Source: Novakomyces olei (lineage: Eukaryota). From it: DNA of 64,000 bases. The notes beneath the pieces are model-generated. The model did not search any database and had not been told where the DNA came from. It saw only the letters and a list, made by a program, of their open reading frames with translations. Numbering within the stretch: position 1 is the first letter of the stretch; each line of letters begins with the position of its first letter. Of the stretch, positions 1-64,000 are shown in pieces. The stretch covers positions 1,178,001 to 1,242,000 of the forward strand of contig JADEYG010000015.1 in NCBI GenBank assembly GCA_016906335.1, in the 5' to 3' direction. A program made the position numbers and the translations under genes.

Positions 1-407
1 GCTGGTGCTCAAGCTGCCACCTAACAATTCGTTCTCGCGGCTGATACGCAAAGTAGAGCGGGCTTCCGTGCTCTATAAAAGTCGTCAGCATTAACTATAC
101 AGGCCAAGGCAGGAGCAGGCAAAAAGAACACGAATCCACGAGCAAACCATACCTTGAACGCAAACCGCTCCAGCAGGTGAGCCAAACCTGGAGCCGGCTG
201 AAACCGGCTGCCAGCACGAACAATTGCCGAGAGCGCAGCAGTCGGCGATCGGTCCGGACGAGCCGCGACTTTAATGCCGTTGCCGACCGTAGCGGTTTCA
301 AAATTGATGAGCTTTGGATCAGCAGGCGAAGCTGTAGCGTAGCAGCGACGAGCCGCCCGCTGCAGCAGTGCGGCAGAGCGGCCACGAGCAGAAAGGTAAC
401 AGCTCAT
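1..407 (-). CDS. QCR2: Cytochrome bc1 complex core subunit 2 (M16 family), 5' part; runs off the window start
   Basis: Arg-rich presequence, then ...AIVRAGSRFQPAPGLAHLLERFAFK. Intron 152-73 (GTATGG...GCTGAC...TAG). Exon 2 reads STEARSTLRISRENELLGGSLSTS, typical of Qcr2. Confidence 0.85.
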
Positions 408-654
408 GACAATTGGTCTTTTGCCGTACGCAGTGAAGGGAGAGAAATGATCCGGACCGTAGCAATTTTTGACCGGCTGCGGATTATACGGGTTGTTACT
501 GGTCAGTTGGGCTTTTGCTCAAGTATAAATTTACAGGCGAATTCTCTCCAATGTTTTATTCATATTATTCGCTATCAGCAGTATATAGTGTAATGGATGA
601 ACGCGCACCTCTCTTGTTATTCCTTGTGGATATCAAGTAATCAACAGACGCCTG

Positions 655-800
655 ATTAACCCTAATTGCTTAATTATCATAAAGTTTTAGGGTTAGTTTG
701 ACACAGTAAGAGCGGGGACTAGGGCTAGTTGGGCACAGAAAGAGTGAGTTCATATTAAACTAAGAGATTAGGGTTAATTAGGCACAGTGAGAGATGTTAC
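655..800. repeat. Short array of the ~31-bp telobox-core repeat (about 3 direct units, preceded by an inverted AACCCT)
   Basis: TAGGGTTAGTTTGACACAGTAAGAGCGGGGAC, TAGGGCTAGTTGGGCACAGAAAGAGTGAG and TAGGGTTAATTAGGCACAGTGAGAG; same unit as the array at 6451-6970. Confidence 0.8.
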
Positions 801-843
801 AAACAAATGAATTTAGTCCAATGCAATTCCCCTTCAGTACAGT

Positions 844-2248
844 CTATATCTTGTAGTTCATCAAATCAAAGGCACAAATGACCTCTTTCCCAAACGGTTC
901 GGCGGCAAGATCACCAATCTGCTTCATTATGGCAGCAGACTGAGGATTTGTTTCTACATCGCCACGATATCGAGACGAAAAATGATTTAGTATAAGCGTT
1001 TCTGCCCCGATACAGCTGGCAAAGGCTCCAGCCATCTCGGGAGTACTGTGACCATGCTTGATGCAGCGTACTTTTGCCGCGTGTTTAAGCGTTTCCACGA
1101 CTGCATTGTTTTGCAGCTCAGTAGCAGTTAGGTCTTGTTCGGGTATAAATGCGTTTGTTGCTTCATGTACTAAAATAGTGGGTTCAGAAGCCAGTCCGGC
1201 AATGTTTGACGGGTCAAATGTATCCCCCAGGATTATGATTTGCCTTCCTGGCCTTGGCTGTGGTGGCGCCAAAATTACACCATTAGAAAGTCGTAAAGTT
1301 TCGCCCTGCTGAAGCCTTGAAAGCAGCTGCAGCGGATTCGAAAGACCTAATTGTGTGCGAATCGTATCAGCATTGGCCCTGAGCAAAGGACCAAAATGAG
1401 ACATATCTATTCGGCCAGGTCGGGGTGTTTCATTGAGTACATAACCCACACATGGCAGAGTATGCCTAATACTGGCAGCATGTATGGTCCAAGTAGAATT
1501 TTGGAAAATGTTCTGCCAGCGATCATTATCATCAGGGAAAAGGTTACGACCAATAGCAAGCTCTGACCGATAGAGTGGCTGAGTGTGCAAAGGTGTGATC
1601 TGAGTCCCCGACTTAAAGTGCAGTTCGTGTACACAGTAGGGTACAGTTATCATTGTACTAGTTAATTTTAAAATGCTTCGTACAAAACTGCGTAACCCAT
1701 AAGGGCCGTATAATTCGAGTGGCTGTAGGGTTAATAAACGCAAAAGAAAAGCAAAATTTGGACACAAATGCTTCAAAGATCGGAAAATATACGTCAAAAT
1801 AAATAAATGAATAAAAAAATAAAAAATTAATGCAATACAAGCGGACAGAAATGAAACCGGCTTTACCTCTGAAGGATCATCCTTTACATTATCCTCACTA
1901 GCAGACTCTCCGCCCAATAAAGCGGCCAGTAAAGATCCCAGCCCAAAACAATGATCTCCATGCATATGTGTAACGAATATTTTCTTTATTTTTGACATTC
2001 GTAACGTTGAGCGCTGTAATTGTTTAATCGTAGCTTCCCCACAATCAAAGAGCCATATTTCGCCATTGCTACGAAGAGCGAGCGAAGACTGATTACGCGT
2101 GGCACTGTGCTGTGCAGATGACTATGAATTAGATTTGCTAACATACCGTTTAATTATTTAATAATTTAATTTTTTTTTCTTTATAGATTGGTTTCAAATT
2201 CTTAATCTTGTCTCGCATTTATACCGTTCCCAGGAAAGTTATGTCCAT
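844..2248 (-). CDS. Short-form tRNase Z (RNase Z/ELAC1-like metallo-beta-lactamase), 3 exons
   Basis: MDITFLGT|SSAQHSATRNQSSLAL...WLFDCGEAT, THMHGDH motif II, GDT, HEAT, GHST and NHFSSRY motifs. An in-frame 144-nt intron at 1866-1723 explains the hydrophobic stretch in the ORF track. Confidence 0.9.
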
Positions 2249-2717
2249 AGTAGAAAGGCTTCGTGACAGCAAGCGTCGGTTGAACCCGCACGCCGCTGGC
2301 GCAGTCGATGCCGCGCGACGAAACAATCCGAGCAGTAACAGTTTGTATGATTGAAATTGTGCCAATTTAGTTACTCGACATTTGGCTCGAATGTGAATGA
2401 AGCAATCAGGATTCAGTAATAAATAATTTTTTTATTTTAATTTCTCGTCATATAGAATTATTAGATTGATAAATTATTCTCCTATACTTTTAAATACTTT
2501 ACTTTTTTGGCTGCTATTTATTTACAAATTATTGTGCGCCAGTCAACATTACTCGCTCGCTATTTGGGGTATAAAACATTCTCTAATATGCTTTAAAAAT
2601 CACGTTCCGTTAGATTTCTAAAATAATTAATTTTACTGGATTAATAAGACTAAGCTTAATTAACAAGTAGTTCGTAATCAGCGGCCAAACGCCTTTACCC
2701 CACACAAACAAAGCATT

Positions 2718-3997
2718 ATGGATGATAGCCTTTTGCACGCATTGTCCGGTGCTATTGGGGGCGTAATGGCCACGTCCATTACGTACCCTCTTGTCGTTAG
2801 TAAGAAATGCTAAATCTATGTGGAAAGTCTAACGATTCGAGTTAGTACTCGGGCTCAAGTGAGTGGAAAAGATGACGACAAAAGCCTTTGGCAAAGTGCA
2901 CAGCGCATTTTGGAAAGCGAGGGCGTTAGCGGCCTTTATTCCGGTATCGGGGCCAGCATGAATGGTATTTTTATAACGAATGGTAAGGTTGACACAAGGA
3001 TCCGTACAATAGGCTCGTGCTAATATGTATGGAAAGCTATTTATTACTACATTTACGAACGGACCCGTGCCTTTGTGTTAAAGGGCCAGCCACCACGATC
3101 AACGACGACTAAAGAGTCGATCGTGATGGGAGCCATTGCCGGTGCCGGGGCAGTTTGTTTGACTAACCCGCTGTGGGTTCTGAGTACACGCGCAGCATCC
3201 AGAGCTCAAACGTACAAGGACGAGGCGGAAACGCCCTGGCTTCTTGCCGGTGGGCATTTAAACCCGATCAATATTGTTCGGGATCTGGGTGCTATAGTGG
3301 AAGAAGACGGGCTTAAACGGCTTTTTGCTGGTGTGGGACCAGCACTTTTGCTTGTTCTCAATCCCATATTGCAGTATACAATTTACGAAAGGCTGAAGGC
3401 TGCGGTGGAAAGGAAGAGACAAATTGGGTCTTGGGATTTTTTCTTTTTAGGGGCTTTGAGCAAGCTTATTGCCACAGGGACTACTTATCCCTTGTGTAAG
3501 TAGCCTTAGAATTTGTTACAGCTTTCGTTACTGATGGAGTACTGATGATACCGACTGTTCCACATCTATCGATAATTGATTGCTTTTTATATCAAAATTC
3601 AATTCTTGCTGGATGCTGTTAATGCTAATTTACAGTGACGCTACGTTCCCGAATGCATGTGCCGTCTGCGCCGAGCGGATGGCGCCAAATAAGATCAGAT
3701 TTGAGTTCACCTCGGCAGTTTGCGAAATTGTATCGGGGAGTAGCATCCAAATTGTTACAGAGCGTGCTTACTGCTGCGTTTCTCTTCTTGTAAATATCAC
3801 TTCTCTTTTTCCCTTCGTCACCTTTTTTATTTCTTCATTAGCCGGCCTTGGCTCTTTGCTAATCCACGTCTAGGTTCAAGGAAACGTTGTACATCAACAC
3901 CAAAAGGATGCTGTCCCTAGAGCAGTTGCAAGCGGCTCTATTACTGCTGTCTCGCCGGAACGCTGCGAGAGCTGTTCCGGGAAAGAAATTTTCATGA
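2718..3997 (+). CDS. Mitochondrial carrier family protein, peroxisomal PMP47/PMP34/ANT1-like, multi-exon
   Basis: MDDSLLHALSGAIGGVMATSITYPL; TNPLWV; GVGPALLLVLNPILQYTIYE; LSKLIATGTTYP; LYRGVASKLLQSVLTAAFL; last exon FKETLY...KKFS*. Confidence 0.85.
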
Positions 3998-4255
3998 TTG
4001 CTTTTGTAGTTTGGGTTTAGAGTTTTGTGCTGGCCTAGTGTTTCATAGTATTCTGTATTATTTGCTTCTGTATGGTACTGGGCCATGAATTTTGTTGTAA
4101 TCAGTTCATTTAGCAAGATAAAGCAATACCATTATATGGATCACCCTAATCCCGCGTTTTGGACGCTTACTCTACCAAACGATCGTCCATACTGCAGCAT
4201 TCAACAGAGATCGCGAGTTACTTATACTGGAACCTGATCCCCGTCCGTACCGTAC

Positions 4256-6385
4256 TCAATACAAGCCCGGTTTGCTGTCAAACAACTGGATTATTGCATC
4301 ATAGCGCTGGATTTGCGTCCACAGTTTCAGCTCAATAGCATTGTACTCTTCAGTTTCTCTTAATTCCCAAGGCTGTAGTTGCACTGCATCGCTTGCACCG
4401 TTAGGCACAAGAAGGCTTTTGCTCTTGACAGACCTCTCCCTTAACGCCTGCTGGACCCGTAAAAGCGTGGCCTCTCGTTTCCGTTTTTCCGATATCATAC
4501 GCTGCCAGCAGAGAAGAATCGTTGTTTGAAGCATTTCAACAAGAACTGCATAAGCCCTGGCGGGCTTATGGAACCATAAAAAAAATGTTTTACTTGGAGC
4601 TCGGTCTGTTCCACGGGGGACTTCTTGCAGATCAAGTGCTCCGAAAACGCAAAGACTTGTTAATATTGAGCGTATATCTGTTTGTTTGACCAGGGCAATA
4701 TTTGAAACATGCTTTTCATCCATCATGCCCGTATTTCGTATCACCATCAGGACACGTCGGGCCGATATACCGAATTTTTGTCGGCAAATCTCGCCGTACT
4801 CCAGTTCCCGAATACGATCACGGACTCCTTCAAAATCAACGGCCCAAGCACCGGAGCCACGATCTTCCCTTTTCACAACAAACCGGATTCCGTCCTGTGC
4901 AAGAGCAGCTAAATGGTCATTTATCTGTTTAAGACGGCCTGCATATTCGTTAACGTTTTCCTTCGCTAAAGCTCCGTCATCGTCGTCATTGTCATCGTCA
5001 TCAAGGTCGATGTCGTCATTCTTATGGTCATTCGTGCTCATATCGTCTTTTATAGTGTCTTCTGCCACCTCTGGCGGGCTGGCAAACCCTTGTGATAAAT
5101 CTAAATCAGACGGAATGCATCTTAATAGCTCTATAGTAGACACAGCGAGCTCTGTCGGATAAGTTAGGGTTCACAAATTATTATGAATCAGAATATTGTA
5201 CCATAGTACCAATATTTTAGTTAAATTTAAGAAAATATTCTTAAAAATGTAATGTAGAAGCAATATAGAACGCAATATTGTAATAGAAAAACTAAAACTT
5301 ACGCCGAGTGTCGACATGGCAATTTGGAATGTCCTTTTCCAGCCTTAACAAAAGATGATTATAGACCTTTGCAGTAGTCTCTGAAAGACGATGCCCTGCT
5401 AGATCCACCAGCTCAGCCCTCCGAAACATGACAAGGAATTTCCCGTGGTTGATTCGTACTATTGCGTCCTCCTGAACATGAGCAACACGATGCAAAGGCA
5501 GAATTTAAAGATGGAAAAGCAGAGCAAACAGTGGAGATTTTAAATCACGCACGCCAAGTTGGATTGGCCTGTACAAAGAGAATTTACGAAACACAAATAG
5601 TAAAGTTACCGCAATTTCATAGGCTTCTTCCTCTTCATCTTCTTCAGCAACACGCCGCCGCTTACGAGGCGCATTGGCGTCATTGCCAGTCTTCAGTAGC
5701 CCCGTAGTAAAAGCAGTCTCGTACGCCCACTTTTCCTGCACTCGTACTGTCTCTTGTTGAATCCGTTGTCGGCGCGCTGTTTCCGTCATTCGCTTTTCCT
5801 CCGCTATTTGGGCCTCCACGTCTCGATTCACATGAGCCAGCAAATCGTACCGCAGCCTCAAATCACGTGCCTGGACTTTTACTAGAAGGTTACGCTGTAA
5901 CAGATCCACCAAAGCTGGCCGAAACTGAGGAAACACAGAGAGAACGTCGTCCAAGCGCGACCGTCCATGAATAGAGACAAACTTGACAATTGCCGCTGCC
6001 TCGTTTGAAATTTCGGCAGCAGTCACAGCGACTTCACGGCCCACGCGCAAACAGTCGTGCACTGCAAAAGGCTCACACTCATAATAAACTGTATCTTCTC
6101 CGCCTACCGAGTCCCATTGAGACGCGTACCGAGCGTAGCCATGGCACAAAAGCGTTACTAAGCTCTGCAGAATAACCCTTCTCGGCAGCTTCGTGCGAGC
6201 TGCAATTTGCCGTACGGTTGAACGGCCGTGGTAGAGTAGTGCCTTGCCCACACTCTGCAATATCGTTAGTCGAGCCACGTTTTTCCCATTTTCTTGAAAT
6301 TTTATTTATCTGAGTATACCGCGACCACAGGACCGTGAAATTCTTGAAGCGCCAGCACTGCAAGATCAGCGGCCGCACGAGACAT
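4256..6385 (-). CDS. RPC82: RNA polymerase III subunit C82/RPC3, 4 exons
   Basis: MSRAAADLAVLALQEFHGPVVA|SVGKALLYHGR N-terminal HTH; C-terminal LQEVPRGTDRAPSKTFFLW signature. Confidence 0.92.
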
Positions 6386-6450
6386 GCTGCAGGCGTCTGT
6401 CTACAGCAGTTTGCGCATAATACAAAAAATTGTTTGGATTAATAAATTGA

Positions 6451-6970
6451 AACGCCTTCCTACAGTGTCCAACTAACCCTAATCACTTAGTATAACCTGA
6501 AGCGCACTACTATTGTGGCCAAGCTTCAGGGTTAGTTGGACAACGTAAGAAAGCGAACTAGGGTTAGTTAGACACAATATCAGTGGGGATTAGGGTTATC
6601 GGACACGGAAGAGGTGGGACTAGGGTTAGTTAGACATATAAGAGGGGGTACTAGGGTTAGTTAGTCACATAAGATTGGGAACTAGGGTTAGTTAGACATG
6701 TAAGAGTGGGCCCAGCATAGGGTTAATTGGACGCAGAAAGAATGCGGAGTAGGGTTAGTTAGACATGTAAGAGTGAGGCATAGGGTTAGTTAGTCACAGA
6801 AAGAATGTGGAATAGGGTTAGTTGGGCACCGAAAGAATGCAGTTTAGGGTTAGTTGGACACTAGTTGGACACTAGTTGGACACTAGTTGGGTACGTAAGA
6901 GTAGGGACTAGGGTTAATTTGGCTCCGTAAGGGTTAGCTAGGGTTAGTTGGACAACGTAAAGAGTGCGGT
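6451..6970. repeat. Degenerate tandem array of ~13 direct units (30-35 bp) plus one inverted unit; core TAGGGTTAGTTRGACAC
   Basis: AGGGTTA recurs at 6528, 6560, 6592, 6622, 6653, 6684, 6719, 6751, 6782, 6814, 6846, 6910 and 6940. Inverted copy at 6451-6482. Internal 11-mer (CTAGTTGGACA) triplication at about 6851-6890. Confidence 0.95.
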
Positions 6971-7297
6971 TAATTCATATTGGTCTGTATAAAACTTCAT
7001 CCATAGTATCAAAGGCTATTCGTCCTAATTATAAAATGGCTTTTAGTTTAGCTCAAACAACGCCTCTCGAGTATTGCCCTCAAATCTCGAACTGGTTGTA
7101 ATCTCAATACTTAATACTAACCCTGGTATTTGTATATAATAATTGGACAACTGGCCAACACTTCGAACTTTTAACTAAATAAATATATCTACTATACCTA
7201 CTATACTTCTAAAATAATCGCAATCTCTTGTAAACAGCGTAAAGAGCGACTAGCGCGACTTGGCCGCAATGTCCTCGCGTGGCATATAGCTGATGTC

Positions 7298-10183
7298 ATG
7301 CAAGCAAACGCAGAGTATGTCGAAATTAATAGCGATGACGATGTCTCGTCACTGGACCAGCATGTAGATGTGGATGGATCTGAGGCTTCAGGCGCAGAAA
7401 CACTTTCTCCACAATCAGATATATCAATCGAAGAACTCTCTGCGCCTCAGCAGCAGTATACAGTTTTCCGGCAAAGGTTTCGATCTCCTGATACCGATTC
7501 TACGGCCTATCCTTCTTCAGCTTCGCCGTCGTCTACAGTAACGGAGGATCAAGCGTTTAGAAATTCGATTGTAAATACCAACGCTGCTTCTTCCTCTCTT
7601 GGATTTGGAGAAGGGTCCATGCCCACAGAGCAATCTGGTCTCGAATCCGTTCCAAAGCCATTACCTCTGTTTATTGAAGACTCTTCGGACAACGAGTCGT
7701 CAAAATGGGACAGATTGAGGATTCGTGCGAAGCCGGGCCAGGCAGACGATGCTGACGAGGATAACGACGATAGCAATGGAGCTGATTATGATGACAACGA
7801 GAAAAAGCATAAAATTAATGCTCGCTATACAGGAAATGATCATTCAACCGATTATCTCATTGACGGTCGCAATGGACATGGCTCTGGAGCGCGTGACATC
7901 TTTAGGGATATGCAGGGACTCTTCGTGCCGGAAAGCCCAATGGAACTTGATCGGCCGCCGGAAAATGATGACGAGGAAGATGATTCGTTCGTTGATTGGG
8001 ACGACAAACAGTTCTGGCGTGATTTTGATGGTCCTCCTGCCGCAAAAAAGAGACGGTTTGAGATCAGGCTATTTTCACCGGGGTTTCCCAGCGCATTTAC
8101 CTCGCTGGATCAGGATCTCTCGGAGCCCAAGTACCAACAAGTTGCATTTGACCATTTTGAAGAGACGGCAGAGATTGAGGAAATACGTAAAAGTAAACAC
8201 TTGTCGTCGTATAGCAATACTTCAGGGTTAAGGCCTCCCCTAGTATCGGTCAAAGAGCCCCATGGCACAGCATATTCAGACTATCTGGGACCTGAATTAG
8301 AGCAGTTCAAGCAAGTGTACAGTGCTGACCGACCTTATCTGAGCGACCGGGCTAGGCAGGCATTGGCGTATGCTGGAGGTCTTGAAGAGCTGGCTAAAGT
8401 AAAGGGCAGAATAATCCATGTGGACTTTGATAGACACGAAATCATGTACCTGAGACAAATGCTGGAGGCAGTCTATGAAACTAGCAAACGACCTGCCGAT
8501 GGCTGGTCCAGGATCTACTTGAAGAAAGCACTTGCCAAGGAAAACGTTGGCTTCCGTAGAAATGCGGATGATTGCTATAAGTTTCTGGAGGACAATAATA
8601 TTTCTGACTTGAGCCGGTACTTGTCCAGTTTGCCACCCACACCATTCGATTCGCAGATCGCAAATACTCCAGTGCTTTATATAAAAGCAGTTTCCGGAAC
8701 CCCGTGCTCCATCCAGCACAATCGGACCCGTTTAAAAGCGGGTCCTGTGGCGCTGATTAACCGCAGTATCGCCCGCTCCGGGGTTTTGGCAGCGCACGAT
8801 AGGACGACGGTCCAATCTCTGGTGAATTACACGTTTGCGAAATCAGGAGCCTTTCCACTATCGAGTGGGGATGTACTTGAGATCGCGTTCAGTTCAGTGG
8901 CCAATCTAATGAGCATGTGCTCCCTGTCTATAATGAACGAATTCAACCGGCCCGGCAACCTGTGGATGGGCGATCTTGACAGACGCAAGGCAAAATTCCT
9001 GAATGCTCATCGTCGGGGCCCCGACACGTACATGACCGTTAGCAGTACAAAGTTCACAAGGGACGGTGACTATATAGTGTCCGGGTCACATGATTCCACT
9101 ATCCGGCTATGGGACACTCAAGGCATGGAGCAGTTAAAGTTGCAGGACCATGGAGCGGCCGTAAACTTTCTTGACTCACATAGTGTAGAGCCGAGAGCGA
9201 TTGTATCTGCGTGCCAGGACGGCCGTATTTACCAGTACAGATTTGCGAGTGCAGATATACATGACTATACCCGTTTTGCTATGGCAGTACCGGTCGGGTT
9301 GAAGCGTAACTTGGCCGTGGCCACTGTCGCCTATGGCCAGGGTTACTTTTGTGATACAATATACGCTGGTTATGAGAACAGTAACGTTAACGGGACAAAT
9401 ATGGGAGCCCTCGGCGCCTTTGATGCGGCCACGGGGACGCTTAAACAATCCATTATTCCCTCTACTACTTCACACGCCTCCATCTTTACTCACCCAACAG
9501 TACCGTTCTGGGTGACGGGCAGTATGACCCACAAGGACAGTAAAGTCAGGCTCTATAGTTCTTACGATAATCGAATGATCATCGAATGCGATTCCCGGCA
9601 ACGCGATTTGAATACGGTGACAATGTCACCCTGCGGCCGGTTCCTCACGTCCAGTGGCACCGATAATTCTACGTTTGTTTTTGATGTTCGAATGCCTGAT
9701 GATGTGCTGCACGTCCTTACTCATGGAAATTCACAGCTGCGGGCCCAGGGCGATGCCAGGTTCGAGGACCTGGATTTGGGCGTCAATTTTGCAGTTTGGA
9801 ACCCTATTGATAACGGTAATACTTTTCTTTCTGGCGGGTCAGATGGCACTGTACGGTTATGGGACGTTAAACGTGCAGAGCCGGAAATACTGACCATTGC
9901 AAAGTTTGATTCCGGTGTTACGTCGGGAGCAATTTCGCCTGATTGTACGCGGATTTGTATTGGGCAGCAGTCGGGGAATATGACGGTTCTCGAGACTGGG
10001 TACGGGGGGAGTTGCCAACCGTTTGCTGTTGACAGCAGGTTTGCCCAGTCCGCGCCTGGTGCTGAACAAGGCATGGAAGGCGATGATCACGAATCGGCCC
10101 GTGCTGCTAGAGAATTGCTTGATGAAGGTCGTGTGGTTGTACGCGAGACGCCGGAGGGGTTACGGTTCGTTTATGCCGCGTAA
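7298..10183 (+). CDS. WD40 protein with long acidic N-terminus; likely Raf1/Dos1/Clr8- or DIM-9-like DCAF
   Basis: 961-aa intronless ORF with a C-terminal WD40 propeller (SGSHDSTIRLWD, SGGSDGTVRLWDVKR). The SSGDV...NRPGNL segment resembles the Raf1/DIM-9 family as I recall it. Confidence 0.65.
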   Translation: MQANAEYVEINSDDDVSSLDQHVDVDGSEASGAETLSPQSDISIEELSAPQQQYTVFRQRFRSPDTDSTAYPSSASPSSTVTEDQAFRNSIVNTNAASSSLGFGEGSMPTEQSGLESVPKPLPLFIEDSSDNESSKWDRLRIRAKPGQADDADEDNDDSNGADYDDNEKKHKINARYTGNDHSTDYLIDGRNGHGSGARDIFRDMQGLFVPESPMELDRPPENDDEEDDSFVDWDDKQFWRDFDGPPAAKKRRFEIRLFSPGFPSAFTSLDQDLSEPKYQQVAFDHFEETAEIEEIRKSKHLSSYSNTSGLRPPLVSVKEPHGTAYSDYLGPELEQFKQVYSADRPYLSDRARQALAYAGGLEELAKVKGRIIHVDFDRHEIMYLRQMLEAVYETSKRPADGWSRIYLKKALAKENVGFRRNADDCYKFLEDNNISDLSRYLSSLPPTPFDSQIANTPVLYIKAVSGTPCSIQHNRTRLKAGPVALINRSIARSGVLAAHDRTTVQSLVNYTFAKSGAFPLSSGDVLEIAFSSVANLMSMCSLSIMNEFNRPGNLWMGDLDRRKAKFLNAHRRGPDTYMTVSSTKFTRDGDYIVSGSHDSTIRLWDTQGMEQLKLQDHGAAVNFLDSHSVEPRAIVSACQDGRIYQYRFASADIHDYTRFAMAVPVGLKRNLAVATVAYGQGYFCDTIYAGYENSNVNGTNMGALGAFDAATGTLKQSIIPSTTSHASIFTHPTVPFWVTGSMTHKDSKVRLYSSYDNRMIIECDSRQRDLNTVTMSPCGRFLTSSGTDNSTFVFDVRMPDDVLHVLTHGNSQLRAQGDARFEDLDLGVNFAVWNPIDNGNTFLSGGSDGTVRLWDVKRAEPEILTIAKFDSGVTSGAISPDCTRICIGQQSGNMTVLETGYGGSCQPFAVDSRFAQSAPGAEQGMEGDDHESARAARELLDEGRVVVRETPEGLRFVYAA

Positions 10184-10462
10184 TTACCGATTTGTGTAGT
10201 CGTGTTATTAGATTTATGCATTCAAGAGTAGAAAAGGAAGACTTTATTGCAATATGGTCTGTGCAATTGTAGATGTCATATCTGCATTGGTGCAATATTG
10301 TAGTCATTAATGTAGTTATTGTAATTATGTCAGGGTTAGTCAGGGTTAGGGTTAGTTAAGTTGTAATTATTGTTATTATGACCGTGGTTTATTCTGTATT
10401 TTCTTCCACGTATTATATTCACTATATGATTACCACTAACTTTAGAATTCATCACAACCGCA

Positions 10463-11671
10463 ATGTCGGACGCAGAGGCTGCCGAGTTGGAAAAACAAAA
10501 ATCGCAGGCAAATGTTGGGCTCGACGACGATTCTGATGACTCTTTGTCTGATCTCGATGATGAGCAGTTTGCAGATTTTGATGAGTCTTCGATCGGCGAA
10601 CCTACTCAGTTTACCGTGAAGGATCTACCATCGTTTAGGCGTAAGAAGGATGCTAGCGTAACTGAGCCACATGAGCCCCGTAAGGCTCGCTCAAAGCGGG
10701 AAAAGACGCGGCCAAAACCTGCTCGTCGGACTAGGACTGAAGTAGCTGGGGAAGAAGAGTCAGAAGAGCAACAACGGCCTGCTGATCCCATTTTAGCAGC
10801 CAAATGGGATTTAGATCAAGCAATCAATGCTTCCGTAGCTACGAACAAACGCAAGCGCAAGCCAAATGATGAGTACGATTTAGAACAGATGGCAGATGAT
10901 GAAATTATGCGCCTTAAAGACGATATGCGTTTGGCCGCGTTGGAGGATGCAGAGGCTAATACGCGCCACGAGCCGGCTACAAAGAAATTAAATATGCTCT
11001 CCCGCGTGGAGGATACGTTGCGCAAGTAAGTGTTGGAGAAATAATATCGAAAATAAAATTGGGAATTAAGGGTCTGATTAAATTAACATTATAGGGCATC
11101 GTTACATGACACAATTCTTGACAATAACCTTCTTGAATCAGTGCGTATGTGGCTCGAACCTTTACCAGATCGTTCGCTGCCTGCTCTTAATATTCAGCGC
11201 GTTTTGTTTAAAGCGCTGGTCCAACTGCCCATTCAAACTGACCATTTGCGTGAGTCTGGGGTGGGAAAAGTTGTTGTCTTCTACCAGAAATCACAGCGAA
11301 CTGATCCCACGATCAAACGAGTTGCAGACCGGTTGATCGGTGAATGGAGCAGGCCTATAATTAAACGATCGGCCGATTTCAGGGACCGGCAAGTCGCTTC
11401 CGTGGAATATCGGCCCAATCCGGCTTATGCTTCTAACGTAGCGGCGCCCCAGCAGCCAGAGGATAAGCTCCGTGCAAGGGCGGCTATTCCAAGGGCTAAT
11501 ACTGAGACTTACTCAATAGCTCCTCGCACGAATTTAAATACATTGCCTCAAGGATATCGGACTCAAGATACAGAGCAAATTCGAAAAATCAAAGCTCGTA
11601 TGCGGGCGGCTAAAGCAGAAGCAGGCCGGTCACGTAAAGCTACTGTTTCTATTGAAGGAAGAAACGCTTGA
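10463..11671 (+). CDS. SPN1: Transcription elongation factor Spn1/Iws1, 2 exons
   Basis: EPATKKLNML...K| intron (GTAAGT at 11026) |...WLEPLPDRSLP...LRESGVGKVV...WSRPI, the IWS1 domain. Confidence 0.95.
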
Positions 11672-12492
11672 TTAGGTCTAAATGTCAAACAAAGAATATC
11701 AATCATTGGTTATGGGCTTTTCGGAATGCAAAATGTCGGATGTGCTTAAAAGTAAAAAGGATTCTTTTGGTCCCCGATAATTGCTTAATCATAGTAAATA
11801 AATTCATGTTTTGTAGCAAAACATGATTGTAATTAAGCCTTGTATGCACTGAATATTTAAATAAATACGAAAAGTATTACGTTTGATTGGTTTAAAATTC
11901 AGTCAATTCACTGGAGGTCCAAAATGATATACTCTTTAGATATTTATACGGCCCTAAACCAAAATTTATGATAATGTAAATATCAAATACTTTGTTTTTC
12001 GAATTAGATCCTCTGTCGCCGAATTGGAGATAATCAATTCAAAAGTCGTGCATTCTACTCTAATTGCGACAAAAACCAATATGATGTCCAAGTAATATTG
12101 CTTTCAGTTCTAATTGTAGAACAAGGTAGCGGTCCCATTGTAAGACAACAGCGCCGTTGGTTTTAGAACGTTGCTAATTTCAAAATTATTGTAGAACTAT
12201 GAAGATATGGAGCCAATATCTAGACCTCAGTAAAACGACTGGGCTCAGCTTCTCTAATTATCCCTCTAAGTTACTGGTTTAAGTGGCTACATTGGATAGA
12301 CCGTTGATAAACCAAACTGGGTTGTAATAAACTGAAAGATGGTTTAAACCCTATCACATGTAATATGTATGGATGCCTCATATGTAATATCTATACATCA
12401 TCCAAGGGCCTCGGCATCCCCGCACTGCTCCAACGCTTTACCGAAAGCCAAGCAAAGCCAAAATACAGCTGACGTGTTCCAATTCAGAAGCT

Positions 12493-15032
12493 ATGGCTTT
12501 CAATGCGGCTTTTGTGGATACAGACAAAATACTGAGGGCCGAAGATTTTGCAGATAAGCCTTACAGTAAAGCTTTACCGGGAACAGGGACCGCGAACCGT
12601 ACCGATATCCATTGGAACCAGTTTTACAATGGCGAAAAGTACGATCAAAACTTGGAGGGCGTAAGTTGAGTATGGCCTTAGAATGCTGAAGTTTATTTCA
12701 AATCGTCTAACAACGTAGATTACCACGTACCACGAGGCCTTTGAAAATGCAGTTCGCAAGTACGCAAAACGCGATTGCCTCGGGCATCGCGAGTGGAACC
12801 CTGTAACCCGAAAATGGGGTCCTTATCTATGGGAGAGCTTTGAAGTAATTCAGCGTCGCCGGAACCATATTGCTTCGGCTCTGGTAAAGTTGCACGAAGA
12901 TGTGTGCAACGTCCGGGGATCCCAGTATTGTGTGGGGTTAATGTCGAAGAACCGGCCGGAATGGCTAATCTCCGATTTGGCTTGCAATGCTCAGAGTCTG
13001 ATTTCTGTTGCACTTTACGATACCCTGGGGGCAGATTCTATCGAGTATGTCTTGGGCCACGCGGAAATCAGGCTGGTTTTATGCTCCGCGGATCATATTC
13101 CCCAGCTGCTTGCTCTTTCGGACCGAGTGCCCCATCTCAAAATTATTATCAGTTTTGATTCGCTCGATAGCGCGGAGCCTGATCACGTCTCAAAGCGGGC
13201 CCTGCTAACCGCTATCGCCAAAGATAAAGGCATTACATTGATTGATTTTGCCGAGGGTATGCAGCTGACTGGAATCATTAGTTTTATTTCTATTCTTTAT
13301 ATTTTAATATGTTTTTTTTGGTGTATTTTTCATATCAATTTGCGTAGCAATTTGCAGCTTTTTTAAATCAAAAATTGCTAAATATTGAGCTTTCTCTGTC
13401 TCATTTTTGCTAATCGCCAGCTGAAAGCCTTGGTGCACACTTTCCGCGTTCCGAGAATGCACCAACGCCAGACAGTGTCTGGACGATCAACTATACTTCT
13501 GGCACTACTGGTGCGCCGAAAGGCGTACTACTGAAGCAAAAAGTGGCCGTATCGTCCGGCTTTGCGGCCACCCCAATTTTCAACAATTCCAAGACAATTC
13601 TATCGCTTCTTCCGCTTGCTCATTGCTACCAGCGAGCAATGGACTGTGGGATTATTGCAAGTGGCTCTCGAGTCGGATTTTTCCACGGTGATTTGCTCGA
13701 TATTGTAGATGATTTTCAGGCATTAAAGCCCGATACAGTTTGCCTGGTTCCTCGTGTATGGAACAAGTTTGCTGCTCTTATTCGTGCAAAAACTCTTGAA
13801 GCTCCAGGACTGGCGGGTGCGATTTCTCGCAGAGCTTATGCCGCCAAAAAGGCCAGGTTCGAGGCGACTGGTGATATTCATCATCCCCTCTGGGATAAGT
13901 TGTGGACGCGCAAGATTGCAAATATCTTTGGAGGCAATTTGAAGCTTGGTCTTAATGGCTCTGCGCCAATGACAGCTGAAGCGATGACGTTTCTCCAACT
14001 TGCTCTTGGCTGTGATGTACTAAACGGGTACGGGCTGACAGAAACGAATGCGGGATCCCATATCCAATATGCCGGTGACACCAACAAGTCATCTATTGGA
14101 CCGCCTTTGGTTCTGATGGAAGCTTGCTTGGAAAGCGTGGAGGATATGCAGTACCTCATTACGGACAAGCCCTATCCCCGGGGTGAGATTCTATTACGAG
14201 GCCCTACACTGTTTTCTGGGTACTACAAGGATGCGGAAAAGACCGCGGAAGCTGTGGACAAAGACGGCTGGTTTCACACTGGCGACATTGGCCATATTGA
14301 CGAACGTGGAAGGTTTAGTGTGATTGACAGGAAGAAAAATCTGTTCAAACTTGCACAAGGCGAATACGTTAGCCCAGAAAAGATCGAGAATACTTACCTT
14401 TCCCTGTCCTTTCTGCAACAAGGTACTTTTAACTTTGTCTGTTTTCCTGCTCTTTGGTCTCTTTAAATCCTTGTTTATTAATCGTTTATTAATCGTTTAT
14501 ACAACGTTTTTCATTATCGGCACGAATGCTAATTAATCCTAGCTTTTATCTATGGCAATTCCTACGAGCAATACCTTGTGGGTATCTTTGGCGTAAACCC
14601 TGATCTATTTTGTACATTTGCGGCAAAGACGCTAGGCCGACCAGTTTCTTCTGCAGAAGAAGTCCTGTCCGATAAGCGAGTCAGAGATGCAATCAAGAAA
14701 GATTTTGCAGTGGTCGAAAAGGCGGCCAAACTTCATGGGTACGAACGTTTTAAACCTGCTTTATTTCATTTTAAACCGATTTATTTCAAAACAAGCAAGC
14801 AAATTTCGAGTATAGAAAATGCAACTATAAAATCGAAATTAATATAATCATCATACTAATCGTTAGGTTTGAACGTGTCCGCGAGTTTACGCTCATGGTC
14901 GAGCCGTTTTCAATGGAGAACAATTTACTGACACCAACGCTGAAACTGAAAAGACCCGAGTCTTACAAGTACTATGAAGATACTATCAAACGCATGTACC
15001 AGGACCTCAATACGAGCCGCGCAAAATTGTAG
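12493..15032 (+). CDS. Long-chain fatty acyl-CoA synthetase, Faa2-like, probably peroxisomal; 5 exons
   Basis: YTSGTTGAPKG AMP-binding motif, GYGLTET, GWFHTGDIG, IDRKKNLFKLAQGEY, LTPTLKLKR. C-terminus ...SRAKL* matches PTS1. Confidence 0.92.
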
Positions 15033-15427
15033 CGGCTGCACGGAATATATAAAAAAGCTACAGGAATATGGGTTGACTTTGCGCCAATACTATAAACGCT
15101 TGTTGAGGAATAAGTCTTGTTGTCTTTGGCTAATCTCCAGTCTGCATCTTCAAAGTGTCGTAAAAATGTCGGTTTATTCACAATATATATAATAGCTGAA
15201 ATTGCCATGGCAGAGTCTGTAGCAATAAGACCTCGAGTGTAGTACAGGATGCAAACGCGCAAACCAAAATCATAAACCATAATACTCACTGCTTTTCCGC
15301 ATAAAAGCCCACATCATCTTTAAGTCGCAAAAGCAAACAAAGAAAGAAGAAAAGGGATAATGGTATCGGATTAAATGAGTAGGTGAACCCTCATTTAAAT
15401 TGTAGCCTTTTAAAATCTGGACAAGTG

Positions 15428-15830
15428 CTAAAATCTGTAGACGACGCCAGTGTGCGGAGACACCCATTGGCTTGCGCCTATCAGGTCGCGCAGCCACTGG
15501 GTGCCGACAGGATGTGATTGGCCATTTATTAAAGGCTCTGTAGCATTTAATTTCTCGGCGATAAAAAGCGCTGGCTGGAGAAAATCACGATCTGAGTGAA
15601 CGAGGCAGCTGCCGCTCCAGTAGCAACGTGTACAGGACAGAAAAGTTATTATAATAGTGCAGTAGATGCTAAAACCGTCAGTTCTGGGCCACGTAGATAA
15701 TGTTGCAATAAAAGGTGTAATACCATGGCCGCCGTAAAAGCACAGAGGAAAAGAAGAAGAGGATGATGAGGGCCGAAGATCCCATCATCGGCATCAATAG
15801 AATGGGTAAAAAGTACTTTAGACAGTACAT
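15428..15830 (-). CDS. BC10/BLCAP (bladder cancer-associated protein) family small membrane protein, 115 aa, 2 exons; absent from the ORF track
   Basis: MYCLKYFLPILLMP...LLRRPC|IYCTIIITFLSCTRCYWSGSC... The 55-nt intron 15723-15669 (GTATTA...ACTGAC...TAG) restores the BC10 pattern MYCL..LP.LL.P...RPC.YC. Confidence 0.85.
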
Positions 15831-16881
15831 GTTGTATGGACCGGCAGCGCTAGATCATACAAATTTTGTAGACCAGACTGTGTATACTACATTGTTTTGT
15901 AGATCCTCTGTAAAACATTAATATGGGAAAAGCGTAGGTTTGCTGGTATTTGCTCTATTATCTGCACCAAAGTACAGTACAACGTTAGGCTTAACTGGTA
16001 TCTGTACCACTTTAACATGATACAAGTCATATACAATAAAAGTTTGTATTCAGTAACGTATTGTACAATACCGTTGTACAGTAACGTATTATAACGTATT
16101 ATGCAGTATAGGTTCCAATATGTCACGACACATTAGACGCAGTAGTCTTGGAAATATCTTGCAATACTTGTATCGCACACTACTTTTATCCAATTTTTTG
16201 CACTGCAGGCGCCGCGAAATCCGACTAAACGTGCAATGACGCCCACACTTTACACTGCTATGACCCACTGCGTTTGCTCCTTGTTTTGTCTTGTATAGCG
16301 TCAGTGCTGGCGGCCAACGCTTTTGTCGTTTAGTCGTGATTTTGACGTTGCAAAGTAACGTGCAACCTTGTCTCCGTCGTACTCGTACTAAATCCGAGGG
16401 AAGGGAGACGGGTACAGGTTCCTTGCACTCTAACCTTAGCGGCTCTTTGACCGCCGTACAGTCCGTTCAATTCAAGAAACCTTTTGCATTCAGTTTAGTG
16501 CTGTCAAATTTAGGGCTTTGCCACGAGCTCTGCCGCGATTCACGTGCCCGGTTTTGGTGGACTTTTTTCTCTGTTTTTAGCTTTACACTACTCGACCATT
16601 ACTCTGCTCAAAAGTTGAGGAAACCGAGTTTTCTTTTTCGGATTGTTGCCATTCTTTTTGCAAACAGTTGAAGAATTGGAGCTGAAAAGTTAGAGCCAAA
16701 GAATTGAAGACTGCTCAGTTTCACCACACACTTTATCTCTATTTCTTTCTTTCACTTGTGGATCGGTGATTCAGTGCTCTTTTACTCTCCAGTTACGCAC
16801 AGTTTTACTGTATCGGTACGTTTGCATCGCCGTACCTTACCGCAGAAAAGGAAGCGGAAATACCCCAAAATTAGGAGAAAG

Positions 16882-17700
16882 ATGAGCACTGAAAATGAAG
16901 CAGACAGAGCACACGCAGACACAAACGAGACCCGCCATGTGGACGGTGTGGAGCGGACAATGGTGGCCCGGCATGGACGCGACCACGAACGTCGGAACGC
17001 AAAGACGGGAGCTCGATTGGCTGCGGGAGTTGTAGCTCTTTCCTCGGCCTCGACTCACCCGGGCGAAGGTGAATCGGCAGAAATGAAGTACGTTTTGCTT
17101 ATCAGCTCATCGAGCGGCAAGAATCGTGCAAAATGGGTTCTGCCTAAAGGCGGCTGGGAGTCTGATGAGACTGTAGAACAGTGTGCGCTAAGAGAGTGTT
17201 GGGAGGAAGCAGGGATCATTGGTGATTCTGTTCGTATGTTGGGATCCTGGCTCGATCCTCGTCCAGCCAAGACCCATGGCCGTATTGAAAAGTATGCAAA
17301 CTCTCGGTCAGTGGAGACTGTGCAACAGCCTTTAGAGCACTCCTCTAGTGCTGATGGGAAGACGGGCGACGGAATTGCTGCTGCAAAAACCAATGATATA
17401 TCGATTAGAACTGCGACTGAGTCTGAGTCTGTGGGCCATTTGATCGAAAAAGAACCCGGCTTGGCAACAACTGGTAAGAGCAGCTCAAGTAAAGTTGAGG
17501 CAACAGACTTGCCTTGCTACATACCACCACGTGCCGAGTATACGTACTTTGAAGTACGCTGCACAGATTTGTCGGCCGAGTTTCCAGAAATGCATACGCG
17601 TCGGAGAAAGTGGATGACGTATGCGGAGGCGAAAGATGAACTAAAGTGGCGGTCAGAGATGATTCTTGCGCTTGAAGCAAGCAGTATTAGGAAACCGTGA
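16882..17700 (+). CDS. DDP1: Nudix hydrolase, diphosphoinositol-polyphosphate/ApnA hydrolase (Ddp1/Aps1 family)
   Basis: AR.GR..R...GARLAAGVV, VLLISSS, WVLPKGGWESDETVEQCALRECWEEAG Nudix box, FPEMHTRRRKW. Confidence 0.85.
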   Translation: MSTENEADRAHADTNETRHVDGVERTMVARHGRDHERRNAKTGARLAAGVVALSSASTHPGEGESAEMKYVLLISSSSGKNRAKWVLPKGGWESDETVEQCALRECWEEAGIIGDSVRMLGSWLDPRPAKTHGRIEKYANSRSVETVQQPLEHSSSADGKTGDGIAAAKTNDISIRTATESESVGHLIEKEPGLATTGKSSSSKVEATDLPCYIPPRAEYTYFEVRCTDLSAEFPEMHTRRRKWMTYAEAKDELKWRSEMILALEASSIRKP

Positions 17701-18166
17701 TGGATGCGGGCGTGGTTATCGTTTCAATTAATTGATCTTTATCGTTTCTTAGTACTAGCTCGGCTTTTCCCGAATATCTACATGATTTCGTCCAGGGCAA
17801 TATTCCTTAACGTTTCCCTTTATAAATTTTGCTTGCAGCTAAGAATCGAAATAAATGGCGAGCTTATTGAATCAATATTTTTACAAAGCTGTTATCTACT
17901 TATTTATGTGCGTGCAGCATTTGCCCTCTGCGTTTACTAAAGCAAATTGCATCATCATAATATATTAATGATCGTGAAATTCAAACGTTAACCAAATAGC
18001 TGTATTACAAGATCCTTTTCTAAACTTCCAGGACGACTATTAAACGTATCGTAATAAACGCAAACTATCGACAAATCATCATCAATAAAATCATAATCAC
18101 ATTGCAATGCTCCCGCCCAGTCCAGTCCGTATTATAAGTATGCACAATCATTCAATTGCGTGGCAA

Positions 18167-18978
18167 TCATTCTATTGGTGGCATCGCCGTACGTGCAATT
18201 CCAGGGCTTTCCTCAGATTCGTCGGCAAAGGTCGAATTTCGAATCGGCGACTGACCGTCCACATTCTCCAGAATAATCGTCGGTTGGTTTGCGTCTTTGT
18301 CCGCCTCTATAACGAGCTTGGGACTCGTACATGCTTCGTTACCAAGTCTGCAGGATGATGACGATGACGACGACAAAGATGGGTCTATTGTAAGAGATCC
18401 TTTGCACCTTGCAAGTTCTTGCTGCCTCGATCTTTTGATGGCCGATAGTGCATCGACCAGATAATCGGCCGACAATGGTTCTGCCTTGGGCGGCTCTTCC
18501 TGGCCTTGTTCCCAGTCTACAGGCGGAGAACCCGGTGGAGATATTAACCAATTTTTTCCTGCTTCGGGAAGCTTCAAGTGCGGATCCCGTGCCGCTGTCT
18601 CTGGCGACAAATCTAGACTCATATCGCTAAAGTAGGCTGTTGTAAGTTTCAAATCTAAAAATATAAAAATATAAAACTAAAACGAAAAACAGAAAATCAA
18701 AAAAAAAGGGAATCAAAAACTAAATAAAAAGAAAAAGGCGCCAATAACGGTCTCGTACCCTTTACCCCCTCGGCTATAGGCTCACGTTTCAAAGCGTCTA
18801 GGCACCGTGAGGCTTCCTCCTTGTTCGTAAATACAACCATAATTCTGGCTAAACCCCTGATTGGAGCCCACGCACGAATTGTGCCCCATTTTGATATCTT
18901 GGCCTTAAGCTCGCCTTGATGATTTGCGTTAAATTGCTCTACTGGCAAGTTTGTCAGTAGAAGCGCATTAGTCGCCAT
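18167..18978 (-). CDS. RCN1: Calcipressin / regulator of calcineurin (RCAN), 2 exons
   Basis: RRM-like N-terminus; HLKLPEAGKNWLISPPGSPP signature; PxIxIT-like PKLVIE and PTIILE; intron 18758-18655. Confidence 0.92.
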
Positions 18979-19301
18979 AGCGATCTCCGCTCGTTCATTT
19001 ATACGTATATATAAGGCTTATTATTTTTACTGGAGATCTCTATCTGCGTAAATTGCGTATCCAGTATGTAACTTGTATCAATATACTTGTACAAGACGAC
19101 TATGTTATGCTGCGAATTATTTAATATATGACGGACGTTTTATGAATATGAAATAAATAATCATATTCGTCTTGTTTATTTAATTTTATCTAATTTTATC
19201 TAATTTTACTCAGTTTTATTCAAATTAAATCTAATTGATTTCAATTGTTTAAAATACATTTCATTGTGGACGATCGCGTCTATAGTCATCGTGTCCCTTG
19301 A

Positions 19302-20839
19302 CTAAGTGGACAATTGTGGAAAAATGCGTTCAACAAACTCCTGCTGGAAAGCATCGTTACCCGGAGTCTTTACAATAATATCGACTCGGTTTCCCTTTCG
19401 CGGATGTAACCAGTTTCCTTCGTCTGTACTTTCTTCAATCGCGTCTTCACTCAGCTGCTCCCTCCCACGTTTGTCCGATACACTGGCTCCACGCGTCCAC
19501 TGTCCCACAGTTTCTATACGCACGTCCACGCTTCTTTCTACGACATGATTCGCCCGATTAACGAGGAACCAGACGCAAGCAGGATCGTGCATAGCTAAAT
19601 GAATTGATTCTACGGATCCTCCGTCTTGAGCATAGAGCTCATGTACAGTTTGAAAGGATCTTTTTACAAAAATGTTCGACCACTCAGCCAGCGAGCTTTT
19701 ATCACTTGTATAGCGGTCTATTGCCTCGTCCCACTTTGATTCAACGAGTAAATGCTGGTCAGCCGTGTCCACGGGACTCAAAACAATCTTGAGTGGTCGT
19801 GGTAGCTGAACAGCGGGAAGGAGATGTGGCGGCATTGTGGAGGAAGGGTCTGGCGAGGATAGACTGAGTACCAGAGCTGCCGCCTCTGGGTCTGAATAAA
19901 AATTGAATTCTGTCATGTCAGTGCCTGTGATTTCTGATTTTTATTTTCAATTTTCATCTCCGATTTTCCGTCAAACTTACCGGCATAAGGGGTAACATTA
20001 CCGGGAACATTGATAGCACCGCCCATCACCACCACTTCCTTCACTGTAGTTTTAGTCAGTTTTGGCTCTAAAATCTTAAAGCTAATAAAAAAAATTCCAA
20101 AAACTAAAAACTTATTGAAAAAATGTATATACAAAGCAGAGGATAAAACGGTAGAGTCTTTTCGATACTTTAAGCCTACCTTTTGAAAACACCAGCGGAT
20201 CCCTTTGTGCGGCGAGGGCGACGTTGGTCAAAGGGCCTAGTGCTATGAGAGTGATTTCGTCTTGTTCATTTTGCTGAAGGATTTCGAGAATAGTATCGAC
20301 TGCGTGCGACTGCGAGGGCACGAAGCTGAACCTGTTCTCTGTACCTGCAGAACCCGATCTGCGAAAGTACGGGAACGAGTCTACCCAGTTTTGCGCAGGT
20401 ACGCCAGAGGGAAACTGTAGTTAGATTTGAAGAGACAAAGCAAGAGACAGTAGATGAAAGGAAAAGCCGCTAAACCATACATCGTCATGAACATTTTTCA
20501 GGCCATCTGTGCCGTGAAAGTACCTGGCCTCAGTCACAGTTTCACCGAGAGGCCGATGAGCACCGACAGCAACGATAATATCGTGCTTTAGCTGCTTCAG
20601 CCATTGCGGAGCATTTGCGCCCTTTTTCTCCAGATCTAAAACCTGAAAGAGCGAGATTAAATTGCGCGTTGTATGGTGCAGAGCAATGTTGCCGTGAACA
20701 GACGTAATGGCTACAACATCCAGCTCATCGGCCCAGGCCAGAGCCATAAGGATGGCCAAGACATCTAGAGATTAGGTACTTTGACAACTTGACCCATACC
20801 ATCAACGCCGGGATCCGTGTCTATTATAATCTTTTGCAT
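19302..20839 (-). CDS. Inosine/uridine-preferring nucleoside hydrolase, multi-exon
   Basis: MQKIIIDTDPGVDD, HGN, FHGTDGL, ALGPLTNVA, MGGA...GNVTPYAEFNFYSDPEAA, MHDP. Confidence 0.92.
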
Positions 20840-21375
20840 TTCCGTCGTCGACTCGTCTAATTGATCTGCTAATCTTGTCCCGCGCCGCGCATGGGCGAGA
20901 TTGCTATCTGGGCCGTGTAAACCTCCACTATTGTTTTTATATGAATATTATTTGCCCGCAATATTACACGCGCCGTAGTATGTATATGATTATTAAATAA
21001 AATATTTAATACTATAAAAATAAATATATTGATGGCGACGACGCCGGCTCTTGCTATCTACACAAAAAGTACAAAGTATACGCTGTCGCAGGCGAGCAAT
21101 TAGTCATATGAAGAATAGGACTGTGGAGAAAAGTTTAGGCGCAAGTTTAGGCGCAAGTTTAGGTGGAAAGTTTACGACAGATCTTTACTACAAAAATTAT
21201 TATTTAAACATTATTCACCAAAGAAAACCGGCAATGGTAATAAACTACCAATCCAAACACCACGCGAAAACGACCATTAAAACTTGACAGTGCAAGCGTG
21301 TACGGGCTTGCCTGATACAAAAGCACATCCAACCATGATGATCATACATCCTGGTAGACCTAGATTATAAGAGCT

Positions 21376-21864
21376 CTATGAGCCCGGACCCGTACTCTCT
21401 GGAGCCTGTTCGGCCGGCTTTGGTGTGATCAGATGCTCCACGGGCAACATACTAGCATTCTCTGGTGCTTTTTCCTCTTCAGCTCGCTTTCGGTGCCCAA
21501 TTTGAGCTGGATTGTGCTGGTTCGGAGCATGATTGTGCACTGAAAACTGCGGATCTTGTCTATGCCGCACTTTCCATGTTTTCTTGTCCAATGACTCTTT
21601 CGCCAAGACCGAAAACTTGCACCCCGTTCCTCGAGCATTGGAGTACTGTTTCCGTCTCCTTATCTCCTTTGGTGGGCCATTTGAACGGTTGCACATGAAC
21701 CATATCGTTCGTTTTCCCGATTTTTCTTTGGTAGATCGGCCGATCGTAAACGCATATCCCTTCGCCTTTGCCCATTCGTTTATTGCCTTTGACAAATCAT
21801 CGCTCGACTGGTACTCTTCCTCGGGCGGAATACAGTCTGGAGCAAAAGATTCAGGCTCGTCCAT
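21376..21864 (-). mobile_element. MULE-transposase-derived FAR1/WRKY-GCM1-type Zn-finger DNA-binding ORF without a DDE domain
   Basis: AINEWAKAKGYAFTIGRS...CNRS...GTGCKFSVLAKES...W...HNH matches the N-terminal domain of fungal Mutator transposases. Intronless; ends after 162 aa. Confidence 0.7.
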
Positions 21865-22235
21865 ACTGTCAGAGTTTGGAGCGACGGAAACGCGTCCCGT
21901 GTCACGGCCACTATAATCCACGGCACCCGTGGCTAAATAATTTCCACGGGATCCCGTGCGATCATAGTTGTACAGGCAAACATGTATTTCAAAGTAATAT
22001 TGCGCGTATAGTATTGGGCAAGTATTAGGGTTTAGTTTCTGAGAACTGCACGATAAATAGCTTGAGTATATGACTAAGCAACCTATCGTGCCCTATATTA
22101 ACACGTGCCCGTGCAGTCGGACGCGCTACAAACAGCTCGACGCCAGTTGCTTCGGGTTTGGATTACTTTGCGTGATGAAGGGTTGGCAGAGTCCAACGAG
22201 AATACTATACAAAATCTATAAAAACACAAGTACAA

Positions 22236-24012
22236 TCAAGGCCTCAACACTACTAGAGGGCACGAGTCTCTAGTGGCCGCGAGTAAAGTGCCGTCAGTGT
22301 TCCATGACAGATTGCGTACAGGGTGGGGCGAGTTTTCAGTCTTCCATGTCCATGAAACCGAGCCATCATCACACACAAGTAAGAACACTTCACCGTCCTG
22401 TGTTCCACAGGCCACAGCGGCTCCATCAGGCCTCACGCTCGAGCACACAATGCCACTATTCGCCTCGTTTGCTTTAAACTTCAATGTTGACGTTAACTCC
22501 CCATCAGAACCAACGTCAATTGTGTAAATAAACACCATCCCCGAAGCACAAGCAATAAAGAGATCTGTAGAATCTTGTCGTATCCACTCTACACTAGTAA
22601 CGGCGGCTCCAACCTCGTCGGGATGGATAATGTGCTTATTTGTTCGGTTAAAGACGTAAACAGACTTTGTTGTTCCTATAGCGACCCCAACAAGCGCTGT
22701 TTCGTTCCAAATTGCACATGAGATTTCCGGGCACCGGTGAGGCGAATAGGCAAGATATTCCTTATAGTCGGGTATCGTCAGGATCTGTACGCCTGGTTCG
22801 CCTGCAAAGAGCAAAGCTTTCTCCATTAAACCAGTGTCGGGGTTCTTTACCTGCACAAAATCGCACCAATATATTGTGGGTTCAGCTGCTGTATCCAAAC
22901 TCCACAGTGGTTCGAGCGTTTGAAGGCTATATATGACGATCGCAATAGGTAGTGCACAAGCCAGCATAGTGCTGTCATCTGACCACGCAAAATGCATAGC
23001 CGGTGCATGCCTCAAACCATCAAAGACCTTTGTATGAGCGCCATTTGCATCGCTCAGAACAATTTTGCCATTTTGTAGACCGACCGCCAAGAAATCGCCA
23101 GTTTTCTTTCATTAGTCTGCCAGGGATAAGGGGAATAATCGACATGAAAGCAAAAAACATTAATTAAATATCACAATGATTATACAATAGCGGCATACGT
23201 TCCATTTGAAAGCAGAGATTGCAGACTCTACTCCATCCACAGCAATTTGCCTTGTAACGAAATTTAAAGTGTGTTGGCCGGGTTTATTGTGGTTTACAAG
23301 CAAGTGCAAGTCCGCAGCGGTTGATCTTGTCAAAGTTAGAAGCGCAAGACCATTTTAACGTACCCATAAAAAAGGTTCGCCGTCGCATCCTTCCGGCTAA
23401 AGTCACACCAAAACGGCTGCTTTTCGCCTTCAATAACGGCTACACGACTCGCATCCAGACGTGGAGCTTCATGAGCAGCCGAGTCGCTTTCCTTATCGGC
23501 CATTTCCTCGTCCTCCATTACATGGCTGTGCCTGACTTTTTCCTTTTCTTCAGCCGGAGAATTCACTGATAATGACGCATTCTTTGTTTGATCTGTGTCT
23601 GAAGCCCTTTGGTCTTGTAAAGGCGACGTAGATAACCCTTTTCCTTCTGATTCTGTAATTGGTCCAATCAGATTGAACCTTACCGGCTCGGCTCCCGACT
23701 GTGTGGGTTAATAAAAGTCAAAAAAAAAACAAAAACGAAAAAAAAAAAAAAAAAAAACGAAAACAAAACCAATTCTTACCTTTATATGGTGCTCGGCCTC
23801 AGTGTACTGTAGGCCCCGTTGCAGCATGCGCACTAACGCGCCTACTTGAACACTTTTAGACCAATCATTATCGTTCTTGTCGGCCTTTGCTTCGCCCTGA
23901 AACGCAAATGCCGTATGATCGAAGCCTTGATGTAAGCAAATTTTCACCGCAGCAACTAACCTGATTCGTTAAGGTACCGCCATATTAAATAATTAACCTG
24001 ATCGCTGTCCAT
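22236..24012 (-). CDS. SIF2: LisH-WD40 protein of the Set3C/NCoR complex (Sif2/TBL1 family), multi-exon
   Basis: MDSDQVNYLIWRYLNESG|FDHTAFAF LisH; GALVRMLQRGLQY.EAE; C-terminal WD repeats. Confidence 0.85.
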
Positions 24013-24199
24013 ACATGCAATTGGCCGTTGGGCTATACAAGTCGTCTATGAGGAAACAGGTCAATGTCGATAAGGGTGCTGCGTAAATAGTATGACAGCT
24101 ATATTATTACATCGTATTCACATATAATTGGCGTACATTAATTTTGATAATATTATACGGTGACCAATCTGACGAAGCCTCAATACTAATAGCCTGTAT

Positions 24200-24278
24200 C
24201 AATATTCACTAATATATTCACTAATATTCACTAATATTCACTAATATATTCATTAATATATTCACTGATATATTCACA
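24200..24278. repeat. AT-rich minisatellite (ATATTCACTA)n in the SIF2/SEC31 divergent promoter
   Basis: About 6 degenerate copies of a 10-14 nt unit. Confidence 0.8.
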
Positions 24279-24557
24279 TTTTCACGTACGTTTCCTCTCC
24301 TTTCAAAGACAATAAATGTATATACTATATTTTATTCCCTACAAAAATAATACAATAATACATTTATTCGAAAAGTATCCGCCAACGTGTAGCAAATAGC
24401 CAGGCAAGCTACAAGCTACAGAGTCACCGGTATCGTAGTCGCACCTTGTCCAGATTGGCTCCAAACTCACGGTACGAGCCAATTGCACTGTATTTCTAAG
24501 CAGTCACTTTCGTGTGCGGCCTGGGTCCGTACCGGAGGAAAAAACACGGATTGAAGT

Positions 24558-27500
24558 ATGGTCAAACTACGAGAAATTGACCGCACTGCGGTCTTTGCGT
24601 GGTCGCCAGAGCGAGCTGTACCCGTGATTGCCACTGCTACACTTGCTGGCGCCGTTAGTCCGGACTTTAGTGACGCATCACAGCTTGAATTATGGGACCT
24701 CCAGCTCATGGACGAATCAGATCAGGCGTTCAAGCCTCACGTTACGAGCACCGTAACCTGTCCTGCCAAGTATTCCTTCCTCAATTGCTTTTACCGCTTC
24801 TTTTACGCTCTGCCTCTTTTTGCTTTGAGCGTGTCTTGGATCATTGCTAACGTACTATAGGTTCTACCGACTGGCGTGGGGTTATGTCTCGGAACAGCAC
24901 CCTCAAGGTCTTATTGCGGCTGGTTTGGAGGACGGGTTCCTTTATATTTGGGATGCAGCAAAGATTGTCGCAGAGTAATTATCCATTAATGATTTTATAA
25001 ATTTTTTTTCATCAAGCTTTAAACTTTTTTGGGTTGATTCATCTCTTTTCTTTCCCGATTTTCTATAGTTCTTCAAGTACGTATTTTGTTGGCGCTAACA
25101 ACAGCCCCGATAATTCTCTTATTGCCAAACACCAATCACAATGCGGGCCTATTGTGGATCTTGATTTCAATCATCTTTCACCGAAATTGCTTGCCACTGT
25201 AAGCAAGGAAGGTGAACTTTGCATCTGGGATCTTTCGTCCCCGACAAAAGAGCCTTACTTTTCCGCGAAATCTTCCAGGCATGATGAGCTTTCGTGTGTG
25301 GCTTGGAACTACCGAGTTGGCCATATTGTAGCTGTCGGGGGCAGTAAAGGGTTGACTACAGTTTGGGAGCTACGGGCCAAGAAGGAGATTATTTCTCTTT
25401 CCGCGCCAACAGCAAAAGGAACGAACCCCAGCAGCGTTAGTGCTATCGCCTGGAATCCTGATAACGTATGCAATTACCTTCTTTGAACATTTGATGTTTG
25501 ATTTGTTTAATCTTCTTTGATGAGTATTACAGTGCTAATGAATAGCCAACAAAGCTTGCCACGGCTACTGAAGATGATTCTGCTGCACTTATCAATTTAT
25601 GGGACTTGAAAAATGCTCGTGCTCCAGAAAAGTCGTTAGAGGGCCATGATTCTGGAGTGCTTTCGCTTTCGTGGTGCTTAAAAGACAGCGATTTGCTTTT
25701 GTCTAGCGGCAAGGACAACAGGACTATTTTGTGGAATGTCCCAGAGAGCCAGATATTATCCAGTTTTTCAGGCTCTGGAAATTGGTCTTTCCAAGTCGCC
25801 TGGTGCCAAAAGTACCCTGAGCTTATTGCTACTGGGTCCTATGATGGAAAAGTCTCGGTTCACTCATTGCAGTCTGTAGAATCAGCAGCAGATAAAGCAG
25901 AACTGGCTCAAAAAGCAGGCGATGCTTCTAATGATATGGATTTCTTTAACAATCTTCCTGCAATTTCAGGTAAGAATGAGCCTTCTCTCACGCTTGGAAA
26001 GCCTCCCAAGTGGTATAGGCATCCGGGCGGTGCGCGATTCGGATTTGGGGATAAACTCGTTCTTATCAGACACGATGGGTCTGTACTGATCGAAAACCTG
26101 CAAACAGACAGTGAATTTGTTGAGAAGGCTCAGAAATTGGAGGAAGAGCTATCTGCGAATGATTCAATTCTTGACTATTTGACCCGTGAAATTGAACAGA
26201 CATCTAATGATTCAGAGCTGCAGAAATTGTACAAACTCTTGGCCATAATGATGCAAGAAAGCCCACGGTCTAAAATCAAGGAGATTGTTGAGATTTCTAA
26301 AGCCAACACTGAACAGCCTGTGTCTCTTGAACAACCGGCTATAGCTTTCTCTGACGACGAAACCAAAAACGGTGATGAAAAGAAAGCTTTGGAAGCAAGT
26401 CAAGAGCACTCTTTGTCTACTGAGGAATCAACTCAGCCTGACAAGGATGCCATGACGGAAAGCAAAGAGACTCAGTCTGAAACTGTAGTACAAGCAGAAA
26501 AGCCGGATGGCAAAGAGTCATTGGCGGAAGAGCCTGCGCAAGTTGAGGGCTCGGGAGAACACTCAGACGAGCCTCAAGCTTTTGAGATCAGTGGGCAAAA
26601 CGAAGAAACCCCTGCTGACAATAGCCACCACCATGAAGATGATATATTCGGCTCTTCTGGTCACGACGATTTTCTGAATGGTTTGGACGCCGAGCACTCT
26701 GGCCAAAAGCAAGACAAGCCAAGTGAGCCCGAGCCCGAGCCTGAGCCTGAGCCCAAGCCCAAGCCCATTGAGCCAGTAGAAGAGGAAGCAACGAAACAAA
26801 ACGGCTCTGTCAACCATCAGCCCTCAATGGCCGGCTTGAGTCTCTCTGATGCCCAAAGCAGCCCAGAGGAAGGTAGTGTAATTCAGGCAGTATTGAAAGG
26901 GCAATTTGAGGACGCTGCCAATATCTTTGTCCGCTCAAACAAGTTTGAGGACGCCTTTTTAGTTGCCAGTTTTGCCGGCGAAGAGTGTCAGAAACGCGTA
27001 CGGCAGGCTTATATGCAAACAAAACAGAACACTCCCTACGTTAAACTGCTGGAATCAATATTGAGTGGCTCCTTCAACGATTTTGTAAGGAATATTGACT
27101 TGGATAACTGGAAGGATGCAATGATCTTGATCTGCACTTTTGCATCGCCAACTACGTTCTCGCAATTGAGTACGCTTTTAGGTGAAAGACTGCTTAATGC
27201 TTCGGCCTCTCCTGCTGCTGTTGAAGACGCCTCCTTTTGTTTTACTGTCGGCAGCAGTTTAAGCCGGCTCTTTACGCTTTGGCAGACAGAGATTTTGAAT
27301 CGGGAAGCGGCACAAGTGCGTAAACAGTCTCCCGTGGAAGAATCTTCGACCCTTGACGATGTGAAGGCAGTTTCCCCATCATCTATTCATGCTGATTACC
27401 TGTTGGAACTGATAAAACGTGTAGCAATATTCCGTTCTGCCGTTGATTACGAGGATAATGCGGTACGCAATGCCGCTGGCGAATACGAATTAGCTCCGCT

Positions 27501-29058
27501 CTACGATACGTACTTGGAGTTTGCACAAACATTGGCCGGTCATGGGCTTTATGGAATAGGAGCCAAGTATGCTCAGCTTGTGCCCCGTGATTACTCAGAC
27601 GCAGGCAATTTGGCAGCTTTTTATTCACAAATGGCCAAGAACGAAACCCAATTTTCTTCTCAAAAATACATGTCGCAGCAGCAGTCGGCTTTACCCTCAA
27701 ATCTACACACTTATCCGGCCAAGTCAGCGTCTGTTTTACCCACCGGCAGTAGTAGCTACTCTCCACAGGTAGGGCAGAACGCTTATACTGCCCCAGGGCA
27801 GGCAATGTACGGGTTGCATAGTGCCTACCCGGCTGTGGCGGCTAGTGCCAATTCTGCTTTTGCTTCCAGCCCGAACCCGTACGCTCCCTCTACTCCCTCT
27901 GTGGCAGCAGAGTCCCTGTCCCGGCCGCAGGGACTGCAAGGTCCCCCCTCGGGGCCTGCTTCTTCCCAAGGTCCCCCCCTTACACAAGGCCCACCTCCTC
28001 CGCATGCAGGACTGGACACGACGATTACTGGCCCGCCCGCTCGACCGAGTCCAGGGCTGAATCGGAACGTGAACGGATGGAACGATCCTCCTTCAGTGGC
28101 TTCCGGCACGGCGCCTCGTCGGGCTCCGAGCGCGGCTCCACGAGTCATTAGCTCACCGTTTCCCAATGCTCCTTCTCCAGGGTTAGGGTTAGGGTCACCT
28201 GGGCCTGCCCCTCCGTCCGGTCTGCCTCCGTCCGGTCTGCCTCCGTCCGGTCCGGCTCCGCCTCCAAAAGCAGGGCAGCCTTATTCAAGACCACCTTCAG
28301 CTGCTCCGGGCCAAACGCCTCCAGCGTCAGCTTTGACCGGTCTGCCTCCGCCTCCACCAAAATCAGAGACTCCAATCACAAGCTTCCCCGTAGCCAGAGG
28401 AGCTCCGTCGAGTCAGTATGCTCCTCCGCCAGGATCACTGCAACAGAAACCGCCCAGTCGAGGACCCGCAGGGCCAATGGCAACTAGTCCTTACAGAGGG
28501 CAGCCTCCTCTACAGGCGGCAGCTACTCAGTCCCCCTACGGACATCCAGCTCAGACTGCTTATACTACAGGACCACCAGGACCCGTGCCAGCAGCCGTTC
28601 CAGGTCCTCCTCCAGCTCGAGCAGGCACAGTTTCTCCTGCTTTATCGTCTGTACGATCAGCGAGTCCAGCGGGAGTCGGACTGCGCTTTCCGGCCGGTGA
28701 TAGATCACACATTTTGCCAGAAAATATCGATATTTACAGAGTACTGAATGGCGAATTTGAGCAGGTAAAACGGGCGGCCCCACCCACGTTTCAAAGGCAG
28801 CTCAACGATATTGAACGTCGGCTCAATTTGATTTTCGATATACTAAACAATGGAGCTCAGGGATTGAGTGAACAGCTACTAGCAGAGCTGAGGCAATTGG
28901 CTGCGGCTCTGGCTGTACACGACTTTGCTCAGGCTCATTTGCTGCATATAAATATGTTGACCACGCATACAGAGGAAGGTGGGCAGTGGCTCGTTGGTGT
29001 GAAGCGTCTTATTGACGTATGCCAGGCTTTAAACGTTCCGCGAGGTCACCGACGCTGA
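24558..29058 (+). CDS. SEC31: COPII coat protein Sec31, 4 exons
   Basis: [17 protein letters not shown] start, WD40 propeller, PPKWY, Pro-rich region with [15 protein letters not shown] and [12 protein letters not shown]-terminus. Confidence 0.97.
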
Positions 29059-29259
29059 GCATGAATACGCATCCATTTATACTGGCTTGGCGTTAAGCGT
29101 ACTACACTACACTAAACCTGTATGCGCTGGAGTACCAGTCGTTTTGCTAAAGTAATACAGAGTATCTGCCTTTCAAGGCATTAATAAATGTCTAATTTGC
29201 AAATGATTTGGAAGCATAATGTTTATATTTATTTGATGTACCAATTGCTGTTAGATCTC

Positions 29260-30247
29260 CTAATCATTCTTCTTGGGCACTTCAGGCACCATCTCTTGCC
29301 CTTTGTGAGCAGCCTTTTCCACTGCAGACCGCGTCTTTCCGAATTGCGTTTCCGTATAGTCAAACAGAGAATTGAGCTGGCGTCTTATAGCCAAATGCGT
29401 GTCCGCCACAGGCGGGTACCGTTTCTCATAGCGCCAGATGACGTTTTCCAGGTTTTCTGTAGTTTCGGGCAGGCTGTTGCGCGGTTAGCAAGGTAGCAAA
29501 TAGGCGATAGGGACTTGCAAGTAGTTGGCAGCGATGCCGGACGTTAATAGGACCGTAGCCCATCTGATGGGAAAGACACCTGCTATTTAGACTGTGCAAT
29601 TGGAAAATAAATTGGACAATAAATCGGAAAATATTAAAAATAAATTGGACAATAAATCAGAGAATATTGAAAAATGAATTGGAAAATAATGAGCAATAAT
29701 GGCTTTTAATGGTCAATAATGGCTATTAATGGTCAATAATAGATTGTGAGGCACTTACGATTGCGTGCAATTATAGACCCAGCAAACCCGCTCACAAGGA
29801 CATAGATTCCGCCCGGCAGAAAAGGCTCGCTAGAAGCAGGGACAACCTGTTTCACGTCTTGCTCCACGTTCCGCTCAATTTTAAGCCAGCCTCCAAGCGC
29901 AGAATCGCGCACACGAACGGCCTGATCCGAGATGGCAGAGACATTATCAACGAGCCAAACACGGGCAGAGCCGATTGAGCGGGCAAGGCCGTCTTTCTCC
30001 GTGGCGACCAAGTAATCCTGTCGTTCCGGAGCGTCGTAGATACTCAGCTGTGGCAAGAGCGTTAGTCAAATGACCCAATTTCTCTTTGCGCTATTATTTA
30101 CTTTTGACGGCGGCTCTTGCGTGCGTATAACGCGCTGGGGCGTGCTAAAGGCCAGAGAAGCCACACCAGCACCGGCGAATACTGCGGCCCGTTTTGCTGC
30201 CTGGCGAAACTGATCAGCAATTGATTTGACTTGGAAATGCGTACCAT
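29260..30247 (-). CDS. MICOS subunit Mic26/Mic27 (apolipoprotein O family), 5 exons, one GC-AG intron
   Basis: M|FRQAAKR...|LSIYD...; LPGGIYVLVSGFAGSIIARNR; YF|LPETTENL...WRYEK. Confidence 0.85.
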
Positions 30248-30540
30248 AACTGTGCCTGCAATTGCCGCTATCGCATGCAACTCGCTAGTCAAGTTTTGAG
30301 GCCGATTATTCCTGCCCAACAGCTATTGTCTAAAGTAATAACCCTAACTAACCCTACTTTTATGGAAATTGTGTCACCCTTATTTTGTGGAAATTGCGTA
30401 GTGTACTATAAAAGGCAAACCCTTGTGTCAGCAGACCAAGAAAACCCTGCCGGTATACCCTTGACCCCGAAATAAGGCGTCACAAGGCGGACGAGTAGAT
30501 AACGGTAGCGGCAGGCATTGACCGCGAATTGCAGCCTGAA

Positions 30541-33406
30541 ATGTCGTCCAAAGAACGTAAATAGTGCCTTTTATGTGACTTGCTACTGACAAACTAAAAG
30601 TTTCCACGTGGGCGGCTAGTCCCGCAACACAGCGTTCAGTGACCGTACACTTGTCTGCAGATCCCAAGGGCGAGCGATTGGCGTACGCGGTATGGCTTTC
30701 ACGACTTTATCTTGCATTTTACTTTAATGTTTTCGGACCATTTTAGTTTAATTGAATTGTACTGCCAGTCGGCTCGACTTTTTTATCATTTTTCCAAAAG
30801 GTCCTTTGCCTTTTTTTTTGTTCTTTTCTCTATTCATTTATTTTTATTTATTCTTTATTTTTATTATTCTTTTGTAATCGATTGTTGTGCTCTCTTCCTG
30901 TTTGGTTCATTGCTCATCGTGAATGTAGGCCGGCCGCTCCATTTTTGTGCGCAGTATTGAGGAGCCAGAAGACTGTTTCCAGTACCGTGGCCATATCGCA
31001 CATACAACGGTAGCCAAATTTTCGCCTTCAGGATTTTACGTGGCCTCTGGTGATCAACACGGAAACGTGCGTGTGTGGGACACTGTGGGACAAGATCATA
31101 TACTCAAATGCGAAACTCAACCAATTTCCGGCAAAATCACTGATATTGCTTGGGGTAAGTACTGTTACCTCGATGGCTAGTACTGAATTACAGATGGTGA
31201 AAGCAAACGTATAATCGCGGTCGGTGACGGAAAAGAACGGTTTGGACATGCTTTCACTTTTGATACTGCGAATTCTGTCGGCGAGGTGGGCAATTGTCTA
31301 TTTAATATTTTTTTGCTTTTAATTCTTGGATATCTTTTATGTTTTATAGCAGATTGATCCTCTTTTTTTCCTTTTTTTTTGGGCAATAAAACTGGATGGC
31401 AATGCTAATTACGACAGATTTCTGGTCATTCCGCAATAGTTAATGCTGTCTCTATGCGGGCGCAAAGGCCGTTCCGTGCCGTCACCGCCTCTGATGATCA
31501 TGCTATCGTGTTTCTCACAGGAGCGCCATACAAGTACAATAAACTTATTCGTGTGCACTCAAAATTTGTGCAAGATATTGCCTTTTCGCCGGACGGATCT
31601 TTTTTCGTCTCTGTTGGAGCTGATTCGAAGATTTTTGTTTTTGACGGAAAGACAGGAGACCTGGTAAAAGAGCTCACTGCTGGTGATAATAAAGATGGCC
31701 ATGTGGGTACGATTTTCGCAGTCAGCTGGGACCCAACTTCCAAGTATATAGCTACTGCTGGCGCCGATGGAACCGTTCGCAAATGGTCAGTACAGGAGGC
31801 AAAGATGGAGTGGTACGTGTTGGAACTAATTTTATTTTTCGCCTTACTTTCTGTTGCAATATGGGATTTTTAATTGTATATAAACATAAAATTTCGTTAT
31901 TTTTACAAATTTCCCGTTATTCACCGACTTTGAGCTTTCCCACTACCCTGATTTGGGGTCCGTGTTGTTTGGGTTTGACTGCCTTTTATTTAAAATTATT
32001 CTGGCTGCTTCCATTTGTTAATGATAATCTCTTGTATTCTCAGAGTATCGTACTAACGGTAGTGTGTGGGACTTGAAGGACGATAATACAGCATCTACTT
32101 CTAATCAGCAGGTAGGCATTGTATGGACGAGCAAGAACAAGATTATTTCCCTGTCTCTCAGTAGCGATCTGAATTACCTCGACGAGTCGCAAGACAAGCC
32201 TGTACGGGTAGTCCAGGGCCATCAAAAGGCAATTACCGCTATGACTGTTCGTGAAAAAAAGGACAAACTGTTTACCGCCTCTTACGATGGGCGTATGTTA
32301 TCTTGGGACATTTCCAAAGGAATTGCTCATGTACTCGATGGCTCAACACATACAAATCAGGTCATGGACATGACTAGCGATGGTGATTTTATTGTTTCTG
32401 TCGCAATGGATGATACACTGCGTATCACTGATGGAAATACTGATACAATTACGTAAGAAAACACAAAATTGGCTATTTATCTTTTTCTAACGTTATAATC
32501 AAGCGGAACCGTTATAGCCACGGACAGTCTGCCCAAGGGTGTGGCTGTCTTGGGGGGCGGGTTAAGGATTGTAGTTACTGTCAGCGAGATTCATGTTTAT
32601 AACGGAGAAAAGCGGACAGAGACGGCAAAAACACCTTATCAGCCTAGCGCTGTTGCCGCTTGTCCTGGGTCGGATAATTTTGCCGTTGGTGCAGAGGTAC
32701 AATTGATATCATTTGATATATATTTACCTACTTTTTTATTATTTATTAATTACTTGATTATTTCATTTTAAATGTTCTAATCTCTAGGATAACACAATTC
32801 ATGTCCATTCTCTAAACAAGAACGGAATGACGGAAATCGCTGTGCTTACAGGGAATAGGGCCCAAATTACACGTTTAGCTTACTCCAACGACGGACGGCT
32901 TTTGGCAGCGGGCGATGCTTCCGGAAGAATAGTACTGTACGATGCAAAGACACGGGAAGTAATTACGTCCCGTTGGTCTTTTCACACTGGCCGTATAACT
33001 GGTTTAGCTTGGCACATTGATAATATTCATATTGTCTCTTCCTCGCTTGATACTAATGTGCACATTTACAAGTATGACACCGAAGCTTTTTTATTTTTAT
33101 TTTTATTTTTATTTTTATTTTTATTTTTATTTTTATTTTTATTTTTATTTTTATTTTTATTTTTATTTTTATTTTTATGGCTTCAAAATACATTAGTCAA
33201 GTTTTTTTTTCCAAAGATTGTATCTCTTGTTTTAATGTATCTCTTGTTTTTCCAATGCTAATTATAGCACGGAAAAACCTCTGAGGCATATCGGTATTAG
33301 CAATGCCCATCTTGACGGAGTGTGCAGTGTTGCTTGGGAGAGTGAAAGCATTATTCTCAGTGCAGGGAGTGACGCATGTGTAAAGCGCTGGAAAGTCGCA
33401 TTTTAA
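30541..33406 (+). CDS. AIP1: Actin-interacting protein 1 (WDR1), about 9 exons
   Basis: TVAKFSPSGFYVASGD, GERFGHAFTFD-like segment, QRPFRAVTASDD, GHQKAIT, SRWSFHTGRI. Confidence 0.95.
33087..33178. repeat. (TTTTTA)n microsatellite in the last AIP1 intron
   Basis: About 15 perfect hexamer copies. Confidence 0.95.
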
Positions 33407-33559
33407 AAGCATACGTATATTCATAGAGTTTAGTCAGGGATTGTCTTCTGGCCTTTTATTGGCAAGCATCTGGACGGGTCTAGAATGAATTTGTCTTTAG
33501 TAATTCAGTATTTTATTGTATAATTGCATCATTCGTCATTATGTCATTATCGTAATTAT

Positions 33560-33700
33560 TCTCCTTTACTATTTTTTCCTTCTCTATTTTTTCCTTTACT
33601 ATTTTTTCCTTCTCTATTTTTTCCTTCTCTATTTTTTCCTTTACGATTTTTTCCTTTACTGTTTGCCCTTACTATTTTTTCCTTTACGACTTTTCCCTTG
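33560..33700. repeat. Pyrimidine-rich 15-16 bp minisatellite (ATTTTTTCCTTCTCT / ATTTTTTCCTTTACT) between the convergent AIP1 and CYK3
   Basis: About 8 degenerate copies. They generate the spurious FFPSL-type ORFs in the track. Confidence 0.85.
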
Positions 33701-33883
33701 ATTATTATTATTGGATTGTTCTCCATTATTTCTTTATTCTTGACTGTTTTACCATTCTGCTCAAACTTGCTAACTGGTATCCCTTTACTCTACCTCGTCT
33801 GTACTCGTGCCCGCGCTTTTATTACATTCTCTTTGTATTCATACCTTCAACTATGCCCTACTCATCACATTTGTACACACGTT

Positions 33884-36800
33884 CTAAACACAAACCCACT
33901 CGGCAAACACGACCCATCGTCCAATTTTTTCCCCCAAGACTAACCCTCTCCAGGACCCCGGCTCCGTGACCTTTATCCCCAATTCCCAAATCTGTCCGTC
34001 AAACCGATCGCTCACTAGTGGAGCATGGTGCAGGCGTGTAATAGTGCCCAAAGGGCTCTGTATAGCGAGCTTTGCGGGTTTATTATTGCCATTGTTCGAC
34101 AGGGATGAGGCATAATAAGCTCCGCTCGGGTGCTGCCGAATGGAAAAGATATAGTTGTTTTGGCGGTAGAGCCGGGCAGTTTGAGGCTGGCGGACGTACA
34201 AGTCGTGCCGTTGTGCGTGTGGAGTTGGGTGCCGGGTAACAAAATCAAAGGCCGGGTTCGATCCCGAGTGCCGTATGGGAATTACAGCAGCACAGTGGTG
34301 AGGGTTGTCCCTGCAAGAGTGCATGAGCCCCTTTCTGCCAGCAAAAATTTGGAGGACTCCCTGCCTTTCATCGCCAGGCAGTACGGCTTTGACTCTGTAG
34401 ACACGGGTCCCCTTGTGCCAATAAACCTGGGCCAGTCCCGGGCGAGTACGTATCTGACCCGTCTCGAACCGGTCCCCATCTCCGTCCCGGCCAAAGGCTT
34501 CAACTTGTACTTGAGCGTGCAGCTCAACGTCCAACGGCACAGCGATATCGACCTGCACACACTCCAAGTCACGGATAAAGCATACAGAGGTATCGTAATT
34601 AATAAGCTGCAAATTGTTGGCAAAGTAGGTGCCTGTGACCCAAGGCAGGGCCAGGGCAACTACCGGGTCCAGCGAGGGCAGTGTAAACTGATGGTGCAGC
34701 TTTGCCGGTAAATGTGTATAAATCAGGTGGCAGGGCCGAGTGAGAAAGTAGAAATCGTCACGTGTGCCCTTGTTTGGCTGCAGCTGATTGGCTGGTGACG
34801 CGAGAGACGCGTCGACCAATCGGAACTCGCCTCCGACAGTGACAACGTTCCAGCAATGATTTGGTGAGGGAACATAGTCTAAATCAATGACGTCAGCATT
34901 TGGCTTAAGGTAGCCGGAAACGACTTCGGCCCATAGCCCGACACTGTTACACATTGCCTTGAAGGCAAAGGCAACTTGCTCCGAGTTGCCTTTGCCTTCA
35001 AGCATCATTTGCTCTACAAGCGCAGAGCCAGAATGCCGAGCGTCTGGCTGCTCGTGCTGCACTGCCTCTGGTCGGATTTTGTCTGCTAGAAATACGAAAA
35101 TTGCTCTCAGCCGGTGGACGTCGCTCTTGAAGGGCCGACAGAGTACGGACTTTGCAAACAGCTCGGCCGGCATATCAGAGATGGGAAGAGTGCTGTTGTT
35201 GCTGTTGTTTTCATTGTTGCTATTATTATTAGTATTATTATTATTCCTTATCTGACTAGTCCCCCATTTTATCTGCCTCACGTGGTTGTCAACGTTGGCA
35301 AACTGGATATTTTCAATATGCAAACCAGCGTCCTTTCCGATACATTGGCCATTAGTGCCGAGGCAGCCAATAAGAGGGTTTTCCGAGTCCTCAATCAGTT
35401 CAAGAGCGTCCACACACCGAGTTCCTTCGCGTTCTAGCTGCTCAATCTTGTCGGCTCTTTCATGGAAACTCTGGCTGTTTGCCCGGTTTACGTCCCTGCG
35501 TACATCTTGCCAATTGCCGGGGCCAGAGCCTGTGTAGAAATCCATACTGTCGCCTAAAAGGCCGGGCTTGCTTTGACTGCTTGCCTCGAAATTGTGTCCT
35601 GCAGATTCACGGTCGGGCGAGACGACTACTCGGCCGTGTGAGAGCAGTTTCGACATTGCTCTCTTGAACCGCTGTGATTTCTTTGCCTTTAGCTGAGGCA
35701 TTGACATTGGTGTCCACGTGGAAAGAGGCGAAGCAACAGCCTCCTTTTGATCGCCAAAGACAACTCCGACAGATTTGGCTGTGGAAAAGGAGGCTTCGCT
35801 TGCCGCCTTGTTGCTGCTGCTGTTGCTATTGTTATTATTATTGTTGTTGTTATTGCTCTCTGACGAGACCTGGTTCGTGTAGACCCGTGACGGTGGCCGA
35901 TGACGCCATATAGAGTTTGATCTAATTGCTCCTGGCGGAGCATAAGATTTGGTGCCGTTTGCGTTTTGATTAGCGCTCTCTTCCAGTTTCCGGCGGTAGA
36001 GGCTGCCTGCACTTTTGGCACTAATGCTTGTGGCCACTGTGCTCGGATTTGATACATTGCCCATAGAAAAGACGCTCGGTGGAGAGGCAGCAGCAGAGGA
36101 AACAGTATGCTGAGACCGGACTGTAAGTGTCCGGTGCGGAGGCGGCACTGGCGCTCCGTCATCGGCTGACACATTGCCCACTGCCTGTGACAGCTTTTGC
36201 GGAGTAGAAACGGGAGGATGAAGGTACATGTCTCTGCCGGCAGTATGCCGCTGTAGATCTTGCTCTGATCGTGAGCGGTACTGCTGAGCGTGCAAGTACT
36301 GTTGCTGGGCAACGGACTGTTGTGTTGTAAAAGACTGTTGCTGGGCAACGGACTGTTGTTGTGTAAAAGGCTGTTGTTGTTTAAAAGGCTGTTGTTGTGT
36401 AAAAGACTGTTGTGTAAAAGACTGTTGCTGATGCCTCTGTTGGCTTTTGGCTTCGATACTAAACAGACGGTACTTCATACGGTCCGCGTACGAGTTGCCC
36501 TGCGGATGCGGTGGCCTCTGATCGTCCGGGTACTCTTGGTACTCGTCAGCATGAAAAAGGCCACTGCGCCGGCGCTGTGACGAAGCCAATGAGGAGGCAG
36601 AAGAGTAGTTTGAAGCTGCTGCGGAAGAGCGTATAGACGTGGCCCTCACCAGCGTCTGTCTCCCACGGGACTGTGAGTGGTCTACTGCCGCAGCGTAATG
36701 CACACCGTTTCCCACCATAAAATTCTGCTCTTTATTGCCCTTGTAAACATGGTAATCTGGGTCCGGAGACGCATGAGCCGGTGGCGTAGAAAGCCTGTCC

Positions 36801-37812
36801 CTGTACCGAACATCGCTCTGTGAGAGCGTGTACGAGTCTGTCAGCGACGGAGTAGGGCCGTCAATCAGTGGGGACTCGGCCAGAGACGTGTAAGAGTACT
36901 GCGAGTGTGACGAGGCTTCCAGCTCGGCCAGGCTTGGCCTTTTGCCCGTCCAGTGTGGAGGGGCTGTATCGCCAGAGATTCCTGTCTCTTGAACCGTGGA
37001 CGAAATGTCCACGTCCACGTCTTCAACGTCTTGCTTTCCGAGCGTGTACTCTTCTTGCTCTGCCTCTTCCTGCTCCTCGTCTTCCTGCTCTGCCTCGATA
37101 TCCGAGTCTCCGTGAACAGGGTAGACTGAAAGCCCCGACTGTGGTCGGAGCGATACAAAGGAGTTGCGAGACGCAGACTGCCTTAAACTGCGACTATGCT
37201 CTTCGTCAGAGTTATCACTCTCGTCCGACTGCCATTGCCTCGAAGAATAGAACGAATGTGCCGGCGATGCGGGTCGAGTCCCCGAAACAGGTTCAGGCTC
37301 TTTGTCGCTTCATCGGGATTAGCATTAAGGGGGATTGTAAAGCTTAATTGAAGAATAGAATTGGAAATAGAAAACGATCAGTAAAATTGAATCAGTAGAA
37401 AGTGGCCGTAGAAAATGGGCCGTATAAATAGAGTGCAAACGAATCTCATAGTCCTTCTAGACTCAAAAGTCCATAGTCTTTCTATACTCGCTGTTGTAAT
37501 ATTGCTCGTTGCTCAGATCAAGAAAAGTTCAAGGGGCGACTTACATGTACTCGATAAAATTGCATGGAAAAGATCCTTTTGTGCCATTGCGTTTTAGCCG
37601 GCCGTACCACCAAAGGCCGTCGCCGGCATGGAGGCATTCGATATGGTCCCCCTCAACAAACCCCAGATCGCCTAGTTTATTAGTTTAGGCAGCAGAAAAA
37701 AAACAGACTAATCGCAGTTTCAAGGAGTACCTTTAGCTTCGCCGCCCCAGCTATAAACAGCACGGACCCAGCAGGGGAACCGGCGTGGAGCAGGCGGAAT
37801 GCTGCTGCCCAT
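33884..37812 (-). CDS. CYK3: Cytokinesis protein Cyk3 (SH3 plus transglutaminase-like domain), 3 exons
   Basis: Upstream exons give MGSSIPPAPRRFPCWVRAVYSWGGEAK|GDLGFVEGDHIECLHAGDGLWWYGRLKR...FPCNF (SH3). Main exon has RRDVNRANS, GYLK and NHCWNVV...LVDASLAS. Confidence 0.93.
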
Positions 37813-40239
37813 AATTTGAGCGCATACAAGACGCGTCTGCCGTTCTATTATGCTGTTGCTAAACTGCGCTCATTGTTTACATGCTAAACAATTGATCCAG
37901 AAAACCCTGACAAAGTATAAGAGTAAAGTGTAGAGGGCGATACTGAATGTGGTGGAGCAGTAGCGATACGAGTGGCAAATGATTTTGGGCTAAAGGCTTC
38001 TGCAATACTTTGCTCCTTGACGCATTTGGTACATTGTAATATTCGAAATAGCTCGTGCATTGGGTCGGGACAGGCCCATAGACCATAGTATTATACTATA
38101 GTTTTCTGAGCATGCAAGCTTTTATCAGGCAGTGGCAAATGCTTGCATGTTTTAATATGCACATTATAACTCGCATTCTTGTACCCTTTTGACTGAGCGG
38201 TTGGACAATTGAACAATCGATTGGCCTACCATAACAACCAACGGCCATGTCTTGTGACGATTTGCACGTGACCAGTCAAACTGACTTGTGTCAGCTGCTT
38301 GACATTATGGCTATAGCGTTACTTGGACTCTGGACCTGTACTGCGAAAAGTATTGGCCAATAAACGGTTTCTTTGAATGCCAATCTGCTCTATTATCACA
38401 TGCGGCATCAATTTCTTTTGCATTATAAACAGTTTACTATGCCGTGTGTGTGGGACTTCAATATCCACTGACTGCTTGACGCTATGAGTCTCAATCCACT
38501 GTAAGATTTAGTTTCGTCTTAGGTTCAGGTCATATTAGATTAAATAAAAACGTGTCTTGCTGCCGTTTTCAGTAGAATTGTCCGACGCAAATCAGCGCTT
38601 GGAAACATCTGGTCATTTGCAATATTTGTTGTTGCTGGCCAAACAAAAACGTGTTCAGACAAAATGAAATGTCCGCCGCGGTCTTTGATTCCGAATTATG
38701 GCCGTAATTAACTCTTTTTGGGACACTTTAAGGCTCATAAATTTCAAGCTTACGCTGTTTTGCGACTCAGAGTGTCTCAAACAGTTATTTTATCTTACAC
38801 TTGTGTCTTTTGCGATTCATAAACATCGCTTCACCAATCCATCAAGTGTCAATATTAAATGCCAACCACAGATGGACTCATAAATCCGGCTGGCCACCAA
38901 ACATGTATTACTTTTGCTGTAACATGGTGTGCGGACCGAAAACCAGGCGTGAAATCATGGATGTATTTTGAAATCGTGGATATTTGTACTTTTATAACTG
39001 TAAGGAATCCTATTTGATTCGCTGGAGGAGAATTACAAAGCAAATGAAGCATCCAATACTTGACGTAAGAACTTTCCGCAGACGAGCGTATCGTAAGATT
39101 TTCTTTTGCCTATTTTGTCGGGTTCCGATACGGACAGCTTACTTTTTGAAGATCAGCAAGTGGAGGGAGCTGAAGAAAAATCAATGTGTCAGTTACTCTT
39201 ACCAATCACCAGTGGCTATGCCTTTGCAATTATTCTACGCTGAGTCTTACATTTTGGAAACTTCCTCTGGCAATTCTGTAATTATGTTTTGTGCGAGAAT
39301 TTTAAAAAATAAAATGAAATAGAGTTAGTGCTGGTAAAGTGAACGAATGGTCTGACACGTTGACACGTGAAATATTGACGTCTGAAAATCATTAATTGAA
39401 TGTTTCTGTGCACCCTCACATCCGGCTGCCGATCCACTTTGTCATTGCATACATTAACCCTGAATATAGCGCTAAATCACTTATTCGGTAACACATACGA
39501 TTTAATTCTATATTTACTATGCTTTCTGTCAAACAAGATATCCCATGAACGCTTTGCGGTTAAAACTTCTTTACGTAAACGCTCTCTAAACGTTATGAGC
39601 TAGAAAGAAATTCAACTTTAAATTTTCATATTGCGCTAGGCCTCCTTTCAAGACTCGGCCGAGACTTCAGCCACTCCTATAATTGACCAATGAGAGGGCT
39701 GCATTATCTTTTAGGGACTTTCCGTCGCAGTCTCCTTGCCGTCCATCTCTGTGATTGGTTCCGAATATCGTTTTTTGACATCCTCTTACAAATTCGTCAG
39801 GTGAGAGTGGCACCTTCCTTTTTGAGCGAAATTCAAAGATGGAGTGCAATCTAGAGACCGTTTACAGAAGCCGCGTTAGATGATAATGGATAGAAGGAGT
39901 GGAATAAGCAAAAAAAAAAAAAAATAGAGCATAATTGATAAAACAAAACATGAAAATAACCGCAATGACAAATCTTTTCATATTTGCGCACCGCATTCAA
40001 TCTGAGTCATTTAAATTTTAGGACAATAGGCGAAAGCGGCCCACGTTACGAGCGTCGAGTATTAAATTACAACTAGACTGAAAATGTAAAACAATCCGAT
40101 TATATAATCACAGTATATAACAAATACATAACATTTTTATATATTAGAACGTATATATATATATGTATGTATATAAACCACATTACCCCGATTGAGGGGA
40201 AGCTGGCGAAGGATCTCTCCGTTCCTTGACTGAGCGGCC

Positions 40240-40785
40240 ATGACCGTCTATACTCCTCAAAAAGCAGCTAAATTACTGCGCCCGTTTGCGTCCGCTGATG
40301 AGTTCTTTCTGAGTCGGCAGGATTCACAGCTATCGCAGCACTCGGTTGCCAATACTATTTGCTGCTCTGAGTGTAGTTGCGCATTTGATAACGATTCTGT
40401 TCCTCCAAATTCCTCAAGGCTATCGGGCCCGTTGAGCCCATACTCAAGCGGCGTTCATGCAATTGAACCTGCACGAAATTATTTATACGGGGCCAATGAT
40501 ACGACTCGAGTTTATCACCCCGAAATTCCTTCTGACGATGCTCTGTACAAGATTCTTCGCAGTACTAGTCGCAACGTTAGTCTAGACCCTTCCGATGAAA
40601 AGGTCGATGTTGTACGGGAACGATTATCAGCACCAAACATATTGCACGAAATTGTCTTGGCCGACTCTAAATTGCCTTCCACAACGGTGCCTGCGAAACG
40701 GCGCGGTAAATTATTCGCACGTCTACGGAAATCGTTTACTGGTCGGCATAGGAAGGACAGCAAGGGTGACGTACAGAGCGACTAG
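40240..40785 (+). CDS. Hypothetical protein, 181 aa
   Basis: Intact ORF with GCCATG context, an AT/TATA-rich upstream region and coding-like composition; no family recognised. Confidence 0.65.
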   Translation: MTVYTPQKAAKLLRPFASADEFFLSRQDSQLSQHSVANTICCSECSCAFDNDSVPPNSSRLSGPLSPYSSGVHAIEPARNYLYGANDTTRVYHPEIPSDDALYKILRSTSRNVSLDPSDEKVDVVRERLSAPNILHEIVLADSKLPSTTVPAKRRGKLFARLRKSFTGRHRKDSKGDVQSD

Positions 40786-41170
40786 GGAAGAGCTGTTCTC
40801 TTTTGACTCTGTGTAACAGTCTGTGTAACAGATTATATATTAGCAAAACACTGTTTGTCGGCACCTTTTTGCACTGCATTTGGTTTTTTTGCGTGGCCTG
40901 GCGCTTGTCTCTTTACTGTCATTATCATTTTGTACACACATATTTAGAGTAAACATGTTTATAGTCCGGTTTCAGTTTGGTATTCGGCGCTGATTTTTAT
41001 CATAATATACGCATAGAGGATACACAATTTCTCAGTACTTTGTATAACCATCAAGTAGAACAATTCTCTAAAATTGTTGGTGAGCAACCCAGTACGTATG
41101 TAACGCTCACAATCTACAACTGCCTTTGAAGTTCCTCCTCTGAGTCTATTTTCATATTTGGGTATCACGA

Positions 41171-42449
41171 TTAACGACCATTGGTTACGGGCCGCCATGA
41201 ATCCGCAGAAGGATCAGCTCCGAAATCTTCCAAGCTTTCTTTGCCGCCCCACGCATTATCCAAAAATCCTAAAAAGCTTTTGGCACTCTCATTATCGCTG
41301 TCGTCGTTGGATACATCTTGGTCGTCAATGTCCTTATCATTGCCAACTGCATTATCTAGTCGCTCCTTGCCTTTGCCTTTGCTGTCCTTCACTGTTGGAT
41401 CAATTGGCGGCCAACTAAATTGCTCTGAGGGCTCTGTAAAACATTAAAATGACTCTAGATGATTGAAAAGTCTTACCCACTATATCATTGACTTGAAATT
41501 CGTGACCGTCACCTGGTGATTTGACGAAAGGAATAAGCCATAAAGGTGGAAACTTTCCAAGCACAGAGCAGACATTATGGTAGAAGGAGACATCAAAAGG
41601 GAAAATGGTCTATGGTTAATACGCTGCATCAGATATGAATCATTTTCATATCTGTTTTAGACACTCACGTCATTTGGAAGTAAACCTCGGTCAATTTGGT
41701 TCGTTACCCGCTCGCGCTCCCATGACTCGATCGTGGTTTGATTTTGTACGAGACACCAACTATTCCATATCGTCAAAAACAGCATGAGCAAGACTACCGG
41801 TGCCATCATAAACCCTAAAAATACGGCACATTGGTAGCACAAGCTCGGAAGCTCGGCCGAGGTTATCTCGGCCGAACCCCTAAATAAAACCGGCCATAAT
41901 TGTACAGCCAAAAGAACCAATGCAAGATCCGTCATTAACAGATAGCGAATAAAGTCGGCCTGATTAGCAAATCCAACGCAATTATTGATCCAAGGGCAGT
42001 GATGGTCCATGCGAAGTATGCACCTTCCGCAGGCCCGGCAATGATGAGCACGTGGAGGCTTATACCTCTGGCAAATAGTACAAAAGCGTGCAAGGTTTTG
42101 ATATTGCTGCTGGCAATTTGGATCTTGTGCTTTTTTCTGATCATTTTGATGCTTCTGTTGCTCTGGCAATGCTGGCCGCCAAGTATCGCTCACCGAACCG
42201 GGGTCTGTAAACATGCAACGCAGGAATAGTGCCAACATCAAAACCAAAACCATATTGAACAATAGCAATTGATTACGAGACTCATTATCATCGCCTTGCG
42301 CTTCCTCCTTGAGCCATTGTACGGGCAAAAGCACGAACAGTTGAGGCGCGTACCCGAGAAAGAGCATAAGAGCTATTGTCTGGTAATTTTAGCGCCGAAA
42401 CCTTTTAAAGTATTACAAGCCAAACGAGGAAATTGCCGCCATTGCGCAT
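41171..42449 (-). CDS. PFA4: DHHC palmitoyltransferase, Pfa4-like, 4 exons
   Basis: FCTICQRYKPPRAHHCRACGRCILRMDHHCPWINNCVG; NQTTIESWERE; FPFDV..YHN; C-terminal ESLEDFG. Confidence 0.85.
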
Positions 42450-42901
42450 TGCTATTCATGCACAATAAGCCACGCGAGGCAGATGACGTGCCTGTAGGAT
42501 CCGTGCTCTGGCCGTAATGATTGTTCTGGCCGTAATGATTGCTCTGGCACATTTATTATTTATTATGTGGTGGCAGATTAAATTATATATAATTTATCGA
42601 GTATGCACTCGCGTGATACAGCGTAGACGCACGCGTTGCAAATACATATATATACGTATATATGGACGGGCCCCGTCCGTACATTGGAGCGTAGGGCGAT
42701 GTTTATTACATAATATTCGCTGTATATTGCTAATTTTTAAAATGTATACTGTACATTGGCTCCAAAAAATAATTTATATCGCAATCGCGTCCATATCAGA
42801 ACGAGATCAATGGCGGCAGTATGAATTGAATTGGCGACAAACCATAAAGACGCCACCCATATAATTACGGTTGGGCTATAAGGCTCTGTGGCTCATTGGC
42901 C

Positions 42902-44179
42902 ATGAGCGCTTTCACTTTTCTGGTAAGTTTCAAGGTCACGAGTCGATAGCCATTCCATTTTGTCTCTGGTTATTAATTCTTCAAAGGAACCGCGTCTTTC
43001 GCTCGTGCATATCCCACATGAACTCTTACCTTTTTTCATACATCCAATTCTTCGCGTGCTTTCGTCGCCAGTGCCTCCAGAGTTCTTCAATTTGTCGATA
43101 ACTCCCGTTGAGGTTTCTTTAATGTGTCCTGATGATATTGTGGAATCGCTTTTTCGACCTCTCAGTGAGCAACTAGTCGCAAGCCGAACAGAATTTACCA
43201 ACATTGATATCACCAGCGAAAAATTTATTGCTTTACAGGTCGATACTGAAGGAACCGATTCTGGTGCACGGCTGCTTTCAATCACCGTCCCACTTGCTTT
43301 GGCTGGAGTGTATGATGACTACTTTTATATATAGCGCGTGCTAACTAGCCTGCCAGATCTATTCTCTTCGTGACCACGTACTTTTCCGACTATATTCTTG
43401 TGCACGTCGGGGACGTGCCAAAAGTGATTCAGGTCTTGCAGGAACACGGGTTCGCCTTTGAAACTCATTACTCGCAGTTCGTGTCTTCCACAGAAAGCCC
43501 TATAAACTCGCCCGTTGGTTCAGAACTAAAGTCGAACGGGTTTCCTCTTTCTCCTGACGTCGAAGAACCGATCGCGGAGAATCAGTTGGCCCAGCGGGTC
43601 GTTACCATTTTACGAGACACTCATTGTCCCGTGACGATTGACGACAGCAATCTTATGATTTGTGTCGGCAGCCGTTCAAACGTACTTTCAGATGATATCC
43701 TAATGTCAATTGTTCGTGTGCTAATAGCACCACAATTACCGCACATGTTTAGCATCACTTTGGCACCACGGCCAATTGCAGCCTCGCTGTTCATTCCTCA
43801 AAGCTTGCTGCATGAATACTTTGACGAGTCTCTACTGCTGGGGGCTCATGGCGGTGACTTGCTGGCTCCTATAATCCTCGATCTGCGTCCATTGGATCAG
43901 GCTGGCAAACTGGCCAAGGCGAATCAGAAAGAGCATTTGGGTGGCACTGGTATCGTTTGTGGGATTATTAGTCTTTTGCTCTACGGTATATCCCTTGAAG
44001 GTTCGGAGAACGGACAACAGGACGAGGAGCCTTTGGCGCGATCCACAGATTCATTGAAGGGTAATAATGGTATGATGCTTTCGTACCTGAGTACTTTCCA
44101 TGGAGGCAATGTATTTGTCAGTCAGGATAATGTAAGACCGGCTGCAAAAGCGTTGCAGGACGTGCTTACGCCGCTGTAA
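42902..44179 (+). CDS. CASTOR/GATS-like tandem ACT-domain protein, 3 exons
   Basis: LSLVHIP; FFNLSITPVEVSLMC; PLALAG|SILFVTTYFSDYILV; GTGIVCG; SYLSTF. Confidence 0.8.
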
Positions 44180-44639
44180 GAATCGATGTTGTGTTTGGCA
44201 TATCTCCTTCAGTTCTTGTTTTTAATTTTTTTTGTTATTTATTTACTATCTAATTTGTTCAAAAGTCTTTTATTGCTGCATCTTTTTCTGTGTTTAATGT
44301 CACAAAACAAAACTCGGTATATCTGAAGGTTGTGCTCGGTCGATCGGTGTATGATTGGTAGTTTGATTGTGCATGAATGTATTTGTATATGATTTATCTT
44401 TGTCTATTGTTTCTGCGTTTGTGGTGGTCACGTTGAAGAGCCAAATTGCGACGATTAAAAGGGGAAGGAAGAAAAAGTTACTTGGTGTTCAAATTGTTTG
44501 TAGTCCTTGATTGTAGAAATTGCAGAAAAGCCATGAAACAATAGGAACCGCGATTCCATTGTTCCATATTACGATCATTTCAAGTAAAATTATTTCAAGC
44601 ATGCCGAGTCCACACTGTACAATTAAATTATTGTAGATC

Positions 44640-44830
44640 TATAAAAGTTTGGATATAGTTAGTCTAGCCATAGCAATTGTAAGCCAGAATTAGTTAGGGT
44701 TAGGATTAGTTATCTTACCCTAACACTTTTATAAATGCTGGCAGAAATAATCTTTAATATATCTTTTCACAAAACAAGGAGCATTTCACACAATAAAAGT
44801 CTTATACAAACATCTCTATAGGTTTTGTAT
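44640..44830 (+). repeat. Dispersed telobox-containing element, copy 1 (upstream of calcineurin A)
   Basis: GGATATAGTTAGTCTAGCCATAGC...AAGCCAGAATTAGTTAGGGTTAGGATTAGTT aligns with the reverse complement of about 58255-58420. Confidence 0.8.
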
Positions 44831-45137
44831 ATTTTACTCTATACATATTATTAGTCTGCAATTATAGAATATTATGTAATTTATGGTTGAATAGTGATTG
44901 AGTATGATTTGTATTTGAATACAAAACGTTGCCTAATAATATAAGCCCGCCGAGCCATCTCGTACGAATACACGCTGACGAGATCTGTGCGTGCCCCCTT
45001 TTTCTGATCGGCAGCCGAGTATAGACAGCGCGTCACACACTTTTTAACTCGCGTCTTCGACAGCTTTGACGCGCTCGGGACTGGATATTTGCCGCATTTG
45101 CTTTTACGACTGTAAAGGCCAATTGGCAGCTTTCACA

Positions 45138-46986
45138 ATGGCGAGTCCCGGGCAAGACCCGATTTTGGAGAGGATTCACGGGCCGCCAAAACCCAAAGTT
45201 GTAAGAGACCATTCGCTGTACGTCACAGAGGATGGACATACGCTCAACACGAGGGAACGAGTCCATAAAGGTAAGCTCAACAAATGGGATAGATACTGAA
45301 TAGCAAAGAGGTCCTCTCGACAATCGAGCATGAAATAGTGGATAAAAACTTGAAAAATAACTGAAAAAGAATTGAAAAAGAATTATGACAATGAAATTGG
45401 AATCGAATAGTCCAATACAAAAGCAAACAAGATCAAGTTGACTAACTGGAACAGACGTTCCCCATCCTGCAGCCAAGATACCTACAGACGAAGAATTCTG
45501 GGACCCGAACGACCGCAGCAAACCGAATCATCGGTTTTTGAAACAGCATTTCATGAGGGAAGGACGGATCTCTGAAGAACACGCACTGTATATAATTCGC
45601 AAGGGAACCGAGATTATGCGTAAAGAGCCTAATTTGCTCGAAATGGATGCCCCAATCACTGTTTGCGGCGATATTCACGGACAATATTTTGATCTAATGA
45701 AGCTTTTTGAGGTTGGTGGTTCGCCGGAGGATACAAAGTACCTTTTCCTTGGTGACTATGTGGACCGTGGCTATTATTCCATCGAGTGTTTACTGTATCT
45801 ATGGTCGCTTAAAATTTGGTACCCACAGTCTTTTGCAATGCTACGTGGCAACCATGAATGCCGTCATTTAACAGATTATTTCACCTTTAAATTGGAGTGC
45901 CTGCACAAGTATAGTGAGAGGGTTTACGAGGCCTGCATTGAGAGTTTCTGTGCACTTCCACTGGCGGCTATTATGAACAAACAGTTTTTCTGCGTGCATG
46001 GCGGACTTTCCCCAGAGCTGCATACGTTACAAGACTTGCGTGCCATCGACAGGTTCCGGGAGCCGCCGACACGTGGTCTTATGTGTGATTTATTGTGGGC
46101 CGACCCGCTAGAAGAGTTTGGATCAGAAACGAATGGGAAGCATTTCACTCACAACAATGTTCGTGGCTGTTCTTACTTTTTCAGCTACGCAGCTACCTGC
46201 TCCTTTTTGGAACGTAATGGCCTTTTGTCGGTAATAAGGGCCCATGAAGCACAAGACGCTGGCTACCGTATGTATCGGAAAAACCGGGGCACAGGGTTCC
46301 CCGCTTTAATGACCCTTTTTTCCGCTCCTAATTATCTCGACGTTTACAACAATCAGGCGGCAGTTTTAAAGTACGAAAACAATGTTCTTAATATCCGGCA
46401 ATTTAATTGCAGCCCGCACCCGTACTGGCTACCGAATTTTATGGACGTTTTCACGTGGAGTTTGCCCTTTTTAGGGGAGAAAATTACAGACATGCTTATT
46501 GCAATGCTGAATATTTGCTCCAAAGAGGAATTGGAAGAAGAGCTCGAGGGCGTTGAGCGTACAGTCGCCACAAAGCAAGCAGAAGCATTGCCGGAAGAAG
46601 CAGGAAGCACAGGCGCAGCAGCAGCACTGGAAGCGGATGCAGAAGAACGTCGTCGTGTTATACGCAACAAAGTTATGGCTATTGGAAGACTGTCGCGACT
46701 CTTTTCTGTGCTCCGTGAGGAAAGTGAGAGTGTCAGTGAATTGAAACTCGCTAGTGGCAACTCGAGACTGCCTGCGGGAACGCTATGGCTCGGGTCAGAG
46801 GGTATAAAAAGCGCTATACACAGTTTTGAGGAAGCCCGTTCCCGTGACTTGCAGAACGAGCGCCTGCCTCCGCTTCCCCGAGAGCGAAGGCAGTTGGAAG
46901 AAGAAGCACGGCGCGAAGCTATAACAGAGGCACGCAATTCAAAAGACGAGCGGATTGAAAGCTTGGCGCGAAAGTTGTCAATGTAG
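45138..46986 (+). CDS. CNA1: Calcineurin A catalytic subunit (PP2B), 2 exons
   Basis: [49 protein letters not shown], calmodulin-binding [10 protein letters not shown], autoinhibitory SFEEAR..D..NERLPP. Confidence 0.98.
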
Positions 46987-47487
46987 AAATTGGTACGTTG
47001 CAGTCTATTAGACAATATTTGACACTGAAAAGGTTTTGTACATTTTTCGCAGGCCAGCAACAGTACACGTTGCTCGGTCCTGATATATTCAATGAAATTT
47101 GTTTGTTTATTTATTTATACATATGTGTGTGTATATGGTTCATAGTACATTACGGCAGTACATATCTGATTTGAATATTATTTGGAAATCGACAGCTTCC
47201 ACTGTGCTCGCAATAATGTAGACTGCAGGTTAGGGAATGCCCTCTGCACAGCACTATTCCATTACACTTTGACACGATTTGACGTGTCGACACGATTTGA
47301 CGTGTCGACACGATTTGACAAGATGCTTCGAGACAGATTCTACAAAGTGTTGTGCAGAGATTAAAAGACAAGATACGCACTATATACACTCCCCGTCCAC
47401 GCTAGACGTGTCGCCAATGCTGCAAGTTTTATATATTTTTTAATACGTAATTTTGCACTGCTTGTGCAATGCTTCCACATTCACAAA

Positions 47488-48324
47488 TCAGCTACTCTCG
47501 TCGGACGAGGAAGCGTCGGCACTGCCGTTGACGATAACAAGGCGACGGGTCCCTCCACCGCCGATCGTTTCGTAGTCTCCCTCATTCGTCTCGTTGTCGC
47601 TGCTATCAGAGATATTGTAAGCCGGCGTATAATTTGTTGGAAGGGCCACTCCGTCGCCAATCAGACCCTGGCCGCTATGAGGCGCCTTTAATACAGGCGC
47701 CTTTAATACAGACTTGTCAGCCGCCGTTGCTCCTACAGCATCGGCATCGGCAGCGTTGCCGACGTTGCCGACGTTGCCGACGTTGCCGAGCAAAGGTGCT
47801 TCTACAGCTTTTCCAATGGTTCCGTCTGTCGAGTTGGCATACGTCATTTGCATTCCGGCGAGGGACATGGACCGTGCGTGGTACATCTCTGACGATCGGC
47901 GCGAGGCGAGATAGCCCGATGCAGAGGACGCAGAGTTGGCTGTAGGCGAGTCTGCCTCGTCATCCTCCTCACGCGCCTCTTCGGCAAGTAATCGTGGCCG
48001 CAGAGACGCGTGTTGTGGAGCCGTTGAGCGGGCAGACAGCTGCTGCTGCAGCCGAACATTGCTCGTGCTCGAGGAGTGGAAAACCCTGGACAGAGCATTG
48101 TGCTTTCTCACGGCCGAGCTCGGCCGTTCAGCGGCCACGAATTTATTATGGGACGACGACGATCGGCGGGACAGGAGGCCCGTGTCGGGAATAGCGACTC
48201 GCCGATCGTGGTCGCACCAGACTGTCGCCTTGTTGCGCCTCAGCCGCTGAACATAGCTCTGCTCTGCCACAGACGGATCTGTACGGGTATTGGACAGCGG
48301 ACGCGTCGCGTCCACACGCGACAT
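47488..48324 (-). CDS. Hypothetical low-complexity fungal protein
   Basis: ORF of about 278 aa from the ATG at 48324, with an LRRNKATVWCD segment and a C-terminal RLVIVN motif; GC-rich coding-like composition. Confidence 0.65.
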   Translation of the reverse strand: MSRVDATRPLSNTRTDPSVAEQSYVQRLRRNKATVWCDHDRRVAIPDTGLLSRRSSSSHNKFVAAERPSSAVRKHNALSRVFHSSSTSNVRLQQQLSARSTAPQHASLRPRLLAEEAREEDDEADSPTANSASSASGYLASRRSSEMYHARSMSLAGMQMTYANSTDGTIGKAVEAPLLGNVGNVGNVGNAADADAVGATAADKSVLKAPVLKAPHSGQGLIGDGVALPTNYTPAYNISDSSDNETNEGDYETIGGGGTRRLVIVNGSADASSSDESS

Positions 48325-48419
48325 TGTACCGCGGCACACACACTGCACACTGCACAATGCTCGGCTCTTGCAGTTGCGCGTGGAACATTAATACTATGCT
48401 TTTATGATAATGTGCAGAT

Positions 48420-48790
48420 ATGATGAATTATAATAGTGGATAATAGTGGATAATAGTGGATAATAGTGGGAAAAATTATAAATTATGATAAAAGCATAAA
48501 ATAGTGGATAAATTTATATTTTATGATAAAATAATGATAAAATTATTATAAGATTATTATAAATTTATAAAAGAGTGGAGAAAATTATAAACTGTGATAA
48601 ATTATGATAAAATATGGTAAAATGTGGCAAAATATAATGACTTACAAAAATTCGAAAATTAGTGGGGAAATCAGCGGATAAAATTACCATGAGATCTGGT
48701 CGAAATTGTAAAATTATTATAAGTCATTACAAAATGATAAAATGGTGAAAAATTATTACAACAGATGACAATTGTATGATAAACGTTCGA
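48420..48790. repeat. AT-rich low-complexity tract, (ATAATAGTGG)n and ATAAAATT repeats
   Basis: Strongly A/T-biased degenerate repeats in a divergent promoter. Confidence 0.75.
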
Positions 48791-49040
48791 GTTGTATAGG
48801 CACGGCGATTCCTACAAAATATACAGAACGAGAATAAACATGCGCACGCTTAGGCTGCACGATGCATTTGTGAATGTCGTGTATTTAAATATCGTCCAAA
48901 ACAGCCGACGTTACCACGAGTGAATAGCGCATACTTTGTGGGCAAATCGATTAAAGCTGGACAATGTGCAAAGTAACCATAAGAGCCACATTTAATACTC
49001 AAATTCGTAAAACTCGCACGTATTATTACTTGTAAGCGAG

Positions 49041-49058
49041 ACGCGTGAATAAACGCGT
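49041..49058. promoter_or_regulatory. Tandem MCB (MluI cell-cycle) boxes upstream of CAF-1 p150
   Basis: ACGCGT at 49041-49046 and 49053-49058, about 60 bp before the ATG of an S-phase chromatin gene. Confidence 0.7.
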
Positions 49059-49114
49059 CAACGTCGAAATTGACTACTTTTGAGAGCGCGTGCCGAGCGG
49101 GTTAAAGGCACAGA

Positions 49115-50839
49115 ATGGATGAGGGCGCTCCGGCGGTTTTAATGCCGGAAATAGTGGTGAATATTGAGGCAATGAGTGGGCAGAAACGAAAGTATGAGGA
49201 AGGAGCGAACGGCGCTGCGCAAACACCGCAAGCGCGATTGGCAAAATCAGCCAAGAGTGGTTCGAAAACTGTAGCGGAAATTGATCGTGAGCAAAAGCAG
49301 AGACTGAAAGCTGAGCTGCGTGAACAAAAAGAGCGGGAAAAACGAGAGCAGGAAGCGGTTCGGCAACGTGAACGGGAGAGAAAAGAAGCGGAAAAACGGG
49401 AGCAGGAAGCAATACGGCAGCGAGAGAAGGCCAAAAAAGAACGGGAAAAACGAGAGCAGGAAGCGATACGGCAGCGCGAGAAAGAGCAGAGAGACCGTGA
49501 GAAGCGGGAGCAAGATTTGGTAAAGCAGCTGGAGAAGGACAAACGCGAACAGGAAAAGCTGCGTAAAGCGGACGAGAAGCGACGGGAAGAGGACGGGAAA
49601 CGGATGAAACGCGAACGGCAGGAGAATATATTGAAACAGCAGCAAAACAAAATGGCCAATTTTTTTTCTTTTTCTTCAAACAACTCTCCCGTCAAATCGG
49701 TTCAGCAGCAGCAGGAGCCAGTAACGATTGACGTGGATTACGCTGCTAATGTCTCTGACTATGAAAAGACGTTTTCCCCTTTTTATGTTAAACCCGGCAC
49801 TGTGCTCGAAGGGGGTCCGAGAGCGTCTACAACGACTTGTCAAGCGATAGATCTGGCGATAAGCGCTAACGCCGAGAACATTGATGCTGCTAAGCAATCA
49901 AACAGGCCACAGTTTCCGGTTACGCGCCGGTGTTGCTGGAACAATGTCGTCCCCGTTACCGAGGTTGTAAGGAAAAGCAATAGCGCTACAAATGCCGATT
50001 CCTTAAAGTACCTTTCTCAGCTACAAACTGTGCCCTTTGTCCTGCTGAAATTCTCAGAGGATGTGAGGCCTTGCTACCATGGAACCTGGACACGTAAACC
50101 CACAGCACGTGGCTTGCAAACGGGGCGCAACCCGTTTGCAAGAGAGTCCATACTTAATTATGACTATAGCTCCGAGGCAGAGTGGCAGGAAGGCGAAGAC
50201 GAGGACGGCGAAGATTTGGATTCCGTCTCTGACGAAGACGAGGCCTCTGTCGATGAAGCAAACGAGGACGATCTTGCATTTTTAGATGACGACAATGACG
50301 AAGATGGTAATGATGAAGAAGGCGAAGCAAGGTCTATAAAGTTAAAGAGGCGGAGTGGAATAGCCACGGGACCTTTAGTGCCCGTTATTGAGGGCGTATA
50401 CTGGAGCAATATGTTTCCGGGCCACAAATTAGTAGTGCTATTAGACGAGGAAATTACAGGCAAACAGGCACAGCAGCCCATCGATCCTTTCCGGGACTAT
50501 TGGACGCCAGTTAAAGGGAATACTTCTACGGCTCTAATGCCCGGAGAAGTCAAGGCCGAGAGCATGGCCAATACTGCACTCACGCCTCGAGGCTTAGAGT
50601 CGCCTGGTGCTTCTCCCATCCCGGCCGATTTCCCACGGCCCATGCTCAAATCGTTTATTGACGCAGTACACGGAAGCCCGCACAACTCGTTGTTTCTCGT
50701 GGAAACTCTACGGCAAAAGTTTCCGAGTGTGAAGAAGAAAGTTATTTCCGAAACTTTGAAATCTGTGGCCCTTCGAACGGGGAAACGCGACACAGATTCG
50801 TGGGTTATCCGACCAGGAATTCGGAAGTTTATTTCGTGA
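49115..50839 (+). CDS. RLF2: Chromatin assembly factor 1 large subunit (Cac1/Pcf1/p150)
   Basis: KER coiled coil; PIP-like QNKMANFF; KFSEDVRPCYHGT; NYDYSSEAEW acidic ED domain; C-terminal winged helix. Confidence 0.93.
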   Translation: MDEGAPAVLMPEIVVNIEAMSGQKRKYEEGANGAAQTPQARLAKSAKSGSKTVAEIDREQKQRLKAELREQKEREKREQEAVRQRERERKEAEKREQEAIRQREKAKKEREKREQEAIRQREKEQRDREKREQDLVKQLEKDKREQEKLRKADEKRREEDGKRMKRERQENILKQQQNKMANFFSFSSNNSPVKSVQQQQEPVTIDVDYAANVSDYEKTFSPFYVKPGTVLEGGPRASTTTCQAIDLAISANAENIDAAKQSNRPQFPVTRRCCWNNVVPVTEVVRKSNSATNADSLKYLSQLQTVPFVLLKFSEDVRPCYHGTWTRKPTARGLQTGRNPFARESILNYDYSSEAEWQEGEDEDGEDLDSVSDEDEASVDEANEDDLAFLDDDNDEDGNDEEGEARSIKLKRRSGIATGPLVPVIEGVYWSNMFPGHKLVVLLDEEITGKQAQQPIDPFRDYWTPVKGNTSTALMPGEVKAESMANTALTPRGLESPGASPIPADFPRPMLKSFIDAVHGSPHNSLFLVETLRQKFPSVKKKVISETLKSVALRTGKRDTDSWVIRPGIRKFIS

Positions 50840-51796
50840 AATGTCAGTTGCAACTGGGCATGGCAATTACTGTATTGGGCTTACAAACACATAGATTAAA
50901 TTTACCATTTTGCATTTTCAAGAGCCTACACTCATACTAAAGAGCCGTATTTAAGAACATTTACCCGTCTCAAACCGAAGCCATATTATCTCCGTTCGTG
51001 TTTATCCGTCTTTTCATTGCTGTGTTCGCGTCGCGTTTATCGCTACGTTTCCGTGATCTCGTTACCCAATTCGGTAATGGACCGCGACTCATACTAGAAT
51101 TGATGATATAGTAAAAGTAAATAAAGGTATACAGAATAAAAAGTACGTTAAATAGCAGTAGGACATTAAAGGCCAGTCGGCCAAAAATGCCTCAAAGGCC
51201 GCAAAGGCGAAATAGGAGTATAAATACTGCAGTTAATAACCATTTATTCAAACAAATACTCTGAACTGACGAAAAACAAATACACTTGAATTTATAAAGA
51301 GGCTCACTCGATTGAACATGAGTAAAATCAAACGCTGTATCTGCCAGGTTTTACTGTGCCTCGACTTTCTGTGCAATGGAAACAGCGCAGTTAAGGATTT
51401 GGTTAGTTGATGACTCTTCAGGTCAATATCTGATTGGTAAGTTAATATGCTGGTTTGAGGCCTCAAAACTAATTGAAAAGATTCTAGAACTGAAGGAAAA
51501 ATGGGGAGGAGACGCAAAATTCTGCACGGACGATAGGATATGGATTTGGGGAGCCGCAATTAATGCATCATATATTCTTCTTTAGAGCATACAGGCACCA
51601 TAAAAACCCCATATGATGTAGAAATTTGGGTGTAGAAATGTAGCTAGTAGTCTTGTTCGACTGTAAAATTGTGAATAATGTAAACTAACTTGCCAAGGTA
51701 ACTTTGGCCTTATACAAAAATGACCATGCACGTAACAAAAAAAGAGGTTTCATTAAAATTAGTATTATATTATGTACAAGCATTTATAACAACACC

Positions 51797-53464
51797 TCAA
51801 TCTTTGGCCGGCTTGTCTGCAGGCCCCGGTAGCAGTGACCGAACAAGCACTTCGTCATTTTTATCAAGAAGAGGTTGAGCAACCAACGGCCCTAGTTGTT
51901 TTACGAGGGTTTGTTTGGCCTCTTCAAACGACATTCCCGAGTGCAGAGTCTGAACGTTGGCCATCTCTTCGTCCAAAAGGGTTTGTAAAGCCGAAACAAT
52001 TGCATTTAAATTTCTTTGTGCTTCCTTCCTTGTAATATTAGCCGAATCATTATCGTTGCCATTCTCTGGCGGGTGCTGTAAAGGTCCCTTGAGCAGCACA
52101 CTGTACAACTTTACGTTTGGAAGAATAATAAAGCGTACGACCTGCTGACCTAGCTGCCTTAAGCCTTGGATTGCTCCATAGTGAGTAGTCAATGGCTTTT
52201 TGTTGTCAAGGAAAGCTTTTAGTAGTGTTCGGGTTACACGCGGCCGTAACGTTTGGTAAGCATCGCCAAATTTATTGCATACCATGCCCAAAATACTGGC
52301 CGCGAGATCGCGTAAAGAATAATGATCAAAAGCGCCTTCTCCCGCAGTCAAAGGCTCATCGCTTCCCAGCTTTTTCGCTACTAGACACGTCAATATTGGT
52401 GCCATAAATTGATGGATATAAGGCTCAATAAAAAGACTGTTGTTTTCCAGTAGCGCTTTAGTCATTTGCATCATCATGTTGAGTACAAAAAGGCTCCGCA
52501 TTTCATTCGTGACTTTGTCCGCTATGAAATGTACAAAATAGGGAAGGAGCTGATGCAGTCCGGAATCGTGACTCAGACTGGCAATAGCTGCAGCGTTTAA
52601 TGAAGGATTAGACTCGTCCAAGAGGGCAGTTGTGACTTTTTCAAAATAAAGCTGCAGTTCCTGAGATATAACATGCTTTACTAGAGGCTTTACTTCGACA
52701 CCACTGTCGGCACCCGCACCACCAGAGGATACACCTTCATGGCTGCTTGCATGAAGAAGCATACTCGTACGGCTACCGTGTTTAACTTCGTCCCTGTGAT
52801 CTGTCACGAGGGGGTTCTGGGGGATAGCCGGCTGAACTCCTTCAATAGCGAGCCAGTGTGCTAAAAGTTAGAGTTGATCGATCAAGCTGTGTTTAATAAA
52901 ATCAGAGTTATTAAAAAAAAAAATACTCGTCCACTTGAAAAGATTATTTGAAAAGCACAAGCAAAACAAAAAAGCCGAGTTGGCCGTGCTCAAGTCATAA
53001 AAGATACAAATAAAACAATAGTACATGGTAAATAAAAAGAATGAAATATTAATGGCAAAGCAAACAACCAGACGGTCAAGCATACACGTGTAAGAAACGT
53101 CTCGGGGAACTTTGGGAAGGGGCATATTCACGATCTTTTCGAACTCGACTTCTTGCTCATCGAGATAATAAAGTGGAGGCTGTCCCGCCGCTAATACAGC
53201 GTCTCGAAATTGAACATCTCCATCCGTATTAAACCCGTAGAGAGGCTCAATATTGAGAGAGCGCAAGGCCATATCGATATCGTGAGTCGATAATATTGTA
53301 CGCTTAGAATGCCTCATGAACTTTACTGCTTCCTGAATAATTTCGTGAACGCGGTACTCTGCATCCATCGCAATAGCGCGAGCTGGATCTTCACCGAGCC
53401 CATTGATGCCAAGCGACTCGGCCACATCGACTATTGAGTCGGTGCTCAGCACGGACAAAGACAT
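51797..53464 (-). CDS. TAF6: TFIID/SAGA subunit Taf6, 2 exons
   Basis: H4-like fold DAEYRVHEIIQEAVKFMRHSKR; HWLAIEGVQPAIPQNP; KHVISQELQLYF; DSGLHQLLPYF. Confidence 0.97.
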
Positions 53465-53877
53465 TGGAGCTGATGATTGATGTGTGACCTATGCTCGCCA
53501 GATCATAGTCCAATTCGCTATCCTACGGTGTCGAATACGGCGCCCATTAGCAGATTGTAAGTAACCTACGCTTGTAGCGTGTCTGCCAATGATAGTAAGT
53601 ACTTTGTACTTACTTGAGAGGAGCATTATGGTATTTTACAGTCAGTTTTAGAAGACAATATTTTACAGCATTCAAGGACAAGTCTACTTGACAGTATGCT
53701 CAAGCAATTAAAGAGTCTTATTACTGCGCAAGACTATAGGCACCCAAGACCATATACAAACCTGACGGCTGCGTTACTTAATATCCGGCTTAGGCCGGCG
53801 AATGAGGATTGACTTAATCCTGCGCGATTGTAAAGCCAACCAGCAAACTACATTCCGCCGGAAATTGTGCAGTAAAT

Positions 53878-54666
53878 ATGATCCGTCCATTGCAAGTGGG
53901 AGCGAGCCGTGTCGGTAATATCTGCCCTGTATTGCTGAAGCCTCTGTACTGACTTGCTCTAGGCCTTTTAAGCACGGGTATGCGTGTGCGCATGCTGCAG
54001 GCGCCGATGGCGGCTTTGTCCCTTCGCACGGCGTCTGTGAGCACTCAGAGTATTACACCGAAAGAGGGTTACGAAAAATTGCAGCAACTTCGTTTGCAGC
54101 GGCCCAGCTCTCCCGACCTCGCTATTTACAAGCCACAAATTACCTGGATTCTCTCCAGTCTGCACCGTATTACTGGACTGGCTCTTTCAGGTCCGCTCTA
54201 CCTTTTCGCCATCGGATACTTGACGAGCCCTCTGCATGGCATCCCGCTTGATTCCGCTTCTATTGCCGCTGCTTTTGGATCGCTTCCTTGGGCTGTCAAG
54301 TTTCTTGTTAAAAGCGTAATCGCTTTTCCTTTTACCTTCCATTCGTGGAACGGCATTCGACAGTAAGTTAACATGACAAAGATACATTTTTGAGTCTAGT
54401 CGCCTGCTTTATTTCATTTATTTATTTTTGGCTTCAACCGAGAAGGAAGGATAATGTAGAAACTTTGAACTGAACCAGTGGGGATCCTGTTTAGTTTTTT
54501 GTTTATACTATTTTACCGATTTTTACCGATTTCATACCAATTGCATACTAATTTTAGTCTTTTGTGGGACTCGGGTCTTTTCCTCAAGCTCAAGGAGGTG
54601 GAACGGACGGGATGGTTTACGGTTGGTCTTGTAGCTGTTTCGACATTTTTGCTGGCACTGCTTTAG
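53878..54666 (+). CDS. SDH3: Succinate dehydrogenase cytochrome b560 subunit, 3 exons
   Basis: RPSSPDLAIYKPQITWILSSLHRITG; FHSWNGIRH|LLWD. Confidence 0.95.
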
Positions 54667-55003
54667 GCTTTGGCGGGATAACAGTATAATTGAAGATTTT
54701 AAATGTTTAAACATAAATGCCTTTCCGGCAGATAGAATACCCTTTTCATTCCTGGATTTGTGCGGAAACCTATCATTATGCGTCGCGAATAACGTCTTGG
54801 AAACTTTGCATATATAAAGAGACAATTCACTCAAATATAGCTACCATACCAATTTCTTATTGAATTTTTTCCATTACTCACGCAACATTGCACCTTTTTT
54901 GCGCTTTCGCAGCAACCTTTGTTATCATGTAAATTTAAAATATTGATTAATCCCACCGGTTCCGTATCATTCATAGATTCAGGCAGATCTCTCCCTAAGA
55001 TGA

Positions 55004-55875
55004 CTATTGTTCGTTTTCTTCTCCTTTATTGCCTTTGTCATCGCTACTGCCTTCAATGCCTTTGTCATCACCAGAGCTTAACTGATTCTCTTCATCCTCA
55101 TCAAGATCGCGATGATGCAGTGCTAAACCACCCATCTCGTGGTAATGGCGTTTTCGCATTTCTTCGAAGCGTCTATGTTTTTCTTCGGCCTCTGATAAAG
55201 TGAGTAAAGCGGAATAGATAAAGAAGTCAAAAAATAGCACTAAATGGGAATGGAGGACCAGCACGATTCAAAGATAGCAATACCAAAGAATTGAATAGAT
55301 TTGAAATATGGAGATTGCCAAAAGCTCATTATCAATATATAGAAGAAAAGCGGGAAAGCATAAATCAGCATAGAATAGCTGCAAATCTTACCGTCAGGCT
55401 CTTCTTCGTCAGCATCAGCGATATCCTCCTCGACATGAACGACCTTTGGACTGTCTGAGCGAGGCGCTGGTGGAGCTGATTCTTCTTCAGGCTCACCAAG
55501 CTCAAGCTCTGGGATCTCATTATCTGTATGCTTCTCTCCGCTTTGCTGGTAGATGGGATTTCCGCTCGCGTCAAAATCTAAATCCAGCTCAACCGGCCGA
55601 TGATGCTGAAAAGGGGTTTTTGGCTCTGTAATCTTCATTGTCGGCCACCGTTCTTGCTCATTGCGATATATATTAGCCTCGTCCCATTTAAGCTTAGTTG
55701 GATGGGGCTCTTCTTCATCTAGCGATCTGCCGTCCGTTGAAGGCATTGAGTTTTTGCGCGTATTTCTTCGAACTACTTCCGGATCTGCTGTAACAGCCAG
55801 TTCGGGTGATGAAGACACTTCATCGCGATTTCTTAAGATGCCTTTAGGCTTTTTTACCGGCGGTTCTTGAACCAT
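55004..55875 (-). CDS. GLC8: Protein phosphatase 1 inhibitor-2 (IPP-2/Glc8), 2 exons
   Basis: KGILR (SILK-like), KWDEAN, MKITEPKTP, FEEMRKRHY. Confidence 0.9.
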
Positions 55876-56183
55876 GGCTTCTCACCAACTGTATATATCT
55901 ATGACCATGCCTAATTCAATATATCCACTATTTCTTGGGTTAATATTTAATATTTAATATTTAGTATGCATTATACTATTATTTATAGTTATTGAATTAT
56001 TACTTAATATATTACTTTGGAAATTATTATAATTCTTATAATTATATAATAATATTAATACTATTATTAAACTATTTAATAATATAAATGATAAACTAAT
56101 TGAACTTAAACCTATATTTCCTACTTGTCGACAAAAGCCACTGGGTATGGTGGAACGGCAAAGCGACATGTTTACCTTATAAG

Positions 56184-56440
56184 AGTTAGGGTTAGTCAGG
56201 GTTAGTTAGACAATCCTAAGTATTCAGTGCTGGAGTTATCCCTATGAAAGACGAGTTAAGGAGTTAAGAGTCAGAGTTTTAGGAAACTAACCATAACCCT
56301 ACTTATACTATATACATAAATCAGGGTATGGGTAACTAACCCTAGCCCTGATTTATGTATATACTATGCAGGCTGTACCACACAGTAATTGATGTAAATA
56401 TCCGCACAGTAATTGATGTAAATATCCGCACAGTAATTGA
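56184..56440. repeat. Telobox motifs, an 18-bp perfect inverted repeat and a 24-bp tandem repeat
   Basis: TTAGGGTTAGTCAGGGTTAGTTAG at about 56186; TATATACATAAATCAGGG (56309-56326) / CCCTGATTTATGTATATA (56346-56363); CACAGTAATTGATGTAAATATCCG x2.5. Confidence 0.8.
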
Positions 56441-56515
56441 GTGTATATCTGGGGCATGATGTCAGTGTAACTCTAAGTTTGGTTGCAACAACATATATCG
56501 ATCAAGTTTAGCACT

Positions 56516-56917
56516 ATGGCTTCGCCGATTGATTTTTCAAAATGGGACAAAATCGATCTTTCAAAATGGCAGAAACTCGTCGGACACACTATTGTGCGCG
56601 ACAAGCACGACCAACGAAACGTAAGTGTACAGCTTTTTGACGAGCTCTAAACTTGAAGACTTGGAATCACGATGACCTGCCGGAACGTTACCGTATTTTA
56701 CCCCCAGGTTCTGTTTGCACTAAAGATCTTTGTGAAGATAGGTACTGAAAAACATGTTAGTTCATTAAGTTTTGTTTATTGTTCATATTCACTATTTTTT
56801 CTTCTTTTTTTGTCCTCACTTTTCTTTTGCTGTCTATCAAAGTATCCGTCTAACGAATGCAGACTGAACATTCATACAGACAGCGATGGGAAAGTGAAAT
56901 CTATCACTTCTGGCTAG
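56516..56917 (+). CDS. Small protease inhibitor, I78 / potato inhibitor I-like, about 80 aa, 3 exons; not correctly shown in the ORF track
   Basis: MASPIDFSKWDKIDLSKWQKLVGHTIVRDKHDQRN|TWNHDDLPERYRILPPGSVCTKDLCEDR|LNIHTDSDGKVKSITSG* fits LP...R...PG...T.D...RLN...D..G.V....G. Canonical GTAAGT and GTACTG donors. Confidence 0.8.
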
Positions 56918-57014
56918 AGTATTTTAATACTTTTCTATGTTTAATAAGATTCTCTAAATAAGTCTTTAATCAATATTACTAGAAAGTTATAAAAGGACGA
57001 GCCGAAAACCAGCT

Positions 57015-57426
57015 CTAACAGCCATCTGTATCCCTTTGTATTTGCTGCCACTCTGCTATCTCGTCTTCATTTTTAGTAAAGTAAAAATTGACGAGCGGAT
57101 TCTCAAAAGATGCAACCGTCTTCCGTGACTGGAGAAACGTATGTCCATCAATAAAAATAATTGGTAGATTTGATGGTACATGAAAGCGCAAACTGTGGCT
57201 CGAGAAAGAAACATTTTTGCCGTGCGGAAGCCCAGAATGCACACATTGCGCTTGGCTTCCGTAATAATAGGATTGCACGGCATTGATCGTGAAACCGAAG
57301 TATTCAAGTGCGCGTTTGGAGTAAATATTTGCACCGATAAAACGGAAAGGCAGTATGCTTATCGGCGGACGATCCGTAGAGCGGTCAAAAATGTTCGCTT
57401 CTTTCCGTCCATAATATACACAAATC
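57015..57426 (-). CDS. Possible last exon of an orphan gene
   Basis: Stop-free frame of about 136 codons following a TAG acceptor at about 57427; upstream exon not resolved; no family recognised. Confidence 0.3.
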
Positions 57427-57689
57427 TAGACGTTTGTACTAGCCCATTGATACGACCACTAGTCTGGCATTGAACGCAATTGACTTTTTGCACACCAGGA
57501 TTAGCCATCCTGCTGGGACATTCAACGCGCAAGATAGGCCCTCGTGAACAGAAGTAAATCACTAAAGACCGAGGTCATCGTAACGTAGGTTACGTTGTTC
57601 GAGTTTCTAATCCTTTGGGCATCCAGATCATTTAACATTCTTGCCAGTCGGGTATTCGCCTGGTAATGAATATTCATGTAGAGCTCTCC

Positions 57690-58130
57690 TCATCTGTACA
57701 CTCGTCCAATACCATTGCACACCCAACACTGATCATCAACTAGACCGAACATTGAAGATTTGTAACCCTTTCCGTAGCATTTTGGACACAATTGCCCCCC
57801 TAACCGTGGATCTCCTGCCGGGACCGTTAGAGGCCGTGGCGGGGTGGCACTGTAGCCATAGTTTGGTTGAGGAGGCGAATAATGCTGATACTGCTGGTAC
57901 TGCTGGCTTTGAACGTAACCCGAGCCCGGATAACCGTGATTAGTGGCAGACGAAGGCCGTTCTTGCGGTCGGGGTGGAGGTCTTGGCGGAGGAGGAGCAT
58001 TGTACCGCTGTGGATTGTCTGAATAAGGCCGATTATTATACCTGAAACCTTGAGTTTGTAACATGGATTCTTCGTATGACGGCGGCATTTCGTCGCCGCC
58101 GCCCTTGCGACCACTGCTGCCTTTGGACAT
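57690..58130 (-). CDS. HUA1: Hua1-like proline-rich protein with C-terminal Zn finger
   Basis: PPSY motif, Pro-rich centre, GDPRLGGQLCPKCYGKG...CWVCNGIGR. Confidence 0.85.
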   Translation of the reverse strand: MSKGSSGRKGGGDEMPPSYEESMLQTQGFRYNNRPYSDNPQRYNAPPPPRPPPRPQERPSSATNHGYPGSGYVQSQQYQQYQHYSPPQPNYGYSATPPRPLTVPAGDPRLGGQLCPKCYGKGYKSSMFGLVDDQCWVCNGIGRVYR

Positions 58131-58254
58131 GTCGTTTGGACGATTTACCACACGTTCATGTAGTGCTATTCTTATACGTGTAACCCCACTGGATCAGCAG
58201 ACAATTACGCTAGTAATTGTATAGAAACTCTAGTACGATGTGAATATTTTTTGT

Positions 58255-58420
58255 AGAACCTATAAAACAACAATGGATGACACAGGATTATACAATTTTA
58301 TTGTAAAATGCTTGTTGAAAAGATTAGTTAGCCAGTTAGTGTTAGGATAAACTAATCCTAACCCTAACTAACCCTGGCTTTTTGCCGCTATGACTAGACT
58401 AACTTTATCCCGACATTTTA
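58255..58420 (-). repeat. Dispersed telobox-containing element, copy 2 (HUA1/SPE2 divergent region)
   Basis: Reverse complement reads GGATAAAGTTAGTCTAGTCATAGC...AAGCCAGGGTTAGTTAGGGTTAGGATTAGTT, matching 44640-44830. Confidence 0.8.
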
Positions 58421-58790
58421 CATGGGTAAAAAAATAAATTTAGTATACGACTGAAACATTGTGTTGTTTTCATTCCAAATTACAGTAACGACTCGTTCGC
58501 TATACTGAAATGTTCTTCAATGTAATAAAGCGTTGTAATAAAACGTTATATAATAAAACTTTTGTATGAATCAATCTATGACGGAGAGCTAATTCAATAA
58601 AAAATTACCGTGCGGACGATTCAAACTTTTCCCTGCATTGAAAGCCAGAAACGAGACAATTATCGTTTGAGTAAAGTGCAACTAGGCGCACTGAGCTCAA
58701 TATAACGTATTATACCAAAAGTTTCGAGCGCTTGGTATATGCTACTGGCAAACGACCGGCCTGTAAATTTTTTTCTCTGAGTAAAAGATT

Positions 58791-59030
58791 TTGAAAAGCC
58801 GTCGACTGGGATCCGTGCCTGGTCAAGCCCCTGTTCTCATATTGTATCCGGCAGCATCGTATGGACTGCGTACCCGTGTGCGCAAAAGTTTATCACCGGT
58901 AAGTCTTGCTGCTGACTTGATTCAAGATCTTTTTTTTTCAGGAGTTTATAGTATTATGCGAATATTATTTGCTGACGTTCCCCAGACCGCGATAGCATTC
59001 CTTCCACACTTTTACCGAAAGCCTCCATAA
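58791..59030 (+). promoter_or_regulatory. Spliced 5' leader of SPE2 with overlapping uORFs, one ending YRKPP-stop
   Basis: AUG at 58861; intron 58899-58985 (GTAAGT...GCTGAC...CAG); intronic AUG at 58956 opens MRILFADVPQTAIAFLPHFYRKPP*, ending 107 nt before the main ATG. Confidence 0.65.
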
Positions 59031-59137
59031 AAGACTGTAGAGGGGATTTCTTTATAATATTTCCTTCTGCTCGTTGATTAGCCAATTACCGTTCAATCAC
59101 CAGTTTTCCTCGCACAGGGAGCTATATTCTCCTGCCG

Positions 59138-60460
59138 ATGGTGGGGTTCACTAAAGAAGTCAATTTTTCTACAAAATGCACACCCAGTAATAGTGCTGCA
59201 GCCTCCGCTACTAATTCTACTGCGATAGAAAATACGACTGATGTCCCTCACCGTGAAATTAACCATATTACGGCTGATACATTGCCCGAATCCTGTTTCG
59301 AAGGACCTGAAAAGTTGCTAGAAATATGGTTTGCGCCTGATGACACGTGCCTGCCCGTGGATGCGGTCCCTGAAGGATTGCGTGCAATCGCGTATCATGA
59401 GTGGGAAGCGATGCTCGACGTTGTCCAGTGCAAGATTCTTTCTTCCGTTTCTTCTGGACACATGGACGCTTACTTGTTATCAGAGAGCAGCATGTTTGTG
59501 TTTGCTCATAAAATTATCCTAAAGACTTGCGGAACAACTACGCTTTTACATGGGGTCAGCCGTATACTGGAATTGGCTCACAAAGTGCGGCTGCTGCACT
59601 CTGTGACTGACCAGCCGTGGCGAGTATTTTATTCACGCAAGAGCTTCATGTTCCCTGATAAGCAACACAGACCTCATTCTAGCTGGGAAGAGGAGGTCGC
59701 TTTCCTCGACGCTCAATTTGTCAATGGTACTGCTTACATGGTGGGTGCTATGAACTCTGAGCACTGGCATTTGTACTTGACGCAAGGGGGGACTAGTACC
59801 GATTATAATGATGACGATAGGGTGCGCAATAGCGATTTTGAGGACGAAACTATCGAGATTCTTATGAGCGATCTGGATCCCTTTAAAGCTCAAATGTTTT
59901 TCGCCTCCGAGCAGGCGGATGCTGACCCGTTTAATGCTCATAATGCACTGGAAGACGCTAGTGAGGGTCACTTAATGGGCGCTTTGACGAGTAAGAAAAC
60001 GGGGATGGACGCTATCTACCCCAGTTCTGAGTACAGAACCGCGCGACTGGATTCTTACCTGTTTGAGCCCTGTGGGTACTCCGCTAATGGAGTCATTACT
60101 CAGGCGGCTAATGGCTGTGCCGGTCAGCGCCGCTCTAATTACTTTACCGTGCATGTTACACCCGAAGCCCATTGCTCATACGCTTCTTTTGAAAGCAATG
60201 TTCCCAGCAAATCTCACGAAGAGGCAAAGGCAATTATTTGTAAAGTGCTCGATATTTTTGCGCCCGGTCGATTTTGTGCGACTATTTTTGAGGCCAAGCC
60301 CGGTGCTAACGAGACAATGCCCTCTCGACGTAAGCCCAAGGATTTGACTAGTTTGGCACTGGGAAGTCTTCCGCATTATCGACGCACTGAAAAGATCGTG
60401 TACGAGTTTGATGGCTACGATTTGGTTTTTACATCCTTTCGACGATCACAGGGCCAGTAG
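59138..60460 (+). CDS. SPE2: S-adenosylmethionine decarboxylase proenzyme
   Basis: FEGPEKLLEIWF, YLLSESSMFV (pyruvoyl cleavage site), LKTCGTT, FEPCGYSANG, TVHVTPE. Confidence 0.98.
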   Translation: MVGFTKEVNFSTKCTPSNSAAASATNSTAIENTTDVPHREINHITADTLPESCFEGPEKLLEIWFAPDDTCLPVDAVPEGLRAIAYHEWEAMLDVVQCKILSSVSSGHMDAYLLSESSMFVFAHKIILKTCGTTTLLHGVSRILELAHKVRLLHSVTDQPWRVFYSRKSFMFPDKQHRPHSSWEEEVAFLDAQFVNGTAYMVGAMNSEHWHLYLTQGGTSTDYNDDDRVRNSDFEDETIEILMSDLDPFKAQMFFASEQADADPFNAHNALEDASEGHLMGALTSKKTGMDAIYPSSEYRTARLDSYLFEPCGYSANGVITQAANGCAGQRRSNYFTVHVTPEAHCSYASFESNVPSKSHEEAKAIICKVLDIFAPGRFCATIFEAKPGANETMPSRRKPKDLTSLALGSLPHYRRTEKIVYEFDGYDLVFTSFRRSQGQ

Positions 60461-60880
60461 ACTTTGATTTTTTTTCGTCCATGGTTTTTTAAAATAGTTT
60501 TCCTTTTTTTGGTCTTGTTTTTCTGCTCATCAATTCCAATTTTGCAATTTAAATTTTTAAGTTTAAAAATTATAGCCTTTCAGATGTTTGCCGTTAGTTA
60601 ATTTTAGTTTTATTCTTTTATCGACTATTTGTTCTTTTTGGTTCACGCATTCGGGCGTAGGTAGATTTGAAAAAGCAGTTCATTTGTTTAAAAGTGATAT
60701 TGCTTTATGCATGTACAAAAAGTTCTTTTTTCAATTAGTAATTCGCGGTTTAACCCGTAAACTAATGCAAAATGTTTGAAATTCTAGCAGTACATTTATA
60801 TGTATGAGTAGACTGAATTAGATCATTATTTGCCAAGTCCCTTTTTTCTTTCATTTTATTTCAATTTCAAGATTCTCTTT

Positions 60881-62460
60881 CTACTTTTCAGACTCGATCA
60901 TCTCTGTCAATTGCTGAATATAACCTTCCGGGTAAGAAGCAGCGCTAGGCGGCCTCGGGATCTTTGAGGCAAACAAAAGGTAGCTTGTATGACCTCGCAT
61001 TTCAGGATCAGGTTTCGTACAGTCTCGCCATCTTGCAGGATCAATATACTCGCCCCTTACAATTTTCCGCCTCATATGCCGCTCCCAGCCAGAGCTGTCC
61101 GGGTTCACGTCCATTCCATCTCCTCTGTCCTCCGCAGCTGTCTTTGCATTTTTCAAAGGCTTAGATATAAATTTGTTTGCCTTGTCAACCGTGGATCCAT
61201 TCAGATCGCCATCTTTACCTCTAGAATCATTCTGAGCTGTAATTGTAATTCCAGCCTGAGCATTATTCTGATTTGGCTCCTTATCGTTTGCAATAAGCCC
61301 ATTATTTTCCTTTTCATCTCTTTTCTCTCCCTCCTTTTCATCTCTCTCTCCATACTTCTCCCCTCTCTCTTCATCCTGTGACTCGTCCAACGGATCCACC
61401 GCCTTTCGTTTAAACCTGGACGACCCCTCTCGCCGCTGTTGGTCCATTTGTCTCAATTTAGCCACCATTTCGTCAGCTGTCCGAATAGGAGCCTTCTTTA
61501 TATCGTGCTGCTTATACATTACCTCGTGTAGCTCAATTCCGTGCCACTCATGCTCACGCAGGGCGCTAATCGCTCTCTGTACCTGTTCGATACAAGGCAG
61601 AAAACAGCATAATCTGCATTGTGAAGTGGGCGAAATATGACGATCTAAATGAGGCAGAGCTTGCCAGGGAGATGGCAAATCCAGGAAACAGGCCTGCAGG
61701 GCTAAACACTCGGGTTCACCTTCCACACTGAACCCGTTGGTACAAACATCTCGATGCTGTAGACTGGTATTGCCCCCAGTCTCCCTCAGCAAAGAGTGGG
61801 CAGAAAACTCTTGGCGTGCAGTTGTGTAACGCGCCTTGTGAAACTCAAAAGTATACAGTCGACCAGTTGCGCCGAGAGTACGGGAGAACGCGTGCGTAGC
61901 ACTTCCACTGCCCGTTCCCGCCTCAGCGACACGCATCCCCGGTCGCAGCCTTAGCTGTGCAGTAATAAAAGCGATATCGGCAGTATAAACGATCTGCGTT
62001 CGATGTGGCAAAGCCAACGTCCATAGCTCAGGCGTCAGTCGGAGCAAGTACACAAAGCCACCATCGCGGCTGCCTTTTATCTGTGAGCCATAGGGCATTC
62101 CTATCATATCGCGATGTGGGAAGTAGCCATAGCGGCAATGATGCGTTTGTGTAGCATCAATTAGTATTGGTTTCACGTCCAGTCGGTCCTTGGCAAGTTA
62201 GTTGGGCAAGTGTAGAGTAGTTGGATATAGAATTGTGGTCTGAATTGGAAACAGCATCGTCAGACAAGTTTTAAAGTTTTTTTCTTTTTTTTTGTCCCTC
62301 TTAAATTCCCTGATTGTTCTTGACTTGGTCGTACCGTAACGATACAGAATGAAACATAACAGAAATAAATAATAATAAACAGATTGGAAAAGACGAGAGC
62401 GAAATGTACCTGCCACACTATCACCGTATCACCTTCTTTGATAGTTCCATTTGCTGCCAT
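60881..62460 (-). CDS. TRM61: tRNA (adenine-58-N1)-methyltransferase catalytic subunit, 2 exons
   Basis: TPELWTLALPHRTQIVY, EAGTGSGS, FLDLPSPW, PCIEQV, HTSYLLFA. Confidence 0.96.
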
Positions 62461-62740
62461 TGGCGAACGAGAATCTTATCTGGTGCCTCTGCATAAAATT
62501 AAATATTTATAGTATATTAATTAATAAATTTGATAAATAATAGTCTTGCAACGATAATGGCAATTGCTCCTGTCATAATATTATCGAATATAGCGCAGAA
62601 TTTATTTCCATTTATTATGTATGCCCGTTGCCCACTATAACTATCTGTACCGCCTCGTCAATATAATTATTATCGAAAATAATTATATAAGGCTGAACAT
62701 TAATCAGAGCGCATTTAACGCACTCCAATTTTGATCAGCA

Positions 62741-64000
62741 ATGGTACAAACAGACTCGAGCGCGTACGTGTCCACGTTTGAGTTTGATTGTAATGGGCGC
62801 TCAGTGCGAGGTTGGCGGAGTAGTGCAACGGGGCTCAATGTGGTTAATCTCGCATTAGATTCGCCTCTTGTAAATCTTTATGTGACCATCCCCACAGAGA
62901 GTAAGCGGTTATCATGGCAAGAGTGATTAACAAGGATTATAGTTACCAACGATACCGGCTGCCCTCATACTCTCGAGCATTTATGCTTTATGGGAAGCAA
63001 AAAGTACCCTTTCAAGGGAGTACTGGATACTGTTGCAAACCGAATGTTTGCCGAAGGCACAAACGCCTGGACGGGTAAACTGAGGCCCCCTTTTTTTTTT
63101 TAATTTCAGCTTTTCTTTATTTCATCAATCTATTTTAAATATTTTCATTGATTTGTATTTTCATTCGGTTTTTAGTTCTCAACTCTCTACTTTTGCGGGT
63201 TCATTTGCTATTCTGATCGAGATTACGAGTGTCCTGCTACTATAATACGCTTACAGCCGTGTCTCTGTGCTAAACATTGTAGACGTCGACAGTACGGTCT
63301 ACACGTTACAGACTGTGGGGCAGGACGGGATGCTTTCTTTTCTTCCCATTTATATGGATCATTTATTGCACCCAACGCTTACGGAAAGCGCTTGCCTTAC
63401 TGAAGTTCATCACATAAATGGCAAAGGAGAGGATGCTGGTGTCGTGTTTTCCGAAATGCAAGGTCGGGAGAATTCTAGTGGCGATTTGATGAATTTGAAG
63501 TCGGCACAAAAGTTGTTCCCTGCCGGCTCTGGGTACCGCAGTGAAACTGGCGGCAAAATGGACAGCCTGCGTGCGCTTAATGTTGATACGATTAGGGCTT
63601 TTCACAGAGATTATTATCGGCCGGAGAATATTTGTATAATTCTGACAGGCAACATTGATTCGGACCGGCTCTTGAATGTTATGGGCGGAATCGATCGCGA
63701 TGTTTTGGCATCATTGAAGGAAGCAAACCACCCTGGAAAGCAGAAAAGGCCCTGGGTAAGCTCGCCTGTACCAGATTTGAAGAAAAATGTGACAGAGACG
63801 ATACTGTTTCCTGAGCAAGATGAATCAATGGGTGAGCTTCTCCTGTCTTGGCTCGGTCCGCAAGTTCATGAACGTCTTATTGGCTCTGCTATTCAAATAA
63901 TGGCAGATTACCTGACCGATTCTTCCGCATCTCTTTTGCAAACCAAGTTTGTCGAGCAGGACGATCCGCTGTGTACTGCAATTTATACACTAACCACTGA
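62741..64000 (+). CDS. M16 zinc metallopeptidase (YOL098C/Sdd3-like), 5' part; runs off the window end
   Basis: NDTGCPHTLEHLCFMGSKKYPFKGVLD (HxxEH), GTNAWT, YMDHLLHPTLT, GVVFSEMQG, GYRSETGG. Confidence 0.9.

Follow-up and report, generated by a model that had tools for sequence, protein, structure and literature searches.

A telomere-like promoter minisatellite with a constrained 11-nt word between RPC82 and a Raf1-like gene of Novakomyces olei

The locus considered in this work raises a simple question: why should a gap between two genes be filled, over more than half of its length, by a regular array of telomere-like repeats, and does the cell have any use for the individual copies? The window, by which we mean the whole stretch of DNA analyzed, spans 64,000 nt of the Novakomyces olei genome (assembly GCA_016906335.1, contig JADEYG010000015.1, positions 1,178,001 to 1,242,000), and all coordinates given here are counted from its first letter. 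To the left of the array lies the gene for the RNA polymerase III subunit RPC82 (4256-6385, minus strand; Pfam HTH_9, RNA_pol_Rpc82 and POLR3C_WHD), whose first exon, MSRAAADLAVLALQEFHGPVVA, starts with the ATG at 6385. The right neighbour is a WD40 gene (7298-10183, plus strand, first ATG at 7298) that, besides its WD40 families, matches chain 4o9d_B, the Rik1-associated factor 1 (Raf1) of S. pombe, with an E value of 1.2e-48 (residues 560-942), as against 2.3e-20 for the runner-up chain, a generic WD40 protein. The two genes diverge from a gap of 912 bp (6386-7297), of which the array (6453-6970) fills 57%, and the window is otherwise unremarkable, being densely packed with housekeeping genes (RPC82, tRNase Z, Iws1-like and acyl-CoA synthetase genes). 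A first-pass annotation of the same DNA had placed the array in an internal divergent promoter, directly upstream of a gene resembling Raf1/DIM-9; the placement agrees with these results, and so does the label as far as Raf1 is concerned.

The array is made up of 13 direct units (6527-6970, plus strand, anchored on AGGGTTA) and a single inverted unit that precedes them (6453-6484, minus strand), much as the first-pass annotation had described it. Each direct unit is about 31.6 bp long and consists of the 11-nt word TAGGGTTAGTT, followed by RGACAC and by a purine-rich linker of 14-15 nt. Tandem Repeats Finder (TRF) reports a period of 31 with 10.5 copies at 6528-6861 (score 228), together with a higher-order period of 62 (score 270), and a 16-nt core pattern with up to three mismatches is matched 19 times in the window against an expectation of 0.67, a count that none of 100 shuffles reached. 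The anchor AGGGTTA is missing from none of the 14 units, direct or inverted, and the GC skew, which runs from +0.44 to +0.54 across the array, makes one of its strands strongly G-rich. With head-to-tail units of between 10 and 100 bp in several copies, the array is thus a minisatellite.

Spacing is regular, with 11 of the 12 unit intervals falling between 30 and 35 bp, and its mean of 31.6 bp corresponds to 3.0 turns at 10.5 bp per turn, in keeping with the earlier estimate of a period near three helical turns. The remaining interval is 64 bp because unit 11 holds a perfect 11-bp microrepeat (TAGTTGGACAC, 3.6 copies at 6851-6890, plus strand; TRF score 80, 100% matches), which is a young slippage event. 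Unit starts drift over approximately 5.5 bp of helical phase, and hence the copies can be said to share one face of the helix only approximately; the closeness of the period to a multiple of 10.5 may, for that matter, be due to chance. Unit 12 (6909-6938) is degenerate. The inverted unit, on the other side, is full-length, encompassing core and linker; it is complementary to the direct units over 28-31 nt at 79-86%, includes an exact match to the 16-nt core (6466-6481, minus strand) and lies 67 bp upstream of the RPC82 ATG. Two further features of the layout are read from the sequence: a spacer of 42 bp (6485-6526) that separates the inverted unit from the direct ones and is possibly a decayed unit, and a TATA-like TATAAAA of putative function 18 bp past the last unit on the Raf1-like side (6988-6994, plus strand). 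A short inverted box (ACTAACCCTGGTA; 7116-7128, minus strand), picked up among inverted pairs, follows 170 bp upstream of the Raf1-like ATG.

The telomeric appearance of the array calls to mind interstitial telomeric sequences, with which it shares telomere-like repeats. In contrast to these, it contains no contiguous head-to-tail telomere hexamers: only 11 of the approximately 31 nt in each unit are telomere-like, the other 20 nt or so being non-telomeric sequence, and each unit carries one GGGTTA, continued by GTTRGAC, with no two adjacent repeats. The hexamer TTAGGG itself occurs 29 times in the window, 26 of them outside the array and 3 inside it. For comparison, natural internal tracts in Neurospora crassa are stated to comprise fewer than four repeats (PMC5752202).

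The distribution of differences within the unit bears directly on whether its copies are of use. Differences were counted on a hand alignment of 12 direct units and the inverted unit, with the degenerate unit 12 left out and unit 11 entered without its microrepeat; a MAFFT alignment of the units was set aside because it misplaced unit 3. In the hand alignment, TAGGGTTAGTT departs from the consensus in 3 of 142 cells, RGACAC in 15 of 78 and the linker (consensus CGTAAGAATGGGGAC) in 54 of 188, the corresponding mean pairwise identities being 96%, 72% and 56%. The 17 nt of word and RGACAC, taken together, differ from the linker with P 5e-8 (Fisher's test). Since the units share ancestry, changes were also counted by parsimony on unit trees. 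On a tree of 13 units derived from the linker columns, TAGGGTTAGTT undergoes 3 changes, the linker rate predicting 28.6 (Poisson P 1.6e-9), and on a tree derived from all columns it undergoes 3 as compared to 30.1 (P 4.4e-10). The linker accumulates 39-41 changes on these trees, and the per-column constraint on TAGGGTTAGTT is approximately ten-fold stronger than on the rest of the unit. For RGACAC, the counts are 12 changes against 15.6 expected on the linker tree (P 0.22) and 10 against 16.4 on the all-column tree (P 0.065). The constrained element is hence the 11-nt word, and RGACAC drifts at about the linker rate; of the 17-nt conserved core put forward in the first-pass annotation, the first 11 nt stand and the remainder does not, whereas the contrast that it had drawn between a conserved core and a drifting linker is upheld by the tree-aware counts. 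The linker, despite its drift, is itself non-random, as its pairwise identity indicates.

Several processes could in principle generate such a contrast. Duplication and homogenization copy core and linker as a whole unit and therefore fail to explain why the former should be so much better preserved than the latter. Mutation of C to T of the RIP type was likewise considered, since TAGGGTTAGTT contains neither CpA nor TpG and could escape it on that ground, but transversions account for 31 of the 54 differences seen in the linker and transitions for 23, and this explanation was rejected; the 3 differences in TAGGGTTAGTT itself are all transitions. With both duplication and RIP-type mutation failing, selection on each copy remains. 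It should be borne in mind that the alignment of the units is anchored on the core and somewhat favours it; yet all 13 consecutive periods carry the core, so that few decayed units can have been overlooked within the array.

The main competing view is that of an ordinary or selfish minisatellite, in which a G-rich, telomere-like core seeded from a promoter box drives slippage or recombination with no benefit to the cell. Classical hypervariable minisatellites have a shared core, and the array resembles promoter tandem repeats and minisatellites with a conserved core in its unit length of 10-100 bp, its G-rich strand bias, its block duplications and its young slippage. Judging from the units themselves, growth has proceeded by duplication of one- and two-unit blocks: the block formed by units 6 and 7 is identical to that of units 8 and 9 at 56 of 67 positions (30 of 35 between units 6 and 8 alone), in agreement with the TRF period of 62. 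The skew of up to +0.54, the slippage still recorded in the microrepeat and this block duplication all fit a useless minisatellite, as does the fact that a functional role is something we infer for the array. Nonetheless, turnover of whole units cannot yield 3 changes in the 11-mer and 39-41 in the linker, and it is in the stronger constraint on one 11-nt word that the array departs from minisatellites shaped by turnover alone. Identity averaged over all pairs of units is 72.5%, and most of the array is therefore old; the even lower identity of the linkers likewise points to an old, slowly turning array. The first-pass annotation had counted uniform divergence across the unit among the signs of an ordinary minisatellite, and divergence is here far from uniform. 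We regard a minisatellite devoid of function as an unlikely explanation, albeit one with several observations on its side.

One of these observations comes from a second locus in the window. Three copies of the whole unit of the main array, linker included, form a mini-array at 688-719, 720-751 and 769-800 (plus strand). The gene that they precede, by 280-390 bp, is M16 peptidase-like and runs on the minus strand from an ATG at 407. An inverted box, TAACCCTAAT (656-668, minus strand), precedes it by 20 bp and matches 6474-6483 exactly over 10 nt, so that a layout of inverted followed by direct units is common to both loci, and the last 6 nt (AAGCTT) of the spacer at 6485-6526 have an aligned counterpart immediately ahead of the unit at 688. 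The unit at 688 is identical to unit 11 of the main array at 28 of 32 positions and the unit at 720 to unit 10 at 28 of 33, which is as close as the closest pairs within the main array, and it follows that one of these promoters received its units as copies from the other, 5.8 kb away. Such copying between loci is congenial to a selfish minisatellite.

It could also be the work of a transposon, and the first-pass annotation had entertained the idea that the array represents the subterminal repeats of a non-autonomous element. The array would then be the relic of a DNA transposon, its units serving as transposase-binding sites and its inverted unit and last direct unit as inverted ends. Arms of 21 nt at 6461-6481 and 6939-6959 are indeed 90% complementary, the whole unit recurs at 688 with the same inverted-then-direct order, and a stretch of 148 bp elsewhere in the window (56197-56344) is bracketed by perfect inverted boxes of 11 nt. 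However, the inverted unit pairs equally well with every other unit, and its pairing is thus not specific to the ends. Among 34 x 50 pairs of boundaries, the longest direct repeat flanking the array is of 5 nt, in AT-rich flanks, no target-site duplication beyond that length being found, and a 7-nt match at the 688 locus falls within a unit. Beyond the units, the flanks of the two loci have only a 6-nt and an 8-nt word in common, too little to define the ends of an element, and hence no second copy with shared termini emerges within the window. In the probable source run, the array stands at single-copy depth (bins 6401-7200, at least 85% likeness) and no extra contigs match it at that likeness; no transposase gene lies nearby in the window, and the constrained word is identical to isolated boxes found outside long ORFs. 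The transposon reading has therefore lost most of its appeal, and we hold it to be quite unlikely.

These isolated boxes place the array in a broader context. The word (Y)AGGGTTAGTT has six further sites in the window, all outside long ORFs. Likewise, GGGTTAGTT occurs 17 times where 0.37 occurrences would be expected, and not one of the 6 that lie outside the array is located in an ORF of at least 150 aa, even if such ORFs take up 55% of the window; for the word TAGGGTTA, 13 occurrences lie outside the array where the expectation is 2.2. When boxes are grouped into clusters, two out of nine fall in ORFs of at least 150 aa (binomial P 0.05). One of the two, in Sec31-like coding sequence, consists of (AGGGTT) repeats alone, and the other, at 1726, probably lies within an intron. 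Where a start codon can be placed, the boxes are found approximately 70-850 bp upstream of the ATG, in either orientation. A cluster at 10329-10360 (plus strand; GTCAGGGTTAGTCAGGGTTAGGGTTAGTT) is thus 103-134 bp upstream of the Iws1/Spn1-like gene, which starts at 10463; another, at 56181-56345, comprises direct boxes at 56185-56212 and inverted ones at 56286-56300 and 56333-56344, and lies 306-470 bp upstream of an IPP-2 gene on the minus strand (ATG 55875). A box at 58356-58376 (minus strand; TCCTAACCCTAACTAACCCTG) sits in a divergent gap between a minus-strand gene with its ATG at 58130 and a SAM decarboxylase gene starting at 59138, one at 30339-30356 (minus strand; AACCCTAACTAACCCTA) comes about 50 bp before a TATAAAAGG, and a cluster at 44690-44725 (plus strand), in which TTAGTTAGGGTTAGGATTAGTT is followed by inverted ACCCTAAC, lies between genes.

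Word depth in the probable source run (X1) extends this picture beyond the window. It reaches 8840 at 10329-10358, while the contig around these words stands at 1138, and there are several other contigs whose ends lie in them, implying that the box is multi-copy in the genome. No indel in the array is seen in a second run (X2), for which 6787-7239 is the piece listed there; since this run differs from the window at only one place in 12 kb, the lack of a length difference says little about polymorphism. Two further runs (X3 and X4) match only a coding microsatellite near 4972-5009. A metagenome scan with the 16-nt core returned at least 117 loci; among the matches listed, 116 of 117 are single and one has two copies 2.5 kb apart, and these matches, among which there are neither arrays nor relatives, are attributable to chance.

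A promoter box that is over-represented, kept out of long ORFs and conserved copy by copy within an array suggests a binding site for a protein. With a confidence somewhat better than even, we take its units to be telobox sites that together form a minisatellite in the promoter, recognized by a Myb protein like Tbf1, Tay1 or Teb1 and serving as a nucleosome-free or insulating platform. What is directly observed is the array with its phasing, the constraint on the word, the excess of boxes and their location, and the identities of the genes; which protein is involved, whether it binds and whether it keeps nucleosomes away or insulates are matters of inference. All units contain the GGGTTA/TAACCC element of a telobox, and the element lies upstream of genes, outside long ORFs, in numbers exceeding expectation. 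Tandem-Myb proteins of the Tay1 family are reported (PMC7952879) to be widespread in Ascomycota and to recognize a GGGTTA core, the S. pombe member, Teb1, regulating transcription. The multivalent landing pad suggested in the first-pass annotation is, on these grounds, the reading that best fits the data, with the over-represented box and the GGGTTA core in its favour.

The parallels with fungal telobox promoters are substantial. Like the sites of Tbf1 in Saccharomyces cerevisiae, the TTAGGGN6CCCTAA element of Candida albicans or the HisBox of S. pombe (AGGGTTAGGGTT), the boxes described here contain the GGGTTA word, lie upstream of starts in either orientation and are over-represented. Tbf1 of S. 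cerevisiae binds clustered TTAGGG with no rule of orientation or spacing and its C. albicans counterpart requires the TTAGGGN6CCCTAA palindrome (PMC2834713), and Teb1 binds the telomere-like HisBox in all canonical histone promoters, two repeats being its minimal site (PMC4839565). The differences are also instructive. The known sites, as described in PMC2834713, PMC4839565 and PMC7952879, are single, paired or loosely clustered, unlike the approximately 14 copies of a putative site that compose this regular 31.6-bp minisatellite; furthermore, each unit has one GGGTTA followed by GTT, and the hexamer TTAGGG is present in only 3 units. The lone GGGTTA per unit speaks against a telobox function insofar as two repeats have been reported as the minimal site of Teb1, and a search for TTAGGGTTAGGG with at most one mismatch yielded no match within 6451-6970. 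The abundance of boxes is a second difficulty, since other promoters in the window make do with one to a few, which sits uneasily with a need for each of the approximately 14 copies at this one.

A scenario for the origin of such a platform can be sketched along the following lines. An 11-nt telomere-like box, TAGGGTTAGTT, of the kind also present singly or in small groups outside long ORFs, would have been amplified together with some 20 nt of neighbouring sequence, as blocks of one or two units slipped or were exchanged unequally, to give 13 direct copies and an inverted one. The linkers would have decayed after this amplification, with selection retaining every copy of the box, and the most likely reason for such selection would be the occupancy of each box by a telomere-repeat-binding Myb protein of the Tbf1, Tay1 or Teb1 kind. 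The approximately 14 sites would then be displayed on roughly one face of the helix, every three turns, in a platform that, by analogy with single Tbf1 sites in budding yeast, might keep around 520 bp free of nucleosomes and shield the promoters of RPC82 and of the Raf1-like gene from each other. A close precedent is the PFK26-MOB1 region of yeast, in which, like here, telomere-motif sites lie between divergent and functionally unrelated genes. In that study (PMC4551913), Tbf1 is reported to block the cross-talk of activators in divergent promoters and to show the highest enrichment of any factor at divergent pairs whose genes are regulated differently. The same study indicates that one or two sites are enough in yeast, as opposed to the sites filling more than half of the gap here, and that nucleosome positions are independent of them, having remained unchanged on loss of the Tbf1 site at the promoter studied.

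The nature of the right-hand neighbour opens up a different line of interpretation, in which the array would be an element controlling chromatin state or replication timing: internal sites for telomere proteins would nucleate or bound facultative heterochromatin, much like internal telomere-like repeats in fission yeast, at the gene for a subunit of a heterochromatin ubiquitin ligase. According to PMC5752202, internal telomere-like elements can promote heterochromatin in yeasts, and in N. crassa an internal (TTAGGG)8 brings about some H3K27me2/3, (TTAGGG)17 giving rise to a domain of about 225 kb. The presence of approximately 14 GGGTTAG cores adjoining the Raf1-like gene is reminiscent of these insertions of 8 to 17 repeats, but the cores are 31 bp apart and non-contiguous, the surroundings are dense in housekeeping genes and the box also precedes many ordinary genes, all of which makes a chromatin element highly improbable. 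A more elaborate proposal, which we deem a shade more improbable still, is that the array couples the availability of telomere proteins to the capacity for heterochromatin, acting as a sensor at the promoter of a Raf1/DIM-9-type gene. The 14-site pad would in this case nucleate or block facultative heterochromatin according to the amount of free telomere-binding protein, placing the gene for a subunit of the ubiquitin ligase of H3K9 methylation under silencing feedback and leaving the essential RPC82 insulated.

Finally, it is conceivable that nucleic acid structure rather than protein binding matters, with the G-rich strand folding into long-loop G-quadruplexes, or forming R-loops, when transcribed toward the Raf1-like gene. 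The strong GC skew and four sites at which stretches of three or more Gs are separated by loops, two of them short and the third up to 25 nt long (starting at 6585, 6616, 6644 and 6904) would accommodate this possibility. Canonical G-quadruplexes with loops of 1-7 nt are nonetheless absent from the array, and the G-runs that the linker would have to contribute are poorly conserved, constraint being concentrated on TAGGGTTAGTT; a role for structure thus strikes us as exceedingly improbable. Two other candidates were examined and discarded. Rfam gave no hit reaching its gathering score anywhere in the window, nor any with E of 1 or less in 6200-7400, and a snoRNA or other known RNA was rejected on that ground. 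A reading of the linker as a CreA/Mig1-type SYGGRG site was rejected with only about 4 of 16 units fitting it by eye.

To our knowledge, telomere-motif Myb sites have been much less studied in filamentous fungi than in yeasts, and no description of an array of this type was found in the literature searched, the coverage of which excludes subscription journals. Should the array indeed be a platform for a telomere-repeat-binding protein, it would constitute a natural series of approximately 14 phased copies, each of them with evidence of selection at the sequence level. It would thereby provide a substrate on which to ask how many sites a boundary or a nucleosome-free region needs and how arrays of sites grow, as well as what dense internal binding of telomere proteins does to the chromatin beside a heterochromatin gene. 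On a more practical note, the counts in this window suggest that most telomere-like words of the genome are promoter boxes, which calls for caution in searches for telomerase RNA templates or internal telomere tracts. In this regard, GGGTTAGTT(A/G) is one base off the repeat unit of the terminal or rDNA-linked repeats of a yeast, and GTCAGGGTTA, which is that 10-mer in a different register, makes up the box at 10329-10348 in two exact copies; as opposed to those yeast repeats, the word is located here upstream of genes and within a 31-bp unit.

Both the main array of direct telomere-like units and the three-unit mini-array of the same kind open with a box (the telomere-like word containing GGGTTA) in the opposite orientation, so that CCCTAA is followed by YAGGG in each. 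The inverted box lies 20 bp from the first direct unit in the mini-array (656-668 and 688, respectively) and 46 bp from it in the main array (6466-6481 and 6527). In these two cases, the order is the reverse of that in the palindrome TTAGGGN6CCCTAA reported for C. albicans (PMC2834713).

A likeness to a known telomere is found in the dispersed box cluster at 10329-10360 (GTCAGGGTTAGTCAGGGTTAGGGTTAGTT), the initial 20 nt of which consist of two exact copies of one 10-mer. This 10-mer corresponds, in shifted register, to the telomere unit GGGTTAGTCA reported for Yarrowia lipolytica (PMC4839565). In the sequencing run that is the probable source of the window, the words of this cluster are present at about 8 times the depth of their flanks, and several other contigs of the same run terminate in them. 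In the coding sequence of the window, the sole telomere-hexamer run is a pure (AGGGTT)x2.8 stretch, followed by a 15-bp repeat (CCTCCGTCCGGTCTG x3.4); both reside at 28179-28260, within a Sec31-like coding region with WD40 and SRA1 domains.

At the box cluster upstream of the IPP-2 gene, an inverted repeat (29 nt, 5-nt loop, 86% complementary) lies at 56305-56367, with an inverted box at its center (ATACTATATACATAAATCAGGGTATGGGT / ACCCTAGCCCTGATTTATGTATATACTAT). A 148-bp stretch enclosing this repeat is bracketed by inverted boxes that are 11 nt long and perfect (56198-56208 and 56333-56343). The arrangement looks like a MITE, a class of non-autonomous DNA transposon; a search for a target-site duplication found none. 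Close beside the cluster is a 24-bp tandem repeat (CACAGTAATTGATGTAAATATCCG x2.7, 97% matches) at 56381-56445.

Other tandem repeats comprise a perfect, intergenic 18-bp repeat (GACACGATTTGACGTGTC x2.7) at 47271-47319, whose unit is itself nearly palindromic, and a perfect 91-bp (TTTTTA)x15.2 microsatellite at 33088-33178, followed by a pyrimidine-rich 15/45-bp repeat at 33562-33706. Several chromatin and transcription genes are also located in the window, at 7298-11671 and 49106-53488 (Raf1-like, Iws1/Spn1-like with a TFIIS N-terminal domain, CAF-1 large subunit and TAF6), and their co-occurrence is probably coincidental.

Follow-up and report, generated by a model that had tools for sequence, protein, structure and literature searches.

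Introduction

S-adenosylmethionine decarboxylase (AdoMetDC) carries out a rate-limiting step in polyamine synthesis, and its control by upstream open reading frames (uORFs), a textbook case for mammals and plants, is poorly worked out for fungi. For two other mRNAs of the polyamine pathway, those of ODC and AZIN1, Ivanov 2008 and Ivanov 2018 reportedly describe the uCC, that is, an AUG-less coding frame with an AUU start in mammals.

The closest described systems on the AdoMetDC gene itself are fungal. AdoMetDC leaders of Pezizomycotina hold uORFs with a penultimate proline, and the authors who described them infer independent origins for AdoMetDC uORFs; the accessible portions of their main text mention no intron and no additional frame without an AUG (Ivanov, Atkins and Michael 2010, PMC2811004). 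The SAM decarboxylase (SDC) leader of N. crassa contains two uORFs, is alternatively spliced and represses translation, with one spliced form losing the uORF starts and keeping one uORF's 3' part (Li and Breaker 2017, PMC5640933). The nearest experimental model for the locus described here, being the same gene in a member of Taphrinomycotina, is the spe2 leader of S. pombe, which has two small uORFs and confers a spermidine response on a reporter. Start mutants of both AUG uORFs kept this response, showing no dominant uORF role, and Sun et al. ascribe the response to direct spermidine-RNA binding (Sun et al. 2020, PMC6961545). Here we compare with these systems the leader of an SPE2 gene located in a 64-kb stretch of DNA (the window, meaning the full stretch, to which all coordinates refer).

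Results

The SPE2 gene and its leader

The identification of the gene as AdoMetDC (SPE2), made in a preliminary description of this DNA, was confirmed by a Pfam match of its product to PF01536 (E 1.6e-120). The N-terminus of the product, MVG, lines up with that of its closest relative, protein P0002 (64% identity), and the best named matches are those of Saitoella (50%) and Neolecta (48%). For the neighbouring gene GCD14, the best named matches are Schizosaccharomyces (49-52%), Savitreella, Saitoella and Protomyces. We infer from protein similarity that the host is probably a Taphrinomycotina-like, early-diverging ascomycete of which no close relative has been sequenced. The elements of the leader and the gene are the following:

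58785-59030, + strand: stop-to-stop open frame of 81 codons, holding the Lys-Pro-Pro (KPP) end
58861-58898, + strand: uORF1 exon 1, which opens with AUG1 (C at -3, G at +4) and covers 12 codons plus positions one and two of an Arg codon
58899-58985, + strand: predicted leader intron of 87 nt, phase 2 relative to uORF1, with a GTAAGT donor and a CAG acceptor
58956-58958, + strand: intronic AUG2 with A at -3, sharing its frame with the KPP stop, in unspliced RNA only
58986-58995, + strand: uORF1 exon 2, which supplies position three of the Arg codon and continues with CCG (Pro), CGA (Arg) and UAG, then CA
58992-59030, + strand: candidate AUG-less short uORF (the KPP frame), opening with AUA (G at both -3 and +4), 12 codons long, with a Lys-Pro-Pro end and UAA at 59028-30
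59031-59137, + strand: spacer of 107 nt without ATG, from the KPP stop to the main AUG
59138-60460, + strand: SPE2 coding sequence (CDS) for the S-adenosylmethionine decarboxylase (AdoMetDC) proenzyme, 440 codons, without intron, PF01536

AUG1, the intron, AUG2 and the KPP-stop frame all lie where the preliminary description had placed them. AUG1 is the ATG at 58861-63, in the start context TCGTATGG, which is similar to that of the related locus L026. The intron is bounded by GT at 58899-900 and AG at 58984-85 and has a branch site, TGCTGAC (58970-76), located 9 nt ahead of the AG; in the neighbouring M16 peptidase gene, a confirmed intron shows a matching layout (GTAAAC ... GCTAAC-N6-AG). When the intron is spliced out, uORF1 comprises 15 codons and ends in Arg-Pro-Arg-stop, with the intron splitting the Arg codon as CG/A and the CCG CGA TAG end at 58987-95. 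When the intron is retained, uORF1 comprises 13 codons and stops at a TAA (58900-02) within the donor G/GTAAGT, giving exactly the truncated peptide described previously. An alternative intron of 43 nt (58899-58941, ending in TCAG), which would keep AUG2, was considered and rejected: its sole branch-like site is 11 nt past the donor, and it is also disfavoured by the conserved acceptor context, AG-N-CCN-CGA-TAG, at 58985.

We searched for the architecture of uORF1 with a pattern consisting of an ATG, 11-17 codons, a phase-2 donor, an intron of 35-450 nt, AG, one base and Pro-Arg-stop. This split-uORF pattern has a single match on both strands of the window, at the SPE2 leader, while composition-preserving shuffles gave a mean of 0.14 matches, with at least one match in 24 of 200 shuffles. 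Pro-Pro-stop accounts for 10 of the 5751 stops in the six frames of the 64-kb window, and the KPP frame is the only one to end in Arg- or Lys-Pro-Pro-stop. The split-uORF pattern and the Arg/Lys-Pro-Pro-stop of this leader are not due to chance.

A split AUG uORF in fungal relatives

The comparison set consisted of 80 fungal SPE2 loci on metagenome contigs, scanned with an SPE2 alignment, whose products are 38-48% identical to the window protein. These relatives are interrelated, and since loci share ancestry, the counts given below overstate the number of independent events. An AUG uORF of 16-18 codons with a Lys-Pro-Arg-stop end is found in 61 of the 80 loci, typically reading M-S-x-K-D-L-L-R-F-L-S-K-P-A-K, then P-R-stop. 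In 53 loci, a phase-2 intron splits the last Lys codon (AA/G) directly before Pro-Arg-stop, that is, at the same position and in the same phase as the leader intron of the window, and in the remaining eight the uORF is contiguous. Six of these eight are short, transcript-like contigs from which the CDS intron seen in their genomic relatives is missing as well, and the alignment of one of them (L035, spliced) with a genomic counterpart (L041) has its gap exactly over the predicted leader intron; because of the missing CDS intron and this match of gap and intron, we take all six to be transcript-like and spliced. The other two, L023 (uORF1 at 2901-2957) and L026 (886-936), are long genomic contigs with a uORF1 without intron and no Pro-Pro-stop frame, and only 28 nt separate the uORF1 stop from the main ATG in L023. 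Among the 19 loci without a uORF1 call, eight have less than 300 nt of upstream sequence, eight show nothing, L027 begins inside the element, and L040 and L059 have exon 1 only.

The agreement extends to the bases around both ends of the frame. The -3 base of the uORF1 AUG is a pyrimidine (T or C) in all 35 distinct relatives and C in the window; the last codon is AGA or CGA in 34 of the 35 and CGA in the window; and all 35 have UAA or UAG as the stop, followed by CA in 31, compared with UAG-CA in the window. The exon-2 bases are nearly identical between L020 and the window. Altogether, the window uORF1 shares with the 61 uORF1-bearing loci a weak AUG, the length, the Lys/Arg-Pro-Arg-stop end, the AGA/CGA codon, the UAA/UAG-CA stop and the intron site. 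It is also like the uORF of Pezizomycotina in being short, upstream of AdoMetDC and provided with a penultimate proline (PMC2811004). Unlike the latter, it belongs to a host that groups as Taphrinomycotina-like, and its peptide is without the internal motif D-L-L-R-F-L-S-K-P-A, a motif that is also weak in L030, L033, L034, L066, L023 and L026.

Judged by this comparison, the split AUG uORF with its leader intron is an old, conserved element, and it would be very old since it is common to a Taphrinomycotina-like fungus and many Pezizomycotina-like loci. The conserved form is the spliced one, with the Arg-Pro-Arg-stop end, a conservation that the preliminary description had missed. The AUG uORF and leader splicing as such are already in print (Ivanov 2010; Li and Breaker 2017).

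Two minor observations concern the region just past uORF1. In several loci (L003, L012, L026 and L070) the bases following the uORF1 stop recur as CAC GAC TCC CGA TAA or similar, which places another in-frame stop four or five codons further along. In addition, C follows the uORF1 stop in nearly all cases and makes for weak termination.

An AUG-less frame ending in Arg-Pro-Pro-stop

Downstream of uORF1, 62 of the 80 loci contain an AUG-less frame with an Arg-Pro-Pro-stop end, which is of an Ile type in 56 loci, a TTG type in five and an ATG type in one. The 56 Ile-type frames are 15-17 codons long and encode 40 distinct peptides with the consensus I-P-x-x-K-x-F-F-I-P-L-x-A-R-P-P-stop; the residue before Pro-Pro is R or, in a few cases, L or W. 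The selection pattern demanded Ile and Pro-Pro-stop and left codon choice, the -3 base and the absence of ATG free. Among the 47 distinct DNA versions of the Ile-type frame, the first codon is ATT in 40, ATA in seven and ATC in none, as opposed to 174 ATC, 115 ATT and 13 ATA among the Ile codons in the SPE2 CDS of the same loci. The base at -3 of the Ile start is A in 47 of 47 versions and the stop is TAA in 44 of 47. In addition, an in-frame ATG upstream of the Pro-Pro-stop frame is absent from all 43 spliced leaders and all six transcript-like contigs, and a stop lies three codons before the Ile start in L010/L015, L040 and L059. Entropy by codon position is 0.89, 0.63 and 1.25, that is, third positions vary most, as for a translated frame. 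We read the Arg-Pro-Pro frame of the relatives as a probably translated uORF with a near-cognate AUU or AUA start. No description of this AUG-less frame was found in the literature searched, although supplements of known papers may hold one.

The frame is not universal, and a lineage can dispense with it: no Pro-Pro-stop frame is present in 12 loci that have uORF1 and sufficient sequence upstream. As side observations, the second uORF of L038 starts with ATG at the equivalent position, and a Pezizales-like group (L002, L004, L005, L006 and L017) has TTG and a different peptide body with the same R-P-P-TAA end.

The KPP frame of the window

As in the relatives, the KPP frame lies between uORF1 and the main AUG and has no in-frame AUG in the spliced leader. 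The statement of the preliminary description that the frame of a spliced mRNA must be entered without an AUG was therefore borne out, in the window and in the relatives alike. The two codons that had been proposed as entry points, TTG 58791 and CTG 58806, are indeed in the KPP frame, but neither is favoured as the likely start; the start is most likely the AUA at 58992-94, which is the last near-cognate codon of the frame and overlaps the uORF1 UAG by two bases. The 81-codon open frame in which the KPP frame is embedded ends in ...IAFLPHFYRKPP at the TAA 59028-30 and crosses the intron and, in another frame, uORF1; its length may be a matter of chance, and in several relatives only a short stretch of open frame precedes the start.

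The KPP frame differs from the frames of the relatives in having 12 rather than 15-17 codons, Lys rather than Arg before Pro-Pro, G rather than A at -3, and in lacking the conserved CGUCCC downstream of the stop. The KPP peptide is missed by a profile built from the Ile-type Arg-Pro-Pro peptides; it scores -3.0 bits and ranks 2323 of 2413 scored (3273 C-termini in the window). However, the same profile also misses members of the TTG type and the ATG type (2.9, 3.1 and -0.7 bits), and since divergent true members score as low, we do not count the miss against homology. The body of the KPP peptide bears no recognisable likeness to the I-P-x-x-K-x-F-F-I-P-L of the Ile-type peptides. The KPP frame is likely a compacted counterpart of the Arg-Pro-Pro frame of the relatives; its homology is probable, not proven, because of the 12 uORF1-bearing loci that have no such frame.

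RNA structure of the leaders

The leader of the window shows no excess stability, folding at -89.6 kcal/mol vs. -87.9 kcal/mol in shuffles (z -0.30), and a search of positions 58300-59400 against Rfam with E up to 10 returned nothing but a chance match to a snoRNA, located in the CDS (14.4 bits, gathering threshold 52). The relatives (L008, L022, L035, L041 and others) have a strongly conserved hairpin between both uORFs, 17-25 nt before the AUU, with the core CCGAUAC ... GGUAUCGG, extended by CUGCUAGA / UCU..CAG and by CCUCG / CGAGG. This hairpin is probably the published SDC RNA motif. A covariance model (CM) built from a tightened alignment of 29 relatives did not find it at positions 57500-60000 of the window, where the best match scores 5.9 bits (E 0.3) with the hairpin part deleted.

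A second, small hairpin (AACGUC ... GACGUU type), beginning at the second base of the UAA of the Arg-Pro-Pro frame, was observed in 30 of 40 distinct loci (e.g., L009, L018, L025, L027, L028, L035 and L079); the 5' arm of this hairpin is the conserved CGUCCC. In the window, CCUC and GAGG pair around the KPP UAA instead (-5.4 kcal/mol).

Discussion

A probable compact two-uORF module on SPE2

We favor the hypothesis that the leader of the window is a compact version of an old fungal two-uORF leader module that regulates AdoMetDC by polyamines, here on SPE2, and we assign to it a probability of about 60%. The anatomy, its conservation, also of the coding type, and the non-AUG start in the relatives are established by the comparison. 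Translation of both frames in the host, initiation at the AUA, a pause, a response to polyamines and a role of eIF5A are parts of this hypothesis that we infer by analogy. The uORF1 AUG context would be weak by design and the functional mRNA would be the spliced form, ending uORF1 in Arg-Pro-Arg-stop. Scanning ribosomes would then translate uORF1 or leak past it, and a fraction of them would initiate at the near-cognate codon. Ribosomes that arrive at Pro-Arg-stop or Pro-Pro-stop would need eIF5A and pause when polyamines are high, and a paused ribosome would block and queue the scanning ribosomes behind it; such queueing may also make initiation at the weak codon more frequent, as happens on AZIN1 mRNA. 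The pausing is modelled on the analogous plant and AZIN1 systems. Fewer ribosomes would thus reach the SPE2 AUG, 107 nt downstream, and AdoMetDC synthesis would fall when polyamines are plentiful. Unspliced RNA, by comparison, would yield a uORF1 without the Pro-Arg end. The element does belong, as had been proposed for it, to the class of polyamine-gene uORFs with a proline at or next to the stop, and a two-uORF leader of the polyamine type has good support.

If the Arg-Pro-Pro frame is translated, then fungal AdoMetDC would have a non-AUG proline-stop sensor like that of ODC and AZIN1, and the frame would become a concrete hypothesis for the leader repression that Li and Breaker mapped without a mechanism. 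A more far-reaching version of the hypothesis, which we regard as distinctly unlikely, holds that the elements have been pushed together in the window (the AUAG overlap), that splicing acts as gain control and that the Arg-Pro-Pro uORF is an ascomycete-wide second sensor. If the AUAG overlap has this meaning, ribosomes that finish uORF1 would pass straight on to the near-cognate start, while intron retention would swap that weak start for the strong intronic AUG and remove the Pro-Arg end of uORF1; that is, splicing would set the gain on a polyamine-sensing stall peptide.

Alternative explanations

The preliminary description had favoured an intron toggle, under which regulated retention of the 87-nt intron lets the KPP frame begin at the strong AUG2 instead of a weak non-AUG codon and truncates uORF1 at the same time, so that splicing sets the repression of SPE2. 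AUG2 is indeed in frame with A at -3, and the intron offers 29 codons without a stop in the KPP frame. Moreover, the KPP frame begins right at the acceptor, which makes the situation of the window different from that of the relatives, where 57-166 nt intervene between uORF1 and the Pro-Pro-stop frame. The SDC leader of N. crassa is also alternatively spliced into forms with and without uORFs, but these forms arise, according to the accessible part of that work, from two 5' sites and not from retention (PMC5640933). None of the 43 related loci with a split uORF and a Pro-Pro-stop frame has an in-frame intronic ATG, and in only four of the 43 is the frame open into the intron. The leader introns of the relatives range from 50 to 265 nt, and 14 of 44 distinct introns are a multiple of three, which is the chance rate. 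An open frame of 29 codons with one ATG in 87 nt is not rare either (a few per cent, by a post hoc estimate). The stop within the donor, found in 28 of the 44 distinct introns, is a by-product of the phase-2 GT(A/G)AG donor. Given the absence of intronic ATGs from the 43 relatives and the chance distribution of intron lengths, the toggle is left only as a lineage-specific possibility, and we consider it unlikely for the window. Alternatively, only the split AUG uORF might be functional in the window, with the KPP-stop frame being a coincidence or a decaying remnant. This reading draws on the 12 uORF1-bearing loci without a Pro-Pro-stop frame, which include L023 and L026, the closest to the window by uORF1 context and SPE2 identity, and on the failure of the profile to recognise the KPP peptide. 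On the other hand, the KPP frame has the sole Arg/Lys-Pro-Pro-stop among 5751 stops, at the expected place and with the UAA that 44 of 47 relatives use, and its spliced leader is as free of AUG as theirs; hence coincidence or decay appears improbable to us.

Two further explanations were considered. The leader might sense spermidine directly as a structured RNA, as the reporter and binding data for S. pombe spe2 would have it (PMC6961545), in which case the small frames would have only a subordinate role. The GCD14 comparison puts S. pombe with the nearest named relatives, and the start-mutant result for spe2 counts against a uORF-based explanation because the spermidine response was kept (PMC6961545). 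However, the leader of the window folds no better than shuffles and has no Rfam match, and the conservation seen in the relatives is of the coding type; we consider direct sensing very unlikely here. Finally, uORF1 and the KPP frame might be joined by recoding, either through the -1 frameshift at CGA-UAG that the preliminary description had allowed for or, in relatives, through readthrough of the stop. The overlap of AUA with UAG, the conserved rare CGA or AGA codon before the stop and the conserved C after it could be taken in this sense, as could the coincidence of the two frames in 19 of 36 relatives, which is above one third. Yet there is no slippery heptamer at the site, the offset between the uORFs is 1 in eight and 2 in nine of the 36 relatives, and in several loci the Pro-Pro frame is interrupted by stops a few codons ahead of the Ile. 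Since the frame offset varies, a conserved frameshift or readthrough is excluded, and recoding is in our view extremely unlikely.

Comparison with described leaders

The SDC leader of N. crassa resembles that of the window in having two uORFs near splice sites, and it represses translation, as the leader of the window would; it differs in using two 5' splice sites, not retention as far as the accessible text goes, and in its SDC hairpin of about 11 bp, which is probably absent from the window (PMC5640933). For the S. pombe spe2 leader, the accessible portions of the paper describe neither an intron nor a non-AUG frame (PMC6961545).

Among plants, the tiny/small pair of AdoMetDC uORFs is alike in several respects: the uORFs are consecutive, stop and start overlap, the start of the first is weak, and the second is a sequence-dependent repressor with a proline near the stop (PMC2811004). 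Both plant uORFs start with AUG, however, and overlap by one base, the small uORF, of 48-55 codons, ends in Pro-Ser, and the first uORF is, in the part of the source that covers it, not split by an intron (PMC2811004).

The likeness to the uCC of ODC and AZIN1 is one of type, and consists of a conserved AUG-less frame with a near-cognate start and adjacent C-terminal prolines on a gene of the polyamine pathway. The differences are that those genes are not AdoMetDC, that the uCC spans 22-100 codons vs. 12 in the window and 15-17 in the relatives, and that there is no sequence similarity; further, the KPP and Arg-Pro-Pro frames end exactly in Pro-Pro-stop and have an AUG-started uORF ahead of them. 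By analogy, the KPP frame would function like a uCC, yet it is no member of that group, its gene being AdoMetDC and not an ODC homologue.

Other features of the leader and promoter region

A GTATGG at 58859-58864 overlaps AUG1 and, from its motif only, could be an alternative 5' splice site that removes AUG1, which would resemble the uORF-less form reported for N. crassa. Upstream, near 58700, the GC content increases from about 0.32 to 0.43, and a TATAA is present at about 58702; because of these two features, transcription may start around 58739-58780. A further ATG opens a frame of 13 codons to a TGA at 58739-58780, which would add an extra uORF if transcription starts upstream of that ATG. 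Finally, about three imperfect, telomere-like repeats of the CCCTAA type are found at 58340-58376 in the promoter region of SPE2, between this gene and an upstream gene on the minus strand (57690-58193).
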